Shown: positions 1 to 64,000 of the stretch, one piece after another | How positions within the stretch are numbered: the stretch's first letter is position 1 | How the letters are laid out: each line of letters begins with the position of its first letter | Source: a virus | Length of the DNA stretch: 64,000 bases | Direction: 5' to 3' (one strand) | Virus record (IMG/VR): IMGVR_UViG_3300006037_000005 | Span: 62,599-126,598 of that record | Made by a program: the position numbers and the translations under genes | Notes under the pieces: model-generated | Told to the model about the DNA's origin: nothing | What the model saw: the letters and a program-made list of their open reading frames with translations, nothing else | Databases searched by the model: none

Positions 1-1
1 A

Positions 2-322
2 TTACCATCTGATTTTCTTTTGTATATTCCTTGGTTTTTCTGTGTTTGATTTGGATATAAGTTCCACTTTATCATACAATCTTGTTGCACAGATTTGTTG
101 GAAATCTTTGAATATCTTATCTTTAAAATCACTAAAAATATCAAAATAAGAACAGAAACCATAACCATAAATTTCACCCACCTGATTAAAAATATAAACT
201 GCCACATTATTATCTCTCAATTTAACAAAAACAAATAGGTGAAAATTGGCAAAAAGTACTCCTTGCTCATAGAAAATCTCGTCAAGGATTTTATGTTGTT
301 CTATAGAATGTATCTCTCCCAT
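2..322 (-). CDS. hypothetical protein (probable start MGEIHS at 322; ORF track extends to 382)
   Basis: ORF in a co-directional run; the longer start overlaps the upstream gene. Confidence 0.55.
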   Translation of the reverse strand: MGEIHSIEQHKILDEIFYEQGVLFANFHLFVFVKLRDNNVAVYIFNQVGEIYGYGFCSYFDIFSDFKDKIFKDFQQICATRLYDKVELISKSNTEKPRNIQKKIRW

Positions 323-335
323 GTTGGTGATGATA

Positions 336-662
336 TCAAGATTGTAATGAAGTCGTGACTTTTTCTGCAATCTTATCTGCAAATTCTTCTATTTTCTTAC
401 CAATTTTTTCAGAAACCATTTTCTCGATCTTATTTTGGGTTTCAAAACTAAATACTGCTTTGTTTACAATCTTGGCAAGTTCTAATTTGGTTGCTTCACG
501 AACAGATTGAACGAAATTATCACCCTCACACAAATCATTTAAGGCAAGTTCAATCCCTTTACCAATTTGTTCCTCAATAGTTCCGTGATGTAATTGAACC
601 TCCTGGATAAATTTTTGTGCGTTGATTCCTAACTCTAGTCTAATTGTTGCTAATTCTCCCAT
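336..662 (-). CDS. hypothetical protein
   Basis: 108 aa ORF tightly packed behind the nuclease gene. Confidence 0.7.
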   Translation of the reverse strand: MGELATIRLELGINAQKFIQEVQLHHGTIEEQIGKGIELALNDLCEGDNFVQSVREATKLELAKIVNKAVFSFETQNKIEKMVSEKIGKKIEEFADKIAEKVTTSLQS

Positions 663-664
663 CT

Positions 665-1807
665 CTATAAGTTAATCTCATTTTGTTTAAGTTCCATTTT
701 GCATTCATCATACAAAATTTTTAACCTATCAATAATTTTTGGTTTCAAATCGTTCTCTATCAAAGATTGGTTTACATATGCTGGTATTGTAAATTCTACA
801 TCGACATTTGAATTGAATTCTATATCCTTGTTGGAAATTGTGATTTCTTGTGTTTCTGTATCAATTCTAACAAATTCAAGTTTGATGTATCCAACAAGAA
901 GTTCCTTTATTAGATTCAAATTGAATTTTTCAAAAATATAACCCTCAACATAAATTTGAACAAAAGAATTTCTGACGTATTCATTAGCTTTTTCTTGATT
1001 GAATTCTATAAATTCTTTCAATTTTATCTGTTTGAAATCGAAAGAATAAGGGTTTCTAAAAAACGTTTCAGATTCATCGGCAAAATCTAAAAGAACAATA
1101 CCTCTATCCTCTGTATTAGCATCGGTGAAATTGAGTTTATTATATGCACCAACAAATCTTATATTGGCTTTTTCTTGTGGATTATGAATATGACCAGATA
1201 AAACCCTTTTGAATTTTTTAAAATCTTCTATATCGTTGGCTTTCTTTTTTGTATTGGGTATATGTTTTGGATTGTACTGGCCATTGTACCAGAATCCATA
1301 CATAAAAGTATGACAAAACAAAAAAGAATCTTCTTTGAATTTATCAATAACAGAAATTTCAAGTTCTGCAGAATGATTCCAAGGCATCAAAGATAATGTT
1401 TGACCCCAAATACTTGAGATTTCTGTTGGGTGTTCTACCACGAAGATATTTGGAGTATTCTTTAGGTCTCTTAGAGCATTTTTGGTGTTATCATATCTTT
1501 CATAAATGTCATGATTTCCAACGAGTATTATGACAGTACAGATTTCTGCAACATCATTAAAAATATCACAAACATCATTATAAAGTTTGGATCTATTGAA
1601 TTCTGGATTGTCAAACAGATCACCAAAAAATAAAATTGAATCCCCCTTTTTAAAATTGTGTTTTATTGTTGGTATTAAATGATTTGTTATTGAATGTTTG
1701 ATTTGATCAAACCAAAATTCTGAAGAGGAATGAACTCCGAAATGAATATCACCAATCAACCATAATCTAGATGGCTGTAAATTTTTAATATCGTTTTGTT
1801 TTACCAT
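665..1807 (-). CDS. gp47/SbcD/Mre11-like recombination nuclease (metallophosphoesterase)
   Basis: GDIH, GDLFD, GNHD and GHIH motifs; near the helicase and UvsX genes. Confidence 0.9.
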   Translation of the reverse strand: MVKQNDIKNLQPSRLWLIGDIHFGVHSSSEFWFDQIKHSITNHLIPTIKHNFKKGDSILFFGDLFDNPEFNRSKLYNDVCDIFNDVAEICTVIILVGNHDIYERYDNTKNALRDLKNTPNIFVVEHPTEISSIWGQTLSLMPWNHSAELEISVIDKFKEDSFLFCHTFMYGFWYNGQYNPKHIPNTKKKANDIEDFKKFKRVLSGHIHNPQEKANIRFVGAYNKLNFTDANTEDRGIVLLDFADESETFFRNPYSFDFKQIKLKEFIEFNQEKANEYVRNSFVQIYVEGYIFEKFNLNLIKELLVGYIKLEFVRIDTETQEITISNKDIEFNSNVDVEFTIPAYVNQSLIENDLKPKIIDRLKILYDECKMELKQNEINL

Positions 1808-2457
1808 AAAGGTTTTATATTGTTCTTATTGAAACAACCAGTAGAACTGTTTAGTTCTTTTAGTATGGCTTCTTGATAGAAAGTTTCAATCGAATTGAAC
1901 AAATCCTTTGTGTGGATTTTAAAATAATCGCAAAAAATATCAAAATAAAAAACATTATAAAGATTTTTTATTGACATATTCAACATTATATCTGAATAGA
2001 GTTTGGATTTTACATCAACAGATACCTTATAAAGAACATCATCAAGAGGTATGATGTTTATTGATCTTTCTTCTCTTGTTATAGAATTTTGTGTTATGGT
2101 AAAGATTTCATTGTTAATATCAAGTATAGTCCATTGATTTTGTACAGATCTTGATATTTTTTTAGATCCATCTCCGATTAGAATTATATCACCAGATTTC
2201 AAAAGATCTTTGTCTATAATTCTAAAAACATCATAAGCTGGATTTTTTTCTATCGAAGTTTTGAAAGCCTGTTTGAAATCATTTCTTATATTTTGGTATT
2301 CGTTGTATTTTTCTGGCTCATAAACAGAATCAAGATAGGTAGCAGAGTATGAAACATCTGGCCTGTAAGAAACAGTTGAGGGTCTTATCATCTCAATTTC
2401 ATCCTCATTTATATCATTCTGTTCACAAGTGTCCTCAATTTCGTCTTCAAAAAGCAT
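1801..2457 (-). CDS. hypothetical protein, possibly a gp33-like late transcription coactivator
   Basis: C-terminal helical segment FCDYFKI...EAILKEL followed by a short hydrophobic tail (KPLW); loose resemblance only. Confidence 0.35.
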   Translation of the reverse strand: MLFEDEIEDTCEQNDINEDEIEMIRPSTVSYRPDVSYSATYLDSVYEPEKYNEYQNIRNDFKQAFKTSIEKNPAYDVFRIIDKDLLKSGDIILIGDGSKKISRSVQNQWTILDINNEIFTITQNSITREERSINIIPLDDVLYKVSVDVKSKLYSDIMLNMSIKNLYNVFYFDIFCDYFKIHTKDLFNSIETFYQEAILKELNSSTGCFNKNNIKPLW

Positions 2458-2514
2458 AAAATAATCCGTTTCCTTGTTTAATATAACAATAAAATAAGTT
2501 ACATTTAATATAAT

Positions 2515-2817
2515 TTATTTTCTAAAATTCCATGGTTGATTTGGATCATCAATTTTCTCTTGTCTTTTAGCCATTACGCAAAGCATGTGGTATCTTATGC
2601 TGGTCACCAATCTTTGTTGTTCCATATTAAATTCAATCTGTTGGCATTTAATATGGCTTCCATTGAGAAAATCACAAATATTATTAGCCAGATGTTTATA
2701 TTTCTTGTTTAGTACAGTGACTTCATCACCATTTTTAAGGATCGCTCTTTTTTGTCTCCTGCCAACAGAATATTGATTTGATAATTCTGCTATAGATTTC
2801 CTTTCAAATTTAATCAT
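2515..2817 (-). CDS. hypothetical protein
   Basis: ORF with overlapping start/stop packing. Confidence 0.65.
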   Translation of the reverse strand: MIKFERKSIAELSNQYSVGRRQKRAILKNGDEVTVLNKKYKHLANNICDFLNGSHIKCQQIEFNMEQQRLVTSIRYHMLCVMAKRQEKIDDPNQPWNFRK

Positions 2818-3154
2818 TACCCAAATCGTGAAATTCCTCAGAAAGATCCGAAGGATATTTTTGTTGTTTGATGTTTTTCAATTTCTGTTCCTCGAATTTC
2901 TGTTGTGTAAGTTCAGATAAAGATTTAACAATAAAACGCTGTGTTGGAACAGTAAAAATTGAATAGCTACCATTACATTTTTTATTAATATCCAAAGAAG
3001 AGGCAAATTCAAAAGGGATTGATATTCCAATCTCTTTCTGGTTTTGGATAAATTTTAAATCTTCCTCAAGTTCTTTTCTTCGGTCACAAATGTGTGTATC
3101 AAAACCAGTACCATCACTTGTTGCCCATTTGATTAGAAATTCATCTTTTGTCAT
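2810..3154 (-). CDS. hypothetical protein
   Basis: ORF packing. Confidence 0.65.
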   Translation of the reverse strand: MTKDEFLIKWATSDGTGFDTHICDRRKELEEDLKFIQNQKEIGISIPFEFASSLDINKKCNGSYSIFTVPTQRFIVKSLSELTQQKFEEQKLKNIKQQKYPSDLSEEFHDLGND

Positions 3155-3162
3155 AATGTTTA

Positions 3163-4554
3163 TTATCTAGAACCACCGAAAGCACTAGCCATTGGTAACA
3201 TTTCAAGATTTGTGTCTATAAGTCTTGCATATGTCCAATCTGCTCTCAATTTCATTTTATAATTTTTATATTCAGAATCCCTTGCTTTTAAATTTTTGAG
3301 TTGGTATTCCCCATTTGAATGCATCATATCATCTTGGATTATACCGAAAATATTGTCTGCTCTATGATTTAAGCCAGATGATTCAGCAAGAGCATCCATT
3401 CCATAATCAGATAGACCATAAGCCTGCTGTTTTAATTGATGAGCGGTGATAACAGCCCAATCATCTTTTACTGATGATCTAAACATATCGTTGGCATTTT
3501 GTTTGTGGTATTGATACATTTCGTTAGACATTGTACCATTGGCGTTAGCCATTTCACCAAGATAATCAACCACACAAGCGTGGAATTTGATTTTTAATTC
3601 TGATTCTTTTTTCCTTTTATAGGCTATAACATCATCCATTGTTGCCGATGCAAATCTTTTCACAATGAGTTCGCCAAGTGGTGTCATATCATTGTTATAA
3701 CCATCAACAAAATCTTTGATCTTATTTCCAACATACATTTCATCCTGTGATTTGCTGTTATATTCAGAAATTGGAATATTGAAAGCATTTGAACCCATTC
3801 TTTTCAAAATCTTTGGTGTACCCATTTCAAGACTAACCAAAAGAACATTGTAACCAAATTTGTACATATTTAGTGCAATATTGGAGAGAAATAGTGATTT
3901 ACCAACGTTTGGTGCACCAAGAAAAATTGAAAGAGTACCTGGCTCAAAACCACCACCAAGCCATTTATTCATAATGGGCCAGCCAGTGTTGAATAGATTT
4001 GATGGATCTATTTGTCTATGGGCTGAAGCATCTGTGAAGGAAACACCATCATCACTATCTATTAGAACAGAAGATCCATCAACAACAAAGTCTTTGGCTT
4101 TCCTTATGATTTCTTTTACCGTGGCTGGAGTAACTTTAACAGACTTTTGGTAAAGTATGGATTGTTGTTGTGCCTTTTGGAATTTTTCCCATTCAATCCA
4201 AGGTTCGACATTTTCTTTTATCCAATCTTCATTATATTTTGTATAAGAGAATTCTATGACATTTCTAACCGTGGTATAGAAAAGTGTTTTATTATCATCT
4301 AAACTTTTATCTCTATCTAATTTAGATACAACATCAAGTATATTTCTTTCAGCATATTCAATGAGTTGTTCTGCAGATGGAGATGAAACATTGAAAGGTA
4401 ATTCCTTGAAGTGGAAATACCATCTTTTTGTTAAAAGATAAGTGTTTGCCAGATAGATGTTTTTGAAAAAAGATTCTTCAACTATGGGAAAAAGATTTGT
4501 ATTTCTACAAATATAATGGTAACATATTTGATCAAAATTCGGTATTCCATTCAT
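3163..4554 (-). CDS. replicative helicase, T4 gp41/DnaB family
   Basis: Walker A GAPNVGKS, VSLEM, Walker B VVDYL, TAHQ, AES and KAR motifs. Confidence 0.92.
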   Translation of the reverse strand: MNGIPNFDQICYHYICRNTNLFPIVEESFFKNIYLANTYLLTKRWYFHFKELPFNVSSPSAEQLIEYAERNILDVVSKLDRDKSLDDNKTLFYTTVRNVIEFSYTKYNEDWIKENVEPWIEWEKFQKAQQQSILYQKSVKVTPATVKEIIRKAKDFVVDGSSVLIDSDDGVSFTDASAHRQIDPSNLFNTGWPIMNKWLGGGFEPGTLSIFLGAPNVGKSLFLSNIALNMYKFGYNVLLVSLEMGTPKILKRMGSNAFNIPISEYNSKSQDEMYVGNKIKDFVDGYNNDMTPLGELIVKRFASATMDDVIAYKRKKESELKIKFHACVVDYLGEMANANGTMSNEMYQYHKQNANDMFRSSVKDDWAVITAHQLKQQAYGLSDYGMDALAESSGLNHRADNIFGIIQDDMMHSNGEYQLKNLKARDSEYKNYKMKLRADWTYARLIDTNLEMLPMASAFGGSR

Positions 4555-4800
4555 TTAGCAAAAATAATATCTGTTGTTTTCCTCTCTTATTATTTTCTGT
4601 GACGCAAGTTTTTTTAAAGATAAATCAGTTACAATCTTTTTATCTTTTCCAAAAAGATCCTCAATATCTGAATCTGTGAAATATTCTTTCCCTTTGAAAC
4701 AGATTTGTATATCCTCTGGGGTTGGTGATTCTTTCAAGATTTTAAAAATGCCACTTTTGTATTTTATTGAATCACCAGAGTTTGAATTCTTCTTTGCCAT
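4555..4800 (-). CDS. small hypothetical protein, possibly winged-helix
   Basis: 81 aa ORF abutting the helicase start. Confidence 0.6.
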   Translation of the reverse strand: MAKKNSNSGDSIKYKSGIFKILKESPTPEDIQICFKGKEYFTDSDIEDLFGKDKKIVTDLSLKKLASQKIIREENNRYYFC

Positions 4801-5638
4801 CTTTTATATTTTTAAATATATGTGCTATAACATCAACAGTCCATGAATCACCGATAACATGGGCAGATTTACACCAAGAATTTAATATTTTTGTATAACC
4901 TATCGGTAGAGTTTGGGCAATCTCCATTTCCTCTATGGTTGGATATCTGTAAATGTCTTTATCTTTTATTATAATAGAATCGGATGGTTTCTTGTGCATA
5001 GCTTTCATTATGCAAGGTATCTTCAATGATTCTGTTGTAATTATTCTTATCCTTGGCCTTTTCAGCTTGTTCAATTGTGTTCCTTTTAAAACCAAAGATT
5101 CATCATATTGTTTGGAAACATTATCTTTAAAAAGGATATTCCTATCTTTAGGAATATCTATTCCAGGGATATTAGTCCAATAAAGTCTCCCTCTCGTCTG
5201 ACAAGAAACCAAAGAAGAACATATCCTAATTGGCTCGACACCAAGTATGCTTGTTATATGATCTTTCCATTGTGTTTTCATCACAACATTTTCAAGAAAG
5301 AAATATTTTGGCTTCGTTTCTTCAAGAATTCTAACATACTGATAAAACAAACCAGATTTTCCATCAAAGCCAGTCATATCACCAGAGAAACTGAAACTTT
5401 GGCAAGGAGAGCCACCGATCAAAAGATCTATTTTTGGTAAATCTTGACCTTTCACTCCCCTCACATCGCCAAGTTGTATTGTATTAGGATGGTGGTGTTG
5501 AGTTACTTTGATTGAATCCTTGTGGATTTCCGAAGCAAAATAATTCTTAAATCTAATATGTGCTTTCAATAAAGCAAGTTGCCCAACTGATATACCATCA
5601 AATAAAGAAACAACATTTTCTATATCATATTGCATCAT
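4772..5638 (-). CDS. DNA (cytosine-5) methyltransferase
   Basis: SLFDG, GGSPCQ, FLENV, QxRxRxYW motifs and motif X GDSWTVDVI. Confidence 0.92.
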   Translation of the reverse strand: MMQYDIENVVSLFDGISVGQLALLKAHIRFKNYFASEIHKDSIKVTQHHHPNTIQLGDVRGVKGQDLPKIDLLIGGSPCQSFSFSGDMTGFDGKSGLFYQYVRILEETKPKYFFLENVVMKTQWKDHITSILGVEPIRICSSLVSCQTRGRLYWTNIPGIDIPKDRNILFKDNVSKQYDESLVLKGTQLNKLKRPRIRIITTESLKIPCIMKAMHKKPSDSIIIKDKDIYRYPTIEEMEIAQTLPIGYTKILNSWCKSAHVIGDSWTVDVIAHIFKNIKDGKEEFKLW

Positions 5639-6101
5639 GAGTACCCATGTGTCTAATTTCATCCTTCAAGAAAGGTAAGACCATCCTTATTTTCGAAAAC
5701 CCAATTGCTTCCTCTTTTTCTATGGCTTCTATCCATTCGAACCATTTTCCATCAAGCATTCTGATGAAATTTTCATCACTTCCACGTTCTTTATATCTAT
5801 CCAAAAATTCATTCTTTCTTGTTATTTCTGGATATACTAGATAGAAGAATATACATTCATCAAGTAGAGCATCTCTGACTTCTTTGTGTGATGAAACGAA
5901 AATGATCTTGTACTTTCCTATATTGGCTTTTATGTGATCAATATAATTCTTTGGAAATTCTGAATTTCTTGTCTTTTTGCCATTTTCGTCTACAGACCAA
6001 CTAAATTCAGAGGAATCTGAATCAAGTGTTGTCTCTTTGTTTTCATTATAATATGACGTTTTACCACATCCAGGAAATGCTGAAATTATCTTTGTTCTCA
6101 T
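5625..6101 (-). CDS. small P-loop NTPase/kinase-like phage protein
   Basis: N-terminal IISAFPGCGKT Walker A followed by DSDSS. Confidence 0.75.
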   Translation of the reverse strand: MRTKIISAFPGCGKTSYYNENKETTLDSDSSEFSWSVDENGKKTRNSEFPKNYIDHIKANIGKYKIIFVSSHKEVRDALLDECIFFYLVYPEITRKNEFLDRYKERGSDENFIRMLDGKWFEWIEAIEKEEAIGFSKIRMVLPFLKDEIRHMGTHDAI

Positions 6102-6102
6102 T

Positions 6103-7551
6103 TTAGATATTTTGTTCAAATTTAGATATTTGATCCATGAAGGATTCAGATTCTTTTTCAAGTTCAGCATCTTCCATAAAATAACCCTCATCGCCAGTAT
6201 TTTCAAATCCAGAAGATAGTGTGAAATTCGGTTTTATTGTAACCTCATCAAGTTTCTCAAGGATTTCTTTTGTGAATACTTTAGCCGAAAAGAAAGTTTT
6301 CAAATCAACAGCAGATCTAAGATGTTTCACTATGAATTGACCAGAGGCTTTGTTAACGATACCAACCTTATCTTCTATCTTTTCATATTTTCCATTTTCA
6401 TCAAACCTTGTCAGTATTTTATCTGTGAAATAATAACTTTGCTTTCCTTTACCATCTATGTCTGTGAAAGGTTTGATATATTCCTCCTCTATCATAAATT
6501 TGAGAGATTCAGACAAGGCTTCTTGCTTACCTTTTGCGGTTTGACCCTGTAAGAAATCGAAGTCGAATTTGTATCCAACCACTGAATCTTTTGTTATGAT
6601 TTTTTTGAAGTAGAATTCATAAGCTATGTCGACAAGTTCAGCGAATTTACCTCTATCGATACCACAAACATCCCATGATACATGTTCTTCAAGACCAATA
6701 TATGGGTTCATACCCTCGCCTTGTTTGATATAGATGTGAACTTCATTATATCTAGCGTACCTAGATTCAAAGGTGTTTGCCGTGATATCAATACCAGAAT
6801 AATCTTCTCTCTCAATTCTCTTTTTAAGCATATCAACAACAGAAGCCATGTAGATGACACCCATACCACCAGATGGTGTTTTCTTTTTGTAATGACCCAT
6901 ATCTTTGTCGTATGTGTGCGCAGTACAGATCACGGGAATACCAAGTTTACCTGCTCTTTTTGAAAGCATGTTCCAAAGGATTTTCCATTGTTTTGCAACC
7001 GTTCCTTGATCTGCTTTCAAATCACCAGATAAAGCATCATTGTATTGTTTCTGTGAATTAACACCAGAAATTGAATCTATACAAATCATAAGTTTTGGTA
7101 TCGGTTTACCTGCCTTAAAATCTTTCATCATAGGTTCAGTTATCTGAATTATCTTCACAATAATTTCATCAACTGTCTCTGGCTGATAGATTCTGCAACC
7201 AGCCATGTCTATACCTTGTTTCACAAATCTTTCTCTGTCTGGTGAGTTCTCTGTCTCAAAGAATAGACAGAAATAGCCCTCCTTTTGTGATTCTCTTATG
7301 CCATTCATCAAAAGATAAGATTTCCCTGTTTTCGGGTCACCTGCTATCAAATGGATCTTACCACAGGCATACCCTCTCATAAGAGAGCCAGATATATGAG
7401 CATTGTAAATATAAGAACCTGTATGAATCCAATTTGAAATTTCCATTGGTTCATAAGATTCGATAAGTTCACCCTCTGTATCAAATTGTTGGAGATAACT
7501 GTTAATATCTGCAAAGCTGTCAGATTTTACTACCGAATGTTGTTTTGCCAT
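6103..7551 (-). CDS. uvsX: UvsX/RecA-like recombinase with extended C-terminal region
   Basis: TGS motif, Walker A GDPKTGKS, FETE, IDSI, GG(M)G..Y.AS. Confidence 0.9.
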   Translation of the reverse strand: MAKQHSVVKSDSFADINSYLQQFDTEGELIESYEPMEISNWIHTGSYIYNAHISGSLMRGYACGKIHLIAGDPKTGKSYLLMNGIRESQKEGYFCLFFETENSPDRERFVKQGIDMAGCRIYQPETVDEIIVKIIQITEPMMKDFKAGKPIPKLMICIDSISGVNSQKQYNDALSGDLKADQGTVAKQWKILWNMLSKRAGKLGIPVICTAHTYDKDMGHYKKKTPSGGMGVIYMASVVDMLKKRIEREDYSGIDITANTFESRYARYNEVHIYIKQGEGMNPYIGLEEHVSWDVCGIDRGKFAELVDIAYEFYFKKIITKDSVVGYKFDFDFLQGQTAKGKQEALSESLKFMIEEEYIKPFTDIDGKGKQSYYFTDKILTRFDENGKYEKIEDKVGIVNKASGQFIVKHLRSAVDLKTFFSAKVFTKEILEKLDEVTIKPNFTLSSGFENTGDEGYFMEDAELEKESESFMDQISKFEQNI

Positions 7552-7593
7552 GTTTTGATTTTAAAAATTTATTATGATTTTTTATTTAAAAAG

Positions 7594-8280
7594 TTACAGA
7601 GGTTTAAATTTTGCTGTTAGAATATTTGTTATATTATCATACAAAATTTCACAATCGAATTCTGATAATATCTTGTGAAATTTTGTATAATCAATGGGAT
7701 AGTTCACACCATGGATTTCGATTTTCTGATTTTCATCTTCAAATCTAACTGGTGCTGATATAATTTCACCCATGCAACAGGCTTTTTTATAATCAGAAAT
7801 TTTTACGTTGTGTGTTTTATCTATCCGCAAATGGCTTGGATCAAATATTGGATTTTCAATTTTAACAATTTTGTAACCCTCTTTTTCCAATGTTGAATTT
7901 AAAAATTCCCACCCCATATTTGATCCAAGCCATTGTACAATGGTGGCTACTGAAACTCTTATTTCATTTGTGATTTTTATTCCAAATTTGAATTTGTTGT
8001 TAAAAAGTAATGATTCAAGTATGTTTGCTTTTTGACACCACGAAAAAGCAAAGGTTTTTTCCGCATTATTCCAATCATATTCCTTCATCAGCAAATTCTC
8101 TTCAATTCTATCGTGGTGCAATCCTTTATTTTGTTTACCTAAATAATCTATTGCTGAGCATTTGTTCTCAAGTTCTGTTATATGATCCAATAATGATTGA
8201 ATATCTCTTGTATGGAATTCAGTTGTTCCATCACCAAATTCTGCTATTTCGTCTGATATTTTCTCTATTGTATGTTTCAT
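7594..8280 (-). CDS. hypothetical protein
   Basis: 228 aa ORF. Confidence 0.7.
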   Translation of the reverse strand: MKHTIEKISDEIAEFGDGTTEFHTRDIQSLLDHITELENKCSAIDYLGKQNKGLHHDRIEENLLMKEYDWNNAEKTFAFSWCQKANILESLLFNNKFKFGIKITNEIRVSVATIVQWLGSNMGWEFLNSTLEKEGYKIVKIENPIFDPSHLRIDKTHNVKISDYKKACCMGEIISAPVRFEDENQKIEIHGVNYPIDYTKFHKILSEFDCEILYDNITNILTAKFKPL

Positions 8281-8356
8281 AGATTTTTATTCTGATATTG
8301 TTTTGTTCGGTTGGGGTTTCTTTTAACATTGATAAATACTAAAAGCATATTTACAT

Positions 8357-9982
8357 ATGGATCAATTTATAAAAAAGAATGAGATAAGGGCTATAGATAT
8401 GTTCAATAGCACCACATCATATCTTGTTAGAAAATTTAATCAGGCAAGACAAATGTTTAGCTATAGTACTGCCTATGGTCAAATATTGCTTGTCTTACAA
8501 AATCATTTTCAACTCATTTTATATTATATACAAGATTCAATTTCAGAATCAGTCATAAGCCAAGCCACAAGGGTTAACAACATTTATGGTTTAGCGGCCT
8601 TAGCTGGTCATGATGCTCAAAGGATGAGAACTGCAGTTGGCGAAATATCTTTGTCACCAAAATCTGCAACGATAAATTTGAAAGGCAATTCTGTCGTTAT
8701 ACCAAATTTAACAAGAGTTAAATGTGTTAACAATGGTTTAACTTATATCATACACCTTGCACAAGATGAAAAATTGATAAATATAAATAACACAAGAACA
8801 ACGAACTTCAAAATTCTTGAGGGCAAATTTGACTACCAGATTCTTTATGGTACTGGGGAAGATATTCAATCAATAAACCTAAATATTGAACTTGGTAAAA
8901 TGGTTGACAATGATATTTTTGATATAGAAGTCAATGGTGTGAAAGCATCCAAATTTGATTCTCTATATGATATACCATATGGTGTACTTGGTTATATCAC
9001 AAGAAATTCAAACAATGGTATTTCATTTATTTTTGGTAATTCTTTGCAACACAAAATACCACAAGATGGGGAAGAAATCAGAATAGATTATCTTTTGAGT
9101 TCTGGTGTATCTGGTAATATTTATCAATCCGAAAATTTAACTTTCATATTTGTGGATTCTGGTATAGATACCGATGGTAATGATGTTGATTTGAATGATC
9201 TTTTCAATATAACTTGTACACTACCTCCAAGCCTTGGTGCTAATATGGAATCACCAGAACTAACAAAGGTTTTAGTACAATCTTTTTCAAGAAATCTAAC
9301 AATACATGATAGAGAAAGTTTGGAATATCATGTTAAAAAATTGAATTATTTTGCAAATGTTAAAGTTTTCAAAGTTTTAAACCAAACAACAAAAACTACC
9401 AATGAATTCTCCATATTGTTATTTCCAAATATTAAAAACAAATTAACAGTAGATGATTATTTCTCAATGCCAATTTCCAATTTTTTGGTCTCGGAAGCGG
9501 AAACCACAAGATTGAATGATTATTTTGATGAATCTGGTATAAAATCAACAAATCTTGCGATTTCTTATATAAGACCAACAATAAAAAGATATTCAATCAT
9601 TATACAGATTGATGCTTATAGATCTTTTAGAGGTGTTACAGTTACTAAAGAACTTATAAAAGAGAGAATAAAGGAGATTCTTGCTGATTATATGATTAAC
9701 AATACAAGATATAACAAAATACCAAATTCAGATATTGTTAAGATCTTAACAGAAAAAATTGATTATATCGATGCTGTTAAAGTAATCTTTAAATCAGAGG
9801 ATGGTAATGGTTTAGATAAAATGGGTAACATAAATGTTTCTTATGATCAAATCGCTGTAATAAGAGGTGGTTGGACCGATCAGGTTTCAAACATTTTCTA
9901 TGAGGATTCTTTTAATATAGAAAATGATAAACCATCTGCAGTAAACTGTTATATCAACTTCATTAACGAATTTTTCATATGA
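8357..9982 (+). CDS. baseplate wedge subunit, T4 gp6-like
   Basis: A(T)R.NNIYGLA..GH, FGN...IP..G..I.IDYL.S.G..GN and G.N.ES patterns typical of gp6/BpJ proteins; GATAAATA just upstream. Confidence 0.8.
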   Translation: MDQFIKKNEIRAIDMFNSTTSYLVRKFNQARQMFSYSTAYGQILLVLQNHFQLILYYIQDSISESVISQATRVNNIYGLAALAGHDAQRMRTAVGEISLSPKSATINLKGNSVVIPNLTRVKCVNNGLTYIIHLAQDEKLININNTRTTNFKILEGKFDYQILYGTGEDIQSINLNIELGKMVDNDIFDIEVNGVKASKFDSLYDIPYGVLGYITRNSNNGISFIFGNSLQHKIPQDGEEIRIDYLLSSGVSGNIYQSENLTFIFVDSGIDTDGNDVDLNDLFNITCTLPPSLGANMESPELTKVLVQSFSRNLTIHDRESLEYHVKKLNYFANVKVFKVLNQTTKTTNEFSILLFPNIKNKLTVDDYFSMPISNFLVSEAETTRLNDYFDESGIKSTNLAISYIRPTIKRYSIIIQIDAYRSFRGVTVTKELIKERIKEILADYMINNTRYNKIPNSDIVKILTEKIDYIDAVKVIFKSEDGNGLDKMGNINVSYDQIAVIRGGWTDQVSNIFYEDSFNIENDKPSAVNCYINFINEFFI

Positions 9983-10221
9983 TAGTAGAATCTAGATACA
10001 AAGCCAAAAAAACAAGAAATATACTTGTTGAAAACACAGGATATAATTACAAGGGTAGAATGCTATTGGATTCTCTAAATAACAATCTTTTTAAAAATCA
10101 AAATCTTCTAGAATTTCTACAAAAAATCGAGGGTATATTAAATGAGGCTGTATATCAGGTTAAAACTATAAGAAAATTTTATAACCCCCTTGTAGATAAA
10201 GACTCAGATTTAATAAATTAG
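9979..10221 (+). CDS. small virion/baseplate-associated hypothetical protein
   Basis: ATGA overlap with the wedge gene. Confidence 0.6.
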   Translation: MIVESRYKAKKTRNILVENTGYNYKGRMLLDSLNNNLFKNQNLLEFLQKIEGILNEAVYQVKTIRKFYNPLVDKDSDLIN

Positions 10222-10285
10222 AAAGATTTTATATCACCTTTATCTACAGAATTTTCTTATAATTCTAAACACAGTCTGTTCGGAT

Positions 10286-10873
10286 TCATATCAAATTTTT
10301 GCGTTTAAAATATTCAATCACTGTCTTCGTTCTTAATAAATTACATCTATCTGACCAATGACTAAAATCTATTCCATCGGAAATGTGACCATCAATATAG
10401 GACAAATCATCATCACTGGGTTCAAAATCTTTGAACCCTCTTTTATAAAACAGCTCTGTTAGTCTTTTAGCGTCTTTAGATAGAATAATACCATCAGATT
10501 GTTCTATATTACACATCAAATTAATAACTTTACTAGAAAAAGCAAAATATTTTTTAGATGATTTAGATATTTTTGGTGGCTTACTAACATATTTCCTACC
10601 CCTGAAATATGATTGCCTTAACTCTATTTTTAATTTAGCACCATTATTATATGCTTTTTGATTGTACCAAACAAACCATCGGCGTAATGTCATAGAACCA
10701 CCAAAACTTCGTTCGCATTTTGATATAACACCACCCAAAGCACCCTCAAAATTATTATTAAGAAATTCCATCAAATATGATTTATATTTAAAAATATATA
10801 AATGTTTTTTTAAAGATGAAGTTTCGTGTGGTCTAAACCAATATTCTGTATTTCTATGATTTCTTATTTTCAT
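10286..10873 (-). CDS. hypothetical protein
   Basis: 195 aa basic ORF. Confidence 0.65.
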   Translation of the reverse strand: MKIRNHRNTEYWFRPHETSSLKKHLYIFKYKSYLMEFLNNNFEGALGGVISKCERSFGGSMTLRRWFVWYNQKAYNNGAKLKIELRQSYFRGRKYVSKPPKISKSSKKYFAFSSKVINLMCNIEQSDGIILSKDAKRLTELFYKRGFKDFEPSDDDLSYIDGHISDGIDFSHWSDRCNLLRTKTVIEYFKRKNLI

Positions 10874-10969
10874 ATTAATTTTTCTTTAGATTTTATATCA
10901 TTAAACTACAATTTACCCCAACCACCTCTTTAACAACAACCGAAATCATCAGATAGAAATTTATTGCGT

Positions 10970-11992
10970 TTACCATAGAGGATCTTTGTGTCCATGAATA
11001 ATACCATTGAATATATGTGCTATCACATCAACGGTCCAGCCATTACCTAGCATTTTATATCTTTGGTTGTCTGAGACACCCTGTGTGTATCCATCTTCAA
11101 CTGTCTGTAGTCTTTCACATTCTGTTGGTGTTAATTTTCTTATAAAATTATCTGTTAAAACACCATGCCTATCGACAGCAGTTAATGTATAGAATTTTGA
11201 TTTTGGTGGTTTAAATCTACCTCCATTGTGCCTAGATTTCAATTTGTCTGGTACTAAGCAAGGTATGGCATATAAACCTGTTTTTGCACCAAGACCACCA
11301 CCATTTGCTGATAATGTTACAGATTTATAATGTATGTTATACACTCTATTCCCTTGTGAATCTGTTCCAATAAAAGCAATCTTTCTTCTATCAACTTCAT
11401 TATCACAAATTATTATAGATCTTTCAGTATTTATGATATATTTTTGATCAACTTCCTCCTCAAGTATATCCTCCACTGTTAGTTTCGATTTTTCATATTC
11501 AAGATTCACTGGTATGTTCGTCCAATACCACCTTATTCTTTCCTGTGCTGAAAAATCTGTAGAATCTATTCTGATTGGATAAACTCCGACCAACTTTGTT
11601 ATGACATCCAAATACTCCTCTTTCATATTAACATTTTCAAGAAAGAAATATTTTGGTTGAAGTTCGTTCTTTAATCTCAGAAATTCAAAAAACAATTTAC
11701 TCCTAGGATCATCAAAGTTTAACTGCTTACCAGCAAAACTAAAACCTTGGCATGGGCTTCCTCCCATCAAAAGGTCTATTTTTGGCAGATCTGTTGTCTT
11801 TATATTTCTAACGTCACCAAGTTGTATTGTATTAGGAAAATTCTTTTGTGTGATAAAAATAGAAGATCTGCAAATTTCTGAGGCAAAGTATTGTTTGTAT
11901 TTGATACCAATTTTGTTTAGTGCTATCTGCCCACACGACATACCATCAAAACATGATAAAACATTTTCTATTCCAAAATTCTGTTGCTCCAT
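10970..11992 (-). CDS. DNA (cytosine-5) methyltransferase
   Basis: SCFDGM, GGSPCQ, FLENV, QERIRWYW, RKLTP.ECERLQ and GNGWTVDVI motifs. Confidence 0.95.
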   Translation of the reverse strand: MEQQNFGIENVLSCFDGMSCGQIALNKIGIKYKQYFASEICRSSIFITQKNFPNTIQLGDVRNIKTTDLPKIDLLMGGSPCQGFSFAGKQLNFDDPRSKLFFEFLRLKNELQPKYFFLENVNMKEEYLDVITKLVGVYPIRIDSTDFSAQERIRWYWTNIPVNLEYEKSKLTVEDILEEEVDQKYIINTERSIIICDNEVDRRKIAFIGTDSQGNRVYNIHYKSVTLSANGGGLGAKTGLYAIPCLVPDKLKSRHNGGRFKPPKSKFYTLTAVDRHGVLTDNFIRKLTPTECERLQTVEDGYTQGVSDNQRYKMLGNGWTVDVIAHIFNGIIHGHKDPLW

Positions 11993-12005
11993 AAAATAGC
12001 TGATT

Positions 12006-12461
12006 CTATATTTTCTTTTTTATGGTTATGTTCTTATACAAACCATAAAATCCTGTCTTTGGATGTTGTAAAAAATCTATGCCATTTTTTCTTGATGGTA
12101 AAACATCCTTAACTATCCACTCACCATTTATTTCTTTAAATTCAGATTTCACTATAACAATATCATTAAACTTGAATTCACCACCATTCTTTTTGAAAAG
12201 ATTTAATGATAGTGCGACCCATCTTATCTTGTTTAATCTCAATTTAATGGTATCAATAACAGATTGATTTGCCGTAACAGTTGGTGTTGGATCTGTTTGG
12301 CTTGTCGTTGGATGATATACTGAGCCAATCATCTGAACCTCTTTTTGAATTTCTTTTTTCTCTTGTGGATTAATGTTCTTCAGATTTTTGTTTACAGCCA
12401 TATTGTAAAAACCGAATTTTATTGCCACGAGAAAAATTATTAAAATATAGAATTTTTGCAT
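12006..12461 (-). CDS. 3D-domain (MltA-like) peptidoglycan lytic protein with N-terminal membrane anchor
   Basis: hydrophobic N-terminus; Y..T..QTD..P..TA, WVALS, V.D and IDF pattern. Confidence 0.7.
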   Translation of the reverse strand: MQKFYILIIFLVAIKFGFYNMAVNKNLKNINPQEKKEIQKEVQMIGSVYHPTTSQTDPTPTVTANQSVIDTIKLRLNKIRWVALSLNLFKKNGGEFKFNDIVIVKSEFKEINGEWIVKDVLPSRKNGIDFLQHPKTGFYGLYKNITIKKKI

Positions 12462-12471
12462 GATAATGTTT

Positions 12472-12672
12472 TTATTTTGTTATACTTATTATATCTTTAA
12501 CACAAACATATGGCGGCTCGGATATTTTTAATGATCTCGATGAATATTTAATAAAGATACCATCAACTTGAACAAGACCATCAAAGAAAGATATCTCTGA
12601 ACAATCCCTTGTGGTTTTTATGGTAGCAACACCATCACCAGTATCAATTTTATCATTATATTCAAATTTCAT
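12472..12672 (-). CDS. hypothetical protein
   Basis: ORF packing. Confidence 0.55.
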   Translation of the reverse strand: MKFEYNDKIDTGDGVATIKTTRDCSEISFFDGLVQVDGIFIKYSSRSLKISEPPYVCVKDIISITK

Positions 12673-13010
12673 AGTAGAAGATTCTTAAGTTCTTTTATGG
12701 ATTTTTCTGATGTTTCGAAAGACAAAGCCCTGTTTATGGCTGATTTTATATTAACTGGACACCATGCCCAATCACCGAAATCTTCTTTGCTTGGCAATTT
12801 CTCCCTAGCAGGCATTATTACACCATTTGGTAGTTTTTGCTCTTTTGCTCTCTTAATTTTAAAAATTTCGTACACATTCGGATCATTGCTGTACTCACCA
12901 TTTGCTTCATATATTGCAACAACTTCGCCTCTAAATATTTGTTTGAAATTGTATCCAGAATTTTTGTATTCTTCTGGTAATGGCTTATATTCTAAACTCT
13001 CTTCTGTCAT
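12669..13010 (-). CDS. hypothetical phage protein
   Basis: ORF with a PS.EDFG.WAW motif. Confidence 0.7.
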   Translation of the reverse strand: MTEESLEYKPLPEEYKNSGYNFKQIFRGEVVAIYEANGEYSNDPNVYEIFKIKRAKEQKLPNGVIMPAREKLPSKEDFGDWAWCPVNIKSAINRALSFETSEKSIKELKNLLL

Positions 13011-13429
13011 AATACTTTATATTTCAAAAAAATTTTCTTCATTTCATTGTTCAGACCATATCCACACAAAATTGATATGTAATCTCTGATTTTATCAACT
13101 GTTTTCATCTTGTCAAGAACTGATAAAATTTTGTCTGTGTAAAAATTTGTACGAATTCTGTTGTCTTGTATAAAACAAAGTATTTCAAATTCACACAATG
13201 TTTTCAAACCTTTGTTATATGGTTCAGAGTTTAAAGTTTCTAACCATTTCAATATCAAAATTTTCAATTCTTCTTGTAAAACACAAAAATATTCATTATC
13301 TATAGAAATTGTGTTATTGTCAATGTAAATGTGACAATTTTTTATAAATGAAAGTTTTATATCTAATGAACCAATGGATTTTTTAAAAGATTGTGATCTT
13401 TTGCACTCTGCTATGAAATCTTTAATCAT
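13007..13429 (-). CDS. hypothetical protein
   Basis: ORF packing. Confidence 0.65.
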   Translation of the reverse strand: MIKDFIAECKRSQSFKKSIGSLDIKLSFIKNCHIYIDNNTISIDNEYFCVLQEELKILILKWLETLNSEPYNKGLKTLCEFEILCFIQDNRIRTNFYTDKILSVLDKMKTVDKIRDYISILCGYGLNNEMKKIFLKYKVL

Positions 13430-13435
13430 TTATTA

Positions 13436-14455
13436 TTAATCAAAAATGCCATATTCCTCAACAACACCATTTTCATCAAAGATTTCATAATAGCCTTTTT
13501 GGCCTTCATAATAGTCTATCGTTTCGAAGATTATGTGATTAGAATTATCATCAAATCCATATGTTTTGAAAATACCATGTTTCAGACCATTTTTGTAAAC
13601 ACCAGATATTTTGATTTCTCCAGAATTGAAATAGACAGTGTTCCTTCCATCAAGAACACCGTTGTTGTAAGTCATGCTTGAAACAATGCAACCATCTTCA
13701 TCAAATTTCTTTGCTACACCGTGTATTTTCGAATTCTCATTCAAAACGAATTCAAATTTCAATTCACCATTTGTGTGATAAAGTCTGATTGTTCCCTTTA
13801 CATTGTGGTTACCATCTTCAAAATCAGATGATGCCAATTCTTCTTTATACGCTGTACGTATTTTGTCACGAATCCTGTGTACCCTTGTTTTTACAGCACC
13901 TTCGGTATTAAGTTCGTATTTTTCTTTTATCTGAGTATAATCATTTTGTGAGAAAATCGCATCTTTAAAAAATGTTAATTTATCTTCCTCAAGATTTTCA
14001 ACAATGTTAAGAACTCTATTGTATTGTTTATCGAAACTGTTATGTAAAAGTTCACAACACTCCACAGAATTCATTGAATCATCTTTATCTTTATTGATGA
14101 TGTCTAGTAGATCATTCGAATCTTCAATATCATCGAAGACGTTTAATTTTGAGATTGCTACAACTTTAGCTTTTGCAGATTTGTTGTAAAGCATTTTAGA
14201 AAAATTTTGCGAAAGAGTGTAGATGTAAGATAAGAAAGATTTATCATCTACGAAAGTGTAATTTTTGTTGGAATGGACCTTTATGAAGACCGTCTGTGCG
14301 ATTTCTTCAACCAAGGCTGAATTTCTAAGAATGTTGTTTGAGGCTGACTTTACTATCGGTAGACATATTTTGTAAAGTTCATTGAAATTTTTTTCACTAC
14401 GGTTTTCGAAATATTGTTTTGCAACAGCCTGGATTTTTAAAGATTTTGGGTTCAT
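13436..14455 (-). CDS. ECF-type sigma factor fused to C-terminal MORN-like (YwqK/MORN_2) repeats
   Basis: region 2 (EEIAQTVFIKV...FLSYIYTLSQN), region 4 (EGAVKTRVHRIR), then Y..NG/LDG/KHG beta-hairpin repeats. Confidence 0.8.
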   Translation of the reverse strand: MNPKSLKIQAVAKQYFENRSEKNFNELYKICLPIVKSASNNILRNSALVEEIAQTVFIKVHSNKNYTFVDDKSFLSYIYTLSQNFSKMLYNKSAKAKVVAISKLNVFDDIEDSNDLLDIINKDKDDSMNSVECCELLHNSFDKQYNRVLNIVENLEEDKLTFFKDAIFSQNDYTQIKEKYELNTEGAVKTRVHRIRDKIRTAYKEELASSDFEDGNHNVKGTIRLYHTNGELKFEFVLNENSKIHGVAKKFDEDGCIVSSMTYNNGVLDGRNTVYFNSGEIKISGVYKNGLKHGIFKTYGFDDNSNHIIFETIDYYEGQKGYYEIFDENGVVEEYGIFD

Positions 14456-14528
14456 AAAATGCTCTCGTTTAAAATGTTTCTATTAAACAAAGAAAGCATA
14501 TCTGTGTTAAAATCTTGTAAAAATTGTA

Positions 14529-15653
14529 TTAAGAATTTGTTAAGAAATCAGCTGGAGTATAAACTTCATATCCAATGGAGAAAATATCTTTTATGATAGA
14601 TTTGAATTTGTTGTATCCAAGTTTTTGTATTTCATCTGAATAGACGTGATATAAAGGGTTTTCAAAATATTTTTCGGCATTAGAATATCTAAGTATATCT
14701 TCTTTTTTATCTGAAAGTATTTTATTGGATTTCAATATATCAAAACGTTTTTCAGTCAAAAAATCATCGATATTTGATATAAAGAAACCGAATTTTTCTT
14801 TTACCTTATCAACATTTGCCTTGCTAGTAGTCATACCGAACAACAAGTAATAATCCTTGTTATAGGATGTTCTAGAGATCTGAATGCTATAGCAAAGATT
14901 TTCGTCATATCTGAATATTTTGTAAAGTGGACTATTTAAGCCATCAGAAAAATAATCACAAATGAAAGATGAGAGATAATGATAACTTGATATTTTGTTG
15001 GTTAAAAATAATATTGGATAGAGGTCATCTGATTCTCCGATTCTAATGAAATCCGATTCATTAGATGGCCTTCTATCAGAAAGATCAAATTCGGTGAAGG
15101 ATTTTTTCTCAAAATTGGTCTCTAAATTTTTTGAAACATTTACTACTGAAGATGGATTTTCAAATATTGTTTTTAACCATTCATCGATTTTTGGTTTTGT
15201 GCAAGATCTTATATCTTCTATAGAACCTATTGGCATGTAATCACTAAAAACCTTCCTGTGAACATTCATCAACAGATTACCAAATGGTGAATCTGTTGAA
15301 TCATAATATTCTTGAATTATTATGTTCTTTTCTTTTTCTATAACTTCCTGAGAGAATTCTAGATTCAATATCCTTTTAAGAATTTCTTCTTTATGAAATG
15401 ATAGTTTATCTTCGAAACCTTTAAAATGGAAAACTATCTGTTCAGGAGAGGTGTAAGCATTCCATTCTATAAAATCTTTTTGTAAATCATCAAAGATATC
15501 ATTGAGGCTTTCACATATCAAATGTTCACAGATGTGAGAATATCCTCTAAAACCATAATACTCAACAGAGGAAGAACCATTATAAACTATCCAAAGAGAA
15601 GATAGATCATTATTAGATTTTATGTTTATGATATTAGAAAGAGCAGAATCCAT
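14529..15653 (-). CDS. M16 family zinc peptidase (insulinase-like)
   Basis: inverted zinc motif HICEH, NAYT, EK.II.QE, G..S.L...R...LCY. Confidence 0.88.
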   Translation of the reverse strand: MDSALSNIINIKSNNDLSSLWIVYNGSSSVEYYGFRGYSHICEHLICESLNDIFDDLQKDFIEWNAYTSPEQIVFHFKGFEDKLSFHKEEILKRILNLEFSQEVIEKEKNIIIQEYYDSTDSPFGNLLMNVHRKVFSDYMPIGSIEDIRSCTKPKIDEWLKTIFENPSSVVNVSKNLETNFEKKSFTEFDLSDRRPSNESDFIRIGESDDLYPILFLTNKISSYHYLSSFICDYFSDGLNSPLYKIFRYDENLCYSIQISRTSYNKDYYLLFGMTTSKANVDKVKEKFGFFISNIDDFLTEKRFDILKSNKILSDKKEDILRYSNAEKYFENPLYHVYSDEIQKLGYNKFKSIIKDIFSIGYEVYTPADFLTNS

Positions 15654-15676
15654 GTTTTTCTATATATAACAAAAAT

Positions 15677-16279
15677 CTATCTTTGAATAGGTATGAATTG
15701 TGGTTCACCATTTTCTATGGTGAAAGAACCATATGGTAAAGCGAATTCTTTCACATCTTTTACATCTTCATACTTCACTGGTATGCCAAATTGTAAAAGT
15801 AAAGTATAAAGATTCGTAGCTGTTACATCAATAAGTGTTCTATCTTCCTTATATTCCACCTTGAATGCTATTTTATCTTCATCTATATCAACACCAGAAT
15901 TGTGTAAAGCAAGGAATACATCTCTTACAGCTAAACAGAATTTTTGTTTGTCTGTTTTATCACCATCTTTCTCGATATCAAATATATCTTTTATAATAAG
16001 TGAAACGGTTGCATTGAGTTTTTCTATATCAAAATTGGCTATGATCTTCTGTTGGTGAAAATTTCTAGCATCTTCAATATTATCAAAATTTGTTGATAAC
16101 ACTGGATATATTTTAACTATATGAGATTCTTTATATTTAGCAACTTTATCCACAAGATCTTTAAAATCTTGGCAGATTGTTATAAGATTTTTCGTTGCAC
16201 TATCAGATGTCTGATCAGATAAAATAAGACTTGTTTTTTTCGTGAAATAAACTACGTATTCTGGTTCTTTAAATTCCAT
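15677..16279 (-). CDS. hypothetical protein
   Basis: 200 aa ORF. Confidence 0.7.
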   Translation of the reverse strand: MEFKEPEYVVYFTKKTSLILSDQTSDSATKNLITICQDFKDLVDKVAKYKESHIVKIYPVLSTNFDNIEDARNFHQQKIIANFDIEKLNATVSLIIKDIFDIEKDGDKTDKQKFCLAVRDVFLALHNSGVDIDEDKIAFKVEYKEDRTLIDVTATNLYTLLLQFGIPVKYEDVKDVKEFALPYGSFTIENGEPQFIPIQR

Positions 16280-16280
16280 T

Positions 16281-16547
16281 TTAAATATTATTTTCTATTT
16301 CTTCAATAATTATATCGAGATCGTAATCATTATCGAGATCGTAATGGTATTTCTTCTTTGTGGCATCTGGTATTTGATAGACTTCAAAATTCTCTACATC
16401 TATGCAGATGGATTCAGATTCCGAGTCCTCATCATCAAAGAAGCTAAAACAATCTCTGTTAAATCCAATGTTTATAAGTCTATCTTTTAATTTGATTAAA
16501 AGATTTGGATCTGCCTCTTTTATTAGAACGAACAATTTTTGTGCCAT
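16281..16547 (-). CDS. acidic hypothetical protein
   Basis: ORF packing. Confidence 0.6.
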   Translation of the reverse strand: MAQKLFVLIKEADPNLLIKLKDRLINIGFNRDCFSFFDDEDSESESICIDVENFEVYQIPDATKKKYHYDLDNDYDLDIIIEEIENNI

Positions 16548-16550
16548 ATT

Positions 16551-16973
16551 TTATTGGAGAGTGTTATTTAAATCACAATTGGTTTTAATTAAAGAATCTA
16601 AACTTGAAATCTGATCAAGTTTCTTTTGTTCATACATTTCCTTTATTCTAACCATAGCATAACCACCAAGGTTCAATCTCTCTTTTATGGAGAAAGATGG
16701 TGAAGTTTCTATGAAATTTACTGAAACATCTCTACCATTTAGAACACCTATTTTGACATGGATGAATGAATCAGATTTCTTGGTTGATATAACAAAAGTG
16801 TCGTTTGTTTGTATTATGGTTGAATCTGGATCATTAACAAGGCTCAATATTTTAAGGAATATTGAGTAATCCTCCTTGTTTGTGGTTCTTTGGAAGTCTG
16901 TTTTTTGCAATCTTTTTTCATTGAACAGCTGATACCAAAGTTTGACAAAATTCAATTTTATTTTTCTAAACAT
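16551..16973 (-). CDS. hypothetical protein
   Basis: ORF packing. Confidence 0.65.
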   Translation of the reverse strand: MFRKIKLNFVKLWYQLFNEKRLQKTDFQRTTNKEDYSIFLKILSLVNDPDSTIIQTNDTFVISTKKSDSFIHVKIGVLNGRDVSVNFIETSPSFSIKERLNLGGYAMVRIKEMYEQKKLDQISSLDSLIKTNCDLNNTLQ

Positions 16974-17024
16974 TTTCTTTTTTGTTTATTTATATTTTGT
17001 AACACAAATGGTTACAGAATTGCG

Positions 17025-17411
17025 TCAGATATATCGTAAACAATCAATATCGTGCGTACTGAGATATGCTTTGAAGGATGGATCATTATCTATTACAAAA
17101 ATTATATCATTCTTATCAAAAAGAGAAAATTGCCCAAGGAAATATGTGTTCAATATTAATATTTTTGATTCTATATATGATATTCCGTTTCTCAAGAAAT
17201 GTATATCATCAAAAGGTATATTATTATCTTTCAGTATGAATTTGAATTTATGCTTTAATTCAACATTGAATTCTGACAACATTATTATGTTGAATTTTTT
17301 ATATAATTCTATCAGCAACGATTTGAATTTCTTATTTATATCATAAAAAAATTCTCCACTTTCTAATATTATATGTTTAAACACAATATTAGAATCAACA
17401 ACAAGCAACAT
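17025..17411 (-). CDS. hypothetical protein, possibly a degenerate HAD-like fold
   Basis: N-terminal LLVVD and late FVIDND resemble HAD motifs I and IV. Confidence 0.4.
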   Translation of the reverse strand: MLLVVDSNIVFKHIILESGEFFYDINKKFKSLLIELYKKFNIIMLSEFNVELKHKFKFILKDNNIPFDDIHFLRNGISYIESKILILNTYFLGQFSLFDKNDIIFVIDNDPSFKAYLSTHDIDCLRYI

Positions 17412-17426
17412 AAAAATTCTTTTAGG

Positions 17427-17633
17427 CTATTTTTTCTTTATTTTGGCATAAACCTCTTTCTTGGAATGAGAAAGCCCATTGCTAACAATTGTACATTTGT
17501 CTAGGTGAAGGTGTGGTTTTATCTCTCTATATTTTGTGTCGGCATCTTTGTCTGAGCTAAGTAATTTTACAATATTCTTAAATTCATCTTCTGAAATTTC
17601 AGAAGATATTTCCAACAATAATTTATACATCAT
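17427..17633 (-). CDS. hypothetical protein
   Basis: ORF packing. Confidence 0.55.
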   Translation of the reverse strand: MMYKLLLEISSEISEDEFKNIVKLLSSDKDADTKYREIKPHLHLDKCTIVSNGLSHSKKEVYAKIKKK

Positions 17634-17648
17634 TTTTATTTATGTAAT

Positions 17649-17681
17649 AAAGCCACCAATGAATAATTCATTGGTGGCTTT
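17649..17681. terminator. intrinsic terminator hairpin downstream of the vWA gene
   Basis: inverted repeat aaagccaccaatgaat / attcattggtggcttt. Confidence 0.8.
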
Positions 17682-17687
17682 GATTTA

Positions 17688-19994
17688 TTATAATTTTATT
17701 TGTTTTTCTGATAATACGAAATTCATATCAAGATCTAGACCATCAATCCTCATAGAAAGTTTAGAATTTTCGATTTCTGAGAATTCTGGAAACCATTTCC
17801 TTGAGAGGATCTGAGAAAATTTCATAACAGATATTTCATTCATTAGTTCCTTCTTCATGATGTTTACATCTTTCCTATAAAGATTTATCCAATCACCAAG
17901 AATTTGGCTCTTGGTTTTTTCATCAAATTTAGATAAGACTTCCGAAGTGGATTCTTTTTTAAACGAATCTATAGTGGGCTTCATCAAAGATTCAGTTATT
18001 TTTAATGATTTACCATCTTCTATGCTTTTCATAACATCCTCAACTTTTGGCAAACTTGAGCATTTTGCTATTTTAACCTCCAAAGAAAGTGCTGTGTAAG
18101 TATCCTTAGTTTCCTCTTTAATGGTTTCTGGACTATATCCATTGAATTGGGTAACACCAATTGATTCTAACCACACCTCTGCATCAGCACCATACTCTTT
18201 AATAAAAGATTCTGAAATCTTCTTGTTATCAAAAACTACTTTGTCGTAATAACCAAGAACTTTATTCATTGCCTGCATTTTCAGTAATTCATAAGAAAGC
18301 TGGCCCAATTTTGTGGCTGAAATTGAATTGACTTGTTTCCTGTTTACTATCGGCAGAGATTCTAAATCCAATATAATAAAAAATGTTCCTGTTTCAAAAT
18401 CAGTATCTTTCTCTGTATCTGATTTATATTCAACACCATTTGAGGTCAAGAATTTGAGATCATTAGCTGTACAAGAAATAGGTAATTTCTGAACATTCAA
18501 AAGACCATCTTTCAAAATGGTGTAATTTCTGTAGATAAAAGAGGGTAACTGAATTAAACCAAAATCGTTTTTTGGTAATTTAACCACACCATCATATCTT
18601 ACCCTAACAGAAATATTGGCTCTATCTTCGTTGTATACAAAATCTTTTACATTGTGGCCAACAGTTTTATCATAGACAAATTCAGCTTTAGAATCTGCGA
18701 TTTCATCCATTGTGGCTTTCATATCTGAAAGATTCTTAACATCTTTCAATTTAGAAATATCAGATTCAGTTACTTTTGTATTAACATCAGATCTTTTTGC
18801 ACCAATTCTGTTGTATACAAAGTCTTTATGCCCAGGATAAAATAAAATCGTTTCTGAATCAGAGAGATAATTCAACAATGATAAAACAGAAAATTGATCC
18901 GCTTTGATCTGAATCTTTTCTTTTGTTACAAAAGGCAAGACCTCGTTCCCAAAAAGTATAGATTTTAAACGATCTCTGAATTCATTGAGTTTCTGTTTAC
19001 CATATGAATTTGTATAAGATTTCAACAATTCCTCACAACGAAGTTCCATAAGCAAATCATCAACTTCATCCGTTCTAAATTTATCAGATAGAACATAAGA
19101 GGCTAGCAACAATTGCTCATTCGTAATTTTACCAATTTCTATCGGTGCTTCAAAATCATTAACAATTTCAATAAAATCGATGAAATCGACATTTGATGGT
19201 AATAGAACTTCAGAATTTTGAACAGAATAAATTAGAATTTGGTCATCAATCATAGTCCAAGCTATACCGAATTTTGGTTGTGTGCCGATATTGATGAGCG
19301 TTTTTGAACTTGATAAATTTGAATTTGAAAGTTTTGCATCAAATTCTGGTTCAAAACTTTCAAAATTGGAAGAAAATATTTTATCTCCACCACAAATTTC
19401 AGCCATTTCCTGCATAGCTTTTGTATCAGCATAATAGCCATATTCAACAAAAGTAGAAGATTGTAAAATTGGTACTAGAGATTTCAAGTTATCTCTAACA
19501 TCAGACCAAGAACCTTGGTTATGATAACCATCAGACAAGAAAACCATCGAAAATAGGGAATTCGGTCTATTAACTGAGATTCTTTCAATTATTTCCTTTG
19601 CTATCTTCAAAGGTGAATCAAATGAAGTCAGACCAACTGGTTTTAACCATCTATCAACTGCATCATTAAAATCTTTAAGATCTTTCAATGATTTAATTTC
19701 AACTTCTTCTTTTAGAACACCTGCTTCATTTTTACCAGAAAACCAAACAACGGAAATTGTGTGACCATCTTTCATAACAGATGAAAGTTTGTTTTTCAAA
19801 TGTCTTCTTATGTTAGAAAGTTCTGATGACATAGAACCAGAGACATCGACAACAAAGATGTGATTGATTGGTAAAACATTTGGTTCTGATTTTTGTAATT
19901 GAATTCTCGTTAGAGAGAAATTACTAATTTGTTTTCTTACTACCACTGTTTGCATATTTAAAAATTTGATTTCTTGCTTTATCAAAACTGACAT
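17688..19994 (-). CDS. von Willebrand factor A domain protein (start may be MQTVVV at 19955)
   Basis: MIDAS motif VVDVSGSMS, conserved T, and FLSDG. Confidence 0.85.
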   Translation of the reverse strand: MSVLIKQEIKFLNMQTVVVRKQISNFSLTRIQLQKSEPNVLPINHIFVVDVSGSMSSELSNIRRHLKNKLSSVMKDGHTISVVWFSGKNEAGVLKEEVEIKSLKDLKDFNDAVDRWLKPVGLTSFDSPLKIAKEIIERISVNRPNSLFSMVFLSDGYHNQGSWSDVRDNLKSLVPILQSSTFVEYGYYADTKAMQEMAEICGGDKIFSSNFESFEPEFDAKLSNSNLSSSKTLINIGTQPKFGIAWTMIDDQILIYSVQNSEVLLPSNVDFIDFIEIVNDFEAPIEIGKITNEQLLLASYVLSDKFRTDEVDDLLMELRCEELLKSYTNSYGKQKLNEFRDRLKSILFGNEVLPFVTKEKIQIKADQFSVLSLLNYLSDSETILFYPGHKDFVYNRIGAKRSDVNTKVTESDISKLKDVKNLSDMKATMDEIADSKAEFVYDKTVGHNVKDFVYNEDRANISVRVRYDGVVKLPKNDFGLIQLPSFIYRNYTILKDGLLNVQKLPISCTANDLKFLTSNGVEYKSDTEKDTDFETGTFFIILDLESLPIVNRKQVNSISATKLGQLSYELLKMQAMNKVLGYYDKVVFDNKKISESFIKEYGADAEVWLESIGVTQFNGYSPETIKEETKDTYTALSLEVKIAKCSSLPKVEDVMKSIEDGKSLKITESLMKPTIDSFKKESTSEVLSKFDEKTKSQILGDWINLYRKDVNIMKKELMNEISVMKFSQILSRKWFPEFSEIENSKLSMRIDGLDLDMNFVLSEKQIKL

Positions 19995-20023
19995 CTCCCA
20001 TTGATATATAAAGAAATATTGTT

Positions 20024-20458
20024 ATGTTTTATTCTTTAATACCTTTATTGTTATCAGCCATTTGTTGTTCTGTTATGGATATATGTGTTCATAAATTCAA
20101 AGTTTCAATATTTAGTAAGATAAAAAACGGATTTTGGTATCAATGGTTTGATGGGGGTGATTCTTGGAAAAACAAATATGTTGATAGAATCCCCAAAAAT
20201 GGTTTTGTCAAAATGAAAATTCTCGGTATTATTTTCAACAAACCTGTTCAACTATCAGATTCTTGGCATTTCTTCAAGATGTTGTTTGTCTGTTTCTTTA
20301 TTTTATCGACAATTCTTGAAGGTTATTTTATGTACAATTGTTTCCGACCTGTTGATAATCAATTTTTATATTTTTCAGTCAAATATACCATCTATGGTGT
20401 TCTTTGGAACATTGTTTTTAGCGTATTTTATCGCCACATCCTTAAACTCAGATCTTAA
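20024..20458 (+). CDS. membrane protein
   Basis: hydrophobic helices; SWKNKY and D.WHFFK motifs. Confidence 0.7.
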   Translation: MFYSLIPLLLSAICCSVMDICVHKFKVSIFSKIKNGFWYQWFDGGDSWKNKYVDRIPKNGFVKMKILGIIFNKPVQLSDSWHFFKMLFVCFFILSTILEGYFMYNCFRPVDNQFLYFSVKYTIYGVLWNIVFSVFYRHILKLRS

Positions 20459-20941
20459 TAATTTATTTTGTAGGAAGACTTTAATCTTGAAAACTCAGCC
20501 TTTAACAGTCCCTTCTGGTACATCATATTCATCAGCAAGTTCTTTATATTTATAGCCATCAATTATCTTAAAAAAGATTTCTGAATGTGTTTTGTTTGGA
20601 TAGGATTTTATAAAATCTTCAAGCATTTTGGTGTCGAAATTGTTAACTGTTACACAAGATAGATCCATGGAATTTTCTTGATATGAGATATCAGAACATA
20701 TTGGTGTTTTTGAAGACTTTCTATATCTATCAACAGACATATTTTTCATAACAGTAAAATACCAAGATTTGAAATACCCTTTCTCATCAACATAAGTATC
20801 AAGATATGACAAACATTTCAAGTTGGTATCCTGTATTAAATCTTCTGCTTGATCCCTATCGAAATTGCAAAGTTTAGATGCATATCTTTTAATATAATCT
20901 TTATGGATCTTTACATTTGACACAAATTCTTCTTTCGTCAT
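20375..20941 (-). pseudogene. ECF sigma factor interrupted by an in-frame TGA (20495-20497) in region 4
   Basis: AEDLIQDT.LK and FKSW..TVMKN...D.YRK; GYKYKELA...PEGTVKG*VFKIK continues in frame. Confidence 0.7.
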
Positions 20942-21228
20942 GATTTCGTAAAATGTGTAAATTCAGACAAATAGTTATTGAATTCAATTTTTATGCACAA
21001 TTCTTCATCCTTTGAAACAAAAATAAAAAGAAATGTTCCATCCAAACGATTAAATTCACAATCTTCGTGGCATATATCATATAATTCTAATTCATATTGA
21101 TCAAGGAAATCATCCAAATTTCTGTAAACATCTGATTCATATTTAAATTTTTTTATGGATTCTTGCTCTTGCTTTATAATATCCTTGAACAATTTTTCAA
21201 AATTGAAATATCTGTTGATATTCATCAT
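20938..21228 (-). CDS. hypothetical protein
   Basis: ORF with ATGA overlap. Confidence 0.6.
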   Translation of the reverse strand: MMNINRYFNFEKLFKDIIKQEQESIKKFKYESDVYRNLDDFLDQYELELYDICHEDCEFNRLDGTFLFIFVSKDEELCIKIEFNNYLSEFTHFTKS

Positions 21229-21258
21229 GATGTTTTTATTTCAAAATTCTTAAATAAA

Positions 21259-21285
21259 GATTTGGCTACCATTGGTAGCCAAATC
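21259..21285. terminator. intrinsic terminator hairpin downstream of purZ
   Basis: inverted repeat gatttggctacca / tggtagccaaatc. Confidence 0.8.
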
Positions 21286-21317
21286 AATAAAAATCAAATT
21301 AACTACTAAACTAAATC

Positions 21318-22553
21318 TCAAATCTCAAATCTATCCTCTGTATATTTACCAGTTCCAATCCAACGCATTTTAACATTGGAGAATTCTTTTGAAGATTTTA
21401 TGACAGAATAAATATTTTCTTCTAACCAATCTTTGAATTTATCGGTAATAATATCTGTTCTCTCATTCATATTCCAATCCACATGGTTAGCAAAATTTAC
21501 TGATATGAATATTTTATGTGGTGTTTGATTGAAGATTATTGAATCTTCCAAATTTTTTTTAGAAAATGTTGCAACTCTTCTTGGTAATTTTGTTAAAGTT
21601 GTTAATGATGTTAAATCTTCGTCTGCACCACAACCAAGTCTAACATCTTCCCAAGTTATTTCTTTTTGATCATCATACCAATCACCAGAATATGAATCAA
21701 CCTCCTGATAGTCGTAGTTACCAGATTGAACTTCAGCCCAAGTCAAGAATTTTCTTGAAACAATATCAATATATTTCTTGCTATTGATACGAATCGGAAA
21801 TGTTCTAGTATTTAATGCTATATTGCCAACAACTGTGACAGGCAAAAACATATCATCAAGACCAGCAGAAACAGTCACATTTCTTGATGTGGTATTCGTA
21901 CCAAACAAACCATAGCCATTAGAAAGAGGAAATCCTTGAGCAAGTTCCAACAAACCAGACTGACCTTGGGAAAGTCTCGTTAAAATTTCCCTTGGAACAT
22001 CACAGATAAACTCAGCAAGTTCTGGGACATCTTTAGCCAAAAGTTGATTTTTATCTCTCAGCACACGTCTTGCTCTAGTGCATCCAACACCACTTGATGT
22101 GCTACCAGTTGCATAAGTACCCTTGTGTTCTTCAATGGCTGGTTTACCATCAAAACCATATTTACCTTCTTCATAGAGTCTGTCGATATCTTGAACAATA
22201 GCTGTCATTGGAGAGATACCAATTTTGTTACGAGGGATACCTGTAATTTCAATTTCATTGAAAAATGCTTTCAAATCTATGATGCCACCTTGACCAATAT
22301 ACATTTTTTCGAATTCGTAATGGCGATGTGCATTTGAATTAAATTGTTTATAAACAATTTCTTTGCTACCATTGGCTCTATCGATTACAGTATGTGATGC
22401 TTGTGGTGCAAATGTATTACAAACAAATTGGAATTTACCAACATTTTGCATCGTAATAAAAGAGCCAAGGCTACCTTTGCCTGCAGAACCAGCACATGAA
22501 TCGAGTATTACCGATAATTTACCTGATAAGAAAAATTCGTCTTCTTTTTTCAT
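21318..22553 (-). CDS. purZ: PurZ-like N6-succino-2-amino-deoxyadenylate synthetase (adenylosuccinate synthetase superfamily)
   Basis: GSAGKG (Ser in place of the PurA catalytic Asp of GDEGKG), GSTSSG, RTFPIR, SGDWYDD, TTLTKLPRR.ATFS, and NFAN instead of TKLD. Confidence 0.85.
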   Translation of the reverse strand: MKKEDEFFLSGKLSVILDSCAGSAGKGSLGSFITMQNVGKFQFVCNTFAPQASHTVIDRANGSKEIVYKQFNSNAHRHYEFEKMYIGQGGIIDLKAFFNEIEITGIPRNKIGISPMTAIVQDIDRLYEEGKYGFDGKPAIEEHKGTYATGSTSSGVGCTRARRVLRDKNQLLAKDVPELAEFICDVPREILTRLSQGQSGLLELAQGFPLSNGYGLFGTNTTSRNVTVSAGLDDMFLPVTVVGNIALNTRTFPIRINSKKYIDIVSRKFLTWAEVQSGNYDYQEVDSYSGDWYDDQKEITWEDVRLGCGADEDLTSLTTLTKLPRRVATFSKKNLEDSIIFNQTPHKIFISVNFANHVDWNMNERTDIITDKFKDWLEENIYSVIKSSKEFSNVKMRWIGTGKYTEDRFEI

Positions 22554-22665
22554 TTCTAATTTTTTTGGTGTTTCTTCTATTATTGCTTTACTACATGGGG
22601 GTTTCAATATAAATGGTGTCAAGAAACTTCAGACGTTCCAATGGTAAATAAAGAAAAGGAACAGC

Positions 22666-24501
22666 ATGAACACCAATGATATTAAAATAGGAAAAGAATT
22701 TATTGAAATTATACCGAACCAAGAATATTCCTTGAAGAAAGCATATCTTGGTTTTTATTGCCCCAAATGTTTAAAAGAAAAAACCATATGTTTATTGTCT
22801 GTTTTAAAAGATTATACCAATTCTGTTGGTTGTGGTTGTAGAAAGAAAATAGGGAAGCCTTTTATAAAATCAAAACCATTATCTGAATCAGAATGGGAAG
22901 AAATATTTTCAAAAATACCCATACAGCCTTTGAATTTTAATGATCTTCTTGGTTTTACAATATCGGCTAAAAAACAAATCCCTTTTATTTGTGGTTGTGG
23001 TAAGATTTTTGAATATAATATTGGAAAGATAACAAGTTCCCATACAAAAACTTGTGGTAAATGCAATATAGTAAATCCAAAAGAAATCTCTTACAGCAAC
23101 GGCATTTTGTATAATGGTACTTCTGATTCGATATCTTCAACTTTATCAAAAAATGAAGATTTTATTTGTGGTTGTGGTAATCAATTTAAAGCACCCTTTA
23201 ATTGTGTTGTTTCGGGGAAACAAAAATCTTGTGGTAAATGCAAAATTCTTTCATACCCATCATATATCGGAAAAACATTTGGTAGACTTAAAATTTTAGA
23301 ATTCATTGGATCAAAAGGCAGAATAAATGATCCAAAGAAATCGGAGAATTTCTTCAAATGTGAATGTTCGTGTGGCAATGTAAAAGAAATAACAACATCT
23401 GCAATATTAAGAAATGGATCAAAAGGAAAAATTTCTTGTGGTAAATGTTCAAATGTTGCAAAAGAAATTAGAATGGCTAATCCTTTTCCAGGTTTGCATG
23501 ATTACAAAAAATTGGAACTTTGGTTTGAAACACAATTCATAAAACCAATTGTTCCTATCAATGAATACACAATAAACAAAAACAAAATACCAATGCACTG
23601 TAAATTGTGCGGTGACGATTTTGATACATCTTTATATGATATTAAAAGAGGCAAAATTTTGAGTTGTGGTTGTTTATCAAACAGAATATCTCAAATGAAC
23701 ACCGAAGTTGGAACATTTATAAAAGAACTTGGCTTTGAAATCCAATATGAACATTATCTTGGTGAAAATTTACATTCTGATATTTTTGTTAAGAATAAAA
23801 ACCTTGTGATAGAAATGAACGGAATTTATTATCACAAAGAGGCTACAAGATTAAGTGAGATTAAAAAATTCAATAAAGCAAAAGAAATTGGATATGATTT
23901 TTTAATGTTCTATGAAGATGAATGGAGAGATAAGAGAGATATTTGCAAAAATCTCATTAAACAAAAACTTGGTATAAATTCTGATATTATAAAATTAAGA
24001 CCAAAGGATTGTGAAGTTAGAATTGTGAAATCACCATTGGTTAAAGAATTGTTTGAAAAATTCCATATACAAGGTTACAGACCATCAAGTTTTAATATAG
24101 CTGTCTATCATAAAGATAATCTAATAGCCTGTATGGCAATTAATAGACCATCAAGACAAAATATAAAAGAAGATTATGAAATTTCAAGAATGGTTTGTGA
24201 TACGAAATATAGGGTGAACGGACTTTGGTCTTTTTTGTTCAAATATATTGAAAGAACAAATCTGTTTACTGGAACTATTACAACATTTTCTGAAAACAGA
24301 ATATCAAACGGAAACATATATTTAAATATAGGAATGGTGCATTGTGGTAATGTGAAATCAGATTATTATTGGTGTGACACAAGGAACAGATTCCACAAAT
24401 CTATGATGAGAGGTAAAAATGAAACTTTGATTAACAAAGAAAAAGGCTACCACAAGATTTTTGATTTGGGAAAGAAGAAATTCTCAACAGAGATCTTGTG
24501 A
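22666..24501 (+). CDS. putative homing endonuclease: Cys-rich zinc-ribbon repeats, a PD-(D/E)xK (DUF559/Vsr-like) nuclease and a GNAT-like C-terminal domain
   Basis: many CxCG/SCGxC repeats; DIF...VIEMNG.YYH...FYEDEW; H(I)QG...YEISR; IFD.G. Confidence 0.75.
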   Translation: MNTNDIKIGKEFIEIIPNQEYSLKKAYLGFYCPKCLKEKTICLLSVLKDYTNSVGCGCRKKIGKPFIKSKPLSESEWEEIFSKIPIQPLNFNDLLGFTISAKKQIPFICGCGKIFEYNIGKITSSHTKTCGKCNIVNPKEISYSNGILYNGTSDSISSTLSKNEDFICGCGNQFKAPFNCVVSGKQKSCGKCKILSYPSYIGKTFGRLKILEFIGSKGRINDPKKSENFFKCECSCGNVKEITTSAILRNGSKGKISCGKCSNVAKEIRMANPFPGLHDYKKLELWFETQFIKPIVPINEYTINKNKIPMHCKLCGDDFDTSLYDIKRGKILSCGCLSNRISQMNTEVGTFIKELGFEIQYEHYLGENLHSDIFVKNKNLVIEMNGIYYHKEATRLSEIKKFNKAKEIGYDFLMFYEDEWRDKRDICKNLIKQKLGINSDIIKLRPKDCEVRIVKSPLVKELFEKFHIQGYRPSSFNIAVYHKDNLIACMAINRPSRQNIKEDYEISRMVCDTKYRVNGLWSFLFKYIERTNLFTGTITTFSENRISNGNIYLNIGMVHCGNVKSDYYWCDTRNRFHKSMMRGKNETLINKEKGYHKIFDLGKKKFSTEIL

Positions 24502-24518
24502 TAACCTTTCTGATGTTT

Positions 24519-25536
24519 TTATTGTCTGAATTTTGAAAGTCTCGATTCTGAAATAGATTTCTTTGGTTTTATCTCTCCGTTATATTCATCTATGGTAATA
24601 TCTGTCTTACTACCAAAATCCCCAATAAATGTTTCTTTATCGAAATCCCAATAGCAAACATCGGCATTGTTGATGAAATTATAGAGTGTTCCATCATCGT
24701 ATTTTTGGATGTCAGATTTTTCTATACCACTATATGGTGGTGCATATAGCATAACTTGTTTGTCTGAATTTGTTGATATATTATACCAAACACCATCAGA
24801 TCCCATAGCTTCTTCTATATCACGCTTTGAATCAATATTCCAGCCAGTATCATTCTGTTTTCTATATAATAGATGCATTTCATAGAGATCACCAGAATCC
24901 TCCAAATTAGATTCTGATATTTTACCCAAGTATTTTACTTCTTCTTTCGTCAACAATCTTGAAACAATACTGTCATCAATGTAACCATTATCATCAATAT
25001 AATCGTTCATTTTGTTTAATATTGGTTCTGTTATCCTATTAACTGGCATATTTTTTATTTTTTTTACCAAATCTTGTTGAATTTTTGTAAAATTCATTCC
25101 AGAATTTCTTTCTATCTTTATCATCCATAGTTGATTCTTTAATTTTGCCACCATTTTTATATGCTTCAATCTCTTCTTTAGAAAAATCAGAAACGATTTT
25201 AGACATTTTTGGTGCACCTTCAAGAGAAGTCAATTGATTATCGGAACAATAGAATCTTTCACATTCTTTTGGTGCACCCTGTAGCGAGGTTAATTCGTTG
25301 CGGTCACAATAAAACCTCCAGGATTCTTTTGGTGAACCTTTTAATGAAGTTAATTTATTGTTAGAACAATAAAAAACCCCATCTACAATTCCGAATTGAA
25401 CTGGAATTTCCTTTAATCCTTTATTTGAGATATCAACATACCCATTAACGTCGACTGTTAGATCGTCATTAATTATGTAATTATTGATACCCATTTCATT
25501 AAGCCATACTCGAATCTCTTCTCTGCTTTTTAACAT
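24519..25536 (-). CDS. LRR-family modular protein split by a frameshift near 25050-25090 (ORFs 25039-25536 and 24519-25223)
   Basis: the LRR N-terminal part and the C-terminal part ending ISESRLSKFRQ are offset by one base across poly-A runs. Confidence 0.7.
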
Positions 25537-25557
25537 AATATTTCTATTTTTTTATAT

Positions 25558-25767
25558 TTATCTTCTTGCCACTATTTCAAATTCTTGATCAACATAGTTA
25601 GTACACATACCATGGTTTTTATTAATAAAAATGATCCTATCACCATTGTGTTTATACGGATTTGCATATATACCAGAAGATGCATTCCTGTCTAAATGTC
25701 TTATATCTAAAACAAGATGCTCTATAGTGTAAAGTTGTTTATTGATCTTATGTTTGTAGATATTCAT
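25558..25767 (-). CDS. hypothetical protein
   Basis: ORF. Confidence 0.55.
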   Translation of the reverse strand: MNIYKHKINKQLYTIEHLVLDIRHLDRNASSGIYANPYKHNGDRIIFINKNHGMCTNYVDQEFEIVARR

Positions 25768-25784
25768 GGTTTATCATTTTGAAC

Positions 25785-26288
25785 TCACTCTTTTTTAATA
25801 TCTCTATAGATACCACCATGTTCCTTGTATTCGTGATCTGTTATGGCACACACCACTTTTCTTACTGTATCAAGATCAACCCCTATTTTTCTGCTCAAAT
25901 TTTGCATCTCACTCGTATTGGTTGGTAAATAGACGGGAACAATACCTTTCGAGAAAGCATCCATTGTGTTATTAACTACCATTAACTCCTCTTTGGATAA
26001 ACTAAACAGTGATGTTACACGTTTTGATAGGCCACTTAGTGTGGTAACATATTTTTCATTATGTACGTTCATTGATACCTTTAAGTGTGCTTTGAAAACG
26101 TCTATTAATCGTTCTGTTAAGGAATATAAATCATTAGTCTCTCTAATCCTCTGTTTGAGAGAAACTATATCTTTATCTTTAGATGCTAATTTGCTCTTTG
26201 GGATTTCTTTATAATCTTCTTTTAACATATACATCTGATTCCTCAGTATGTCTGCTAGTATCATCATGTGAAGCTCGTTGTGAGTCAT
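25785..26288 (-). CDS. hypothetical protein
   Basis: 167 aa ORF. Confidence 0.7.
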   Translation of the reverse strand: MTHNELHMMILADILRNQMYMLKEDYKEIPKSKLASKDKDIVSLKQRIRETNDLYSLTERLIDVFKAHLKVSMNVHNEKYVTTLSGLSKRVTSLFSLSKEELMVVNNTMDAFSKGIVPVYLPTNTSEMQNLSRKIGVDLDTVRKVVCAITDHEYKEHGGIYRDIKKE

Positions 26289-26536
26289 GTTTTATTCGTT
26301 ATCAATAACTAATTTTATACCAAATAATATTGCTTTTGCACTCCACTAGCAATTTTAGCGGTGGATATATTACTCCTGCAATCTTTCCAACTCATATCTT
26401 ACCAAAGCCATTTCATCAATAGCCCTAATATGTTCTTCAATTTTTTCACGTTCTTTAATCAATTTGATTACTTCTTCGTTGTTTGTTGCTTTTGTCCAAT
26501 CTATCATATCCGTAAATTTTACTATCTGCTAACAGT

Positions 26537-27226
26537 TCATATAACCCCCCAATTGATATAATATTTTGACTTTTTATGAAATTTACTTGATACGAAATCA
26601 TACTCAATTTTATAAACAAGATTATTACCGAAATCAATATCATATACATTACACACATCTACGAGTCTTTTAAAATCATCATCTATATAAAAATCGTTCA
26701 AAGTGTCCAATAAGGTATCATGGGAATTAATGAACAAATTAATACCAAGAGTCCATCTGAAAACATTTTTTGCTATCAATTCAAACTGTTTTTTGTTTGA
26801 AAATGTAGAATCTATGAAAACATTTTTTATTTTATTTTCTTTTATATAGTTATACAAATATTTATCATATCCATCTTTATCTGAAGATTTCGAAAGATGT
26901 AAAAATGGTTGTAAGATATTTGGTAAATTGCCCATGACACCCATGGATTGGGCAAATTTAGAGGCAATATCTATTTCATTGGGAATGATGGAATCGTTTT
27001 CCAAAATAATCGTGTGTGATTTACCATGGATATTTAAAAAATATCTGTTATCAAAGCATTCGATTATTTTATTGTTATTCAAGAATATTTCCCAATCATA
27101 GTAAGTACCAAAATAAATCCCATCATTTTGGCGTATCAAAATACCACAATCTCCATTAAAATTTTTTTGGCAATAAGCATTTATGATGCTAAGATCCTGT
27201 TCCTTTATAAATGTTTTTAATTTCAT
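26537..27226 (-). CDS. hypothetical protein
   Basis: 229 aa ORF with ATGA overlap. Confidence 0.7.
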   Translation of the reverse strand: MKLKTFIKEQDLSIINAYCQKNFNGDCGILIRQNDGIYFGTYYDWEIFLNNNKIIECFDNRYFLNIHGKSHTIILENDSIIPNEIDIASKFAQSMGVMGNLPNILQPFLHLSKSSDKDGYDKYLYNYIKENKIKNVFIDSTFSNKKQFELIAKNVFRWTLGINLFINSHDTLLDTLNDFYIDDDFKRLVDVCNVYDIDFGNNLVYKIEYDFVSSKFHKKSKYYINWGVI

Positions 27227-27669
27227 ATCACTCCATGATTTAATTTTGTGAAAATGTGTGGTTTCCTTATCATGGTGTTGTTTGCAACACCTTTGATTTT
27301 ATCAAAACCAAATTTCCTATATAATTTTATAAGAGCATCTATATCAGTACCAAAAGAAGAATCTGGCTTTATAAAAGATTTCAATTTATGTTTATCGCAA
27401 AAATCAGAAATTTCTTCCAAAACTTTAGTACCAAACCCCTGTCTTCTATATTCTTCTTTTATTTCTATTAAGCAGATATTTAGAAAATCAGATTTCACAG
27501 AACAATTCAAACACAATGATTGAATAGGATATTTGTTCAAGAGATTGTTCTTTAAGCAAATAGTAGCAAGTTGTATATCATCACCATTATAAAGCATATT
27601 GTATTTCTGCTCTGATTCAGTATGGATGATATTTTCTATTTTCTTTGTCATTGTCTTATGGATTTTCAA
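27223..27669 (-). CDS. GNAT family acetyltransferase
   Basis: EEYRRQGFG acetyl-CoA-binding motif and LY.KFGF. Confidence 0.8.
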   Translation of the reverse strand: MKIHKTMTKKIENIIHTESEQKYNMLYNGDDIQLATICLKNNLLNKYPIQSLCLNCSVKSDFLNICLIEIKEEYRRQGFGTKVLEEISDFCDKHKLKSFIKPDSSFGTDIDALIKLYRKFGFDKIKGVANNTMIRKPHIFTKLNHGVI

Positions 27670-27883
27670 TAATGGCTGTCAAATTTTGTTCAAACCATAT
27701 GGACATCTTATCTCGTGTTGGTGTGTCGTGCACACTAAATTTTATTGCATCATATTTTATATGATCTGGTAGTTTATTATAGCAAGCAACTATACCCTCA
27801 TCGCTTTTTATATTTAAACCAGTTGCATCAAAAATCACATCATGCAATCTATTTAGTGAATCTCTATCAAATTTTGTTACCAT
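27656..27883 (-). CDS. hypothetical protein
   Basis: ORF. Confidence 0.6.
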   Translation of the reverse strand: MVTKFDRDSLNRLHDVIFDATGLNIKSDEGIVACYNKLPDHIKYDAIKFSVHDTPTRDKMSIWFEQNLTAIIENP

Positions 27884-27924
27884 TTTTTATATTTTGACTG
27901 CTACCATTTTTTATATTTTGACTG
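27878..27924. repeat. 24-bp-period tandem duplication spanning a start codon
   Basis: taccattttttatattttgactg occurs twice. Confidence 0.9.
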
Positions 27925-27976
27925 TTACTACTTCTATATAAGGCACTAAATATACCTGCGGACGTTAGCCGTAATG

Positions 27977-28309
27977 TTAAGAACGTCTGTGCTTAATATC
28001 TCCTGACATAGTAGAAATAGAACCACCAACCATATTGCAATCAACATCACCAGACATTGTAGAAATAGAGCCATCAACATCGCCAGTAACTTCAACATCA
28101 CCACTTTGAGTTGAAATTGATTTTACACTTCCTTCAACTGATACCTTGTTGCAAGCGTCTACCTTCAATTGTTCAATATTACCAACAACTGAAATATTAA
28201 TTTCTTTGCTGTCAGGCGTTACATCTTTGCCGTTAATTATGACTTTGCCATTTGTTACTACAATACTATTACCTGAATATGTATTGCCATTAATTGTAAT
28301 TGTACTCAT
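27977..28309 (-). CDS. beta-solenoid repeat protein (SISTMSGDV repeats)
   Basis: repeated V.GSIST.SGDV units. Confidence 0.75.
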   Translation of the reverse strand: MSTITINGNTYSGNSIVVTNGKVIINGKDVTPDSKEINISVVGNIEQLKVDACNKVSVEGSVKSISTQSGDVEVTGDVDGSISTMSGDVDCNMVGGSISTMSGDIKHRRS

Positions 28310-28316
28310 TTTTATA

Positions 28317-28940
28317 TCAAAATTTTCTTGATCCTATATTAAACACTTCTAACTCACCCAGAGATTTAAAAATTGTATTACCAACTTCTACGCTTTTTGA
28401 TATACCATAATGAGAAAATATGAACATCGATGGTATATGTATCTCTAACAGTCTATCAAGAAATTTATTGGTTGGAGTAAGTTGCGTGGTATCTGCGAAA
28501 TGGTGCGATACTGACGAAGGACATTCATGGCTTATAACAACATATGGTTTGTGGGTAGCATAAGATACAGAACATTGTTGCATGTCATAAAATGATAATT
28601 CTTCTCTTTCAAAATAATCAACATCCAATGTTCTAAATATCCTATCTCTTGATTGTGCACCTCTTACGAAGAACATCCCGTTGTGCATACCAAAATCACC
28701 AAGACTGTACTTCGAACCAAGATAATTCAAATCATCATTATTTCCAAACAAAATTTTATTCTTGCTGTTGTTAGTACAATTTTCATGCCATTCATGATCT
28801 TCTCTAAAACCAAAATCACCAAGTTGTACAGTATCAACTCTTTGGTTAGAATGTAGAATATCTTTATAACTTTCTATTGATGAATGACATGATCCTATCA
28901 ATATTGTTTTTTTAATTTCCTTGTATAATCTACCTCCCAT
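28317..28940 (-). CDS. metallophosphoesterase-like protein with degenerate motifs
   Basis: IGSCH, QLGDFG, GNND, SHECP and FSHY correspond to the GDxH, GD, GNHD, H and GHxH positions. Confidence 0.7.
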   Translation of the reverse strand: MGGRLYKEIKKTILIGSCHSSIESYKDILHSNQRVDTVQLGDFGFREDHEWHENCTNNSKNKILFGNNDDLNYLGSKYSLGDFGMHNGMFFVRGAQSRDRIFRTLDVDYFEREELSFYDMQQCSVSYATHKPYVVISHECPSSVSHHFADTTQLTPTNKFLDRLLEIHIPSMFIFSHYGISKSVEVGNTIFKSLGELEVFNIGSRKF

Positions 28941-29577
28941 TTTGTATCAAAAAATCTAAATCTTTTATCATGTCTTTTTCCAAATCAGCCCATGTGCTCC
29001 AATTGTGTGCTGGATTCTTTAATTCGAGATTTGGATAAGTACCTTTGTACTTTTTGATAAAATCTTCCTTTGAAAATCTTGGTTTATGTATATTGTAATA
29101 GATTTTAAGTTTTCTAATATCATCGTTTGATGCATATTCTGATATTTTATTACAAACATCATCAAAATCAAATTCTACAATGTGGCGAAAACCAGGATCT
29201 ACAACCATATTTGTATCTTTCACAAAATTCTGTGAGATTTCCCCATTGTAATATAACAGGATTTTATGATTTCCAATACCCAAATCAAGATAAGATCTAA
29301 AGAATTTCATATTGAATCTATCCTTTTTGTGTTCTTTTTCCATCTCTTTGGCTTTAATATAACAATTCAAAAGCGATTGATCTTGTTCAGATAAGATACC
29401 AGAATTTGCTCCACAACAGAAATATGAAAAACCAAAATCTTCTAAAGGCAGATATGATACTGGTGGTTTTATATCAGATTCAAGCGATATCACATGGTTT
29501 GAATTGTAGTATAAACTAAAATTTTTGTTAGAATTCCAATATTCAAGATTCATTGATAAGCATCTCATATTGCTCAT
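28930..29577 (-). CDS. hypothetical protein
   Basis: 215 aa ORF. Confidence 0.65.
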   Translation of the reverse strand: MSNMRCLSMNLEYWNSNKNFSLYYNSNHVISLESDIKPPVSYLPLEDFGFSYFCCGANSGILSEQDQSLLNCYIKAKEMEKEHKKDRFNMKFFRSYLDLGIGNHKILLYYNGEISQNFVKDTNMVVDPGFRHIVEFDFDDVCNKISEYASNDDIRKLKIYYNIHKPRFSKEDFIKKYKGTYPNLELKNPAHNWSTWADLEKDMIKDLDFLIQNGR

Positions 29578-31073
29578 TTAGAATTTATTATTTTTGTGAT
29601 TTCATTGTCTATTTTAACAATATAAACACCTTGTTGTTCTATGAACATTTTGTTATCAAAAATTTTGTAATCCACATCATATCCTTGTATATTTTTAACA
29701 AAACCTATTTGGCCTTTTATATTAAAATAACCATCTTGGCTAGGATTCGGATAGATCATATCATTTTGTATAGTATATTCATCTATAACGTTCACTATGG
29801 CTTGATTACCTATTGTGATTCTATGAAATGAATAATATCTTTGTTCATAAAATGTTATGCTACCATCTGTGTATTGAATATTATCAGATAAAACAGAACC
29901 CCCATCAATTGTTATATTATCATCATATTTTATGGTTTTCATACTAGACAAATCATCACTGATTCTCACTAAATATCTACCATCATTGCTATATCCTACA
30001 AAATCTAAATCACCATTGTTGCTTGCCAAGAATTTTTTAATATACAATTGTGAGTTAGATGCAGTGCTTATGTTCATAAGATTACCGATAGCACCAGTAG
30101 TTCCATCCATTGTCGTCAGAAATTGGATTTCTGGTCTATCCATGTCTCTGCCAAGTAAATATATTTTGTTGGATTTTGAGAAAATCGGTTGTGGACCAAC
30201 ACCATAAGAATAAAAATTTGTACTAAAATTTTTAATATTTAGATTTGTATCAAGTTTTATCATACGTGGATTAAGTCGATAGGTATCAGAACCAGATAGA
30301 TAGATATCAGAATCATTTATGAATATTGAGAAATTATATTGTTTATCTTGGTAGAGTGCTATAACAGATCCAACACTGTCTATTTTATAATTTTGTAGTA
30401 TTCTATATTTTGTTAAAATGTGTTTATACATTGTAACAGTTTTGTTGTTGACAATTTTATATTCAGATGTTGTACTTTGAACATATAAAGAATTTTTGTA
30501 TTTGGTAGATTTCAATTCAGAATTTTCAAAATAGCCATAACCATAATCATATGGTAAAAATTTGTTATTGGCTTTGTTGGTTGAAATTATATCACCATTT
30601 AGTGGATTTATTACCATATTTTTCACACAACGTTCATTGGGCTTTGTAACAATTTTACCTGAGTCAATAAGAACCCAATTTACCATCACATAGTTTTGTA
30701 TGGTATCAACCATATACATCAAATTCAATTTACCATTATTGTATGAGAAATCAACGAGATCGCAATTTTGGTAATATTTGTCTGTTCTTTGTACCTTCAG
30801 AATATTTGTATTCCAGACTGTAACCCCATCAACGATTTTAAATATTGAGAAATTATAAAGACTGTCTTTTTCAGAGATTACTGTGTTGTTGAAAATACCA
30901 CCCCTATACTTGGCTTTTGATAGATAATATCTTTCGTTGCCAACTTCTATGACTTTCTGAATGTTGATACCCAAATAATCTTTTTGAATCGATTCATTAG
31001 AAACTTGTGAGAACATCTGATTTGATACCATAATTGATATCAAGATTGCGATTACTTTAGAGAGATTTTTCAT
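29574..31073 (-). CDS. secreted beta-rich protein with Sec signal peptide and T9SS (Por) C-terminal sorting domain
   Basis: MKNLSKVIAILISIMVSNQMFSQ signal; C-terminal IYPNP...GVYIVKI...KII. Confidence 0.82.
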   Translation of the reverse strand: MKNLSKVIAILISIMVSNQMFSQVSNESIQKDYLGINIQKVIEVGNERYYLSKAKYRGGIFNNTVISEKDSLYNFSIFKIVDGVTVWNTNILKVQRTDKYYQNCDLVDFSYNNGKLNLMYMVDTIQNYVMVNWVLIDSGKIVTKPNERCVKNMVINPLNGDIISTNKANNKFLPYDYGYGYFENSELKSTKYKNSLYVQSTTSEYKIVNNKTVTMYKHILTKYRILQNYKIDSVGSVIALYQDKQYNFSIFINDSDIYLSGSDTYRLNPRMIKLDTNLNIKNFSTNFYSYGVGPQPIFSKSNKIYLLGRDMDRPEIQFLTTMDGTTGAIGNLMNISTASNSQLYIKKFLASNNGDLDFVGYSNDGRYLVRISDDLSSMKTIKYDDNITIDGGSVLSDNIQYTDGSITFYEQRYYSFHRITIGNQAIVNVIDEYTIQNDMIYPNPSQDGYFNIKGQIGFVKNIQGYDVDYKIFDNKMFIEQQGVYIVKIDNEITKIINSK

Positions 31074-31100
31074 TTTATCTTTGTTTATATAAATAATATA

Positions 31101-31116
31101 GCAAAAATCGTGCCAA
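31101..31116 (-). promoter_or_regulatory. sigma-54 (-24/-12) promoter
   Basis: minus strand reads TTGGCACGATTTTTGC, matching TGGCAC-N5-TTGC; TGTCA/TGACA array at 31149-31184. Confidence 0.8.
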
Positions 31117-31193
31117 AATAATTTAATTTAATTTAGTTATTATCAACATGTCAAATTGTCATGACAAACTGTCAATCTGTCATGCTGTGGGAA

Positions 31194-31490
31194 TTATTTT
31201 GTCGTGACAGATTTGTTGTTATCATATCCAACCATAGCAATTTCTTGCAAGAATTGCTTAATGTTTTTATATAGCTGTGATTCGGTATTGAAATGTAAAA
31301 CGACAGTAGCATCTATTCTACAATATGTGTAGCCAGTTGTGCAATTGGTGATAAATTCTATATCCGTGTCTTCTATTGAAAAAATATTTGTTGTCACTGA
31401 AAAATCTGTTGCGTTTTCTATATTAATATCATGTTCGTGTGATATCAATCTCTCGATCAAAGTCTGAATTCTTGTTATCTTTGGTTTCAT
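31194..31490 (-). CDS. hypothetical protein
   Basis: ORF. Confidence 0.6.
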   Translation of the reverse strand: MKPKITRIQTLIERLISHEHDINIENATDFSVTTNIFSIEDTDIEFITNCTTGYTYCRIDATVVLHFNTESQLYKNIKQFLQEIAMVGYDNNKSVTTK

Positions 31491-31867
31491 ATTTCTATTT
31501 TGACATTTTGGAAATAAACAACGGAATCGTCAATTATTCTGAGAAGAGATTGTTTCTTTTTATCGGGGAGTTCTGATTCTTTAACAAGCTTTATTGAGAG
31601 TTCAAATTGTTCCTGTTCTACCAAGCCTTCATAATCGGAGGTGTTTGGAGATGATAAAAATTGTAAATTTATATCGTGTTCTATATAAAATTTATTAGCT
31701 ACAGCTTTTATAATAGGGATATGGGCTTCGTTTGTTGTTATGAAATTGACATATTTATAATTTTCAAATTTCAAGCTTTCTATGCAGATCTGGATTTGTT
31801 TATTTGTATTAAATGATACATCGAAATGTAAATTTATCTTTGGTACTTTGTGTGATTTTTTAGCCAT
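31487..31867 (-). CDS. hypothetical protein (ATG start MAKKS)
   Basis: ORF; the longer start in the track lies within a terminator. Confidence 0.6.
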   Translation of the reverse strand: MAKKSHKVPKINLHFDVSFNTNKQIQICIESLKFENYKYVNFITTNEAHIPIIKAVANKFYIEHDINLQFLSSPNTSDYEGLVEQEQFELSIKLVKESELPDKKKQSLLRIIDDSVVYFQNVKIEI

Positions 31868-31875
31868 ATAAAAAC

Positions 31876-31907
31876 AATTTTGACCAAACAATTGTTTGGT
31901 CAAAATT
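31876..31907 (-). terminator. terminator closing an LRR cassette
   Basis: perfect 32-bp palindrome aattttgaccaaacaattgtttggtcaaaatt followed by a U-rich tract on the minus strand. Confidence 0.75.
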
Positions 31908-31933
31908 TTATATTAGGAAATTGTTATGGTTTC

Positions 31934-32407
31934 TTATAACAATCTATATGAATCTCTATCATAAGAATTCTGAGTAACCGATACAGATTTATTTAAATTA
32001 CTAATAAGTTGTGATATAGTTTTAGGGTTTTTATTTATCTTACTATCATATTCATTACCTGTTAAAAGAGTATAACTAAAATGATTAATCAGTTCATCCA
32101 ATGTACCAGTTGTTTCCCTGTCCCTATCTTTTCGTGTTTTAACAATAGTATATGTTGATTGTGTCTTTGATTCTTATACTCTAAATTTTGAAAGTCTTGT
32201 TGGTTTCAAAGATTCAACAATTTTAAGAAAATATTCCATTCTAATTCTATCTATATTTTCTTTTTTATCGAAAGTGTCTATATAATCTCTCAATTCTGAT
32301 ATTGAGACATCAGCATCTTTATAATATTTCAAATCTCCAGATTTATCACAATAATCCATAGATATAAATGATATTTCTGTGTTGTCTTCCAAATTGTCTA
32401 TATGTTT
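31934..32407 (-). other. two start-less coding modules in frame with the upstream LRR gene
   Basis: KHIDNLEDNT...IVESLKPTRLSKFRV* followed by ESKTQSTYTIVKT...GTLDELINHFSYTL...YRLL*. Confidence 0.7.
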
Positions 32408-32959
32408 TTAATCTTTCCTAAATTTTGAAAGTCTTGATTCTTTGATTTTTCCACCATTTTTATAAGCTTCAATTTCTTCTTTAGAAAAATCCGATATTAT
32501 ATCAGAAGATTTTGGTGCACCTTCAAGGGAAGTTAATTTATTATTATAACAATGAATCTCTCTACATTCTTTTGGTACAAATTTCAATGTGGTCAATTTA
32601 TTGTTGTAACAATCAAATTCTGTGCATTCTTTTGGTGCAAATTCTAATGAAGTTAATTTATTGTTGGAACAATTGAAATACCAACATTTTTGTGGTGCAC
32701 CCACTAGCGAAGTCAATTTATTATGTGAACAATAAAACCCAACACATTCTCTTGGTGATCCTTTTAATGAAGTTAATTTATTTCTTGAACAATCAAAATC
32801 ACGTACCACAATTCCAAATTGAACTGGAATTTCTACTAATTTTTTGTTTGATATTTTTACAGTACCATCAACATCAACTGTTAGATCATCATTGATTGTG
32901 TAATTTTTGATTCTCATTTCGTCAAGCCATGCTTGAATTTCTTCTTTGGTTTTTAACAT
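32408..32959 (-). CDS. LRR protein with C-terminal IKES-RLSKFR tag
   Basis: 21-aa C..NKLTSL..AP repeats and the family N-cap MLKTKEEIQAWLDEM. Confidence 0.85.
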   Translation of the reverse strand: MLKTKEEIQAWLDEMRIKNYTINDDLTVDVDGTVKISNKKLVEIPVQFGIVVRDFDCSRNKLTSLKGSPRECVGFYCSHNKLTSLVGAPQKCWYFNCSNNKLTSLEFAPKECTEFDCYNNKLTTLKFVPKECREIHCYNNKLTSLEGAPKSSDIISDFSKEEIEAYKNGGKIKESRLSKFRKD

Positions 32960-32982
32960 AATGTTTTTGGTTTCTATTTTAT

Positions 32983-33333
32983 TTAATACAAATCATCAAC
33001 ACCAACACCTTTCATATTTTCATGGAATTGCGATGGATCAAAGAATGTTTGAATTCTTGTTGTGTCATCGAAATATCTACCAAGAACTTCTGAATCTGTC
33101 ATCAAAATTCTATCCTCTGATTCTTCATTCAAGAAATAAACACCAGAATATTGAGTAAAAAATATTCTATCTCCAACCTTGAGGCTTTTAACATTGTCAC
33201 CGATTGATTCTATTGTACCAGAATTTGGTCTGTGTTGTCTTTGTGAACCAAATATATTTATGAAAATACCAGATTTTGTTGTGATTGGTTGACCGTCTTG
33301 AACAACAATTATATTATTTTTGAGAGGCTTCAT
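32983..33333 (-). CDS. groES: GroES/Cpn10 co-chaperonin (gp31-like role)
   Basis: MKPL.N.IIV, TKSGI, G.I.SIG..V..LKVGDRI.F..YSG. Confidence 0.88.
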   Translation of the reverse strand: MKPLKNNIIVVQDGQPITTKSGIFINIFGSQRQHRPNSGTIESIGDNVKSLKVGDRIFFTQYSGVYFLNEESEDRILMTDSEVLGRYFDDTTRIQTFFDPSQFHENMKGVGVDDLY

Positions 33334-33343
33334 ATTGTGAAAA

Positions 33344-33379
33344 ACAATTTTGACCAAGTAATTACTTAGTCAAAATTGT
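33344..33379 (-). terminator. terminator closing an LRR cassette, homologous to 31876-31907
   Basis: acaattttgaccaagtaattacttagtcaaaattgt near-palindrome with a U tract on the minus strand. Confidence 0.75.
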
Positions 33380-33406
33380 AATAAAGATTATTTTAAAAGT
33401 TTCTTT

Positions 33407-34267
33407 TTATATTCTAAATTTCGAAAGTCTTGTTGGTTTTAAAGATTCAACAATTTTATCATCATATGACCCGCCCCCATCTTCTACACGTTGCAAGACA
33501 TATTCTTTCAATTGATCTAAATGTTTTCTGTTGCCTGTTTCGGCTTTATAGAATAATTTCAAGTTGGTATACCAACTTGTTGCTTTGTATTCTTTACCAC
33601 CAACTTTTGCTATAAAATTGACACAAGGTAAATGATCATCAGTAAATTCATCAATTATTTCTATAGAATCTATTTTACCACCGTTTTTAAGTGCTTTGGC
33701 AAAATCGCTTGCTATATCATAATCATCTATGAATTGTTCAAATTCATCTTCGTCTGTTATTTCTGGCATCTCTTTCTTTGTCTCCAAATGATTTGAAATA
33801 ATTTTAGCACCTTTCGGTGCACCTTCAAGTGAAGTTAATGGGTTATTGGAACAATCAATTCTTTCGCAGTATTCAGGTGCACTTTCCAATGAAGTCAATT
33901 GATTATTGCGACAATCAATTGACTCACAGTGTTTTGGTGCACCTTCAAGCGAAGTCAATTTATTATAACCACAATGAAAATGTACACATTTTTCTGGTGC
34001 AAATTCAAGCGAAGTTAATTCATTATCTACACAGTTGAAAACTCTACATTCTCTTGGTGATCCTTTCAAAGAGGTTAATTTGTTACCATAGACCGAAAAA
34101 ATATCTTTTACAACCCCGAATTGAACAGGGATTTTTGTTAATTTTCTCCATAATAGTCCAACACCGTCAACACCATCAACGTCAACTGTTAAATCACTAT
34201 TTATAGTGTAATTTTTAATCTCCATTTTATCAAGCCATGCCTGAATTTCTTCTTTAGTCTTTAACAT
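33407..34267 (-). CDS. LRR protein with an extra acidic C-terminal module and IVES-LKPTRLSKFR tag
   Basis: same N-cap and repeats as 32408-32959; unrelated C-terminal domain of about 110 aa. Confidence 0.85.
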   Translation of the reverse strand: MLKTKEEIQAWLDKMEIKNYTINSDLTVDVDGVDGVGLLWRKLTKIPVQFGVVKDIFSVYGNKLTSLKGSPRECRVFNCVDNELTSLEFAPEKCVHFHCGYNKLTSLEGAPKHCESIDCRNNQLTSLESAPEYCERIDCSNNPLTSLEGAPKGAKIISNHLETKKEMPEITDEDEFEQFIDDYDIASDFAKALKNGGKIDSIEIIDEFTDDHLPCVNFIAKVGGKEYKATSWYTNLKLFYKAETGNRKHLDQLKEYVLQRVEDGGGSYDDKIVESLKPTRLSKFRI

Positions 34268-34626
34268 AATGTTTTTGATTTCTATTTTATTTAATGCCAA
34301 ATATTCTCTATGTTTCTATAGGGTTGTGATATAACTGTTTGGTGATAACTATTTTATCTCTTTATAAGAAACCAGACATAAATAGATATATACATCAATA
34401 AAAACATCCCTAAAATGAATATAGCAATCAAAAATAGTATTTTATTGAAAGATAGCATGGAAGCTATTGAAAAGATCTCAGAATCTCAGTCAACCTTGAT
34501 GGCAAAGAGCTATTATACCTTGGAAAAATTAAAAAAAACCAATAAAGAATTCAGAGAGTTCCTAAACACAGTAAATGATAAACGAACTAACTAAGGAAAT
34601 ATTACTAATGGTAATTATTTTTATCT

Positions 34627-34860
34627 ATGGATCTAGCAAAACAACACATCTATCTTGTGTATGATATTCAAAACCTTCGGACACATTTAAAAATAGGCGA
34701 GATCCAAATTCTTATCCATAAAGAGACGGAGATAGAAAAATGGAAAAATCCAAACAACTACAAGCACCAAGCTTTGGATATCTGGATTGAAGAACATAAT
34801 GAATATCTTAAAAACGATTTGGTTGCATTTTACACTGGTGATTTGATACCATTTCTATAA
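34627..34860 (+). CDS. hypothetical protein
   Basis: 77 aa ORF. Confidence 0.5.
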   Translation: MDLAKQHIYLVYDIQNLRTHLKIGEIQILIHKETEIEKWKNPNNYKHQALDIWIEEHNEYLKNDLVAFYTGDLIPFL

Positions 34861-34924
34861 TTACTGTCAACATCAGCTAAACTAATAATTATTATATTTA
34901 TTTCTTGGTGTTTTAGTTTTTTAT

Positions 34925-35878
34925 TTAACAACCACACCCCTCTGATATGTTATTTGAATCTTTACCTATTGTTTCAGCACCAAGAATTTCCAGATTTGCT
35001 GATTTGTCGTTTTTGTTTAGAATTTCAATATTCTCTATTGGCATATCATACGAAGTCAAAAATAAAGTCTGATCCATCTTTAAAAATTTCTTTGCATTTA
35101 TAGTTGAAAATTTACCAGATATGTTCATTATATCTATATTAAAAGATTGTGATGATGAACTCAACAAAACACCATCCATAACACCTGTTATAATAAAATT
35201 TGGTGTTATGACCATATTCGAAAGATCTGCACCAGATAAATCAAATTTTATGTTGTAAACAAAGAAATCAACTGTCTTTGAAATTTCAATGTTTATTGTT
35301 TTATTACCCAAAGTATCTTGTTCATAAACCGCCACAAAAGGAACTTCAAATTCTGGATAATTAACTTCGTTCGAAATTGAAGAATCAGACAAATCTCTCC
35401 AAGTATAGGGGTTTGATAGCCAAGATGTGTAGGTTTGTTGGTCAACGACAATAATAATCCATGTTATAGAATCTAAATCAAAATCGTTTTTTATGGAAAA
35501 TACACCACTAACGTCTGATTGAGTAGAATTTTGGTTTGAAATCGTAAAATTCAATTTGAATTTATAATTTATAGCATGGGTATTTCTTGTATATTTTGAA
35601 ATGTAACGATATTTCAATTTATCTTTAGATTTTAAAAACAACATCCTGATGTCATCCTCAAAATTGGTTAAAACTATGCTTGAATTTGGTTTTATGTTAA
35701 TAGTCTTCTTGGAAACATTAGAAATATCATAAGAAATACCTGTTAGATCAATACCATCATAAACATTTCCGTTTGAATTATATTTTAATTTATTTGCCTC
35801 GAAATATGCTTTATTGTCATCACATGTACATACACACAATGTGTTTACAGTATTTTTATTGTCTAAATTTATAAGCAT
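34925..35878 (-). CDS. hypothetical protein, probably virion-associated
   Basis: beta-rich 317 aa ORF divergent from the neck gene. Confidence 0.6.
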   Translation of the reverse strand: MLINLDNKNTVNTLCVCTCDDNKAYFEANKLKYNSNGNVYDGIDLTGISYDISNVSKKTINIKPNSSIVLTNFEDDIRMLFLKSKDKLKYRYISKYTRNTHAINYKFKLNFTISNQNSTQSDVSGVFSIKNDFDLDSITWIIIVVDQQTYTSWLSNPYTWRDLSDSSISNEVNYPEFEVPFVAVYEQDTLGNKTINIEISKTVDFFVYNIKFDLSGADLSNMVITPNFIITGVMDGVLLSSSSQSFNIDIMNISGKFSTINAKKFLKMDQTLFLTSYDMPIENIEILNKNDKSANLEILGAETIGKDSNNISEGCGC

Positions 35879-35906
35879 AAAGAGGATTTTAAATATATAA
35901 TGAAAA

Positions 35907-36647
35907 ATGACAAGAGCAGAGTTTATTGAGAAAATAAGATCGGATGTTTCAGAGGATTATAGCATATCTCTTGCATTGAAACCAAAAAGAATTGACACAA
36001 TTGTTAATAATACCTTAAGACATTTTTGGCAACATTACGAACCTGCTACTCAAACTGAATATATCATACTTGATGTTAAAATGTTCCAAACAGAATCTTT
36101 TAAAAACACAAGGAGAATAAAATTACCATCTTGTGTAAGAGCTGTTTATGAATGCAAAGAAACTAATGGTGGTCTTTTCATAAATAACATAAATCCAGAT
36201 TATAGAAAAACAGGCAATTTTTGGGGAACTGCAGTAATGGGTAATTCAGATAATATGGTTTATGCTGTTACTGCTCAATTCTATTATGATTTCACAAGAA
36301 AATTCATATTAAGAGATATTGGTTTTGATTATAATGATCTTTCAAATGACCTTTTGATACAAGGTAGAGATCCAAACATAGATGTCATACTTGTAGCAAG
36401 AATAAATCTTGATGAAGAGGATGTTTTCAATTCAGATATTTTTTACAGATATGTAAGAGCAGAGGCCAAAAAATCTCTCGGAACAATAGGCTCCATATTC
36501 GATTTTAAATTGATCGGCGAAACAACCTTGAATATTTCACAAATAAAAGATGATGGCAAAGAAGAGCTAGCTGAATGTAAAGAAGAGATAAAGAGGAATA
36601 ATAGTGGTGGTGATTTCTTTATTGTTGGTGACCAATTCATATATTAA
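35907..36647 (+). CDS. neck/head-completion protein, T4 gp13-like
   Basis: size and pattern (..F.YN.....L.I.G; RY..A..K..LG......F.L.G...LN...I...G.EEL). Confidence 0.7.
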   Translation: MTRAEFIEKIRSDVSEDYSISLALKPKRIDTIVNNTLRHFWQHYEPATQTEYIILDVKMFQTESFKNTRRIKLPSCVRAVYECKETNGGLFINNINPDYRKTGNFWGTAVMGNSDNMVYAVTAQFYYDFTRKFILRDIGFDYNDLSNDLLIQGRDPNIDVILVARINLDEEDVFNSDIFYRYVRAEAKKSLGTIGSIFDFKLIGETTLNISQIKDDGKEELAECKEEIKRNNSGGDFFIVGDQFIY

Positions 36648-36671
36648 AATGATCACCAACAATAAAGAAAT
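36613..36671. repeat. perfect 19-bp inverted repeat between convergent genes (likely bidirectional terminator)
   Basis: atttctttattgttggtga ...21 nt... tcaccaacaataaagaaat. Confidence 0.85.
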
Positions 36672-37102
36672 TTATTTTCTAAATTTTGAAAGTCTTGATT
36701 CCTCAATTTTACCACCATTTTTATAAGCTTCAACCTCTTCTTTAGAAAAATCTGATATTATATCAGCAAATTTTGGTGCGCCTTCTAAAGAAGTTAATTC
36801 ATTCCATGAACAACTAAAATATTGACAATATTTAGGTGAACCTTCAAGAGAAGTTAATCTGTTATAAGAACAGCTAAATTCTTTACATTCTCTTGGAGAA
36901 CCTTTCAATGAAGTTAATTTATCATTGTGTGAACAATCAAACCATTTTTTAACAACCCCAAATTGAACAGGGATTTCTGTTAAATCTTTTTCCGTGATAT
37001 TAACATATCCATCAACATCAACTGTTAAATCTTTATTGATCTTGTAATTATTGATACCCATTTCATCAAGCCAGGCTTGAATTTCTTCTTTATTTTTAGC
37101 AT
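36672..37102 (-). CDS. LRR protein with IEES-RLSKFR tag; a 1-nt deletion separates the ATG at 37102 from the body
   Basis: atgctaaaaataaagaagaaatt is one base shorter than the paralog starts; ORF track 36672-37061. Confidence 0.75.
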
Positions 37103-37129
37103 AATTTTTTGATTTCCACCTTATTTAAT

Positions 37130-37172
37130 ACAAAAATAGTTCCAAATTCAAAATCTGACAGATTGTCATGTC
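37130..37172 (-). promoter_or_regulatory. degenerate sigma-54-like promoter with adjacent TGACA/TGTCA array
   Basis: minus strand reads TGACATGACAATCTGTCA...TTGGAACTATTTTTGT. Confidence 0.5.
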
Positions 37173-37173
37173 A

Positions 37174-38250
37174 TTATGGTAGATTAAATTTTTTGAAACC
37201 TTTGGTATAATCATCTTGTTTCCGTGAATCTCGTGATTTTTGTATTTCCTTGTCTGTAGTTTCTATCAACAATTCTTCTGACTTAATTATTGGTTCTATA
37301 TTTTCAAATTTGTCTTGGTATTCTATCATCAGATCTTCATCCTTTGTTTGATTGATGTGATTCACCCATTCCTGCTTAAATTTTTCGATGGTTATATCAT
37401 TTTCTATTTTTTCTATGGTAGGTAGAATTATTTCAAAAGCTTTTAGTTCTGTGGTTTCCAATTTTTCTTCTTGGTTCTCCCTTGGAGTCGTTTCTTCTAT
37501 CTTTCCAACACTATAATTTCTATTTTCAGAAAATTCTCTATCTTCTATCTCTTTGTTCTCTTTAAGTATTTTATCTATCTGATCCCTAATATCATATTTT
37601 ATGTGTTCAGATAATGTTTCTTCATTTTGCTTTTTGTGGGATTCATCCATATTGTCCAAAGCCTCATTATATCTTCTGTTTAGATCCTCTCGATCTATTT
37701 GCCATGGTGATGGTGTCGATTCAGATTTTGGTGTTTCCTCTTTCTTCAAGTATTCTGTCAAAGATTTGGTTAAAAATAAAGAAAGTGTTGGTATTGGAAC
37801 ACCTATTATAAACGAAAGAATAAAAATATTTATATCTGAATCTCGTGATTTCCCAACTATTATATCTAAGAATCTCAAAGCATGATTAACAAAATTTTCA
37901 TCTGTTGCTGTTTTGGTTAATATGAAATCAAAAGAATAAAAGACATTGCCCACATATTGCATAATTGTAATAAGAATAAAGGCAGACCAAACATAATATG
38001 GATTAAGTCTATTCATTATTACAATAGCATAAAGTGTTGCAATTGAACAAATTTCATATATGATAGCAATTGTAATAGCAAGAACAAGGGAATTACCAAG
38101 TTTCAAAAATTCTATCAAGTGAAATCCTGATATGACAGAAGAGGTTAACGGCACTGATATGAAAAGTGCAATTATAATATTTTTAACTATGTTTTTATTC
38201 ATAATAATTTTAAAACAAGTGAAGCACAAACAATATTGTTTGTGCCTCAT
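37174..38250 (-). CDS. multi-pass membrane protein with charged C-terminal tail (probable start 38202)
   Basis: four hydrophobic helices, then an E/K-rich region. Confidence 0.75.
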   Translation of the reverse strand: MRHKQYCLCFTCFKIIMNKNIVKNIIIALFISVPLTSSVISGFHLIEFLKLGNSLVLAITIAIIYEICSIATLYAIVIMNRLNPYYVWSAFILITIMQYVGNVFYSFDFILTKTATDENFVNHALRFLDIIVGKSRDSDINIFILSFIIGVPIPTLSLFLTKSLTEYLKKEETPKSESTPSPWQIDREDLNRRYNEALDNMDESHKKQNEETLSEHIKYDIRDQIDKILKENKEIEDREFSENRNYSVGKIEETTPRENQEEKLETTELKAFEIILPTIEKIENDITIEKFKQEWVNHINQTKDEDLMIEYQDKFENIEPIIKSEELLIETTDKEIQKSRDSRKQDDYTKGFKKFNLP

Positions 38251-38377
38251 TTTTATGTTTGGTTATATTGTTGGTTTCCTTTTATTTTTGGATTAGTCAA
38301 ATTTTTCTTCCAGATATTCTGAAAATTCCTTAATAACACCAATGTTTTCTATTTTATTTAATACCAAATGGTGAATA

Positions 38378-39169
38378 TTATGGTGAAACTGTCACAGTTT
38401 TTGATACAATATATGGTTCAAGAGCATTACAAAGATTTGATGCAACACCACCACTGACAGGCAACTTTGCATCGATGATAGTAGCTAAACTTCTAAATAG
38501 TAACATTACACCCTCCGCCTTGGCAACACTGAATATGGGATTTGAAGCAAGTCTTACTCTACCACCATTTATGTGAGCAAGTTCCGTATTTAATGTTATG
38601 TTATTAACACTTGATATTGAGGTCGAATTATTAGTTACAATGTCAATATCTGGACCATTTAGTTCTATTGAAGAGGTCGAATCTTTATGATTTATAACAA
38701 TATTATTATTTGGCTTCATAATAAAAGTAGAATCCTTTATATTAATAACCAAACCGTCCAATTTTGTATAGAAAATTGCTGTATTTTCCTCTTCATCATA
38801 TGAAATTATTTTCGCATTTTCATATGACGATTTAACAAGATTTATAAGATTTTGAGGAACTTCATTTATACCAAGGTATTTTGGATGATAAAGATCTCCA
38901 TCAAAAACAACTCTAACAAGTGTGCCAACTTTAGGTACTGAATAATTGCCACCACCAGATTTTGAACCAAATTGTGATGAAATTGGTGAAGCCCAGGGTA
39001 AATCTTTGGTTGAAATTTGATTCTTTAAATCTTCCGCAAATCCAAATATACCAAAAACCCTAACTTTGCATCTAAATTTGAATTTGGGATCGCTTATATC
39101 TTCTACTCTACCAAGATAAACCTCTTTGTATAAATCATCTTGATATAGCAAATCGTCAAACTGATCCAT
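38378..39169 (-). CDS. baseplate hub/spike protein with gp5 N-terminal OB fold
   Basis: G.VED..DP....RCKVRVFG, LPWA, PKVG..V.V.F. Confidence 0.85.
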   Translation of the reverse strand: MDQFDDLLYQDDLYKEVYLGRVEDISDPKFKFRCKVRVFGIFGFAEDLKNQISTKDLPWASPISSQFGSKSGGGNYSVPKVGTLVRVVFDGDLYHPKYLGINEVPQNLINLVKSSYENAKIISYDEEENTAIFYTKLDGLVINIKDSTFIMKPNNNIVINHKDSTSSIELNGPDIDIVTNNSTSISSVNNITLNTELAHINGGRVRLASNPIFSVAKAEGVMLLFRSLATIIDAKLPVSGGVASNLCNALEPYIVSKTVTVSP

Positions 39170-39171
39170 TT

Positions 39172-39948
39172 TTATTCTCTAAATTTTGAAAGTCTTGATT
39201 CTTTAATTTGATTACCAATAATTTTTGCATCACCAAATCTTGATTTTTTCATTATAACAGATTTTGGTACAGAAATTTCCTCTATATCGTTTTGTTCACA
39301 TCTGACAATTTGGATATTTGGTGGTAAATCAAGATTTTCTATCATATTGTTTGAACAAGTCAAATATTTAACTGACTGTGGTAATGAAAGTTCTGTTAAT
39401 CTATTTTGGTCGCATTGTACTTCAACAACACCATCTTGTAAATCAAGTTTTCTTAATTTGTTATTAAAAACAATAAGGGTTCTAACAGATTTTGGTATAG
39501 AAAGCTCTGATATGCTGTTTGTTGAACAATCAAGATATTTAATACCATCTGGAAGATCCAAACTTTTGATTCTGTTTTTATAACAAGAAAGCTCTATCAT
39601 CGTATTTGGTACGGCAAGTTCTGTCAACGAGTTGTTCGAACAATACAACTCTGTCACCCCCTCTGATATGACAAGATTTGTTAGTTTGTTGTCAGTGCAC
39701 ATAACATACACCACTGATTTTGGCACAATGAGTTCTGTTAATTTGTTGTAATCGCAACAAACTTGTGTAACACCCTCTGGTATGGTAAGTTCAACCAAAT
39801 CTTTATTTGAACAACTCAACCAAGCCTTTTCATCTGATTTTATTTCATCTTTGTTATTAAAGATAATTTTTTGATCACGTGTTAGCCCATTTGTAATATC
39901 AAATTCTATTGTTTCGCCGTTTTTGTCTTTGCCTATCGCCTTAAACAT
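39172..39948 (-). CDS. LRR protein of a second class (20-aa L.IP..V..L.C..N.L) with IKES-RLSKFR tag
   Basis: repeat pattern and C-terminus. Confidence 0.85.
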   Translation of the reverse strand: MFKAIGKDKNGETIEFDITNGLTRDQKIIFNNKDEIKSDEKAWLSCSNKDLVELTIPEGVTQVCCDYNKLTELIVPKSVVYVMCTDNKLTNLVISEGVTELYCSNNSLTELAVPNTMIELSCYKNRIKSLDLPDGIKYLDCSTNSISELSIPKSVRTLIVFNNKLRKLDLQDGVVEVQCDQNRLTELSLPQSVKYLTCSNNMIENLDLPPNIQIVRCEQNDIEEISVPKSVIMKKSRFGDAKIIGNQIKESRLSKFRE

Positions 39949-39950
39949 AC

Positions 39951-39981
39951 ATTTATTTATTTATTTATTTATTTATTTATT
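39951..39981. repeat. (ATTT)7+ tetranucleotide microsatellite immediately 5' of the LRR gene
   Basis: atttatttatttatttatttatttatttatt. Confidence 0.95.
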
Positions 39982-40467
39982 CTATAACACGAATCCGATT
40001 ATTTTATTTAAAACACCACCGATTAAATTTATCAGAATTCCATTGTATTTCATTAAAACCAATATCGAGATTGTTAACAAGAAAATGCTTTTTATCAGAA
40101 TCCACCAACTTAAATATTGTGGTTGTGGAACATATTTTACAAGAAAAACTATTTTCTCATCATCTTCATCATATTTTTCATATTCAAATCTGACTATGCC
40201 AGATAAACCTAAAACAACTGTACATTCAGAAAGTTTATCATATCTCGAATTTATCATATCTCGATAATGTCTATCCGATAAACCCGCTTGGTATTCAACA
40301 AATCCATACATAACACCAATGGGTGAAATCTCAAGATCCAAAGAATCCCACAAATCTTTGTAATCTTCTTTTATGAATTTAAACATTTGTTTTGTTTGAT
40401 AAAAATTCCAAATATCAACAAATATACCAAAAAAAGAAAGAAAGATCGAATAAAAGAAATTTTTCAT
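39982..40467 (-). CDS. membrane-associated hypothetical protein
   Basis: hydrophobic termini. Confidence 0.65.
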   Translation of the reverse strand: MKNFFYSIFLSFFGIFVDIWNFYQTKQMFKFIKEDYKDLWDSLDLEISPIGVMYGFVEYQAGLSDRHYRDMINSRYDKLSECTVVLGLSGIVRFEYEKYDEDDEKIVFLVKYVPQPQYLSWWILIKSIFLLTISILVLMKYNGILINLIGGVLNKIIGFVL

Positions 40468-40914
40468 GTTTTTTATAAAAAGAACTTGGAATTTAGTTTC
40501 TGATTTATTTTGGAAGCAACGCTTCGATTTGTTTTACTTCATTACATTTCGTAAAACTTCATCTTGCTCTCCCACCCCCACACCCATGTAATTGTCCAAT
40601 TTGTGCAAGTTTCAGAAAATAAAATAAATCTTGTTTTATATGATTTAAAATCCAAAGTGTTTTCTTTTAAAGTTAAGATTTAGTCTTCGTGGAGTGCCGT
40701 AGATATGTTCCTACTCAACCCACCCTAACCACCCACGTTATATCCCCTCTTCGCAACAGTTTCAAATCGATATCCAAAGAATAAAATAAATTATAATTCG
40801 TTCTTATTTTGGTGAAACTTTTTAAAATTTGTTTATTAAAGGTTTTTTCTTATTTTTGGGATATCCATATATTAATTTGTTGAAACTTTTTAAATTCCGA
40901 TTTATATTAAATTT

Positions 40915-41829
40915 ATGAAAATAACAGGACTGTATCACAGTAGAGATTTAGATGGCTATACATCTGGTGCTATCATTAAAAGAAAATATCCAGAGGCAAC
41001 AATGATTGGGTGGGATTATGGACAGCCAATTCCAGATATTAAAGATCAAGATCTGGTAATAATGGCTGATATATCATTCCCAATGAACGATATGCACCTT
41101 TTATCAAAAAATAATGGTGGTAATTTCGTTTGGATTGATCACCACATTTCTGCTATAAATGATTATAAAGCTTATCTTGAAGAATATTCTGCTATTATAG
41201 ATGGAGAAACATTCTTAAAAGATTCAAATCTGAAAACAACAAAATCGGCTTGTGAACTTTGTTGGGAATTTTTCTTTCCAGATGAAAATATGCCTCTTGC
41301 TATAAATTATCTTGGTGTCTATGATACTTGGAGAGAAAAAGGTACTGAAAGATGGAACTGTGAAATTGAACCTTTCCAATATGGTATGAGAATTCTGTGT
41401 GATTCACCAAAAACATTCCCAGACGAAATTTTTAACAATGATTTAGAATTCAACAAATCAGTTATTTCAAAAGGTATAACAATACTTGATTTCATGGACA
41501 AATACAATCAGGAACAATGCAAACACGCTTTTGAATCAGAAGTTTTTGGTAAAAAAGCAATATGTTTAAATACAACAGGTCTTGGTTCAGCAGTTTTCTC
41601 AAGCAAATGGAATCCAGATGTTTATGATATTATGATTGTTTTTAAATTCGATGGTAAGAAATGGAAATTCTCAATCTATACAGAAAAAGATGATATTGAT
41701 GTTTCCAAATTTGCTAAATCAAAAGGTGGTGGTGGACACAAAGGGGCATCTGGCTTTGAAATTTCTGATATAACAGAGATTTTCCCACAAATAAGCGATG
41801 ATATGGATTTAAAACAAATATACTGGTGA
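40915..41829 (+). CDS. DHH/DHHA1 phosphoesterase
   Basis: H..DLDG, D, IDHH and GGGGHKGASGF motifs. Confidence 0.92.
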   Translation: MKITGLYHSRDLDGYTSGAIIKRKYPEATMIGWDYGQPIPDIKDQDLVIMADISFPMNDMHLLSKNNGGNFVWIDHHISAINDYKAYLEEYSAIIDGETFLKDSNLKTTKSACELCWEFFFPDENMPLAINYLGVYDTWREKGTERWNCEIEPFQYGMRILCDSPKTFPDEIFNNDLEFNKSVISKGITILDFMDKYNQEQCKHAFESEVFGKKAICLNTTGLGSAVFSSKWNPDVYDIMIVFKFDGKKWKFSIYTEKDDIDVSKFAKSKGGGGHKGASGFEISDITEIFPQISDDMDLKQIYW

Positions 41830-41932
41830 AAAAGAGAAAGACAATAGATGAAGATTTTAAACCTTTGACAATAAAACCATATGTTGTGATCATAGCAATC
41901 TGGCTAATTTTGTTTTATATCTACAATTTTCT

Positions 41933-42436
41933 ATGAAATTGGCTGATGAAATTTGTAGATATTTACCAAAAACAGTTATATCTTCTCCATACGATGTTGG
42001 GTTACCAAATTCTTTCATAGGAAATTTTGAGGCTGACTATTTTAAACTATCTAAAGCACAAATTCTTACTGAATATGAAGTTAAAATATCAAAATCTGAT
42101 TTCAATAACGATTTCTTGAAGACTTGCTATAAATCTAATAAACACAATCTCATTAAAGATGGTAAAAGGTGTAACAGATTTTATTTCGTTTGCCCAAAAA
42201 ATTTGATAAAAATATCAGAAGTGCCAGAATATTGTGGACTCATCTATTATGAAAATAGAAATTTTTCCACAATCAAAACTGCACCACTAATAACAAAGAA
42301 AATTCTTATGAAAAAGGAGGATTTGTTTTATAAAATTTCTTTGAGAGAGAAGGCTTATAGGATAAAATTGTTTGACTTACAAAGTAAATACAAAAAGTTA
42401 GAGAAACAGATCAATGATAATAAATCTAAACGATAG
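41933..42436 (+). CDS. PD-(D/E)xK nuclease-like protein (MmcB-like)
   Basis: AD...EYEVKISKSDF..D, N.FYF..P, P...GLI. Confidence 0.72.
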   Translation: MKLADEICRYLPKTVISSPYDVGLPNSFIGNFEADYFKLSKAQILTEYEVKISKSDFNNDFLKTCYKSNKHNLIKDGKRCNRFYFVCPKNLIKISEVPEYCGLIYYENRNFSTIKTAPLITKKILMKKEDLFYKISLREKAYRIKLFDLQSKYKKLEKQINDNKSKR

Positions 42437-44198
42437 TGGTGAACAAATAAATTCAAAAGCAAAATCCACAATTTTACAAGGTTTAGAAATTCTATCGCCA
42501 GATGTTGATCCTCTTCTATCAGAATCTATTCTAGACAGCATTACCAAATCAGAACTTTCAAAAATAGATTCTCTGCCGAACGCTAGTATAGATTTGTGTG
42601 ATATAGAAATCCAAAAAGAAATTTCTATCCCAAAAACAGATGTTTGTGATTTACAAAATCCCATCCTAAAAAAACAATCAGATATAAAACAAGAATTGTT
42701 GGCTTCTGGAGTAGATTTAGATAATATATTATACAATCTAACAGAAGAACCAAAACAAGATCCATGTGTAGATTCTTATATAAATGATTTAAAAACATTA
42801 TCAAACAATCTATACAAGGAATCTCTAAAATTACAAGATTATTATAAAATTTTAAACGACAATTTTGATCATTTCATAAAGATTCAGTTTCCCATACTTT
42901 TAAAATCTTATTTTTTAATATTTCTTTCAAAATCAGAGAATAAGAATGACATCTTAATAAGAATAAAATCTAAAATAAAAGATTATTTCACAGAAGACCC
43001 AAATTCTGAATATTCTGATAATAATGAATTTTATAATTTTTATTCAAACATATTGAATTTAATTTCTGAATATTCAGAATTTTATATAGATCCGACTAAA
43101 AAAGGATCTATAATAGTTGATATACAAGCATTTCTCGGCAAGAATACTGCCCTAAATAGAAAACACAACAATTTTTTATCAGATATTGACAGTAATATTT
43201 TTGATTTGAATATTGACTATAATAATTTTAAAATAGATTTCAAAAATAATCAATCAAATACCTTCAATACATTTTTAAATGTTGGATTCAGAGGACCAGA
43301 TCAGGATTCTGCTTTAAATATAGAAAAATTTTTTCTAGATAACAGGACAATAAGAGCAGATTCTATCAGAAATCTTGATATAAATTCTTATTCTGAATTT
43401 TTAAAATCAAATATAAAGGATTTTGTAGAATTCTTTAATACTTTGATTTCCTATAAAATATCTGATACTTCTATTTATACTGATATTGAAAACTCTCTCT
43501 ATGAAGATTTAGAAAATTCAAATATTAATTTCAAAAAAATATCAAATGCTTTAGAATCTATAAATAATATACAAAATCCAGAATACGCCAAAAAACAGAT
43601 ACTTAACATAAAGAAATGTGGTGAGACTATACAGATACCAATCACAGAAGATATTGATATCAAAGAAGATATTTCAAAACAAGGTGAATCTTCATATTCT
43701 CAATCTGACATAACAAGGATTTCTTATTGGAGACAATATGCAAAATATCTTACATTAACTTCAACAGCCTTACCAAACACTTGGTCTGTTGGTTTAATTC
43801 TCCCCAATGGCACTAGAGTTCCACTACCAACAATATACATAGCTGTTGTAGCATTTTATTTTGCACCAGTTTTAACAGTGGTGTTTATAACAATAAATGG
43901 TATTGTTATATTACCAACAATTTATCAAATCCATCAAATACCACTTGATGAAGCAAGATCGCTGATTCTTTTTGGCACTAAAGGCTCTAATATAACAATA
44001 AGACAGAAAAAAACAGGTAACGAGATTTTGAATTTGCCTGTTATAAAGGGGGTTAATATTGATCCAATATCAAGTCTTATTTTACCTTTCAAAAAAGACG
44101 ATTTACCTATTCTGGAAAGAATGTCTTTAAGAAATATCGTGTTCTTGAATTATTTGAGGATGTGGATAACTAATATTTCATCATATATGGGATTATAA
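42414..44198 (+). CDS. hypothetical protein, possibly virion-associated
   Basis: 594 aa ORF. Confidence 0.65.
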   Translation: MIINLNDSGEQINSKAKSTILQGLEILSPDVDPLLSESILDSITKSELSKIDSLPNASIDLCDIEIQKEISIPKTDVCDLQNPILKKQSDIKQELLASGVDLDNILYNLTEEPKQDPCVDSYINDLKTLSNNLYKESLKLQDYYKILNDNFDHFIKIQFPILLKSYFLIFLSKSENKNDILIRIKSKIKDYFTEDPNSEYSDNNEFYNFYSNILNLISEYSEFYIDPTKKGSIIVDIQAFLGKNTALNRKHNNFLSDIDSNIFDLNIDYNNFKIDFKNNQSNTFNTFLNVGFRGPDQDSALNIEKFFLDNRTIRADSIRNLDINSYSEFLKSNIKDFVEFFNTLISYKISDTSIYTDIENSLYEDLENSNINFKKISNALESINNIQNPEYAKKQILNIKKCGETIQIPITEDIDIKEDISKQGESSYSQSDITRISYWRQYAKYLTLTSTALPNTWSVGLILPNGTRVPLPTIYIAVVAFYFAPVLTVVFITINGIVILPTIYQIHQIPLDEARSLILFGTKGSNITIRQKKTGNEILNLPVIKGVNIDPISSLILPFKKDDLPILERMSLRNIVFLNYLRMWITNISSYMGL

Positions 44199-44200
44199 AG

Positions 44201-44230
44201 AGAAGCCAGGATGCTATTGCCCTGGCTTCT
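44201..44230. terminator. terminator hairpin between convergent units
   Basis: agaagccagg ... cctggcttct. Confidence 0.75.
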
Positions 44231-44356
44231 AATGATCTGTTATCTGCGTCCCTACATAGATGTGGAATTGATAACAGATCGGGATAGAAAAAGCGTCTTA
44301 TGGCGGTAATCGCAGACGAGATTTCATAATCTTTATGTTTTCGTTGTGTTAAAGTT

Positions 44357-44743
44357 TCAGAATTCCTCTGATAAATCCTCTATCATATATTTATATTTTT
44401 GATCCCAAAAATCTTGATCACATAGAAGCAATAATCCATTTTCTTCCATATATACAACTGTTTCACTAAGTTTAGAGATTTCATCAAGAATTTCCTTTAG
44501 ATTACCGACATTCTTGAATATGAAACCAGTTGAGATTTCCTTATCAGATAGAAATTGTAGGATCTCTTTTAGATCTATGGAGAATTCCTGATCAAAAGGG
44601 TTCTTCATTTTGGGGTATTGTTTTATACCCACATAAAACAAAAGATTGTCTCTATCAAAATTCGCTGTTATTGGTGTTTTTATTTTATCTGTTTCAAGAG
44701 CAAATAAGCTATAAGTTAAATTATCATCAACTACGTTCCACAT
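44357..44743 (-). CDS. hypothetical protein
   Basis: ORF. Confidence 0.6.
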   Translation of the reverse strand: MWNVVDDNLTYSLFALETDKIKTPITANFDRDNLLFYVGIKQYPKMKNPFDQEFSIDLKEILQFLSDKEISTGFIFKNVGNLKEILDEISKLSETVVYMEENGLLLLCDQDFWDQKYKYMIEDLSEEF

Positions 44744-44756
44744 AATTTTAAATTAT

Positions 44757-45065
44757 TTATGATAAAGTATTTATTTCTTCAAGTATCCTAAGTTTCTCAA
44801 GGATTGTATCTTTGCCATAGCCATGTGGCTTGAGGAGTTTCTTTTCAACAATTCTCAAATCTTCCCTTAATTCAAGAATTCGTATCTGATCAATCAAAAT
44901 CGGACAACTTTGCGGTATTGGTGTTCTACTATCTGTATCACCATCAACTTCTTTTGATGATTTTTCACAAACATAAACAGATTCACTAAAAGATTCACCA
45001 CTATATTTACAAAATTTACATTCTGAACATGATGATATTTGGGTAACAATATTGACTTTAATCAT
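44757..45065 (-). CDS. Cys-rich hypothetical protein
   Basis: CSECKFC, C, and IP..CP. Confidence 0.65.
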   Translation of the reverse strand: MIKVNIVTQISSCSECKFCKYSGESFSESVYVCEKSSKEVDGDTDSRTPIPQSCPILIDQIRILELREDLRIVEKKLLKPHGYGKDTILEKLRILEEINTLS

Positions 45066-45074
45066 AACAATTTG

Positions 45075-45345
45075 TTATTCTGTCGTTATAGTTTCCTCTG
45101 GTACATTGTTGCTTGATTTACCAGATTTCTTGATGTGGTCGGATTGTATCTTACCTCTACAATCTGACCAATAGATATATCTACTCCCATCCACAAATCT
45201 ATACATGGTGCAACCATCGTGTTCAAACAACTTCTCCACAGTAAAGTTTCCATTTTTAACCGTTGATTTTAACCGTTGATATAGGCTCTTCCTTACAAGA
45301 AACTGCAATAAACAGTAAACCGATTACTATCGACAATTTTTTCAT
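45075..45345 (-). pseudogene. small lipoprotein (DUF4884-like) frameshifted by a 13-bp tandem duplication
   Basis: MKKLSIVIGLLFIAVSC lipobox; tttaaccgttgat occurs twice at 45255-45280; removing one copy joins it to the FTVEKLFEHDGC..YRF.D domain. Confidence 0.8.
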
Positions 45346-45346
45346 A

Positions 45347-45733
45347 TTATTTGTTTTCTAATTTCTTTTTATCTGCTTTAACTACATTTTTAACCCTTTG
45401 GTAAGTTAATTCAAGATCTTTAGCAACTTCACTTATGCTTTTGCCAGAATTTAACAATTTTCTTATTTTGTCATTTTTTGTCTCTCCTTTTGGTGCTTTT
45501 GGCTCTTGAGAATTTGTAATTTTTGATTGAGATTTTGTGAAAGATGCCAAAATATCTTCAATATTTGAAGAATTGAAATCTTGGTTGGATGTTTCTGAAA
45601 CTTTCTTTGCTATTTCCCACCCTTTCTTAGAATCTTGATATCTTTTACCAAGAGATAGTGCCAAACTTCTAACATTGTTTGGTTGAAAGTTTAAAACTTC
45701 TTGTGTCAATTGAATTTTTGCTGTTGTTGCCAT
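45347..45733 (-). CDS. C-terminal helix-turn-helix DNA-binding protein
   Basis: KIRKLL.SG.SISEVAKDL.LTYQRVKNV. Confidence 0.75.
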   Translation of the reverse strand: MATTAKIQLTQEVLNFQPNNVRSLALSLGKRYQDSKKGWEIAKKVSETSNQDFNSSNIEDILASFTKSQSKITNSQEPKAPKGETKNDKIRKLLNSGKSISEVAKDLELTYQRVKNVVKADKKKLENK

Positions 45734-45789
45734 GATTTTTGCTTTTTAAATTTTTAGAATGATTTATTAAATTCCTTATATAAATTATT

Positions 45790-45805
45790 GCAAAAATCGT
45801 GCCAA
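45790..45805 (-). promoter_or_regulatory. sigma-54 (-24/-12) promoter
   Basis: TTGGCACGATTTTTGC, identical to 31101-31116. Confidence 0.8.
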
Positions 45806-45843
45806 GTTTTATAAATTATCTTTTGATACATTGGAAAGGTTTC

Positions 45844-45888
45844 ATTGACATGACAAACTGACATATTGTGTCAGTTTGTCATGTCAAT
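45844..45888. promoter_or_regulatory. 20-bp inverted repeat built of TGACA/TGTCA units (putative activator site and/or terminator)
   Basis: attgacatgacaaactgaca-tattg-tgtcagtttgtcatgtcaat. Confidence 0.6.
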
Positions 45889-46157
45889 TTTTTGATTATT
45901 GATTCCAAATTTGCAGTTTTTGGTTTTTTACCTTTGTCAAATAATATTTCTAAACTTGTTATAGTTCTATATCTTTCTGTTACAATAATTTTGTATCCAA
46001 CATCATCTAAATTGAAACAAATATAATGGTGCTTCCACATAGATTTTATTTTATTCTTACCCTCGATCCTTTTCGTTTTTATACTAGATTCCAATAGAGC
46101 TTTATAAATAATTTGAACCAGTTCTTTTCTTTTATCATAAATAGAAACTTTTTCCAT
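45879..46157 (-). CDS. hypothetical protein (start MEKVSI)
   Basis: 3' part of ORF 45879-46274 that does not overlap purB. Confidence 0.55.
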   Translation of the reverse strand: MEKVSIYDKRKELVQIIYKALLESSIKTKRIEGKNKIKSMWKHHYICFNLDDVGYKIIVTERYRTITSLEILFDKGKKPKTANLESIIKKLT

Positions 46158-46196
46158 AATATAATTATATAAAAATTTTGAATTAGTTTCAAAGTT

Positions 46197-47570
46197 ATGG
46201 AGTATAGAAAAATGATGAATAGCATATCCCCAGTTGATGGAAGATATGCAAAAAAATTGGAAAATGTTAACCAATATTTTTCAGAGATAGGAATAATAAA
46301 GGCAAAAATATTGGTTGAAGTTGATTATTTGGAATTCATATCAACAGAATTTTCAAAAGATTGTGATATTGAAAAAATAAGAAAATATATACATAGCCTC
46401 GAAGATTTTTTGTTGTATGACAATATCAAAATGATTGAATCTGTAACAAAACACGATACAAAAGCCATAGAATATTTCTTGAGAGAGGTTCTTACCGATA
46501 CGGACCAAAAACATTTAATACCTTTCATACATTTTGGCCTGACATCACAAGATGTCGTAAGTTTTTCATATAATTATAATATCTTAAATTTCAGAGTTGA
46601 ATTATTTGAACCGTTGTTTAGAAGTTTAACAAGAAAGATGCTTGATATTGGACAAGAAAGATTTGAAAACAGATTTATAACAAGAACCCATGGGCAACCA
46701 GCTATCATAGCAAATTCTTTTAATGATGAAGTTTTTGTTTTATATAGAGATAGAATAAAAGCACAATATTTAAAACTTGAGAGGATAAATCAAGAAGTTA
46801 AATTTGGTGGTGCTATTGGCAATCTCGATGCACACTATACTGTGAAACCAACAAATTGGGAATCAAAAATGAATGATTTCATGAAAAATTTTGGTTTAAA
46901 AAGACAAATCCGTACGACACAGATAGAAAATTATGAACATTTGGTCGAGTATCTCGATATAACAAAAAGAATCAACAATATCTTAATAGATTTCTGTAGA
47001 GATTTTTGGTATTATATTTCAATTGGATATATTAAAATCAAAAAAGATGAGAATTCTATTGGTAGTTCAACAATGCCCCAAAAAATAAATCCTATTTTGT
47101 TTGAAAATGCTGAGGGGAATCTAGAATATGCAAACTGTCAAATATCTTTCTTATCTGATAAACTTCTGAAATCAAGATTACAAAGAGATTTGACAGATTC
47201 AACTGTCATGAGAAATATTGGTGTTGTATTTAGTCATTGTGTTTTGGCTTATGAAAATATTATTGATGCAATATCAAACACATCACCTAATATTGATAAA
47301 ATGGAATCTGATGTTCAAGAAAATGGTCAAGTTCTATCAGAAAAAATTCAAACAATTTTAAGATTTTACGGTCATAGTGATGCATATGAAATTATAAAAG
47401 GTCTATCAATGGGTGAAAAAATACCGATGTCTGAAATGCAGAATAGGATAGATGATATAATCAATGAAAACACATTTGTCTCTATTGTCAAAACTAATAC
47501 ACCATCTTTTAATAAGGAAACAGAGGAATATTTAAAGATCAAAGAATTAATAAAATCGTATCAAATATAA
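46197..47570 (+). CDS. purB: adenylosuccinate lyase
   Basis: SPVDGRY, KHD.KAIEY, HFGLTSQD, RTHGQPA, GSSTMPQKINP and SRLQRDLTDS motifs. Confidence 0.95.
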   Translation: MEYRKMMNSISPVDGRYAKKLENVNQYFSEIGIIKAKILVEVDYLEFISTEFSKDCDIEKIRKYIHSLEDFLLYDNIKMIESVTKHDTKAIEYFLREVLTDTDQKHLIPFIHFGLTSQDVVSFSYNYNILNFRVELFEPLFRSLTRKMLDIGQERFENRFITRTHGQPAIIANSFNDEVFVLYRDRIKAQYLKLERINQEVKFGGAIGNLDAHYTVKPTNWESKMNDFMKNFGLKRQIRTTQIENYEHLVEYLDITKRINNILIDFCRDFWYYISIGYIKIKKDENSIGSSTMPQKINPILFENAEGNLEYANCQISFLSDKLLKSRLQRDLTDSTVMRNIGVVFSHCVLAYENIIDAISNTSPNIDKMESDVQENGQVLSEKIQTILRFYGHSDAYEIIKGLSMGEKIPMSEMQNRIDDIINENTFVSIVKTNTPSFNKETEEYLKIKELIKSYQI

Positions 47571-47608
47571 GGAAAACAATATTTTTACACAAGAATGATA
47601 TACTCTCT

Positions 47609-48004
47609 GTGGAGATATTTGATGGAGAGAAATATGGCAAATTCTTTAAAACAGAATCTAGAAAAAACATATTTTCAAGGAAAATTGCTTCTTATAAACT
47701 TGTATCAGATTATCCAGGCTTTCAGCCAGTTAATGTGTCTCTAAATTCTTTTGAATCTGTTATGAATAAAAATATGCTTAAATTAAAGGAACCTGGTATT
47801 ATCCTGCAATTTAATAAAGATTTGGAAGCATTCACCTTGCCTATGGTATTGGTCACAATGAAATCTAGTGGTAATATTAAACACGATTTCTTGGTAAAAG
47901 ATTCTTATGATGAAGCAGTGAAAATTGGTGGGGATATGTTATTAGGAGGAGAAGGTTTTATTAGAATAGATGTTGATAACGACAATATTTATATTGCAAA
48001 ATGA
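47609..48004 (+). CDS. hypothetical protein
   Basis: ORF. Confidence 0.55.
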   Translation: MEIFDGEKYGKFFKTESRKNIFSRKIASYKLVSDYPGFQPVNVSLNSFESVMNKNMLKLKEPGIILQFNKDLEAFTLPMVLVTMKSSGNIKHDFLVKDSYDEAVKIGGDMLLGGEGFIRIDVDNDNIYIAK

Positions 48005-48321
48005 TAGTAAGAAACAACAATTTGATAGACAAAACCATAAGTTTAGATCTTTCACCAAACATAAATATAAATTTAACAAAAGATGAATATGATAATCTTG
48101 TTAAATCTTTGTGTCAGTCGATGTCTGAAGAAATTGAACAATCTCACAAGAGAGAACAAAAATCTCTAAATAGGAATAAGCAGGTTAGTGATTTAATAGA
48201 AGATGTTAGGAATTTCTTTTATGATTGTGATGGTTTCTGTATTAAAAGAGATTTAACAGAATTAAAAGATCAAAACTTACAGGTTATACTTGATAAATAT
48301 GATGAACTTCTTGGCTTTTAA
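48001..48321 (+). CDS. hypothetical protein
   Basis: ORF. Confidence 0.55.
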   Translation: MIVRNNNLIDKTISLDLSPNININLTKDEYDNLVKSLCQSMSEEIEQSHKREQKSLNRNKQVSDLIEDVRNFFYDCDGFCIKRDLTELKDQNLQVILDKYDELLGF

Positions 48322-48923
48322 TTTTTTGATGATAAAGCACCTGCTTCGTGCATAGATACACCATTCTTGAAAAGATAACTCAAATGTTCATATTGTTTTT
48401 TTGAACATTTCTTTTCTTTTATTATCTCTTTGACTATATTTGTGAAAAATCTGTTATTCACATTATTGTTGTATTTGTTAGGTAAAGAATTGAATTTCTT
48501 AACAATATCTGAAATTTGTGTACTAGAAAATGTAATAATTTCCTTATCTGCGGCAATTCTTTTTGGTGTTTCTTGTTTCAAATCAGAAATTATGGTAGTA
48601 CTAACGGGAGCAAAATTGAGATTTTCAAAATTGTTGTATTTACAATATAATCTTTCACACTTAGGGCAAAATTCAAGAGAGGTCAATTTGTTGTTTGAAC
48701 AATAAAAGACAAAGCATTCTCTTGGTGAACCTTTTAAAGAAATTAGTTTATTCACACTACAATTGAAAAATCCATCAACAATACCGAATTGAACTGGTAT
48801 CTCTCTTAAATTTCTGTGTGAAATATCAACATTTCCTTTAACATCGATAGTTAAATCCTTGTTGATTGTGTAATTTCTGACACCATTGCTATCTAACCAA
48901 TCTTTAATTTTCTCTCCTGTCAT
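48318..48923 (-). CDS. LRR family paralog with a different C-terminal module and no RLSKFR tag
   Basis: NYTINKDLTIDV...IPVQFG...SLKGSPREC. Confidence 0.8.
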   Translation of the reverse strand: MTGEKIKDWLDSNGVRNYTINKDLTIDVKGNVDISHRNLREIPVQFGIVDGFFNCSVNKLISLKGSPRECFVFYCSNNKLTSLEFCPKCERLYCKYNNFENLNFAPVSTTIISDLKQETPKRIAADKEIITFSSTQISDIVKKFNSLPNKYNNNVNNRFFTNIVKEIIKEKKCSKKQYEHLSYLFKNGVSMHEAGALSSKN

Positions 48924-49219
48924 ATATTTTCAGCAAGTTCCCCAGCACCAAGACTTTCCTTAATATCTTCTATATCAATCTCTATACCAAACAATTCACA
49001 CCATTCTTCCAAATTACCAATATCAGCACCAAATCTTTGGACCAAATAACATTTATATGGACTATCTGGCTGAACTTCTTGCAAGACAAAACCCTGTGTT
49101 TTTAGGACAGGATTCCTAAGCAATTTTATTACAGTATATTCTTTGCCTTTTTGTATCCAATTGGTTTTTTTAACACCTTCTGGTCTATTTGAATCATCTA
49201 TACATATAACCTTGCACAT
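48920..49219 (-). CDS. hypothetical protein
   Basis: KVICIDD...KG.EYTV pattern. Confidence 0.65.
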   Translation of the reverse strand: MCKVICIDDSNRPEGVKKTNWIQKGKEYTVIKLLRNPVLKTQGFVLQEVQPDSPYKCYLVQRFGADIGNLEEWCELFGIEIDIEDIKESLGAGELAENI

Positions 49220-49324
49220 AACCTTCTTTTATTCAAAATCTATAAATTATTATATCCAAAAACACTTTTGGTTACAAAACAAAAATTCTAACCTATATTA
49301 TATACTAAAAGTCCATAAAAGTAT

Positions 49325-51472
49325 ATGATAAATTCAACAGATCCAAGATTACTAACCTTCATAAGGTCTGGTATGTCTAAAGACATAGCATACATAGATG
49401 ATCCAACTTATCTTGGTTTTACTCTGTTATTTGATTTCGAAGATTCCATCTCAACAAGATATAGTTTTGAAAATTGCTCACCTCTTTTTTCAGAAGATCC
49501 GAATAGGAATTCTGCAATAAATTATCTCAAGAACATAGGGGAGACAGGCAGAGCAATTTTAATGAAATCTTTCAAAGAGAAATTAATAAAACTTAATCGT
49601 GAATTCCCATATTATTTCCAGAAGGTATCAGGTATTGGTGATATAAATTCATTTGTGAAGCATAATGCTACGGATGCAAAGATTACCATAGAAACTTTGG
49701 ATTCTATGGATTTTAGGGTGACTTCCATGATTGATGATTATATTAATGCAGTTTTTGATTTTACAAACAGAAGGCAAGTTGTTCCAGACAACCTTCTGAG
49801 ATTCAAGTTTTGTATTCAAATATCTGAAATCCGCAATATCAAAATATATTCTGCAGATACTAAAACCTTTGAAAATCTCAACACAAAGGAATCATATAAT
49901 GATGAGGTTGGAAACAAATTGAACATGATTATCCTTGAGTATGATTATTCCCTTTTCGATTTCAATGAATCAACTTCTTTTTCCGAAATTTTGAATACTG
50001 CACCAGATGCACATTCAAACATATTCTCCATATACCCAGGTAGACTTACTACAAGCAGAAAACTAAATTTTGCAAATTTCTTGAATCAAGTTGTTATAGA
50101 TTCAATAAAAGGATCTGATTTCAATTCAAATTCTGAGTATTCAACAACAGCCCTTTCTAAACCCAAAGAAGTTAATACATCGCTTCTGTCTAGAACACAA
50201 GACAGAATAAATTCAGACATAAATGGCTATATAGCAACAGCTTTATTGAAAAAACCCACTGGTAATTTAACACTTGAATCCTTGGCAGAAAGAGGTATAA
50301 ACGATGTTTTAAATCAGATAAAATATAAAATAAACAATCTTCTTCTTGGTAATATTTACACAAATACCAACACAAACGATTTATATTCTCAAATAAAAGA
50401 TTTTGTCGAAGCAAAAATAAAAAAACAAAATAAAAATGTTATAGATCCAATGACTTTACCAAATCTTGACTTAACAAAAGTATCAGATATAGGAAACATT
50501 GATAAAACTAAAAAATCAGATAATTCAATACAACAGAATTCAATAGAGGTAGGAAATCAAAGTTCAAACAAAATAAATAGAACATTATTACAATCCGATA
50601 TTTCAGACAACAGCATCAATTCAAAGATTATAGAGGATGCTGAAAAATCTGATAACAAGATACCCAATAAAATATTAGAAGAAACAGAATCAGATAATAG
50701 CATTGGTTCAAAATTTATTGAAAAATCTGACTCATCTGAAAATAAAATACCCTTAAAAATCGAATCTATATCAAAATCTGATAATAATATAGGTTCGAGA
50801 TTCATTGAGAAATCAGAATTGTCTGAAGATCAGATTTCCGACAAAGTTTTGAAAGAAACACAATCAGATAATAGCATTGGTTCAAAATTTATAGAAAATG
50901 CCAATATTTCAAATTCAAAAATTGCCGAAAAAATTGAAAGACAAGAGCCATCAAATTCAGAAATATCAAATAAAATTATTGAAAAATCAGAAAATTCTGA
51001 ATCTGGGATATCAAACAGAATCATAATAGATGAATCAATAACCAATAACAGTATTGATCAAAAATTCATCGAAAGATCAAAAAATTCTGATTCAAATATT
51101 GGTGTTCAAAATATTTTATCAAATGAACCAAGCGCTAAAAATCTTACCGATACAGATTTGGGTTTTTTTAATTTTGCCGTGTCTTCTGATTCAATTATAC
51201 CAAACAAAAAAATTGAAGAGGCACAGATATCTAAGAATGATATTCCAAATACCATAATTGGAGAAATGGAGCAATCAAAAAATTCTGAGCCAGCACAGAC
51301 AAATATTTTATCAAACGATAATCTTCTGAAATTATACATCAATAATATTGGTAATATAGAACAATCACCAATCGAGGAGATCATAAAAAGGGTAACTCTG
51401 GGTAGTCTCGGTAATGCAAGAGAAAGAAATGAAAGAGATAATAAAGATAACAAACCCCAAAATCAAGCTTGA
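49325..51472 (+). CDS. probable tail/baseplate structural protein with internal 14-15 aa repeats
   Basis: DDPTYLGF and P(Y)YFQ.VSG N-terminal region; S.NSI..K.IE repeats; position in a plus-strand structural cluster. Confidence 0.55.
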   Translation: MINSTDPRLLTFIRSGMSKDIAYIDDPTYLGFTLLFDFEDSISTRYSFENCSPLFSEDPNRNSAINYLKNIGETGRAILMKSFKEKLIKLNREFPYYFQKVSGIGDINSFVKHNATDAKITIETLDSMDFRVTSMIDDYINAVFDFTNRRQVVPDNLLRFKFCIQISEIRNIKIYSADTKTFENLNTKESYNDEVGNKLNMIILEYDYSLFDFNESTSFSEILNTAPDAHSNIFSIYPGRLTTSRKLNFANFLNQVVIDSIKGSDFNSNSEYSTTALSKPKEVNTSLLSRTQDRINSDINGYIATALLKKPTGNLTLESLAERGINDVLNQIKYKINNLLLGNIYTNTNTNDLYSQIKDFVEAKIKKQNKNVIDPMTLPNLDLTKVSDIGNIDKTKKSDNSIQQNSIEVGNQSSNKINRTLLQSDISDNSINSKIIEDAEKSDNKIPNKILEETESDNSIGSKFIEKSDSSENKIPLKIESISKSDNNIGSRFIEKSELSEDQISDKVLKETQSDNSIGSKFIENANISNSKIAEKIERQEPSNSEISNKIIEKSENSESGISNRIIIDESITNNSIDQKFIERSKNSDSNIGVQNILSNEPSAKNLTDTDLGFFNFAVSSDSIIPNKKIEEAQISKNDIPNTIIGEMEQSKNSEPAQTNILSNDNLLKLYINNIGNIEQSPIEEIIKRVTLGSLGNARERNERDNKDNKPQNQA

Positions 51473-52805
51473 TGAGATTTTTGTGGATGATGCTTTTGAA
51501 GGCACAGCAGATCCATCAATATATTCTGATAAAAAATATTACAAGGCTTATGGTGTTTATGCACCAATGGCATCCATAAACAAATATGTTATGGGGAAGA
51601 ACGATATAATAAGTCTTGTGATAGATTCTTCGTCTTTCTTACCAACAGTTAACATGACATTCGTTGATAAAACTGGTGTATTCTCTTCTAAATATTTTCC
51701 TTTAGATGGTGATGTTGTTTCTATTCATATTAGAACACAAAATAATAAATATAAAGGTGTCAGATGTGATTTTGAAATAATAAAAATATCTGGTACACAA
51801 TCAGCATCTGACAAATTAACAGGTTCAACATATTCATTGCAAGGTGTTATGAAAATACCAAATTTGTTTGTTGACCAATGTTTCTCTTGGTCCAATTCAA
51901 CTTCATTTGATGCTCTGCTAAATACTTCAAAATTGCTTGAACTTGGCTTCGCTTCAAATGAAACAAAAACCAATGATAAACAAAATTGGATTTGTCCTTT
52001 CTCAAACACCAAAAATTTCATAGAAAAAACAACCTTGCATTCGTATTTAAATGATAACTCTTTTTTCACAACATATGTTGATACAAATTATCATTTAAAT
52101 TTCGTTAATGTGAATGATATTTTTCAGATTGATGCAGAGCCAATTTATGTTGACTATGTTGATTTATTCAAAACAGAAGATCAAGTGAATGATAAAAATA
52201 TAGAAACCGATACTGCACCATTAATACTTAGTAATGCACCATCTTATACAAGATCGCCAAATTATGTGGCTTCTATATCTATTTTCAACAATTCTGGTGA
52301 TGTGAACATAAGAAATGGTTACAGGAGATACATCCAATACTATGATGCCTCGAATATAAAATATGTTGAAAATTTCATAGAATCCTTCACCACAGATGGT
52401 GCAGAAACAAAGAAAACCAATAAAGGCAGAGAAGATGAAGATTATACAAAAAGATTAAAATATAAATATGTTGGTGAGATCGATGATGATAATGTTCATA
52501 AAAATTATAGGTACGCAAGTATTCTAAATTATCAAAATTTAGAAGATATAAATAAGACTGGTATCACAGTCGATTTACCAACATTCAACCCAACATTAAG
52601 GAGATTCATGGTAATACCCGTTGCAATATTCCACTCTTATAATGAATCATTATCGAAATCAAACAACACCAAGACAGATCAAACAGCTTCAGTGGACAAT
52701 TTTTTGTCTGGTGATTATATAATAAAAGATATCAAAATAATCTATGATGGTATTAACACTTATCAAAGGCTTATTTTGGTTAGGAGAGAATGGCAAAAAG
52801 ATTAA
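51429..52805 (+). CDS. probable baseplate hub/tail protein
   Basis: FLP...M.F.D, D....LNF and LSG.Y.I..I patterns typical of gp27/GPD-like hubs. Confidence 0.55.
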   Translation: MKEIIKITNPKIKLDEIFVDDAFEGTADPSIYSDKKYYKAYGVYAPMASINKYVMGKNDIISLVIDSSSFLPTVNMTFVDKTGVFSSKYFPLDGDVVSIHIRTQNNKYKGVRCDFEIIKISGTQSASDKLTGSTYSLQGVMKIPNLFVDQCFSWSNSTSFDALLNTSKLLELGFASNETKTNDKQNWICPFSNTKNFIEKTTLHSYLNDNSFFTTYVDTNYHLNFVNVNDIFQIDAEPIYVDYVDLFKTEDQVNDKNIETDTAPLILSNAPSYTRSPNYVASISIFNNSGDVNIRNGYRRYIQYYDASNIKYVENFIESFTTDGAETKKTNKGREDEDYTKRLKYKYVGEIDDDNVHKNYRYASILNYQNLEDINKTGITVDLPTFNPTLRRFMVIPVAIFHSYNESLSKSNNTKTDQTASVDNFLSGDYIIKDIKIIYDGINTYQRLILVRREWQKD

Positions 52806-52811
52806 TATATT

Positions 52812-54710
52812 ATGGCTGGACCAAAGGACACCAAATCATCTGAAAACAGAAACAAAAAAGGTAATATAGCTGCACAGAAACACAGTAATTTTAAAAAGCC
52901 AGATTTAAAATCATCTTTACAAGATAGAACTGGTGCTATAACAAAAGATACTGTTGATTCTTCGAAATTCAATAAATCCATTGATTATTCAAATCGTGAT
53001 ATTGCAAACAACCCAGCTATAGTAAGACAGATGAATTCTGTTCAGGATAAAAATCTTGCCTATGCCTATGATGATATGAAAGAAGTTGATAAAGCACCAG
53101 CAAACACAAAAGGTGCACCATCAATATTCAATGATCTTGCCATTGTTGTTCACAGACAATACAATAATAAAAATGACTTCTTTGATACAGATGGTAAATC
53201 TGGACCATATGATAAAGCATCAAGAGAATATACGATAGATTCCTTGCTAAGAGATTTCCCATCAAAAAATGAGAAAATTGATTCAAAAGGAACTGTTCAA
53301 AATGTAGTCAGTACAAAGCCATATTTCAGATCTGATTTTCTCATGACCAAATGGTCAAGGATTCTTCCTATAAATCACATGATCACACTGAGAAGATTTC
53401 CATTCCCAACTTATGATAATTTGAAATTCGATGGTGGCAGACAATTTAAGCCAATAGCACAGGCAGTGGCATATTTTGGTGCTGACACCGAGAATTCATT
53501 AGCAGAATTATCCAAATTTGCTGGTGGTATAAATTGGGAAAAATTTGAAGCCAAAGAAAATGAAGTCGAAGGTAATGAAAAAGGATTTGATGATACACCT
53601 TTCATGGACGATTTGAAAGTATCTAAAATGAAGATACCTTTTACTGGTAAATCTGTGAATGGTAATACAGTGGCGCAAGGGTTAAAACATGCTACTGGTC
53701 TTGAACAATCAAGGGGGCAAACAGGCCTGTTTGATTTGGATCAACAAGATAGACTTCGAATGGCTCAAGATATAAATTACACAAACAAAGTTCTTGGTCC
53801 GGTGAATGTTATAACTTCCACACATATTAGAGCAAGAGGTATACAAGCAGATCAACAACAGATATCTGTTACTTTCGAGTATGATTTGGGTTCTTACAAT
53901 GGAATGAATCCGAAGATAGCCATGCTTGATCTTATGTGCAATATGCTTGCACTCTGTTATAACAATGCTAAATTTTGGGGTGGTGTTAACAGATATTATC
54001 CAGATTTAAAAGCACAACAGCATTCTTTCCTTGGTGATCAAAGCAAATTCTATTCTGGTGATTATGCTGGATATATAAGCACCGTTGTTAAACAACTTGG
54101 TGATACTGCAGGTGGTGGTGGTATGAATATGCTTGGTGGTATGATACAAAATGTATTAAATGGTGATTTCAGAGGAGCATTGAACAGCCTTGGTAGTGTA
54201 GCCAAAGGTATAGGGAATTACATGGGTGATTTACAAAGAGCAAAATCAAGACCAAAAGTACTTGGTTTTAAGGCACTTTTGACTGGATTACCAATAGGTG
54301 AGTGGCACATGGTTGTGGGTAATCCATATAAACCTATCATGACAATGGGTAATTTGATCTGTGAAAGTTTTGATTTTTCATATGATGGTGAACTTTCTGT
54401 TGACGATTTCCCAACAAAATTGAAATTCATTATAAATCTTAAACATGGGAGGCCTCGTGATAAGGGAGATTTGGAATCGATATTCGCTGAAGGACAAAGA
54501 ATTTATCATCCATCTAAAGGTGTAGCCGATGTAGCTAATATGTCTGCCGCTACCGAAACTGTATTTACTAAGAAATCGTCAACATCAAAGGTTGGCAATG
54601 ATAAAAATAAAAATTATTTTGGCAAGGAAAAATCTGCACCACCCTTAATGGTTGCACATGGTAATCAAAGTTTGGAATTCATGAAATTTGCGAACGGTAC
54701 AACCTATTGA
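52812..54710 (+). CDS. probable tail tube initiator/baseplate protein
   Basis: ITLRRFP, F.Y.L, and WH..VGNP..PI..MGNLIC...DDFP pattern; operon context. Confidence 0.5.
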   Translation: MAGPKDTKSSENRNKKGNIAAQKHSNFKKPDLKSSLQDRTGAITKDTVDSSKFNKSIDYSNRDIANNPAIVRQMNSVQDKNLAYAYDDMKEVDKAPANTKGAPSIFNDLAIVVHRQYNNKNDFFDTDGKSGPYDKASREYTIDSLLRDFPSKNEKIDSKGTVQNVVSTKPYFRSDFLMTKWSRILPINHMITLRRFPFPTYDNLKFDGGRQFKPIAQAVAYFGADTENSLAELSKFAGGINWEKFEAKENEVEGNEKGFDDTPFMDDLKVSKMKIPFTGKSVNGNTVAQGLKHATGLEQSRGQTGLFDLDQQDRLRMAQDINYTNKVLGPVNVITSTHIRARGIQADQQQISVTFEYDLGSYNGMNPKIAMLDLMCNMLALCYNNAKFWGGVNRYYPDLKAQQHSFLGDQSKFYSGDYAGYISTVVKQLGDTAGGGGMNMLGGMIQNVLNGDFRGALNSLGSVAKGIGNYMGDLQRAKSRPKVLGFKALLTGLPIGEWHMVVGNPYKPIMTMGNLICESFDFSYDGELSVDDFPTKLKFIINLKHGRPRDKGDLESIFAEGQRIYHPSKGVADVANMSAATETVFTKKSSTSKVGNDKNKNYFGKEKSAPPLMVAHGNQSLEFMKFANGTTY

Positions 54711-55237
54711 TGATTTACACCCAATGCCATTAGTAAAGCTTGTTTTAATCCATCTTCTAAAGCATCTTCATAAGATTTAAATGATGGATTAAAACATTCT
54801 TGATTCTCATCTCTGTCCTCTCCACATTGATTAAAGCTAGACCAATCCAACAATTGACATGGGTTTGTTCTAATGATTTGGAAAGAAAAACCATCTCTCC
54901 TAAAACTATCATAACCACATTTTTCTCTAAATATTGGTAGAACATAAACCTCAATATTATGAAAATCTCTAAGCCATGTCTGTAATGAAGTTTGTGTTGG
55001 TCTAAGATAATAGTCTTCTCTGCTACAGTCTTCTACTTGTATTTCACATTCTTTAAATGTAGACAAATCAAGATGACCATTATCATCAGTTTCACAATAG
55101 AATCCATTCACATATGTTGGATCTGAAGATCCAAACATGAATTCCAGTTTTTTAGCTAAAACAGATGTCTGAAATTCAATACGTCTTTCGTGATTCAAAT
55201 AATTATTAGATATATCTTTCATGATTCCAGTTATCAT
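54704..55237 (-). CDS. hypothetical phage protein
   Basis: PTQ..LQ.WLR...I.V and YE.ALE.GL pattern. Confidence 0.7.
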   Translation of the reverse strand: MITGIMKDISNNYLNHERRIEFQTSVLAKKLEFMFGSSDPTYVNGFYCETDDNGHLDLSTFKECEIQVEDCSREDYYLRPTQTSLQTWLRDFHNIEVYVLPIFREKCGYDSFRRDGFSFQIIRTNPCQLLDWSSFNQCGEDRDENQECFNPSFKSYEDALEDGLKQALLMALGVNHQ

Positions 55238-55305
55238 TATCTATTTAGTGAGCATTTTCAAGCGCATATATTTACTTATCTTCCTAACTACAATACCGAT
55301 TTTTA

Positions 55306-56037
55306 TCATATTGTTTTAAGAAATTTATACAAATTCAAATTCCATTTTGCATCATCAAGAGCATTATGTTCATTATCCTGTTTAGGATAATCTTCTCTTG
55401 ATTTCAAATCATATAAATATTTGTTGTCTTCAATCCCTCTAGATATACGCTCATTGTTTTCTTGTGTACCAGCAGATGCTTTTTCATCAAACGTCTGTTT
55501 CAAATCTCTACAATACATTGGAAACCCATTTGGTAAATCTATCATTCTACCAAACAAGAAACAAAATACCACCCAATCATATGAACAATAGTAAGCATAA
55601 AATTCTACATCCTTGAATTTAAAACTCGGTTTGAACAAATCTGCTGGACTTAAATCTTCATCTTCATTATATGCAACGAATTCTTTTATCTCTTTTGCTA
55701 TAATTTCATTGGTCTTACCAAATTTATTAATCAAAAATCTGAAATCTTCAATACAAAATATGATTCTGTTGTCCCTTCCGAATTCTTTTAATTTTGTATC
55801 ATAAGATATATGTGAGTACAATTCATACAACTCATCAAAGATTGATTTTAATACATTTTCTTTTAACCAATCATTTTTCCAAGCTTTTTCAATATCGAAA
55901 TCTTTAGATATCGAATAATATTCTTTGTTATTTTCTGCAACAATACCTATCGAGATAAGTTCTATTGTGTGAACTGATCTACCCATGAGAGGTTTTGACT
56001 TGTATTCATGAAATTCAGTATCGAAGAAATATTTCAT
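55306..56037 (-). CDS. DEDDh 3'-5' exonuclease (Rv2179c-like)
   Basis: FFDTEF, LISIGIV, YDWV and HNALDDA motifs. Confidence 0.88.
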   Translation of the reverse strand: MKYFFDTEFHEYKSKPLMGRSVHTIELISIGIVAENNKEYYSISKDFDIEKAWKNDWLKENVLKSIFDELYELYSHISYDTKLKEFGRDNRIIFCIEDFRFLINKFGKTNEIIAKEIKEFVAYNEDEDLSPADLFKPSFKFKDVEFYAYYCSYDWVVFCFLFGRMIDLPNGFPMYCRDLKQTFDEKASAGTQENNERISRGIEDNKYLYDLKSREDYPKQDNEHNALDDAKWNLNLYKFLKTI

Positions 56038-56306
56038 TTTTGATTATTTATTATATCTATAATTCCTTTGTTGAATTTATCGTTTTTCCAAATTGTCACA
56101 CATGAACTCCATTTTGTTTCAAACATGGATGTTGTTACCATGACAATACGATTTTCATCACCGTCTTGTCTTATTTGAAAGTCACAATTTGAAGTATATG
56201 TACCAACAAAATCACCATCATCTGTGTAAATATTAAAACGAGCACCATATGGCAAAATTCCTATCACATGGTGCAAAATATCTTGTAAATATCCTATATC
56301 AGTCAT
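56034..56306 (-). CDS. hypothetical protein
   Basis: ORF with ATGA overlaps. Confidence 0.6.
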   Translation of the reverse strand: MTDIGYLQDILHHVIGILPYGARFNIYTDDGDFVGTYTSNCDFQIRQDGDENRIVMVTTSMFETKWSSCVTIWKNDKFNKGIIDIINNQK

Positions 56307-57847
56307 GCCGTTTTATTTTTCTTTTTCTCAAGAAGTTCCTTCATATTTTTGATATCCACCTCAATCTCATCGGCATTTTTACCTGCCTCAACTCTACCAA
56401 AAAATAAATCAAAAATTATTTCTCTCATAACAGAAGATTTTTCTTTTGTGAATATTGCTCCAGACACAGAATTTACCATTGTATCATCAATATTTTGCCT
56501 TGTACCATCTTTGTGGGAAATATAGGTCTTTGAATTTTCTTCTCTCATACCAAGATAGGTATCTAGACCAGAATTTACCATCATTTTTATTGATGGAAAC
56601 AAACTCTGAAAATCCCAACCACAAACATATTTGAATTTACCAGGCATTGGTTCTTTCACATAACCACCAGCATAAGATTCATCATCATCCCCTTTGAAGA
56701 AGTCGTATTCAACTTCATCCATTTCTTCTTTATACCCTTCATCATAATCTGTTACGATTACCATATTTTTGGCATAAAGTTTCTTCACCAAGAGTGCTTC
56801 GATTGTTTTAGAAGCATACAAACCATTATCGATTTCTGTATTTGCCACAAAAGCAATGGATCTCAATGAATCGAAACTGTTTATTTTTTCATCTATTAAA
56901 GAGACTATTATGGCATCAACAGCATTATAGAAAATATAAGTTTCAAAATCGTTTTGATAAAGTTCTGTTAAAGTACCATTGTATTCAACTTTCTTAACAC
57001 CAAAAAGTTCATTTGCAACCCAATCAAGTTTTGATGATTCTTTGATAGCGACAGATGTATCAAATTTTTCATACATTGCCTGATAGTCGGTTATAAGTCT
57101 ATGAACAGGAAACTTCGTTTTAACGCCTTCACCTTTTTTAGCGAATTTCCTTTTCAGAAGGGAATTCTTCATCTTTCCTGTTGGTGATACCACAGAGACA
57201 TCAAGCTTGAGTTTTTCTGCTCTAGCTATAATATATGCCCAGTCAAATGGTTTAAAATTCCAACCACTTATAAAAGGCATTCTCGGTATATCATTTCTTA
57301 GGAGATCAAGAATCATGAGTTCTTCGGAAGTGTAATAACGATACTCCCATCTGAAAGTTCTGTTTAGTTGTTTAAAATGAGCATCAATTCTCGCTTGTAT
57401 CTTTTCTATTTGAAGACCAGTCAATTTCACAAGACCAGTAGAAGTTGCTACCTTTGTTTTTTGGCTATAGAAGGTGTTGGTTAGGATTTGTTCTATCGGG
57501 TTCTCCATCAATTCTTGGATTTTGAGTCCGTGTGTCATTGATGTTTCAATATCCATAAACCATTTATCAACCTTGTGGAATTTGAAAAGAGTTGATTTTA
57601 TTTCATCTGGTAACCTCTGTATCAATTCTGTTACTCTGTGTTGGGTAAGATATTTAGTTTTTATTTTTTTAATAGCCTTCTCATCATGAGAAAGCATTGA
57701 TGTACTTCTACTTGGATCTTTTTCTGAGCAATAAACCCATTTATAAAATTCTGATTCTGGTATTTGTATTTTATGGAATCCAATAGAACCATCCTCTTTT
57801 ATATAAGAGATAATAAGCTGATCTTTTATCTGTTCTGAATTTATCAT
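56303..57847 (-). CDS. family B DNA polymerase, N-terminal subunit (3'-5' exonuclease plus motif A)
   Basis: DIET, GWN...FD, YN..D, GGYVKEP and DFQSLFPS motifs. Confidence 0.9.
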   Translation of the reverse strand: MINSEQIKDQLIISYIKEDGSIGFHKIQIPESEFYKWVYCSEKDPSRSTSMLSHDEKAIKKIKTKYLTQHRVTELIQRLPDEIKSTLFKFHKVDKWFMDIETSMTHGLKIQELMENPIEQILTNTFYSQKTKVATSTGLVKLTGLQIEKIQARIDAHFKQLNRTFRWEYRYYTSEELMILDLLRNDIPRMPFISGWNFKPFDWAYIIARAEKLKLDVSVVSPTGKMKNSLLKRKFAKKGEGVKTKFPVHRLITDYQAMYEKFDTSVAIKESSKLDWVANELFGVKKVEYNGTLTELYQNDFETYIFYNAVDAIIVSLIDEKINSFDSLRSIAFVANTEIDNGLYASKTIEALLVKKLYAKNMVIVTDYDEGYKEEMDEVEYDFFKGDDDESYAGGYVKEPMPGKFKYVCGWDFQSLFPSIKMMVNSGLDTYLGMREENSKTYISHKDGTRQNIDDTMVNSVSGAIFTKEKSSVMREIIFDLFFGRVEAGKNADEIEVDIKNMKELLEKKKNKTA

Positions 57848-57850
57848 CTT

Positions 57851-59044
57851 TTAAAATAATGATGGGAATAATATCAAGTTTCTATCCAACTCCATTAAAT
57901 TCATAGATTTTAGGATATTGTTTATTGGAGCAAGTATTAATTTTTCGAATTGCAAATCATAATCAATATCCTTTGCAATTTCTATCGGATAAGTTCCTGG
58001 TAAAAAAGAGAAAGTTTCAATTTCATCATTTTTCGTATAGTAATACTTAACCCTATCACCAGATTGAATGAGTTGATATTTGTTTTTGTACTTCGTGTTG
58101 TACAAAAGATAGTTGTAAACTGCAGAACCTTTCGTATGTGGTTTACAATTTTTACCAATTTCAATGGCTGTTTTATCATTCAAGATAAAATCATAATAAT
58201 TTGAGATCCTCTCTGTTTTACAGATGTTGTCTATATCAGTGGTTTCAAATTCATTTCTCAAAGATAGAAGTATGTCTAAAAGTTTATTTTGATTGAACTC
58301 ATTGGATATGATGAACTTTATCATATCCTTGAGTTTGTTTCTGCAAAATTTTGGTATAGAGGATTGAGAGGTTTCAATCCCCTTGGTTTCAATTTTCTCC
58401 AATGACTTGAATCTATTGCCTTTCTTCCAAATAGTATCTTTGATATATTTTTTCTTGGCTAACCAGATAACAGATTCACAAATTTGTTCAAATACTAATT
58501 TGAAGGCTGGACTACCATCGGTTTTAATTTCAAATCCATTGAATTTCTTTACATAGGAAGATAAAGAATCAATTATGAAATTGTTGATTCGAAATTTACA
58601 AATATTTTGTATGAAATCAACAAAATCCAATTTTTGACCATCTTTCCAAACAATACCATCGTAAACTGAATCAAAAACAACAAAAACTGAATCTGTATCA
58701 AGATAATTAACAACATTGTGATGTATTCTTGATACAGATTCAATACCAATTCTGTTGTGCAATTCTGAATCTCTATACCAGATTTCTTTGAAATAATGAT
58801 TGAAAACCCTTTCTGTATATTGGATTATATCTTGTGATTGTAAAGTTGTTGATTCCGCAATGTTTCTAAGATAGAAAGGGAATCTGTTAAACCCCTCAAC
58901 ACCATAGACAGAATTTAGAATAACTTTACAGCCTTGATCATAATTCCTATTAAAGAGTTTTGATGATTCAAGCCTCTGTATTTCATTCTCTATATCATCA
59001 ATGCTTGAATTTTCATCGACAGAAGAATGCTTGAATTCATACAT
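57851..59044 (-). CDS. family B DNA polymerase, C-terminal subunit (motifs B and C, thumb)
   Basis: KVILNSVYG, YLDTDS, KKKY and KGIE motifs. Confidence 0.9.
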   Translation of the reverse strand: MYEFKHSSVDENSSIDDIENEIQRLESSKLFNRNYDQGCKVILNSVYGVEGFNRFPFYLRNIAESTTLQSQDIIQYTERVFNHYFKEIWYRDSELHNRIGIESVSRIHHNVVNYLDTDSVFVVFDSVYDGIVWKDGQKLDFVDFIQNICKFRINNFIIDSLSSYVKKFNGFEIKTDGSPAFKLVFEQICESVIWLAKKKYIKDTIWKKGNRFKSLEKIETKGIETSQSSIPKFCRNKLKDMIKFIISNEFNQNKLLDILLSLRNEFETTDIDNICKTERISNYYDFILNDKTAIEIGKNCKPHTKGSAVYNYLLYNTKYKNKYQLIQSGDRVKYYYTKNDEIETFSFLPGTYPIEIAKDIDYDLQFEKLILAPINNILKSMNLMELDRNLILFPSLF

Positions 59045-59046
59045 TT

Positions 59047-59259
59047 TTATACTCTCGCTTTAAATATTGGGATCTGTAAAAACAATTTAACAAGAATCGA
59101 TATTAAAGGTATCTTATACAAAAATGTAATATCGAAGGTAGTACCAAAAACCAACAATATTAAAGAAAGTATTATTGAATCTATGATACATCTGACAAAA
59201 ATCTCCGTTAGAACCTTTTTATTAAATATTGCTGAATATACAAGGCTAAATTTGTTCAT
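59047..59259 (-). CDS. small membrane protein
   Basis: hydrophobic 70 aa ORF. Confidence 0.5.
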   Translation of the reverse strand: MNKFSLVYSAIFNKKVLTEIFVRCIIDSIILSLILLVFGTTFDITFLYKIPLISILVKLFLQIPIFKARV

Positions 59260-59264
59260 GGTTA

Positions 59265-60077
59265 TTATTTTTTAAGATTTGACAATGTTACTAGGATTTG
59301 ATCATTGATATCTTTTTTAGCCAAAAGCAAAAACATATCATCAGATTTTGGGTGTTTAGAAATGAAGAAATCGTAAATGTTCTTAGACATAAGATCGAAA
59401 ACCTGTTTTGGAACAAGATAAGATCCTTGTGTGAAAGAATCTGATTTTTCGAAATCTGATTCATAATCAAAACTCCACGCATCTGATTTAGATGAGAATG
59501 TTATGACATCTGAAATGTCAATTCTAAATGCTGTTGTAACATTGGCATCCTTACCTTCCGCATCAATACAATCACAGATCTTATCTGCAATATCCTGTGT
59601 AACGACAAAATGCACAAGTGAATCCTGTGTAGAAGATATCTGTTGCCATACATTATTCGGCATGTATGGTATATTTTTTGTGAATTCAGCTGGATTTATC
59701 TTGAAAGATAGTTTTTTGTGCTTAAGTTCCAATGATTTACCAACAAGACCACCAACTGTTGGATCGTGTTCAACCAAAAATTTACCTTCTATTAAATCGA
59801 TCTTTTGAGATTTATAAATCTCAAGTACACACATTATGTGTTTCAATTTAAAGAATGGAAATTTAATATCAATTTTCAAGGTCTTGTCATCCCATTCCAA
59901 TATATCAGACATATTTTGTCTTACATATTTTACATAAGTTTTCTGAGTTGGATGACCTTTTGATATGATATAATCGTTGTCTATATCATATGTGTGTGGA
60001 AAATCTCCACATTTTGATTCTTTTATGAAATCTAATAGTGCACAGACATTTAGATTTTTAAATTTAATTTCCTGCAT
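59265..60077 (-). CDS. possible sliding clamp (gp45/PCNA-like)
   Basis: 270 aa, two-domain alpha/beta alternation, directly upstream of the polymerase; no diagnostic motif. Confidence 0.4.
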   Translation of the reverse strand: MQEIKFKNLNVCALLDFIKESKCGDFPHTYDIDNDYIISKGHPTQKTYVKYVRQNMSDILEWDDKTLKIDIKFPFFKLKHIMCVLEIYKSQKIDLIEGKFLVEHDPTVGGLVGKSLELKHKKLSFKINPAEFTKNIPYMPNNVWQQISSTQDSLVHFVVTQDIADKICDCIDAEGKDANVTTAFRIDISDVITFSSKSDAWSFDYESDFEKSDSFTQGSYLVPKQVFDLMSKNIYDFFISKHPKSDDMFLLLAKKDINDQILVTLSNLKK

Positions 60078-60114
60078 ATGGGTTTTATTATTTAAAAAGA
60101 TTTTAGTTTCAATT

Positions 60115-60624
60115 TCAAGGTGTTTTTGAAGTAAATGATTGCACAGCCAAGCCTTTCTTTATAAGACCAAAAATATCATAGTTCCTCTTAAAAAGGTACG
60201 CTATGATAAAAGGTATGTTATTAGAAATATATTTCTTGTTTAGATTTTTGTCAGAAACTATTATTGATAATGTGTCTGGGTTTATTGTTACATCATAGTC
60301 ATCTCCTTGGCAAACAATGTTGTTTCCACTTCTTTTTGTTTTGAATTTGAAATTCTTATCATTAACGGCAAGTTTTGCAACATTTATAATATCTGCTCTT
60401 GCTATGGATGACATTTTCCTGAGCATAAACTTTATGCTGTTTATTGAAACCTCCAGATTGTCTACCTTCTGATTCGATATTATACATGTCTTCTTCTTTC
60501 TGTTTATCGATATGAGTTTTGCTCTACCATATGGTGAAGTTACTTCACCATTACCATACATATCGATAATATCAGAAAATCTTATATTGTCTGTTCCTAA
60601 ATTCTTAAGTATTGGATCTTTCAT
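60115..60624 (-). CDS. hypothetical phage protein
   Basis: K..LR.MS and Y.....DIFGLI..GLA pattern. Confidence 0.65.
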   Translation of the reverse strand: MKDPILKNLGTDNIRFSDIIDMYGNGEVTSPYGRAKLISINRKKKTCIISNQKVDNLEVSINSIKFMLRKMSSIARADIINVAKLAVNDKNFKFKTKRSGNNIVCQGDDYDVTINPDTLSIIVSDKNLNKKYISNNIPFIIAYLFKRNYDIFGLIKKGLAVQSFTSKTP

Positions 60625-61249
60625 TTTCTGATAAGTAGTCTTCTATCTGTTTATTTTCAGACTTTATGTCCTTATTATATATGAAATTGTTTCCATATCT
60701 ACCATTCGGATATCTTGATTTCAATTTTATGAAATTTGTAGCCATAACCTCTGAGAGAGAAAATTTCCATTTAGCCAAAATCAATGTGTAGTAGAAAAGT
60801 ATATCACCCATTTCAGCAATTTTCGAAGACCTTGAAATTTCTTTCTTAAAGAATATTTCATCCGCAACAATATCAGAAACTTCAGCCATTTCTGTTGACA
60901 TTTTTAATGTGGCTTGTAAGATATCGGAGACATCATCTTTTCTATTGAATACAGAAGTGACAAAACCCATATATGATGTAAAATCAATATTTGTATCACC
61001 AAGTATTGTCTCAAGTATGGCATTAGAGAATGGTGTCTGATCATATGGTTCTTTTAAAGTATAATAGAATCTGTTGACGAATTTTCTATTACTGAACAAA
61101 AAAAGAACTTTATTTTTCTTGTAGATATCACAAATAACAGTGCTGTTTTGCTGTTTTATAATAACTTCGTGATCTTGCTTTGAGGCATATAAATTTATGG
61201 TATGCCAAATGTTATTTGAATTACTTTTTGGATCAAAATTTTCAACCAT
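60605..61249 (-). CDS. mazG: MazG-like (all-alpha) nucleotide pyrophosphohydrolase with N-terminal extension
   Basis: E.AE..D, E.GD..FY and N..KL..RYP motifs. Confidence 0.8.
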   Translation of the reverse strand: MVENFDPKSNSNNIWHTINLYASKQDHEVIIKQQNSTVICDIYKKNKVLFLFSNRKFVNRFYYTLKEPYDQTPFSNAILETILGDTNIDFTSYMGFVTSVFNRKDDVSDILQATLKMSTEMAEVSDIVADEIFFKKEISRSSKIAEMGDILFYYTLILAKWKFSLSEVMATNFIKLKSRYPNGRYGNNFIYNKDIKSENKQIEDYLSENERSNT

Positions 61250-61838
61250 TTTTATTTGATTTATAAAAATTTAATATTAATTCAAGGGTTTTATCTATGG
61301 ATAGATTATCGTTGTGGATATTAAAATAGGGGTGTATAATATCTTTTGCAAATTCTTCTTTCTCAAATCTGCATCTGATCACAGCTTTGGAAAGCATTGC
61401 TATTCTTTTTTCATCACTATCATATCTTTCAAGTTGTCTTGCTTGAGATATAGATCCAGAAACCATGAGTTTTACGATTTTAATATCAAATTCCTCAAAA
61501 AAATGTTGTGGTATTATATTGACACCAGTAGGATTCATTATAAACAGATTCTTTTCTTTGAATTGTTCGGTGGAAGTGCCATATTTGAATCCGTTATGCT
61601 CAACTTTTTGTATAAAACCAAGATCTTCAAATTCTTTGTCTGATACAAAATTGTAGTCTTTACCGTCTATTTCAGAATCTCTTTTTGGTCTTGTGGTGTG
61701 TGAAACATCACCAATGAAATCGTAGCAATATTTAGCTTTTAGGAAATGATCTTGTAGTAGTAGATTTTTTATTGTGGTCTTACCAGAGCCACTATTCCCT
61801 ATTAATATGAGTTTTTTCGGTAATTTTATTGCATCCAT
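61242..61838 (-). CDS. gmk: guanylate kinase
   Basis: GNSGSGKTT, SHTTRPKR..E.DGKDY.FVS and YGT motifs. Confidence 0.9.
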   Translation of the reverse strand: MDAIKLPKKLILIGNSGSGKTTIKNLLLQDHFLKAKYCYDFIGDVSHTTRPKRDSEIDGKDYNFVSDKEFEDLGFIQKVEHNGFKYGTSTEQFKEKNLFIMNPTGVNIIPQHFFEEFDIKIVKLMVSGSISQARQLERYDSDEKRIAMLSKAVIRCRFEKEEFAKDIIHPYFNIHNDNLSIDKTLELILNFYKSNKNG

Positions 61839-61865
61839 ATTGTTTGTATGTATGGATGCAATAAA
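61825..61865. promoter_or_regulatory. 15-bp inverted repeat covering the gmk start codon
   Basis: tttattgcatccata ...11 nt... tatggatgcaataaa. Confidence 0.7.
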
Positions 61866-61878
61866 GGTTTCTTTTTTA

Positions 61879-62532
61879 TTATTTTTTCTTGGCTGTAACC
61901 TTTGGTTTTTTGGAAGCCTCTTCTAAAGATTCTGTAACAGTTTCAGAACTAACCTCTACAGTAGTTTCAGTTTCGGTAGTTACTTCTAAAGATTCTGTAA
62001 CAGTTTCAGAAGTAATCTCTTCAGCAGAAACTTCCACCTCTTCAGTTGTTCCAATGGTTTCAACTTCAGAAACAATCTCCTCCGATTTTGTTTCATCTAT
62101 GTCGATTATGGCTTCGACATCCCCTGTTGTGGCCTCATCCGTTTTCTCCTTTTCTATAACTGTTTCAAGTTTAGTATCAGTGTTGTCATAATTGAATATA
62201 AAATCTTTTATATCTCCTACAAGTCTGATACCAGCAATGCCATTTCTAGAATCAAATTTGTACAACTGTACACCAGAAGCATTTTTTAGTAATGTCATAG
62301 CATACATGAATTTTCTGATCATAACATAATCATGATCGAAATAATGGGAAATTTCGTTGAATGTGAATGACATATCCTTTCTATCCAAAAATGGCATCGT
62401 TTTAATTTTATCAACGAGTTCCATCTCTTCCGATTTTTCCAAATGGTCTGTCATTGAAAACCAATGAGAATCTATAAAAATGGAGTTGTCAACTTCTGTA
62501 GATGATAGTTTAATTTTGCTAAATACTTTCAT
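61879..62532 (-). CDS. hypothetical protein with acidic E/T/V low-complexity tail
   Basis: SETVTESLE duplicated. Confidence 0.75.
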   Translation of the reverse strand: MKVFSKIKLSSTEVDNSIFIDSHWFSMTDHLEKSEEMELVDKIKTMPFLDRKDMSFTFNEISHYFDHDYVMIRKFMYAMTLLKNASGVQLYKFDSRNGIAGIRLVGDIKDFIFNYDNTDTKLETVIEKEKTDEATTGDVEAIIDIDETKSEEIVSEVETIGTTEEVEVSAEEITSETVTESLEVTTETETTVEVSSETVTESLEEASKKPKVTAKKK

Positions 62533-62552
62533 ATTGAAACTGTTTTATTTTT

Positions 62553-62810
62553 GTGTATATATTCTATCACAAAGTGGTTTCTTCTATGGATTGTACAACA
62601 GTGAAGTTTAGGGGTCAAGAATTGAGCATAAAGAATGATACATTTTCTAACCCCCTTTTGAGATTAATGTTATCCTATATCGAAATTGTTGATATAAAAC
62701 ATGGTGAAGGTCTTATCTACTATGAAAGACTCAAAGATAATTGGAAACTTGAGATAGAAGATAAAGAATTGGATAACCAAATAAGAAAAATTTTAGCAAC
62801 AAGAAAATGA
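62553..62810 (+). CDS. hypothetical protein
   Basis: ORF; start uncertain. Confidence 0.5.
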   Translation: MYIFYHKVVSSMDCTTVKFRGQELSIKNDTFSNPLLRLMLSYIEIVDIKHGEGLIYYERLKDNWKLEIEDKELDNQIRKILATRK

Positions 62811-63415
62811 AAATAGATTTTTATTTTTCACAATTAGCAAACAGAAAATTTGTGTTTACGAACCAACACAATATAGAAGTTGAGGGTACTGCAGTATCTT
62901 ATAAAATGTCACCAATGAAAGCCATTGTGATGTCAGATGGTACTGCTATTCCTTACCAAAATTTCGAGGAGATTGCCCATGACATCGGATATGCTGATAA
63001 TTACCAACCAACAGAGGATGATGAGCAAGGTGGTGGATTTTTTGATATACAAGAAGATGAATTCGGAAACCCAATTGTGGAATCTATAGGGCATAACAAT
63101 GAACAAGGTTCTATGGTAACATTGGAAATATCAAATTCTTCATCACCAAATAGACCTCAATCATCTGTTCAAAAAAACCCGATTGAAACGTTGTTAAGTC
63201 AAGCTAAATTGCAAAAATCTTCTCTCACCATAAATATTGAAGCATTGTTACCAAAGAGCAGTCTTTATGAGACTATTATAGATTCTTTTGGTGATGAATC
63301 GGTTGACAGTATTATCAATTTTGTATTGAAATCTATAGATCAAAAGGCAATAAAAACAGCATTAACAGAGGCGATAAAGGATAAATACAATGGGGATAAG
63401 CCAAAAATTGCCTAA
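62807..63415 (+). CDS. hypothetical protein
   Basis: 202 aa ORF. Confidence 0.7.
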   Translation: MKIDFYFSQLANRKFVFTNQHNIEVEGTAVSYKMSPMKAIVMSDGTAIPYQNFEEIAHDIGYADNYQPTEDDEQGGGFFDIQEDEFGNPIVESIGHNNEQGSMVTLEISNSSSPNRPQSSVQKNPIETLLSQAKLQKSSLTINIEALLPKSSLYETIIDSFGDESVDSIINFVLKSIDQKAIKTALTEAIKDKYNGDKPKIA

Positions 63416-63424
63416 AAACAAAAC

Positions 63425-63880
63425 ATGAAGAAAAAACACATTTTTCTAAGCGATATCAACGATAAACAGTTTTTTGATAAACATTTTGGTCTATATAAAT
63501 ATCTAATTTACGACAAATATCAAACGCTTAAAGGTCTTGATTTCCAAAAATCCTTTCTCGAATTAGAGAGGAATCCAATAAGAAGATTCCTTTTTAACAA
63601 CAAAGCCGAGGAAGATTTTATAGAAAAATTAAAAAATAAAAAATATGAAAATATAATTTATCTTCTTTACAAATCTGAGCCAGAGGATGTAATAAACAAC
63701 ATAAAACAAAATATAATACCAAAATTCGATAAATTATACAGTATTGATATCTCAATCATAACAGATGAGGATTATTATGAAGAGGATTATTATCTTGAAA
63801 ATCTGATAAATATTGAAATAATAAAGCCATCTAATGCTATCCTTAGCAACAATAAACAACAAGAGAGAGATAACAGATAG
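63425..63880 (+). CDS. hypothetical protein
   Basis: 151 aa ORF. Confidence 0.65.
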   Translation: MKKKHIFLSDINDKQFFDKHFGLYKYLIYDKYQTLKGLDFQKSFLELERNPIRRFLFNNKAEEDFIEKLKNKKYENIIYLLYKSEPEDVINNIKQNIIPKFDKLYSIDISIITDEDYYEEDYYLENLINIEIIKPSNAILSNNKQQERDNR

Positions 63881-64000
63881 AAACAAGGAACAAATTCTTG
63901 ATTTATCAGAATCTGTTTTTAATTATACTGATACTGTTACAATCATAGATATTGTTGTTGTTTCTAACAAAACAGAAGGTAGACCTTGGATAATTTCCAA

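Follow-up and report, generated by a model that had tools for sequence, protein, structure and literature searches.

A PurZ-class synthetase gene in an AT-rich phage with a family B polymerase, and a possible 2-aminoadenine genome

The virus record IMGVR_UViG_3300006037_000005 carries an intact purZ-like gene whose product has the PurZ-type fold, the PurZ residues and a place inside the PurZ tree, and genes for homologues of adenylosuccinate lyase (PurB) and guanylate kinase occur in the same record. On balance, this gene can be regarded as encoding a PurZ-class enzyme, and the phage DNA may contain 2-aminoadenine (Z) in place of adenine (A). The protein belongs to a large, previously undescribed PurZ subfamily, which occurs in big phages.

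The purZ-like gene and its surroundings

The record consists of a single linear contig (126,598 bases; about 60% complete according to CheckV), and the window analysed here is a stretch of 64,000 nucleotides of it (positions 62,599 to 126,598). A sequence-only reading had earlier described the source as a very AT-rich jumbo phage with a family B DNA polymerase (PolB). The GC content of 0.300 over the 126,598-base record and the detection of a PolB agree with this description, while the term jumbo is unproven, given a contig of 126.6 kb at ~60% completeness and complete relatives of 129–167 kb. No near-identical phage genome was found when positions 15000–30000 of the window were compared by megablast with 50,697 phage records. 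The phage sequence is present in 2 public sequencing runs as Logan assembled contigs, which carry no information on base identity, with no RNA run among the matches.

The gene is a single unbroken open reading frame of 411 aa on the minus strand, with its ATG at 22553 and its stop codon at 21318–21320 (Table 1). An in-frame TTG upstream, at 22622, is an alternative start that would give 434 aa; the ATG start matches homologues such as P0002, which is also 411 aa long and 91% identical over 100% of the query. All six motifs quoted in the sequence-only reading (GSAGKG, QASHT, ELAQG, RTFPIR, TTLTKLPRR and NFAN) were recovered from the intact frame, once each. The promoter-like site ahead of the start codon is weak evidence, because 9 such sites were observed in the region against 13.7 expected by chance. 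Terminator-like sites were as frequent as expected by chance (1 observed, 1.0 expected), and it is the position of the hairpin alone that is suggestive. The neighbours of the gene are sigma-factor-like and nuclease-like genes; unlike known purZ, it does not adjoin datZ and mazZ/DUF550, and it is unclustered, with PurB 24 kb off and the guanylate kinase and MazG genes 38 kb off.

Table 1. Positions of the purZ-like gene, its motifs and candidate partner genes in the window, or in G000 where so marked
Feature	Position	Strand	Detail
PurZ-like succino-aminodeoxyadenylate synthase gene (P0001)	21318–22553	-	411 aa; ORF/translation, profiles, trees, residues, AF2/Foldseek
P-loop GSAGKG	22473–22490	-	aa 22–27; Ser23 at the place of the PurA catalytic Asp13
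QASHT	22389–22403	-	aa 51–55
ELAQG	21933–21947	-	aa 203–207
RTFPIR	21789–21806	-	aa 250–255
Aspartate-loop motif TTLTKLPRR	21576–21602	-	aa 318–326; Thr318 = phiVC8 T262; Leu323 at the E. coli PurA ribose-2'-OH Arg
NFAN, adenine-nucleotide pocket	21486–21497	-	aa 353–356; N353, F354 and N356 at the PurA GTP motif T-K-x-D
Promoter-like site TTGAAA-17-AATAAT	22579–22607	-	Just upstream of the purZ-like start codon; consensus match only
Terminator-like hairpin	21259–21285	-	12-bp stem, then T-run; 33 bases past the purZ-like stop codon
Adenylosuccinate lyase (PurB)-like gene	46197–47570	+	457 aa; orthologue of MaF61 ORF149
Family B DNA polymerase, two adjacent genes	56303–59044	-	C-terminal part (57851–59044) upstream of N-terminal part (56303–57847)
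MazG-like nucleotide pyrophosphohydrolase	60605–61249	-	214 aa; PF03819 25.8 and 23.5 bits; phrog_229 57.7 bits
Guanylate-kinase-like gene	61242–61838	-	198 aa; PF00625 59.9 bits; phrog_1815 98.5 bits
HD-fold hydrolase gene	G000 15874–16473		phrog_318, 84 bits
HD-fold hydrolase gene	G000 25054–25635		phrog_990, 78 bits

Family assignment by profiles, fold and phylogeny

The Pfam model PF00709 matched the purZ-like protein with 35 bits (cut-off 27), well beyond what chance would give, and PHROG 1211 matched it as well. The best NCBIfam model was PurZ, NF038379 (101.9 bits, E 3.7e-29, under the curated cut-off of 300); it carries the NCBI type 'exception' and was presumably built from the classical PurZ enzymes of small phages. 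The NCBIfam model for archaeal PurA scored nearly as high (91.9), and the protein falls below the cut-offs of the PurA models TIGR00184, NF002223 and NF003295. Because the PurZ scores lie under the NCBIfam cut-off, current annotation models do not name these proteins PurZ, and model-based surveys may therefore undercount Z phages.

Among PDB sequences, the protein matched the PurZ of phiVC8 (6fm1, E 5e-16) and also that of S-2L. Its AlphaFold 2 model (pLDDT 91.4) found 7odx, 5k7x, 6tnh and 6fm1 as best Foldseek matches, that is, the PurZ of S-2L and phiVC8 and the PurA of P. horikoshii, and according to this model the protein is a short-form PurA/PurZ-fold enzyme. With both among the top matches, the fold comparison cannot discriminate PurZ from archaeal PurA. 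Archaeal short-form PurA (NF003295; P. horikoshii 5k7x) agrees with the query in fold and length class (TM 0.88, target-normalised) and has similar sequence scores, but differs from it in the P-loop Asp, the T-K-x-D motif, the Arg at the 303 position and the Gly at the 299 position.

Phylogeny, which the sequence-only reading had named as a check, placed the query within the PurZ crown clade (99/99) and not with PurA or PurZ0. Redundancy filters reduced 133 family candidates (380–490 aa) and 83 other proteins (325–470 aa) to 29 and 33, respectively; intein-bearing proteins and fragments were left out by length. A careful tree of 42 rows was built from 13 family and 14 other proteins (hand-picked), 14 references and the query. 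In this tree, archaeal PurA was basal to all Ser-type enzymes, which formed a clade with 100/100 support, and PurZ0 branched outside the crown clade (99/82 and 97/89). The crown clade comprised the PurZ of S-2L, phiVC8, SH-Ab 15497 and PMBT28 (100/100), with which the query also shares the short-form PurA fold, together with the query's own family (100/98); the order inside the clade is without resolution. A quick tree of 77 rows gave an identical topology, with 100 SH-aLRT for the crown clade. We are highly confident that the purZ-like protein belongs to the PurZ clade.

Residues that separate PurZ from PurA and PurZ0

The proposal that the enzyme is of PurZ type rather than PurA type is borne out by the Ser at the Asp13 position and the kept PurZ hallmark residues, as well as by its position in the crown clade. 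Residues were compared in an alignment of 30 family rows, 4 PurZ, 2 PurZ0 and 7 PurA, with their roles taken from Yang et al. and Czernecki et al. The Ser23 position holds Ser in 30/30 family rows, 4/4 PurZ and 2/2 PurZ0, and Asp in 7/7 PurA. Among 267 collected proteins (the query and its relatives), Ser was found in 210/210 readable P-loops and Asp in none. In phiVC8, S14 is the Ser that replaces PurA Asp13, and the S14D mutant loses selectivity (Yang et al.). Thr318 (phiVC8 T262, S-2L T273) is Thr in 29 family rows and Ser in one, and is Gly or Ala in all seven PurA. The donor pocket N353-F354-x-N356 is widely kept in the family (N in 27, F in 30 and N in 28 of 30), the counterparts being T-K-x-D in PurA and T-M-x-D in PurZ0. 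In addition, W301 is Trp in 30/30 family rows and Y293 is Tyr in 28/30. The position of E. coli R303 is taken by Leu323 (Leu in 28, Met in 2), and Ile256 stands at the Val position that crowds the 2'-OH (Ile in 26, Val in 4); the loss of the ribose-2'-OH Arg and the crowding of C2' by Val/Ile have been given as the rationale for deoxy-selectivity (Czernecki et al.).

The residues expected of PurZ are thus present in the query (Ser23, Thr318, the N-F-x-N donor pocket and Leu323/Ile256), and Ser23, N-F-x-N and Leu323 stand in place of the GDEGKG Asp, T-K-x-D and Arg303 of PurA. In the terms used for the PurZ of Z-genome phages, the query shares Ser for Asp13, Thr262, N-F-x-N, Leu/Lys for Arg303, W252, Y244 and P233. 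PurZ0 (Wayne/Ghobes type; Glenn and FireCastle were used) is found with the query in the superclade with a Ser-type P-loop (100/100), but differs in its GTP-like pocket T-M-x-D, its P-loop GSEAKG and its branch outside the crown clade.

The subfamily also differs from the characterised PurZ, with which the query shares 25–29% identity and from which its subfamily is separate (100/98). The query is ~70 residues longer, with four inserts, including one of ~30 aa adjoining the 2'-position loop. Differences in and around the pockets are Ala21 at phiVC8 F12, Gln51 for Asn, Ser53 for Gly, Asn220 for Tyr, His357 for Tyr298 and Lys403 for Pro; at position 357, the family has Tyr in 24 rows, Trp in 5 and Phe in 1.

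Distribution of the subfamily and co-occurring genes

The subfamily comprises 428 proteins on contigs of up to 281 kb (55 representatives at E ≤ 1e-30), and its phages turn up widely in metagenomes, those from freshwater among them. Inteins split the purZ-like gene in several relatives. The query is found in large PolB myoviruses with their own PurB and guanylate kinase, whereas known Z phages use host enzymes for these steps, and the known phages matched at 25–29% identity have records of 38–68 kb. Natural Z-DNA has been described in siphoviruses and podoviruses with a PolA-type DpoZ or a PrimPol. No published PurZ in myoviruses, jumbo or PolB phages, and no phage PurB in a Z pathway, was found in the literature searched, and published lists or supplements may contain members.

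PurB was present in 18/42 family records and guanylate kinase in 15/42, compared with 0/8 for each in the small PurZ phages of IMG/VR, and MazG-like orthologues were present in 12/42 family records. Among the eight family records that are at least 90% complete, PurB, kinase and PolB occurred together in 7/8 and PolA in 0/8; the remaining record (G008, 91% complete) was without any partner gene. PurB and guanylate kinase were found in all seven complete PolB genomes of the subfamily (129–167 kb), and 15 related records with PolB gave no PolA match. The small-phage controls were 8 of 38 small-phage loci, taken from records of 39–57 kb. Since all eight of these controls carry both HD_3 and PolA, the lack of the two here can be taken as a real difference. 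Because large phages often carry MazG, dNMP kinases and HD hydrolases, specificity is confined to the link between PurZ and PurB.

Capsid relatives were sought as well. A single-protein scan returned no loci, and a capsid alignment scan returned 13 loci, 5 of them new; the purZ-like gene was present only in the one complete genome of the five, the other four being fragments of 15–52% completeness, and a PurZ-negative contrast group was not obtained. The purZ-like gene is likewise present in an eighth complete genome, which belongs to the same capsid clade.

Partner genes and the proposed Z pathway

The PurB-like protein matched Lyase_1 (94.6 bits) and ASL_C (99.2 bits), as well as NF006764 over residues 6–423 (407 bits, cut-off 446). 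The guanylate-kinase-like protein scored 54.7 bits with TIGR03263, under the cut-off of that model. Its gene is overlapped by the MazG-like gene, which lies upstream of the polymerase genes and whose product has no detectable likeness to the MazZ/DUF550 proteins of S-2L, PMBT28, phiVC8 and SH-Ab 15497. The split PolB was the only replicative polymerase found in the record, in a search without a PolA model. These phage-encoded genes for PurB, guanylate kinase and a MazG-like protein strengthen the idea of a Z genome. Known Z phages, by comparison, rely on host enzymes for the PurB and kinase steps, according to Poubanne et al. and to PMC12783734.

In the proposed pathway, the MazG-like pyrophosphatase would supply dGMP from dGTP, and the PurZ-like enzyme would produce dSMP; the conversion of dGMP to dSMP is quite probable. 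The phage PurB would then remove fumarate from dSMP to give dZMP. Guanylate kinase phosphorylates dZMP, and the phage homologue, proposed here as a dZMP and dGMP kinase, would convert dZMP to dZDP. A hypothetical nucleoside-diphosphate kinase would form dZTP from dZDP, and the family B polymerase would insert Z opposite T, with the outcome that A would be largely or wholly replaced by 2-aminoadenine in the DNA.

We lean slightly towards substantial Z in the virion DNA of this phage, and regard complete replacement of A as a tentative reading. As a speculative extension, a lineage of large contractile-tailed phages, including MaF61, with ~70% A+T, genomes of 130 to >200 kb and an often-split PolB, might fully replace A with Z by means of a self-contained, dispersed phage pathway (MazG-like protein, PurZ-like enzyme, PurB and guanylate kinase), adenine being kept out by enzymes with no relation to DatZ, for example a Dmp-like HD dNMP phosphatase. 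If true, Z-DNA would here be copied by a family B replisome for the first time, and the Z pathway would be the first to run without host PurB and kinase. If the subfamily is active, the range of Z genomes would grow to include large myoviruses whose replication modules are of T4 type, possibly with phages of ~370 kb among them; a family B replisome must then copy ZTGC DNA, and the pathway would have an alternative layout with its own PurB and kinase, no DatZ and scattered genes. At 70% A+T, Z:T pairs would alter DNA stability and restriction sensitivity beyond any known Z phage.

Possible exclusion of adenine and the extent of any substitution

The sequence-only reading had suggested a search for DatZ in the rest of the genome, and this search turned up distant HD-fold genes and no canonical DatZ. 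Within the 127-kb, ~60%-complete record, HD_3/DatZ gave no match at E ≤ 1, and none was obtained for DUF550/PF04447, for dUTPase and NDT, or for a Dam-type methylase. Eight DatZ/MazZ/DUF550 proteins of S-2L, phiVC8, PMBT28 and SH-Ab 15497, searched by BLAST and phmmer, reached a best E of 0.054. A general HD model matched the record once, with 16 bits; the Pfam scan of this open reading frame was blank at E ≤ 0.01 and gave HD (16 bits) and HD_4 (15.3 bits) at E ≤ 0.1, both below their cut-offs.

These searches bear on the possibility that the PurZ chemistry is real and the genome is un- or only partly substituted, Z being minor or variable without a dATP remover or a Z-selective polymerase, or the pathway mainly serving to shift the balance of purine dNTPs, for instance through depletion of dGTP and dATP. 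Consistent with this, canonical DatZ, DUF550, DutZ, DmtZ and DpoZ were not found in the ~60%-complete record, HD_3 and PolA accompany PurZ in every small-phage control, and high substitution in E. coli required datZ and mazZ in addition to purZ (Czernecki et al.). However, with a record only 60% complete, the list of genes is partial, and two HD-fold hydrolase genes do exist (Table 1), the first of which has orthologues in G030 and G021 that match the PMBT28 DatZ at E 1e-6 and 1e-5. Moreover, the S-2L PurZ itself uses up dATP (Czernecki et al.), and PurZ0 phages are also without DatZ, other enzymes clearing dATP (Poubanne et al.). The phage's own PurB and kinase suggest a high flux, and the purZ-like gene has been kept across very distant genomes. 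Taken with these points, an un- or partly substituted genome seems rather unlikely.

Substrate of the PurZ-like enzyme

A PurZ-derived enzyme with a shifted substrate (GMP, another 6-oxopurine nucleotide or another phosphate donor) might yield a purine other than 2-aminoadenine, and the sequence-only reading had likewise called the enzyme divergent, with altered specificity possible. That argument proved weak, because variants such as QASHT and ELAQG are usual in this large subfamily and the residues linked in the literature to the choice of dGMP and ATP are kept. The subfamily does show substitutions of its own around the base and donor pockets, namely Ala21 (A in 17, F in 5, Y in 3 and H in 2 of 30 rows), Gln51, Ser53, Asn220, Lys403 and, in the query, His357, as well as a conserved 30-aa insert past the PIRI strand with invariant K260 and Y261. 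Against a shift, the residues tied in the accessible literature to dGMP, deoxyribose and ATP are all retained, in S-2L it is the backbone of position 21 that touches the base (Czernecki et al.), MaF61-type members have Phe there, and PurB and guanylate kinase fit the known pathway; a changed product is accordingly quite improbable.

PurA and PurB form the canonical AMP branch. An auxiliary pair turning IMP (dIMP) into AMP (dAMP) for a 70% A+T genome could draw on this precedent, on a true phage PurA in megaphage LR756503 (GDEGKG, TTGRPRR and TKAD) and on the nearly equal scores of the archaeal PurA model and P. horikoshii structure, but it is improbable in view of Ser for the catalytic Asp in the query and all readable P-loops, the replacement of T-K-x-D by N-F-x-N, of the 2'-OH Arg by Leu and of PurA Gly299 by Thr, a tree that sets the family inside PurZ and apart from both PurA forms, and a co-travelling kinase that is guanylate-kinase-like (adenylate kinase being outside the search).

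A cultured relative

The closest isolate homologue is ORF141 of Flavobacterium phage MaF61 ('putative adenosuccinate synthetase'; 37% identical, with 98% of the query covered), which fell in the same subfamily as the query in both trees. In the accessible text of the MaF61 paper, the words 'adenylosuccinate', 'adenosuccinate' and 'restriction' do not occur, and the single 'modified' refers to the DNA-extraction method. As MaF61 is in culture, on Flavobacterium sp. B330, the Z question is directly answerable. It is a myovirus with a genome of 167.8 kb that has PurB, guanylate kinase, an HD hydrolase and PolB, and 23 of 186 ORFs are shared with the present record at 1e-5, including the PurZ-like protein, PurB, the kinase and the HD hydrolase. 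The polymerase of MaF61 is unsplit, unlike the split PolB of the phage described here.

Phylogenetic placement and fold of the PurZ-like protein

Phylogenetic analysis placed P0001, the product of the PurZ-like gene, with the PurZ synthases of phages whose genomes carry 2-aminoadenine (Z), as the sequence-only reading had proposed, and no grouping with adenylosuccinate synthetase (PurA) was seen. The reference sequences were taken from annotated records (PurZ of S-2L, phiVC8, SH-Ab 15497 and PMBT28; the actinophage form PurZ0 of Glenn and FireCastle; PurA of E. coli and of LR756503), while archaeal PurA sequences came from genomes found by a 16S primer scan. A quick tree of 77 rows and a careful tree of 42 rows, both under LG+C20+F+G4, were concordant, with long-form PurA as outgroup and archaeal short PurA basal. 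The Ser-type enzymes were monophyletic (support 100/100), with PurZ0 as their first split (99/82), and a crown clade (99/99) contained the four characterised PurZ (100/100), the family of P0001 (100/98) and several unnamed metagenomic lineages, all arranged as a polytomy. The outgroup sequence of LR756503, a 735-kb megaphage, is a canonical long-form PurA (1492-2691; motifs GDEGKG, TTGRPRR and TKAD), and true PurA is thus found in phages as well.

The Pfam adenylosuccinate synthetase model matched P0001 weakly (35 bits), and the top NCBIfam model was PurZ (101.9 bits) with archaeal short PurA a close second (91.9), both far under their cut-offs; PHROG 1211, the phage PurZ gene family, matched at 7e-19. 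Among solved structures, the best sequence matches were phiVC8 PurZ (5e-16), P. horikoshii PurA (1.6e-15) and S-2L PurZ (4e-13). An AlphaFold model built with 21 family sequences as input (pLDDT 91.4, pTM 0.90) retrieved 7odx, 5k7x, 6tnh/6fm1 and then the PurZ0 structure 7vf6 in Foldseek, and P0001 is therefore predicted to adopt the short PurA/PurZ fold, although in such a model PurZ and PurA are not separable by fold alone.

Specificity residues

All six motifs noted in the sequence-only reading (GSAGKG, RTFPIR, TTLTKLPRR, NFAN, QASHT and ELAQG) occur in P0001, one copy of each. Residue roles were taken from the available parts of Yang et al. (bioRxiv 2025) and Czernecki et al. (2021), and mapped on an L-INS-i alignment with 30 family rows. 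Ser23, which is Asp in PurA, is retained in 30/30 rows. Thr318 (T29, S1; Gly or Ala in PurA) and Asn353-Phe354-x-Asn356 (N27, F30, N28; T-K-x-D in PurA and T-M-x-D in PurZ0) are also conserved, and Trp301, Tyr293 and Pro253 are likewise kept in P0001 and the family. Leu323 (L28, M2) stands at the position of the E. coli Arg that contacts the ribose 2'-OH, and Ile256 (I26, V4) at that of the Val crowding C2'. In contrast to phiVC8 PurZ, P0001 has Ala21 in place of F12 (A17, F5, Y3 and H2 in the family); at the matching position S-2L PurZ uses its backbone, according to the available text of Czernecki et al. (2021). P0001 also differs from characterised PurZ at Gln51, Ser53 and Asn220, by His357 for Tyr298 and Lys403 for Pro, and by four inserts of about 70 residues in total, one of which, conserved and about 30 aa long, follows the PIRI strand. 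QASHT and ELAQG had been taken as signs of a possible change in specificity; they proved to be variants usual in the subfamily and leave the known specificity-setting residues unaffected.

Relatives of the PurZ-like protein

A relative was found in 63 of 50,697 phage records, the best being that of Flavobacterium phage MaF61 (a 167.8-kb myovirus; 37% identity), while the others among the matches listed were known PurZ phages at 25-29% identity. A word-indexed search of large protein collections returned 428 proteins (E<=1e-3), and among the 120 matches listed identity was 40-91% on contigs of up to 281 kb; an exhaustive search gave 913 representatives at E<=1e-3, 55 of them at E<=1e-30. A GxxGKG P-loop could be read in 210 of 267 collected proteins; the residue following its first Gly is Ser in every case and never Asp. 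The remaining 57 are fragments or P-loop variants such as GSEAKG. The PurZ-like gene of several relatives is split by inteins (Hint or intein-splicing domains with a LAGLIDADG endonuclease) at two or more different sites; the interrupted proteins measure 730-820 aa, and among them the metagenomic members P0122, P0124, P0126, P0134 and P0181 have 750-816 aa.

Genomic neighbourhood

The source record, G000, consists of a single linear contig in IMG/VR (126,598 bases, GC 0.300, CheckV completeness 60%), of which the window forms the second half. Two public sequencing runs, of freshwater and aquatic metagenomic origin, contain its sequence, in assembled form only. P0001 would be 23 residues longer if translated from an in-frame TTG at 22622, but the starts of homologues agree with the ATG (P0002: 411 aa, 91% identity, 100% coverage).

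Features of the window and of the other half of the record (positions marked G000 are those of the record and lie outside the window)
Feature	Position	Strand	Remarks
C5-cytosine DNA methyltransferase	4772-5662	-	one of two; PF00145 (pair: 116 and 154 bits)
C5-cytosine DNA methyltransferase	10970-11992	-	the other of the pair; PF00145
Second sigma-70-like gene	13436-14455	-	weak phrog_1740 match
Sigma-70-like gene	20495-20941	-	Sigma70_r2, 44.6 bits
12-bp hairpin with T-run	21285-21259	-	33 bases past the stop; site kind no commoner than chance regionally
PurZ-like gene	21318-22553	-	single open frame; ATG at 22553; 411 aa (P0001)
Promoter-like site	22607-22579	-	just 5' of the PurZ-like gene; site kind no commoner than chance regionally
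Divergent neighbour, 611 aa	22666-24501	+	many CxxC pairs in first half; weak REase_MTES_1575 (E 0.006)
Adenylosuccinate lyase (PurB) gene	46197-47570		NF006764, 407 bits (cut-off 446); ASL_C, 99 bits
Family B DNA polymerase (PolB), two adjacent genes	56303-59044	-	C-terminal part upstream of N-terminal part
PolB N-terminal part	56303-57847	-	phrog_2062; phrog_262 positions 104-502
PolB C-terminal part	57851-59044	-	phrog_1918; phrog_262 positions 480-838
MazG-like gene	60605-61249		overlaps guanylate-kinase-like gene
Guanylate-kinase-like gene	61242-61838		overlaps MazG-like gene
HD-fold gene	G000 15874-16473	-	phrog_318 'deoxyribonucleoside 5' monophosphate phosphatase', 84 bits; Dmp-like dNMP phosphatase family; HD motif is HE
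Second HD-fold gene	G000 25054-25635	-	phrog_990, 78 bits

No Z-cluster surrounds the PurZ-like gene; on its downstream side a sigma-70-like gene follows after a small ORF, and upstream lies the divergent Cys-rich gene, which might encode a nuclease of homing or restriction type. The guanylate-kinase-like and MazG-like genes head the strand leading into the polymerase genes, and further genes of the window fit a T4-type replication and morphogenesis set (UvsX-like recombinase, DnaB-like helicase, SbcD, RNase H and baseplate hub). Window 1-64000 yielded no tRNA or tmRNA genes, and the Dam-type PF02086 had no match across the whole 127-kb record.

Searches of this record, 60% complete, found no canonical DatZ, which the sequence-only reading had suggested looking for, and no DUF550/MazZ, dUTPase or NDT; two HD-fold genes are present outside the window. 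The first is the syntenic orthologue, beside the clamp loader, of ORFs in IMG/VR records G030 and G021 that score above or close to the HD_3 cut-off and match PMBT28 DatZ at 1e-6 and 1e-5. Both HD-fold genes are candidates for adenine-nucleotide removal, and neither is a DatZ.

Co-occurrence of pathway genes

An IMG/VR scan gave 194 relatives, and among the 80 kept were 42 subfamily members (at least 36% identity, contigs up to 256 kb) and 38 small PurZ phages (26-31% identity). Genes were searched for in the 42 family records and in 8 of the 38 small PurZ phages.

Records with each gene, family against small PurZ phages
Gene	Family records	Small PurZ phages
PurB (Lyase_1)	18/42	0/8
Guanylate kinase	15/42	0/8
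HD_3	2/42 above cut-off, 5 weak	8/8
PolB	15/42	0/8
PolA	10/42 (2 strong)	8/8
MazG-like orthologue	12/42	0/8

PolA and PolB occurred together in none of the records searched. Completeness reaches 90% or more in eight family records, and seven of these (129-167 kb, five with terminal repeats) carry PurB, kinase and PolB, six of the seven with the MazG-like gene as well; in the eighth, G008 (247 kb, flagged as a provirus), all four are missing. A second set of carriers (G009, G012, G017, G018, G027, G042 and G046) has short, weak PolA-type matches without PolB, and a genome size of about 370 kb follows from their CheckV values; neither PurB nor kinase was found in their fragments.

Proposed pathway and comparison with known Z phages

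The best-supported reading is that the known Z pathway is carried largely by the phage itself. The MazG-like protein would convert dGTP to dGMP, which the PurZ-like enzyme, judging from its residues and phylogeny, would join with Asp and (d)ATP to give dSMP, while the phage PurB would release dZMP and fumarate and the guanylate-kinase homologue would form dZDP. Reportedly, in work attributed to Zhou et al. 2021, guanylate kinase is used for dZMP. Some NDP kinase would then yield dZTP for incorporation by the family B polymerase. Candidates for dATP exclusion are the MazG-like protein, the HD-fold proteins and the PurZ-like enzyme's own use of dATP, a use demonstrated for S-2L PurZ (Czernecki et al. 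2021).

The enzyme class and pathway are already known. What appears to be new is a deep and populous PurZ subfamily missed by current curated models and carried by large phages that have contractile tails and a family B polymerase, often split, with a possible extension to phages of about 370 kb; the encoding of PurB and kinase by the phage and the absence of the DatZ/MazZ/DpoZ set also appear new. In the available parts of the literature, known Z phages leave later pathway steps to host enzymes (Poubanne et al.; PMC12783734) and are siphoviruses and podoviruses (including Czernecki et al. 2021). A literature search found no description of this arrangement, and, since a published report mentions >2000 viruses predicted from PurZ homology, subfamily members may already stand in published lists.

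In MaF61 the polymerase is one fused gene (994 aa) in the usual order, whereas in G000 it is split into adjacent parts in swapped order; in the relatives G031-G040 about 25 kb separates the two parts. MaF61 and G000 have 23/186 ORFs in common at 1e-5, among them the PurZ-like gene, PurB, kinase and HD hydrolase, and because MaF61 is cultured, the question of a Z genome is directly testable.

Follow-up and report, generated by a model that had tools for sequence, protein, structure and literature searches.

Three open stretches follow one another in a single reading frame on the minus strand of a phage genome, separated only by TAA codons, which raises the question of whether such an arrangement yields one polyprotein, a row of small proteins, or a gene trailed by pieces that are no longer translated. 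The arrangement lies at positions 32959 to 31934 of the window analyzed here, i.e., a stretch of 64,000 nucleotides (positions 62,599 to 126,598 of the IMG/VR record IMGVR_UViG_3300006037_000005). The record as a whole spans 126.6 kb, ~60% of the roughly 204 kb genome of a T4-like freshwater jumbo phage.

Composition of the stacked frame

From 32959 to 31934 the minus strand holds 341 sense codons and two internal TAA codons, found at residues 184 and 262 of the 32959-31937 frame; the single frame and the order of its parts had been correctly described in the original prediction. The first part is an LRR protein ending ...KNGGKIKESRLSKFRKD and a stop, the second reads KHIDNLED...KIVESLKPTRLSKFRV and a stop, and the third ESKTQSTYT...DRDSYRLL and a stop. 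Module 1 (here called LRR183; 32408..32959, minus strand) is a complete LRR gene encoding 183 aa, with its ATG at 32959 and its TAA, the first of the internal stops, at 32408-32410. Module 2 (32177..32407, minus strand) is an ORFan of 77 open codons, followed by the second internal TAA at 32174-32176, as read from the sequence. Module 3 (31937..32173, minus strand) is a full copy of its family, comprises 79 codons, starts with ES and lacks an ATG, as had also been claimed, and is closed by the final TAA at 31934-31936. Module 2 has a codon-usage score of 0.50 and module 3 one of 0.22, to be read against a mean of 0.35 and a 5th percentile of 0.18 for true genes, and against a mean of -0.03, a 95th percentile of 0.16 and a 99th percentile of 0.25 for wrong frames. 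The open stretches of modules 2 and 3 exceed chance.

Stacking alone is not rare, i.e., there are 26 pairs of adjacent open stretches in the same frame in the 126.6 kb record, and the arrangement by itself is of modest interest. An ATG is found 0-8 codons past the stop in 15 of these pairs, as in ordinary packed genes, while both junctions of the LRR183-module 2-module 3 stack are among the 11 pairs without an ATG. The exact LRR183 protein is present on four contigs, the longest of 204,113 nt, and contigs up to this length also carry module 2. Among the assembled contigs, no fused or deleted allele of the stack was seen; the sole contig over the module 2/3 junction extends 24 letters on one side, where the bridging rule is 31. 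Contigs of the probable source run are identical to the locus, most of the listed differences in other contigs are due to paralogues, and no RNA data set was among those listed as carrying the sequence. A 297-aa query retrieved no related viral locus.

A C-terminal tag shared by unrelated proteins

LRR183 matches Pfam LRR_4 (E 3e-07, 30.9 bits; cut-off 27) and phrog_21719 (E 1.4e-15), and it has several relatives nearby, all on the minus strand. The protein p286 (33407..34267; LRR_4 27.1 bits, cut-off 27) is composed of an LRR part, a linker ending KNGGKI, an unrelated module of ~70 aa and a long tag, KIVESLKPTRLSKFRI, at the stop; in other words, it has the fused architecture without an internal stop. 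The core of its module has no similarity to module 2 (p 0.54). A short LRR protein, p129 (36672..37061), ends ...KNGGKIEESRLSKFRK and scores 14.8 bits with LRR_4, under the cut-off of 27; its ancestral ATG at 37102-37100 is out of frame through a 1-nt deletion. LRR165 (25039..25536) ends KNGGKIKES, and then TMDD...STRFGKKNKKYAS in place of the tag. The tag was lost exactly past GAATCA, and the frame overruns by 59 nt into the next tagged gene; a run of eight A is found at 25058-25065. The unrelated module with module 2's tail in p286, the tag loss in LRR165 and the 1-nt deletion in p129 are further scars of recombination and decay.

Two proteins of other kinds carry the same ending. A non-LRR gene (24519..25097, minus strand; referred to as the module-4 gene) starts with ATG at 25097, encodes 192 aa ending ...KKSISESRLSKFRQ and has no Pfam or PHROG match. 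A 258-aa LRR protein with another repeat type (39172..39948, minus strand) ends ...IIGNQIKESRLSKFRE and matches LRR_4 (E 7e-08, 32.9 bits); its gene is located directly upstream of a baseplate-hub-like gene, a neighbor that matches baseplate-hub PHROGs. Pairwise comparison of the module cores (module 2, the p286 module and module 4) and module 3 indicates that they are unrelated (p 0.32-0.89). A likeness between the heads of module 2 and the p286 module (I-D-x-L/F-x-D), noticed by eye, is not significant.

The common element is a peptide, I-x-E-S-(LKPT)-RLSKFR-x-stop, which closes six ORFs with otherwise unrelated bodies, i.e., three LRR paralogues, the second LRR type, module 2 and the 192-aa protein. 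Within the 126.6 kb record RLSKFR occurs six times, each time preceded by I-x-E-S and followed by 1-2 residues and a stop. At the DNA level, AGACTTTCAAAATTTAG with at most one mismatch occurs six times, always on the minus strand, and with at most three mismatches ten times against 1.64 expected (none of 100 shuffles reaches ten). A seventh copy, RLSKLR at 2254-2270, has three mismatches and a reading frame interrupted by many stops, and was put down to chance. In the stack, copy 1 (32418..32440, minus strand) is the short form, GAATCAAGACTTTCAAAATTTAG, encoding ES-RLSKFR, and copy 2 (32181..32224, minus strand) is the long form, KIVES-LKPT-RLSKFR, in which 15 of 16 residues are identical to the tail of the 286-aa LRR paralogue. 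An alignment of four LRR paralogues led to seven loci in other large phages, where the LRR proteins have other tails and the RLSKFR tag is absent, and when the last 44 residues of LRR183 were used as a query, nothing but the four paralogues of the phage itself was retrieved.

Peptide or nucleic-acid element

Identical 23-mers of the tag are found between unrelated flanks, the copies differ at three nucleotides, and Leu is encoded by CTT in all six, a codon that accounts for 26% of Leu codons generally. The tag DNA is too uniform for independent codon choice. This near-identity within unrelated flanks, together with the common orientation of all copies, could mean that the 17-23 nt are chiefly a DNA or RNA element (a recombinase or nuclease site, a transcript-processing site or a regulatory site), with the peptide being incidental. 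We consider this quite unlikely: all three differences are synonymous, every copy is in frame at the end of an ORF, and the phage's capsid protein repeats the peptide motif with different Leu and Ser codons. The sequence 3' of the tags is also inconsistent, being a convergent gene, a hairpin or an immediate ATG, and there is no Rfam match. Moreover, the tag DNA has no match in 2.9 million viral contigs, and the six matches in 241 million metagenome records are all attributable to chance (GC 0.36-0.45), one being inside a topoisomerase-like ORF and none at a gene end. The tag is most likely a functional peptide. The original prediction took it for a recombination site; the repeat is real, but it is foremost a conserved C-terminal peptide, as seen from the synonymous differences. 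An inversion-type shufflon is ruled out because all copies are direct repeats.

Module 2 as a probable separate mini-gene

Module 2 belongs to no Pfam or PHROG family and gave no usable Atlas hit, and an AlphaFold2 model obtained without an alignment is poor (pLDDT 56.6). A TTG at 32392-32390, 15 nt past the upstream stop, would give 72 aa; its context score of 3.39 equals the median of real starts, and both JGI and Logan/ENA call the 72-aa ORF. Another freshwater study provides a 215-nt contig that matches 32264-32409 with four differences (depth 2.6) and continues for 69 nt that are unlike the tail of LRR183. Because module 2 has its own tag and stop, a good TTG context and an unlike flank on this contig, it looks like a unit of its own, and it is probably a separate tagged mini-gene that is translated alone from the candidate TTG at 32392. 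The idea that both downstream pieces are orphan C-terminal cassettes therefore fits module 3, discussed below, but not module 2, with its own tag, stop and plausible TTG. Likewise, homologues of module 2 fused to other N-termini, which the original prediction led one to expect, did not appear: among the matches listed, none falls within module 2 alone except the ORF of the window itself.

Module 3, an intact phage family protein

The relatives of module 3 form a family of unnamed phage proteins of roughly 75-100 aa with the motif G-T-L-x-E-L-x-x-Y-F-S-Y-T-L, which includes 204 proteins at E<=1e-3. The counts given here rest on the 148 non-self proteins of the 150 listed among these 204 matches. 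All 148 align to module 3, the best with E 1.5e-15 and 57% identity. The seven near-invariant residues (G23, T24, L28, Y34, L36, G39 and P50) are all kept in module 3, which scores 113 bits against a profile built without it, i.e., rank 12 of 89 and above the family median. Its AlphaFold2 model has a pLDDT of 93.4 and resembles uncharacterized phage proteins of 82-89 aa in BFVD (E 8e-07 to 2.5e-05). As for function, module 3 has no Pfam or PHROG match, and Foldseek against PDB returned nothing at E<=1e-3; in a VIA-wide structure comparison the best Z was 4.2 and no solved toxin was matched, and Atlas scores of at most 0.80 are to be taken as leads only.

This intact domain has no evident start. 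Neither ATG nor GTG is present in module 3, and the seven codons between the TAA and Tyr-Thr-Ile contain no ATG, GTG or TTG. The sole TTG is codon 25 (32101), inside the fold, and a start there would delete the first two strands. Instead, the module begins with GAATCAA (32167..32173, minus strand), located directly past the module 2 stop and equal to the first seven nucleotides of the tag. The probability of finding GAATCA(A) by chance is 0.0003-0.0007 per position, and Glu-Ser right after the stop is found at none of 187 other long ORFs. Judged from its letters and position, the heptanucleotide reads as a relic of the Glu-Ser tag junction at the head of module 3. Within the family, the domain stands alone in 89 of the 148 listed proteins, at the N-terminal end in 23, at the C-terminal end in nine and internally in 27; at least 31 other residues precede it in 36 of these 148 homologues, so that fused relatives of the kind anticipated do exist for module 3.

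The simplest alternative is that modules 2 and 3 are ordinary packed small genes that share a frame by chance, with starts that are unusual or mutated from ATG; GAATCAA past the stop would then be a coincidence and nothing would have been displaced. The standalone majority of the module 3 family agrees with this explanation, as does the finding that its own ATG lies 3-13 residues ahead of the first strand in six of the seven viral contigs that carry the family (loci that were sought by a degenerate DNA pattern). The family Met aligns approximately at an AAG of module 3 (32167-32165), and an ATA in module 2 (32401-32399) occupies the usual ATG position of this phage's packed genes. The ATA and AAG are, respectively, three and two codons past the stops, where packed genes have ATG, and the context of the former, aaaaacatATA, is like the start context of the LRR paralogues, aaaaacattATG. 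The TTG context of module 2 is good as well, and point lesions are found in other members of the tagged family, e.g., the p129 deletion. On the other hand, two adjacent starts would have to be lost while both bodies stayed intact, the improbable GAATCA(A) would have to fall right past the stop by chance, and the neighbors would have to share a frame, a 1 in 9 chance. We know of no use of AAG as a bacterial start codon. Overall, this explanation appears unlikely.

Read-through of the TAA codons as an alternative

A second alternative is programmed read-through of TAA, or its suppression by a tRNA from the 40% of the genome that the record lacks, which would give an LRR-module 2-module 3 polyprotein that the head protease could cut at I-x-E-S. 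All three parts share the frame without any spacer between them, module 3 lacks a start but is otherwise intact, and a fused LRR, module and tag exists in p286. Every tag also has a Glu-Ser site like the sites of T4-type head proteases (PMC5694885 and PMC10052503), and a suppressor tRNA could be located outside the ~60% of the genome covered by the record. When this possibility, already raised in the original prediction, was checked against stop usage and tRNA content, nothing emerged in its favor. More long open frames end in TAA than in any other stop (102 of 187), such that general suppression would be costly, and the 126.6 kb contain no suppressor tRNA, the only tRNAs being those for Met and Cys; general TAA recoding was rejected on these grounds. 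There is no Rfam match and, by eye, no slippery or known read-through context. In-frame coding sequence is absent after four of the six tags, which indicates that the tag followed by TAA closes a gene in the ordinary way. Among 92 candidates, none at E<=1e-8 was a longer protein containing module 3, which is weak evidence. A ribosomal frameshift or hop at the tag was also considered and rejected: by eye there is no in-frame slippery heptamer and the -1 frame meets a TAG inside the tag, and a hop between identical tags would add nothing.

Well-known cases of recoding, such as the Q-beta A1 read-through and the T7 10B frameshift, involve a leaky UGA or a slippery site and produce one defined extension. 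A start-less in-frame coding piece past a stop is common to these cases and the present one; the present stack, however, has two TAA codons and lacks any signal, and genes end normally at the remaining four tags. In view of these data, production of a polyprotein is highly improbable.

Proposed recombination at short repeats

From the above discussion, an orphaned former C-terminal domain is what fits module 3, because it is an intact family member that has no start, carries GAATCAA at its head and has fused homologues. We propose that module shuffling by recombination at the tag and junction repeats left it in this state, a reading to which we assign an even chance. The near-identical 17-23 nt tag copies, together with the ...KI-x-ES junction, would provide short homologies for recombination or deletion, by which the end of one gene may be joined to the C-terminal part of another at the tag or junction. 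Module 3 would formerly have formed a C-terminal domain, with ...KIKES as the point of joining, and a deletion or exchange would have placed it behind the module 2 stop, where it became an orphan that is probably not translated. With all pieces in the same frame, one more deletion between GAATCA copies would produce an in-frame fusion of module 3 with LRR183 or with module 2, which would be a possible but unprogrammed source of variants. The stack as a whole would then be a side effect of shuffling among tagged accessory proteins, and not a translated polyprotein. Several points speak against shuffling. The retained junction homology amounts to only 7-9 nt, no fused or deleted allele was seen among the contigs, and module 3 shows no decay, so a silent relic would have to be recent, unless module 3 is somehow expressed. 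Two neighbors share a frame by chance in 1 of 9 cases, and the ATA and AAG at the usual ATG positions leave some probability for two ordinary genes with mutated starts.

Modules 2 and 3 had been likened to the orphan modules of polymorphic toxin loci. In the orphan cdiA-CT/cdiI and rhs-CT/rhsI systems, as here, start-less C-terminal pieces are found downstream of a full gene and in the same orientation. According to PMC4927057, such orphan modules keep some junction sequence, and recombination could fuse them to the upstream gene. Start-less modules with retained junction homology are represented in the stack by module 3 only, with 7-9 nt; module 2 has its own tag, stop and likely start. The analogy fails with respect to a toxin family and an immunity gene: no toxin domain was detected, no immunity gene lies between the abutting modules, and the short upstream homology stands in place of a conserved pre-toxin region, in a phage genome as host. 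The upstream genes encode phage LRR proteins of 129-286 aa with a conserved junction, KNGGKI-x-ES, in which no secretion or delivery domains were found. What the stack does show is that short shared sequences can strand intact, start-less domains, at which gene callers give truncated ORFs (here 72 and 55 aa).

A possible role of the tag in head assembly

If the tag is a functional peptide, a clue to its role may be found in the structural genes of the phage. A profile of the tag was scanned against 34,813 positions in 142 ORFs. The best hit outside the tags was at residue 30 of the gp23-type capsid protein (...KRISESKLSKIAE...), and three of the top seven non-tag hits were in this protein or in its neighbor, the head protease/scaffold protein; the two together account for 3.4% of the residues. 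The tag-like motif lies within the N-terminal extension of the capsid protein (...RISESKLSKI...). Three patterns derived from the tag each matched, outside the tags, only the capsid and protease/scaffold proteins, with shuffle means of 0.00, 0.12 and 0.14, for patterns that were picked after the sequences had been seen. Because the codons differ, the likeness between capsid protein and tag is at the peptide level. The capsid hit scores 28.3, just two points over unrelated hits (the tail sheath and others), which counts against a role in prohead targeting.

The capsid protein matches PF07068 (gp23-type; E 4.8e-12, above the cut-off) and has no sequence match in PDB. The head maturation protease gene was assigned by phrog_207 (E 2.6e-28); the protein scores 17.5 bits with Peptidase_S80, under the cut-off of 23.4, and has no match to the protease family PF03420, for which the controls were likewise silent. 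A gp23 gene is present in one of five related records, where the capsid N-terminus and the LRR tails show no likeness by eye. When the C-terminal 44 residues of LRR183 were modelled in complex with the protease/scaffold protein, the score was 0.00, in a run that was made without controls.

The T4 head protease cleaves at the motif (L/I)-x-E. To our knowledge, a resemblance of such a tag to the N-terminus of the capsid protein has not been described for T4. The prohead proteases of T4, phiKZ and SPN3US cut after Glu, and that of SPN3US prefers Ser at P1' (PMC5694885 and PMC10052503). Our leading idea is that the tag could be a C-terminal prohead-targeting signal, which the head protease would remove by cutting after I-x-E, a suggestion based on sequence patterns that we hold to be possible, at clearly less than even probability. 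More specifically, and with somewhat greater reserve, we tentatively suggest that the tag imitates segments of the capsid N-terminus and the protease/scaffold protein and so loads varied proteins into the prohead core, while the tag and junction repeats double as exchange points. The tagged LRR proteins, module 2 and the 192-aa protein would then be carried inside the head and delivered to the host together with the DNA, and the head protease would clip the cargo tag after Glu. The tag and the ...KI-x-ES repeats would let the phage swap cargo modules, and the start-less module 3 would represent a stored or discarded cargo domain.

Similarities to T4-type heads include the gp23-type capsid protein and, with a weak family assignment, the putative head maturation protease. 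The T4 internal proteins, a classic example of varied anti-host proteins, have only a capsid targeting sequence (CTS) in common (PMC3012670). The tag may be compared with the CTS of IPI-III and Alt and with the propeptides of giant-phage ejection proteins, in that a short conserved peptide alone is common to otherwise diverse accessory proteins and adjoins a hydrophobic-x-Glu site of the type recognized by these proteases (PMC3012670, PMC5694885 and PMC10052503). The placement is different: the CTS of T4 and the propeptides of the substrates are N-terminal, whereas the tag is at the extreme C-terminus in six of six cases, past the putative cut site. In SPN3US, 13 of the 14 mapped sites remove N-terminal propeptides, and the sole C-terminal one is that of the protease itself (PMC10052503).

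Short C-terminal tags that direct unrelated cargo into an HK97-fold shell are familiar from encapsulins. Encapsulin cargo peptides dock on the shell protein of a bacterial compartment and remain uncut, whereas the motif found here resembles the N-terminal extension of the capsid protein itself and not a known loading peptide. If the targeting role is true, phages would have a second type of cargo tag, independent of the first, and with it a natural handle for packaging foreign proteins. For the spread of such address labels beyond T-even and phiKZ-like phages, and for their possible C-terminal placement, this phage offers a compact, testable case, with an 8-16 residue tail on six unrelated ORFs, a similar motif in the N-terminal extension of the capsid protein and exchange scars at the tail.

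Sequence surrounding the stack

A terminator-like hairpin of 14 pairs followed by a T run is found 3' of module 3 (31876-31907, minus strand), and the region 31400-34500 contains five terminator-like sites against 0.7 expected from shuffles. The 3' half of the hairpin, TTGGTCAAAATTGTTTTT, recurs at 33340-33357, upstream of a GroES-like gene, such that the two copies bracket a unit composed of GroES, LRR183, module 2 and module 3. The repeat is also where an independently made assembly of the source run is broken.

A minus-strand frame with two internal stop codons

On the minus strand a single frame extends from 32959 over 341 sense codons to a stop at 31934−31936 and, as the original prediction stated, contains two in-frame TAA codons (32408−32410 and 32174−32176). 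Module 1, a complete LRR gene (LRR_4, phrog_21719), encodes the 183-aa protein LRR183 and is followed by module 2 (32177−32407) and module 3 (31937−32173). By codon usage the latter two look like coding stretches, with scores of 0.50 and 0.22, respectively, on a scale where real genes average 0.35 and the 95th percentile of wrong frames is 0.16. Same-frame stacking is frequent in this tightly packed genome (26 pairs, with an ATG within 8 codons in 15 of these). In module 2 the first ATG is codon 17 and a TTG is codon 6; this TTG is found 15 nt past the upstream stop in an A-rich context and scores at the median of real starts, and a 72-aa ORF was called here by two pipelines. Module 3 has no ATG at all and begins, as predicted, with Glu-Ser (GAATCAA). 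An explanation in which both modules are genes whose two starts have mutated draws on ATA (32401−32399) and AAG (32167−32165), found at the usual ATG position of packed genes here, and is still in play, though rather improbable.

The frame is followed by a hairpin of 14 pairs with a T run (31876−31907). Because its 3′ half recurs at 33340−33357, just upstream of a GroES-like gene, this gene, the LRR gene and both modules look like one unit between two copies of one element. The element copies (31870−31913 and 33340−33390) both end with TTGGTCAAAATTGTTTTT, and 2−7 nt after each is the ATG of the next gene, i.e., a 126-aa ORF and the GroES-like gene, such that the element could combine a terminator with a start region. 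The first copy is also where an independently made assembly of the source run is interrupted. The GroES-like gene (32983−33333, minus strand; Cpn10, E 4.5e-11), part of this bracketed unit together with LRR183 and modules 2 and 3, has a further match to a "head morphogenesis" PHROG and in this resembles T4 gp31.

A C-terminal tag shared by six coding sequences

The peptide RLSKFR occurs six times in the whole record, each time followed by 1−2 residues and a stop codon and preceded by I-x-E-S, either directly or with LKPT in between. At the DNA level, the 17-mer AGACTTTCAAAATTTAG is found in six copies at ≤1 mismatch, all on the minus strand. The carriers are LRR183, module 2, the 286-aa and 129-aa LRR paralogues p286 and p129, a 258-aa LRR protein whose repeats are of another type, and a 192-aa protein without known family. 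All three nucleotide differences among the copies are synonymous, which indicates that the conserved entity is the peptide. The tag DNA nevertheless appears more uniform than codon bias accounts for: the Leu codon is CTT in 6/6 copies, compared to 26% genome-wide, and identical 23-mers are found between unrelated flanks, which argues for recent common descent and movement of the tag between genes. A search with the tag DNA gave no matches in viral contigs and only chance matches in metagenome contigs, and the C-terminal 44 residues, searched at the protein level, recovered nothing beyond paralogues from this phage. LRR relatives at seven other large-phage loci have different tails and lack the RLSKFR tag. 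At three loci of other large phages (L001, L002 and L004), LRR paralogues are arranged in tandem arrays with the same N-terminal head as in this phage (...W-L-x-x-M-x-I-x-N-Y-T-I...), and the short conserved C-terminal tail is specific to each lineage (e.g., ...GDFIWK and ...IRSDLS, each before the stop). It may be a general feature that the members of an expanded LRR family carry lineage-specific tails.

The junction ...KNGGKI-x-ES is common to the LRR paralogues, which differ past this point. In LRR183 and p129 the tag follows directly, in p286 an unrelated module of ~70 residues and then a long tag follow, and in LRR165, a further paralogue, a short unrelated stretch extends into the tagged gene that comes next, and an A8 run is found where the two overlap. 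Together with the start of p129, which was lost by a 1-nt deletion, this variation suggests that members of the family trade and lose segments at the junction and tag. In p129 (37085−37102, minus strand) the family ATG and its upstream context are kept, but the deletion, in an A run, puts the ATG out of frame; the ORF therefore starts at an internal Met and 13 conserved N-terminal residues are missing. LRR165 (25039−25137, minus strand) departs from its paralogues exactly after GAATCA (25132−25137), and its 30-codon extension holds an in-frame ATG, the A8 run (25058−25065) and ...STRFGKKN..., which aligns with ...PTRLSKFR... of the long tag; this end could represent a seventh tag in decay or, alternatively, a frameshift that fused LRR165 to the tagged 192-aa gene. 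Convergent with the latter gene is a 611-aa ORF (22666−24501, plus strand) with many C-x-x-C pairs.

Modules 2 and 3

The likeness between module 2 and p286 is confined to the last 16 residues (15/16 identical), and the two cores are unrelated. In a search of 1.84 billion representatives, 204 proteins matched at E ≤ 1e-3; among the matches listed (150 of 204) the only one confined to module 2 was its own ORF, i.e., the homologues fused to other N-termini that the original prediction envisaged were not found for this module among those listed, and the 148 listed non-self matches all cover module 3. About ten of these alignments extend back into the second half of module 2; in those whose sequences were read, inspection by eye revealed neither the tag nor any convincing likeness to module 2. 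A contig from another study matches module 2 as far as the LRR183 stop codon and then diverges (depth 2.6), which fits module 2 being a movable unit.

Module 3 retains 7/7 near-invariant family residues; against a family profile made without it, it reaches 113 bits and ranks 12th of 89. Its predicted fold (pLDDT 93.4) is strand-strand-helix-helix-helix-strand. No Pfam or PHROG entry was found for the family and structural searches with the fold found no solved relative; matches in BFVD are uncharacterized phage proteins of 82−89 aa. Homologues joined to other sequence do occur here, as anticipated: among the 148 listed matches the domain is standalone in 89, at the N-end in 23, at the C-end in 9 and internal in 27. 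In 6/7 viral contigs with the family motif, an ATG is found right before the first strand, while in the window the 7 codons from the TAA to this strand contain no start codon. The head GAATCAA is identical to the 7 nt with which the tag junction begins; the frequency of the hexamer GAATCA is 0.0007 per position, and Glu-Ser follows the stop in 0/187 other long ORFs. A 110-aa ORF of repeated G-S-I-S-T-M-S-G-D-V-like units (27977−28309, minus strand) had no match in a Pfam search; on an unrelated viral contig (L017, 1−160), a module-3 family gene is preceded by a similar repeat protein at a distance of ~60 codons.

Origin of the stacked modules

The stacked modules are plausibly an evolutionary leftover. 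In the simplest history, a protein with its junction at ...KIKES would formerly have carried module 3 as its C-terminal domain, and a deletion or exchange across a short stretch of shared bases would then have placed this domain behind the module 2 stop. The sequence AAGAATCAA is present in both the LRR183 junction and the module-3 head, and T4 is well known for deletions between short direct repeats. As all three parts are in one frame, loss of the DNA between two GAATCA copies would yield an in-frame fusion of module 3 to the LRR protein or to module 2; only as such a hypothetical route does the proposed recruitable cassette survive. Module 3 shows no decay, which counts against a relic, and a silent relic would therefore have to be recent. 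Read-through of the internal TAA codons, the alternative originally put forward, is very unlikely, because TAA is the main stop, the 126,598-nt record (~60% of the genome) contains no suppressor tRNA and 4/6 tags are ordinary gene ends; that no fused protein is on record adds slightly to this.

The locus works somewhat like the orphan-module arrays of polymorphic toxins, as these are described in PMC4927057. However, no toxin or immunity gene was found and the retained homology is trivial, such that the suggested analogy does not extend to membership in these systems. The stack itself is of moderate interest; the part that deserves experiment is the shared tag and its look-alike in the capsid protein.

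The phage and a possible role of the tag

The window covers the second half of a record estimated to be 60% complete, with a G+C content of 29−33%, and near-identical DNA is found in freshwater metagenomes. Outside the window are genes for a gp23-family major capsid protein (563 aa; G000:C1:18673−20364, head-gene locus L014 8674−10365; PF07068, E 4.8e-12; phrog_28442, E 3.7e-62) and, immediately upstream, a 682-aa protein (G000:C1:16572−18620, L014 6573−8621), the first 250 residues of which match "head maturation protease" (phrog_207, E 2.6e-28). These genes, together with those for a tail sheath, baseplate hub, head-tail adaptor and the GroES-like co-chaperonin, identify the phage, by gene content, as a T4-like myovirus. 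For two of its proteins, exact copies are found on contigs as long as 204,113 nt, which suggests a full genome of ~204 kb. The 682-aa protein seems to continue into a long acidic, coiled-coil-like C-terminal part and appears to be a protease-scaffold fusion. A 499-aa protein (29574−31073, minus strand) has an N-terminal signal-like segment, and its last ~70 residues resemble, by eye, the sorting domains of the Bacteroidota type IX secretion system; a Pfam search gave no match at E ≤ 0.01, leaving this hint of a host unsupported.

A profile of the six tags was scanned over all 142 ORFs of ≥100 aa (34,813 positions). The top non-tag match was at capsid residue 30 (...KFKRISESKLSKIAEM...), with a small margin over background (28.3 vs 26.3), and the capsid and protease/scaffold proteins account for 3/7 top non-tag matches with 3.4% of the residues. 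Outside the tags, three tag-derived patterns, picked post hoc, match only these two proteins (shuffle means 0.00, 0.12 and 0.14), at the capsid site, at protease/scaffold residue 250 (...KKISKISKFRKISEG...) and at the protease/scaffold N-terminus (MANEIKESLKFF). The capsid gene uses other codons than the tag (Leu TTG, Ser AGT), i.e., the likeness is at the peptide level. The capsid site is ~75 residues upstream of the first residue in the Pfam Gp23 model match and thus within the N-terminal extension; the corresponding region of T4 gp23 holds a cleaved propeptide. In one related phage that was compared by eye, no such likeness between LRR tails and capsid N-terminus was seen.

The prohead proteases of T4, phiKZ and SPN3US cut after Glu, that of SPN3US with a preference for Ser in the next position, and propeptides have multiple cut sites, according to PMC5694885 and PMC10052503. 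PMC3012670 describes the T4 internal proteins as diverse, with the capsid targeting sequence as their sole common feature. On the basis of these properties and the look-alikes, we tentatively propose, with rather low confidence, that the tag acts as a C-terminal signal for prohead targeting and is removed at I-x-E|S, in which case it would work as the capsid targeting sequence of T4 or the cargo peptides of encapsulins do. Against this proposal, besides the small margin of the scan and the related phage without the likeness, established targeting peptides, including that of T4, are N-terminal, which the tag is not, and the protease family assignment is not firm. Several I-x-E-[SGA] sites and tag-like motifs are found in the protease/scaffold protein (IKES at residue 5, KISKFRKISEG at residues 250−260 and ISES at residue 651) and in the capsid protein (ISES at residue 31).

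Follow-up and report, generated by a model that had tools for sequence, protein, structure and literature searches.

The large uncultured phage analysed here, with a genome of >126 kb and probably a Bacteroidota host, belongs together with the cultured Flavobacterium phage MaF61 (PQ858689.1) to a lineage of family-B-polymerase phages that probably makes dZTP by a largely phage-encoded pathway; in this reading, we infer both the substrates of the individual enzymes and that the DNA contains Z. In the available text of the literature, bioRxiv 2025.10.22.683976 among others, the phage supplies three or four genes of the Z pathway and relies on its host for PurB, Gmk and Ndk. The original prediction, made for the window (the whole stretch of 64,000 nucleotides that was analysed), was of an extended phage-encoded Z pathway in which all steps except Ndk and the dATPase are present. 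This interpretation is supported: candidates for the MazZ-like, PurZ, PurB and Gmk steps were all found in the window, dispersed over 40 kb, and NDK was not found in the window's virus record, in MaF61 or in a complete relative. The claimed purB, gmk and mazG-like ORFs are present with their identities confirmed, and they are not chance ORFs because each has conserved homologues. The relevant features of the window are the following.

21318-22622, minus strand: PurZ-like succino-2-amino-deoxyadenylate synthetase, 434 aa, with a Ser-type P-loop GSAGKG
46197-47570, plus strand: PurB, adenylosuccinate lyase, 457 aa, catalytic residues intact
61242-61838, minus strand: Gmk-1, guanylate-kinase-family NMP kinase, 198 aa, candidate dZMP kinase
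60605-61249, minus strand: MazG-fold nucleoside-triphosphate pyrophosphohydrolase, 214 aa, candidate for the dGTP-to-dGMP step
59265-60077, minus strand: sliding-clamp-like protein, 270 aa, context that ties gmk-mazG to the replication operon
56303-59044, minus strand: split family-B DNA polymerase as a whole (Pfam DNA_pol_B and exo1)
57851-59044, minus strand: C-terminal part of the family-B polymerase
56303-57847, minus strand: exonuclease/N-terminal part of the family-B polymerase

The gmk and mazG genes, with the mazG start overlapping the gmk stop by 8 nt, lie, as had been claimed, where the run of polymerase genes begins, the clamp-like gene and the split family-B polymerase following downstream on the same strand. 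In an ESM Atlas structure search the clamp-like protein reaches a TM of 0.68-0.72 to PCNA/clamp clusters. Its homologues adjoin the MazG homologues in the genomes G021 and G071, and in G071 the gene for the C-terminal part of the polymerase lies ~370 nt further on. The split family-B enzyme would be the replicase of the putative Z phage; family-A polymerase (DNA_pol_A) was not found in the window's virus record, in G021 or in MaF61.

In the proposed pathway, the MazG-fold enzyme would convert dGTP to dGMP, the Ser-type PurZ would condense dGMP with aspartate, and the phage PurB would remove fumarate to yield dZMP. Gmk-1 would then phosphorylate dZMP to dZDP, with Gln in place of the guanine-reading Glu presenting N1 of the base with a hydrogen bond of reversed direction, and the host Ndk would perform the last step of dZTP synthesis. 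A second Gmk of the Glu type, an HD-like hydrolase and an adenosine deaminase, all encoded in the phage genome outside the window, might serve for GMP/dGMP phosphorylation and for adenine removal, the HD hydrolase being a candidate for the removal of dATP.

The PurZ-like protein matches Pfam Adenylsucc_synt at 1.1e-8 (34.6 bits), PHROG 1211 '2-aminooxy adenylosuccinate synthetase' at 9e-19 and, best among the PDB sequences, 6fm1/6fko at 6e-16, with S-2L PurZ (7odx) at 4.4e-13. Ser at the position of the PurA catalytic Asp (Asp13), together with kinship to phage PurZ and archaeal-type PurA, places it among the PurZ proteins. In the available text of PMC12884076, Ser14 is found in 100% of 147 phage PurZ/PurZ0 sequences and Asp is 99% conserved in PurA; the available text of bioRxiv 2025.10.22.683976, from which the compared residues (phiVC8 numbering) were taken, reports that S14D abolishes PurZ selectivity. 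When the alignments with the PDB matches are read against these published residues, phiVC8 S14, T262 and F295 are all kept, Ala stands instead of Phe at F12 and His at Y298, and the identity to characterised PurZ is only 25-29%. The motifs are common to the G021 and MaF61 homologues. An intein is present in PurZ of a relative with 65% identity, which, given where inteins sit, would be a sign that this gene is important to the phage.

PurB has the Lyase_1 and ASL_C architecture (Pfam ASL_C 2e-28, Lyase_1 1.9e-26) and matches 22 distinct PDB sequences, all adenylosuccinate lyases, the best of which is 4efc (2.9e-86, residues 9-419). In a 19-sequence alignment it conforms at all invariant columns, among them the histidine of THGQ and the loop SSxMPxKxNP (H165, S290, S291, M293, P294, K296, N298 and P299, invariant with 18 homologues), and the catalytic motifs were read in the window, G021 and MaF61 proteins. 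We regard it as a predicted lyase with intact catalytic residues. PurB-like matches occur in only 8 of 50,697 GenBank phage records, two of which are contigs whose neighbouring genes are bacterial (one was inspected) and two fragments of 1.4-2.7 kb; of the rest, MaF61 and Streptomyces phage Hiyaa (two records), the ones examined, carry a Ser-type PurA homologue, and the other is Galactica.

The MazG-like protein matches Pfam MazG at 6.7e-5 (23.5 bits against a cut-off of 22) and PHROG 229 at 2.4e-15, and its G021 homologue (36% identity) matches Pfam MazG at 2.9e-10 (40.7 bits). It consists of a catalytic domain at about residues 88-185 plus an N-terminal extension, and the ExxE...ExxD metal motif is intact (E120, E123, E146 and D149, invariant in a four-sequence alignment). 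The structure model has a mean pLDDT of 62.9 (70-84 in the domain), and its top Foldseek hits are all of the MazG type (2gta, 5ie9, 2a3q, dCTPase), generic and weak, with a best E of 0.059 and a TM of 0.64 normalised by target. The window's MazG has no homologue in MaF61. Sequence kinship to characterised MazZ/DUF550 was looked for and not found: no PDB sequence matches at E <= 1, and PF04447 (DUF550) is absent from the record. In the pathway proposed above, the enzyme would work like MazZ.

Gmk-1 matches Pfam Guanylate_kin at 3.3e-16 over residues 8-94 only, PHROG 1815 'guanylate kinase' at 1.1e-27 over residues 10-154, and 36 PDB sequences, the best being 1lvg (1.2e-9); a profile of phage-type Gmks, Gmk-1 included, matches 1lvg over residues 1-190 at 4.8e-31. 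Like the cellular guanylate kinases (human GMPK, mouse 1lvg), with which it shares this full-length profile match, Gmk-1 keeps the P-loop, the GMP-phosphate ligands R41, R44, Y53 and Y81 and the equivalents of S37 and T83, both in the alignment to 1lvg and in a multiple alignment, and the LID arginines R134, R138 and R155 are invariant. Unlike them, it has Gln aligned with human/mouse E72, the guanine-reading Glu, and is therefore filed as a guanylate-kinase-family NMP kinase rather than as a proven guanylate kinase. The acidic D101/D103 pair appears not to be conserved across the phage-type subfamily, which reads FI[MF][TSN]P.G at this place; MAFFT and HMMER align the residue differently, and the Asn of Gmk-1 falls at D101, a Mg-water ligand, or at D103 depending on the alignment. 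A mouse guanylate kinase with E72Q/D103N, described by Stolworthy and Black in 2001, is reportedly a functional adenylate kinase. Human GMPK reads guanine via S37, E72, T83 and D103, and E72A is inactive, according to the available text of PMC12297293.

In a 22-row alignment of Gmks, Gln occupies this position in three rows (Gmk-1, its 71% relative P0127 and MaF61) and Glu in 19. Among the best 80 IMG/VR Gmk loci, 78 have Glu and two have Gln, both in the PurZ lineage; the second of these, L180, lies on an 11 kb fragment between genes that resemble those of MaF61/G021. A PF00709 search of 50 of those 80 records yielded one match, the Gln-type G021, and none in the 48 Glu-type records (Fisher p = 0.04 on this 50-record test set); since the genomes with the Gln variant are all related, the association with PurZ could stem from common ancestry alone. 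The Gmks of G073 and G076-G079 are likewise of the Gln type. G075, from the PurZ clade, has a Glu-type Gmk 2 kb from purZ, and LR756500.1, the outside phage closest by UvsX, combines a Glu-type Gmk with the absence of any PurA-family gene. Judging from these sequences, the Gln variant appears to be new here and restricted to this PurZ lineage, and it would fit the new base Z. We tentatively propose, at odds somewhat below even, that the Gln-type Gmks (Gmk-1, MaF61 ORF95 and those of the G021 group) are dedicated dZMP kinases and that, together with the phage PurB, which evolves fast, they would give these T4-like Bacteroidota phages with family-B polymerases a complete dGMP-to-dZDP branch of their own, the first known in Z-genome viruses. 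The Glu-type paralogue of the window phage would then be kept for guanine nucleotides, and Gmk-1 would be a natural example of one residue change adapting an NMP kinase to a non-canonical base.

MaF61 and five complete IMG/VR genomes of ~150 kb share PurZ, PurB, Gmk and the HD hydrolase at 29-40% identity. Between the window genome and MaF61, PurZ (37%), PurB (29%), Gmk and the HD-like protein are among 25 reciprocal hits; in G021, a complete genome of 151.6 kb with terminal repeats, the identities are 37% for PurZ, 32% for PurB, 36% for MazG, 36% for Gmk and 35% for the HD-like protein. The purZ (57775-59205), purB (60199-61470) and mazG (63365-63835) genes of G021, the only one of the five complete relatives mapped for this clustering, lie within ~6 kb. 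ASL_C (PurB) was detected in five of ten PurZ-clade records, which are all five complete G021-group genomes; the five records without it are fragments, 21-64% complete, and PurB is missing from four PurZ-clade lineages known from fragments, G075 among them. Three branches of a single phage lineage, though deeply diverged, have all retained PurZ, PurB and Gmk, which along with the G021 cluster and the Gln-type Gmk argues for the anticipated link to PurZ. Against it stands that none of the PurB, Gmk and MazG families is Z-specific by itself.

The outcome named as refuting the original prediction, that purB, gmk and mazG are equally common in relatives lacking purZ and show no activity on Z intermediates, holds in part, at the family level. 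Gmk-like proteins occur in 130 GenBank phage records, mainly of Staphylococcus, Bacillus, Lactococcus and Enterococcus phages, MazG-like proteins occur in 414, mostly of T4-like cyanophages, and most of these phages are not known as Z phages. IMG/VR records with PurB carry a PurA-family gene in 7 of the 19 that could be searched, with Asp in the P-loop in all six readable cases, and the PurA-PurB pair that was scanned (L085) has an IMPDH/GMP-reductase gene alongside. These observations favor the explanation that a large AT-rich phage carries purB, gmk and mazG as ordinary auxiliary metabolic genes, which enhance the interconversion of purines and the supply of dNTPs in general without any particular link to PurZ or Z, as does the G+C content of ~30%, which makes a need for adenine nucleotides plausible. 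Moreover, host PurB and Gmk suffice in known Z phages (bioRxiv 2025.10.22.683976, available text), so the phage copies are not required by the chemistry. We nevertheless consider this explanation unlikely, as it leaves unexplained the Ser-type PurZ, the 6 kb purZ-purB-mazG cluster of G021 and the confinement of the Gln-type Gmk to PurZ genomes, and it sits poorly with the rarity of PurB-like proteins among GenBank phages, where MaF61 and Hiyaa are Ser-type. Less probable still is that the Ser-type synthetase and PurB turn (d)IMP or another 6-oxopurine nucleotide into (d)AMP or an unknown analogue, with Gmk-1 acting as a (d)AMP kinase on a genome that is ordinary or otherwise modified: the reported E72Q/D103N adenylate kinase (Stolworthy and Black 2001), which suggests that AMP-like substrates in general could be within reach of a Gln-type Gmk, the low identity to characterised PurZ with the changes at F12 and Y298, and the lack of DatZ-type HD_3 and DUF550 matches in the record speak for it, but the reported universality of Ser14 and effect of S14D, the retention of T262 and F295, and the YfbR/HD_3-type homologues in MaF61 and G021, with a diverged one in the window genome, speak against it.

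The pathway that we favor, dZTP synthesis by largely phage-encoded enzymes, resembles the phiVC8-like/S-2L-like Z-cluster (PurZ, DatZ and MazZ/DUF550, with DpoZ or PrimPol) in having a Ser-type PurA homologue as the committed step, a MazG-fold candidate for the conversion of dGTP to dGMP and, in the lineage, HD-family hydrolase candidates. In contrast to that tight cluster, the genes of the window phage are dispersed over >40 kb; the phage encodes its own PurB and one or two Gmks, which are host enzymes in phiVC8/S-2L phages per the literature searched; and the genome exceeds 126 kb compared with ~40-45 kb for most of the PurZ phages listed. The canonical arrangement, a DatZ-type HD protein and a Z-selective family-A polymerase beside PurZ, was rejected for the window phage: its record has no HD_3, PF04447 or DNA_pol_A match, the replicase is a split family-B polymerase, and the HD-like protein, with HH where its relatives have HD, is encoded far from PurZ.

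MaF61 shares with the window phage, besides the PurZ-like protein and PurB, a Gln-type Gmk, an HD_3/YfbR-like hydrolase, a family-B polymerase and T4-like structural genes. Unlike the window phage, it has a single Gmk (ORF95) with an N-terminal extension, an unsplit polymerase and a different MazG-motif protein, ORF62, annotated as 'nucleotide pyrophosphorylase'. A term search of the available text of a paper mentioning MaF61 found no discussion of its PurZ, PurB, Gmk, MazG or HD genes. If the favored pathway operates, downstream steps can limit flux or specificity, which is plausible where about a third of nucleotides would be Z at 30% G+C; the range of Z genomes would include large Bacteroidota phages with family-B polymerases, and the enzymes, a candidate dZMP kinase among them, would offer synthetic biology a ready-made set that depends less on the host. 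As MaF61 is cultured, the idea is directly testable at the bench.

The PurA-PurB-GMP-reductase cassettes of IMG/VR likewise pair a phage PurB with an adenylosuccinate-synthetase-type enzyme, often in adjacent genes, but their synthetase keeps the P-loop Asp, scores 140-147 bits to Pfam PurA versus 34.6 bits in the window phage, and is accompanied by an IMPDH/GMP-reductase gene, which points to GMP-to-AMP conversion with canonical bases. The suggestion that the architecture is undescribed stands insofar as the literature searched calls PurB and Gmk host-supplied, and has to be narrowed insofar as GenBank annotates a 'PurB-like adenylosuccinate lyase' ~4.4 kb from a Ser-type PurA-like gene in Hiyaa, a PurZ0 actinophage. 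Streptomyces phages are not among the ten organism groups listed for the GenBank Gmk matches. The Hiyaa PurB belongs to another subfamily than the window PurB (23.5% identity over 70% of the query), and a dUTPase-like gene lies between the PurA-like and PurB-like genes of Hiyaa.

The source record is a 126,598 bp virus from IMG/VR, judged to be ~60% complete, of which the window comprises bases 62599-126598 and has a G+C content of ~30% throughout. In the original prediction, the purB, gmk and mazG-like ORFs of the window were read, together with purZ, as a dispersed, expanded gene set for the synthesis of dZTP, the precursor for 2-aminoadenine (Z). All three ORFs are present where they had been placed, and this reading is supported as the best one by the identity of PurB, by a single residue of the guanylate kinase and by the clustering of the MazG-like gene. 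The sequence is thus best read as that of a phage with an extended, dispersed Z-pathway gene set that belongs to a lineage of large family-B-polymerase phages; which substrates the encoded enzymes use and that Z is present in the DNA is what we infer from it. If true, a Z pathway with phage-encoded PurB and Gmk would extend a known pathway rather than represent a new kind. PurB, Gmk and MazG of this genome are also encoded on a 204 kb contig. The genes that enter the analysis are the following (MaF61 is a cultured Flavobacterium phage, PQ858689.1).

Window 21318-22622, minus strand: PurZ, with a GSAGKG P-loop in which Ser replaces the PurA aspartate
Window 46197-47570: PurB
Window 56303-59044, minus strand: split family-B polymerase, with a C-terminal palm/thumb part (57851-59044) and an exonuclease/N-terminal part (56303-57847)
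Window 59265-60077, minus strand: clamp-like protein of 270 aa, TM 0.68-0.72 to PCNA clusters (predicted structure), without a Pfam or PHROG match
Window 60605-61249: MazG-like protein
Window 61242-61838, minus strand: Gmk-1, guanylate kinase family
G000:C1:15874-16473 of the source record (L095:1474-2073), minus strand, outside the window: HD-like protein, 30% identical to the HD_3/YfbR-like ORF97 of MaF61
G000:C1:22783-23475 of the source record (L100:2784-3476), minus strand, outside the window: Gmk-2, the second guanylate-kinase paralogue, 230 aa
G000 58579-59571 of the source record, outside the window: adenosine-deaminase-family gene

The best matches of PurZ among solved structures are 6fm1/6fko, which we take to be the phiVC8 PurZ, an assumption consistent with the published numbering of S14 and F12, from which they are offset by 20 residues, and the S-2L PurZ entry 7odx. 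When the alignment to these entries is compared with the residues listed in section 8 of bioRxiv 2025.10.22.683976, S14, T262 and F295 are kept, with Ala at the position of F12 and His at that of Y298. The single-protein search for relatives returned only one close relative of PurZ and none of PurB. A 19,170 bp IMG/VR contig encodes a 65%-identical PurZ of 790 aa (L003:2992-5364) that is interrupted at the conserved TSR site by an intein bearing a LAGLIDADG endonuclease; immediately upstream is an adenosine-deaminase gene. In the window, purZ directly adjoins a gene (22666-24501, plus strand, 611 aa) that had been guessed to encode a terminase; this guess was rejected, the product being a Hef-like homing endonuclease that matches enzymes of this class present in several copies in jumbo phages of Campylobacter, Pseudomonas and Bacillus.

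Among cultured phages the closest is MaF61 (167.8 kb; host Flavobacterium sp. B330), which has 25 proteins in common with the window genome at E <= 1e-5, including the major capsid protein, sheath, terminase, polymerase, PurZ (37%), PurB (29%), Gmk and the HD gene; its Gmk and HD_3 genes are separated by one gene. A UvsX search yielded no close cultured relative, the best being LR756500.1 at 34%. G021 came to light when the Gmk alignment was used as a search profile and the hits were scanned for PF00709; it is a complete IMG/VR genome of 151,607 bp with terminal repeats and 40.6% G+C, and shares 35 proteins with the window genome and 50 with MaF61. In this genome a 6 kb stretch holds purZ (57775-59205), purB (60199-61470) and mazG (63365-63835); the clamp-like gene comes next, and the Gmk and HD genes are located outside this cluster. 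Searching with the PurZ-clade alignment identified 10 IMG/VR loci. ASL_C, a PurB domain, was found in 5 of the 10 records, which are exactly the complete ones (G021 and its group members G076-G079); the 5 in which it is absent are fragments, 21-64% complete, two of them mutually overlapping.

The identification of the ORF at 46197-47570 as PurB is well grounded: it encodes a full-length adenylosuccinate lyase (Pfam ASL_C and Lyase_1; matches to solved lyases up to 2.9e-86) in which every column that is invariant in an alignment of 19 sequences is retained, the catalytic histidine and the serine loop among them. The branches of the PurBs from the window phage, MaF61 and G021 are unusually long (1.1-2.2 changes per column), and these three sequences are scattered in the FastTree phylogeny and fall on one side of a branch in the IQ-TREE one, with a support of only 75; the trees are compatible with a common origin of the three as well as with separate ones. 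PurB-like matches are rare among GenBank phages, occurring in 8 of 50,697 records, namely MaF61, Hiyaa (2 records), Galactica, 2 contigs labeled "Acinetobacter phage MD-2021a" and 2 fragments of 1.4 and 2.7 kb. One of the two Acinetobacter contigs was inspected, and purB has a bacterial gene neighborhood there; on this 174 kb contig (CAKLQF020000007.1) the gene lies among trmU, ycfC-type and pst transport genes and an adhesin, and the contig seems to be bacterial, not viral.

A phage PurB could also serve a route with canonical bases. Among 19 PurB-bearing IMG/VR records, drawn from the best 80 of 168 relatives, 7 contain a PurA-family gene of short length, frequently as the direct neighbor of PurB, and all 6 such genes that are readable have Asp in the P-loop. 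These Asp-type PurAs, 334-368 aa long, occur at loci L084-L092 (records G002, G007, G008, G010, G012 and G017); in the one pair of loci scanned (L085/L086) an IMPDH/GMP-reductase gene lies beside PurA, and the resulting cassette of Asp-type PurA, PurB and IMPDH/GMP-reductase looks like a GMP-to-IMP-to-AMP route. Given this pairing in other phages, PurB appears to partner whatever adenylosuccinate-synthetase-type enzyme a phage carries, which in the window phage is the Ser type. Streptomyces phage Hiyaa (MK279841.1 49471-62412; locus L096) encodes a "PurA-like" protein with Ser in the P-loop (GSEAKG) 4.4 kb upstream of a lyase annotated as "PurB-like", and the interval contains a dUTPase-like gene of 292 aa; a second, unrelated phage group thus possesses a PurZ-type enzyme along with its own PurB.

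Gmk-1 belongs to the guanylate kinase family: although its Pfam match is limited to the first half of the protein, PHROG 1815 spans residues 10-154, and when Gmk-1 is combined with other phage-type Gmks into a profile, the match to mouse guanylate kinase extends over residues 1-190 (4.8e-31). A Gln of Gmk-1 is aligned opposite E72, the guanine-reading Glu of the mouse enzyme; the remaining ligands S37, R41, R44, Y53, Y81 and T83 are conserved, and an Asn is ambiguous in its placement, opposite either D101 or D103. The N1-H of guanine is a hydrogen-bond donor, and N1 of 2-aminoadenine, like that of adenine, is an acceptor, with the 2-amino donor retained; a Gln amide can satisfy both the N1 acceptor and the 2-amino donor, whereas a Glu carboxylate cannot pair with an N1 acceptor. 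A mouse E72Q/D103N mutant, reportedly described by Stolworthy and Black in 2001, is said to be a functional adenylate kinase. In human GMPK, according to PMC12297293, guanine is hydrogen-bonded by S37, E72, T83 and D103, and activity is undetectable upon the E72A substitution, with T83A and D103A being of little consequence. The assignment of Gmk-1 as a putative dZMP-kinase-type enzyme is strengthened by this specific residue change. The presence of a pair of Gmk genes in a single phage genome is unusual; Gmk-2, 35% identical to Gmk-1, has an N-terminal extension of ~75 aa, is covered by Pfam Guanylate_kin over nearly its entire kinase domain, and keeps the guanine-reading Glu.

In a 22-row alignment, Gln occupies this position in 3 sequences (Gmk-1, its 71% relative P0127 and the MaF61 Gmk) and Glu in 19, Gmk-2 among them. 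The best 80 of 411 relatives among IMG/VR phage Gmk loci comprise 78 Glu-type and 2 Gln-type sequences. Of these 80 records, 50 (2 Gln-type and 48 Glu-type) were searched for a PurA-family gene, which was present in one, the Gln-type G021 (Fisher p = 0.04). The second Gln-type locus is a fragment of 11 kb (L180), on which the neighboring genes match those of MaF61 and G021. Among the PurZ-clade records, the Gmks of the fragment G073, which also carries an HD gene, and of G076-G079 are Gln-type, and that of the fragment G075, encoded 2 kb from purZ, is Glu-type; LR756500.1, the nearest outside phage by UvsX, combines a Glu-type Gmk with the lack of a PurA-family gene. Since all Gln carriers are kin, descent and adaptation are inseparable in these data.

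The ORF at 60605-61249 has a weak but real claim to be a MazG-domain protein. It reaches 23.5 bits with Pfam MazG, against a cut-off of 22, and 2.4e-15 with PHROG 229; its G021 homologue scores 40.7 bits, and an alignment of four relatives shows no variation at the ExxE...ExxD residues. The AlphaFold model is of moderate confidence (mean pLDDT 62.9, domain 70-84), and every Foldseek match is to an enzyme of the MazG type, none at E <= 0.001; a sequence search against solved structures gave no matches. A role in the Z pathway is plausible only from position and clustering. The start of mazG overlaps the stop of gmk by 8 nt, and the two genes are followed on the same strand by a 169 aa ORF, the clamp-like gene and the split polymerase, whose halves are in permuted order, the C-terminal gene being ahead of the exonuclease/N-terminal one. 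The clamp-like gene is kept beside mazG in G021 and in the fragment G071, in which the polymerase C-part comes next; the polymerase parts are ~23 kb apart in G021, and the MaF61 polymerase gene is unsplit. Around these genes, 60115-60624 has no firm Pfam or PHROG match and 61879-62532 no ESM Atlas match. Two MaF61 ORFs, ORF94 downstream of gmk and ORF62, were rejected as MazG homologues for want of any similarity, as were the unrelated G071 ORFs upstream of mazG as relatives of Gmk-1 or of the N-terminal extension of the window MazG.

As families, PurB, Gmk and MazG are not specific to Z phages; Gmk-like genes occur in 130 GenBank phage records, chiefly from phages of Gram-positive hosts, and MazG-like genes in 414, chiefly cyanophages. 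PurB and GMP kinase are called host enzymes of the Z pathway in the introductions of bioRxiv 2025.10.22.683976 and PMC12783734, and all statements on them in the literature searched, main texts of mostly open-access papers, describe them as host-encoded; a Z pathway in which PurB or Gmk is encoded by the phage was not found there. In PMC12884076, a survey of 147 phage PurZ/PurZ0 sequences, neither "PurB" nor "kinase" occurs in the main text; the paper mentioning MaF61 likewise lacks the terms adenylosuccinate, aminoadenine and diaminopurine.

The domains named as PurZ-linked in section 9 of bioRxiv 2025.10.22.683976 are HD_3, PF04447, polymerase A and dUTPase, and the preprint has a list of 116 Z-associated Pfam domains, which may include Lyase_1 or Guanylate_kin, as may the supplementary tables of PMC12884076. 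The source record, at ~60% completeness, has no Pfam matches to NDK, PF04447 or HD_3, and no family-A polymerase was found in it. The HD-like protein itself matches no Pfam family; it is a homologue of MaF61 ORF97 and of the G021 product of 86916-87674, with an HH-E metal motif in contrast to the HD motif of these two. Its gene adjoins a putative clamp-loader gene, as read by eye from the sequence, and does so in G021 by homology. The ORF at window 62807-63415 was rejected, after comparison, as the counterpart of the MaF61 HD gene. Two further genes of the window could be relevant to nucleotide recycling and DNA modification in this phage: one for a C-5 cytosine DNA methyltransferase (10970-11992, minus strand; Pfam 1.1e-44) and one for a DHH-family phosphoesterase (40915-41829, plus strand; PHROG 4771, 8.7e-38).
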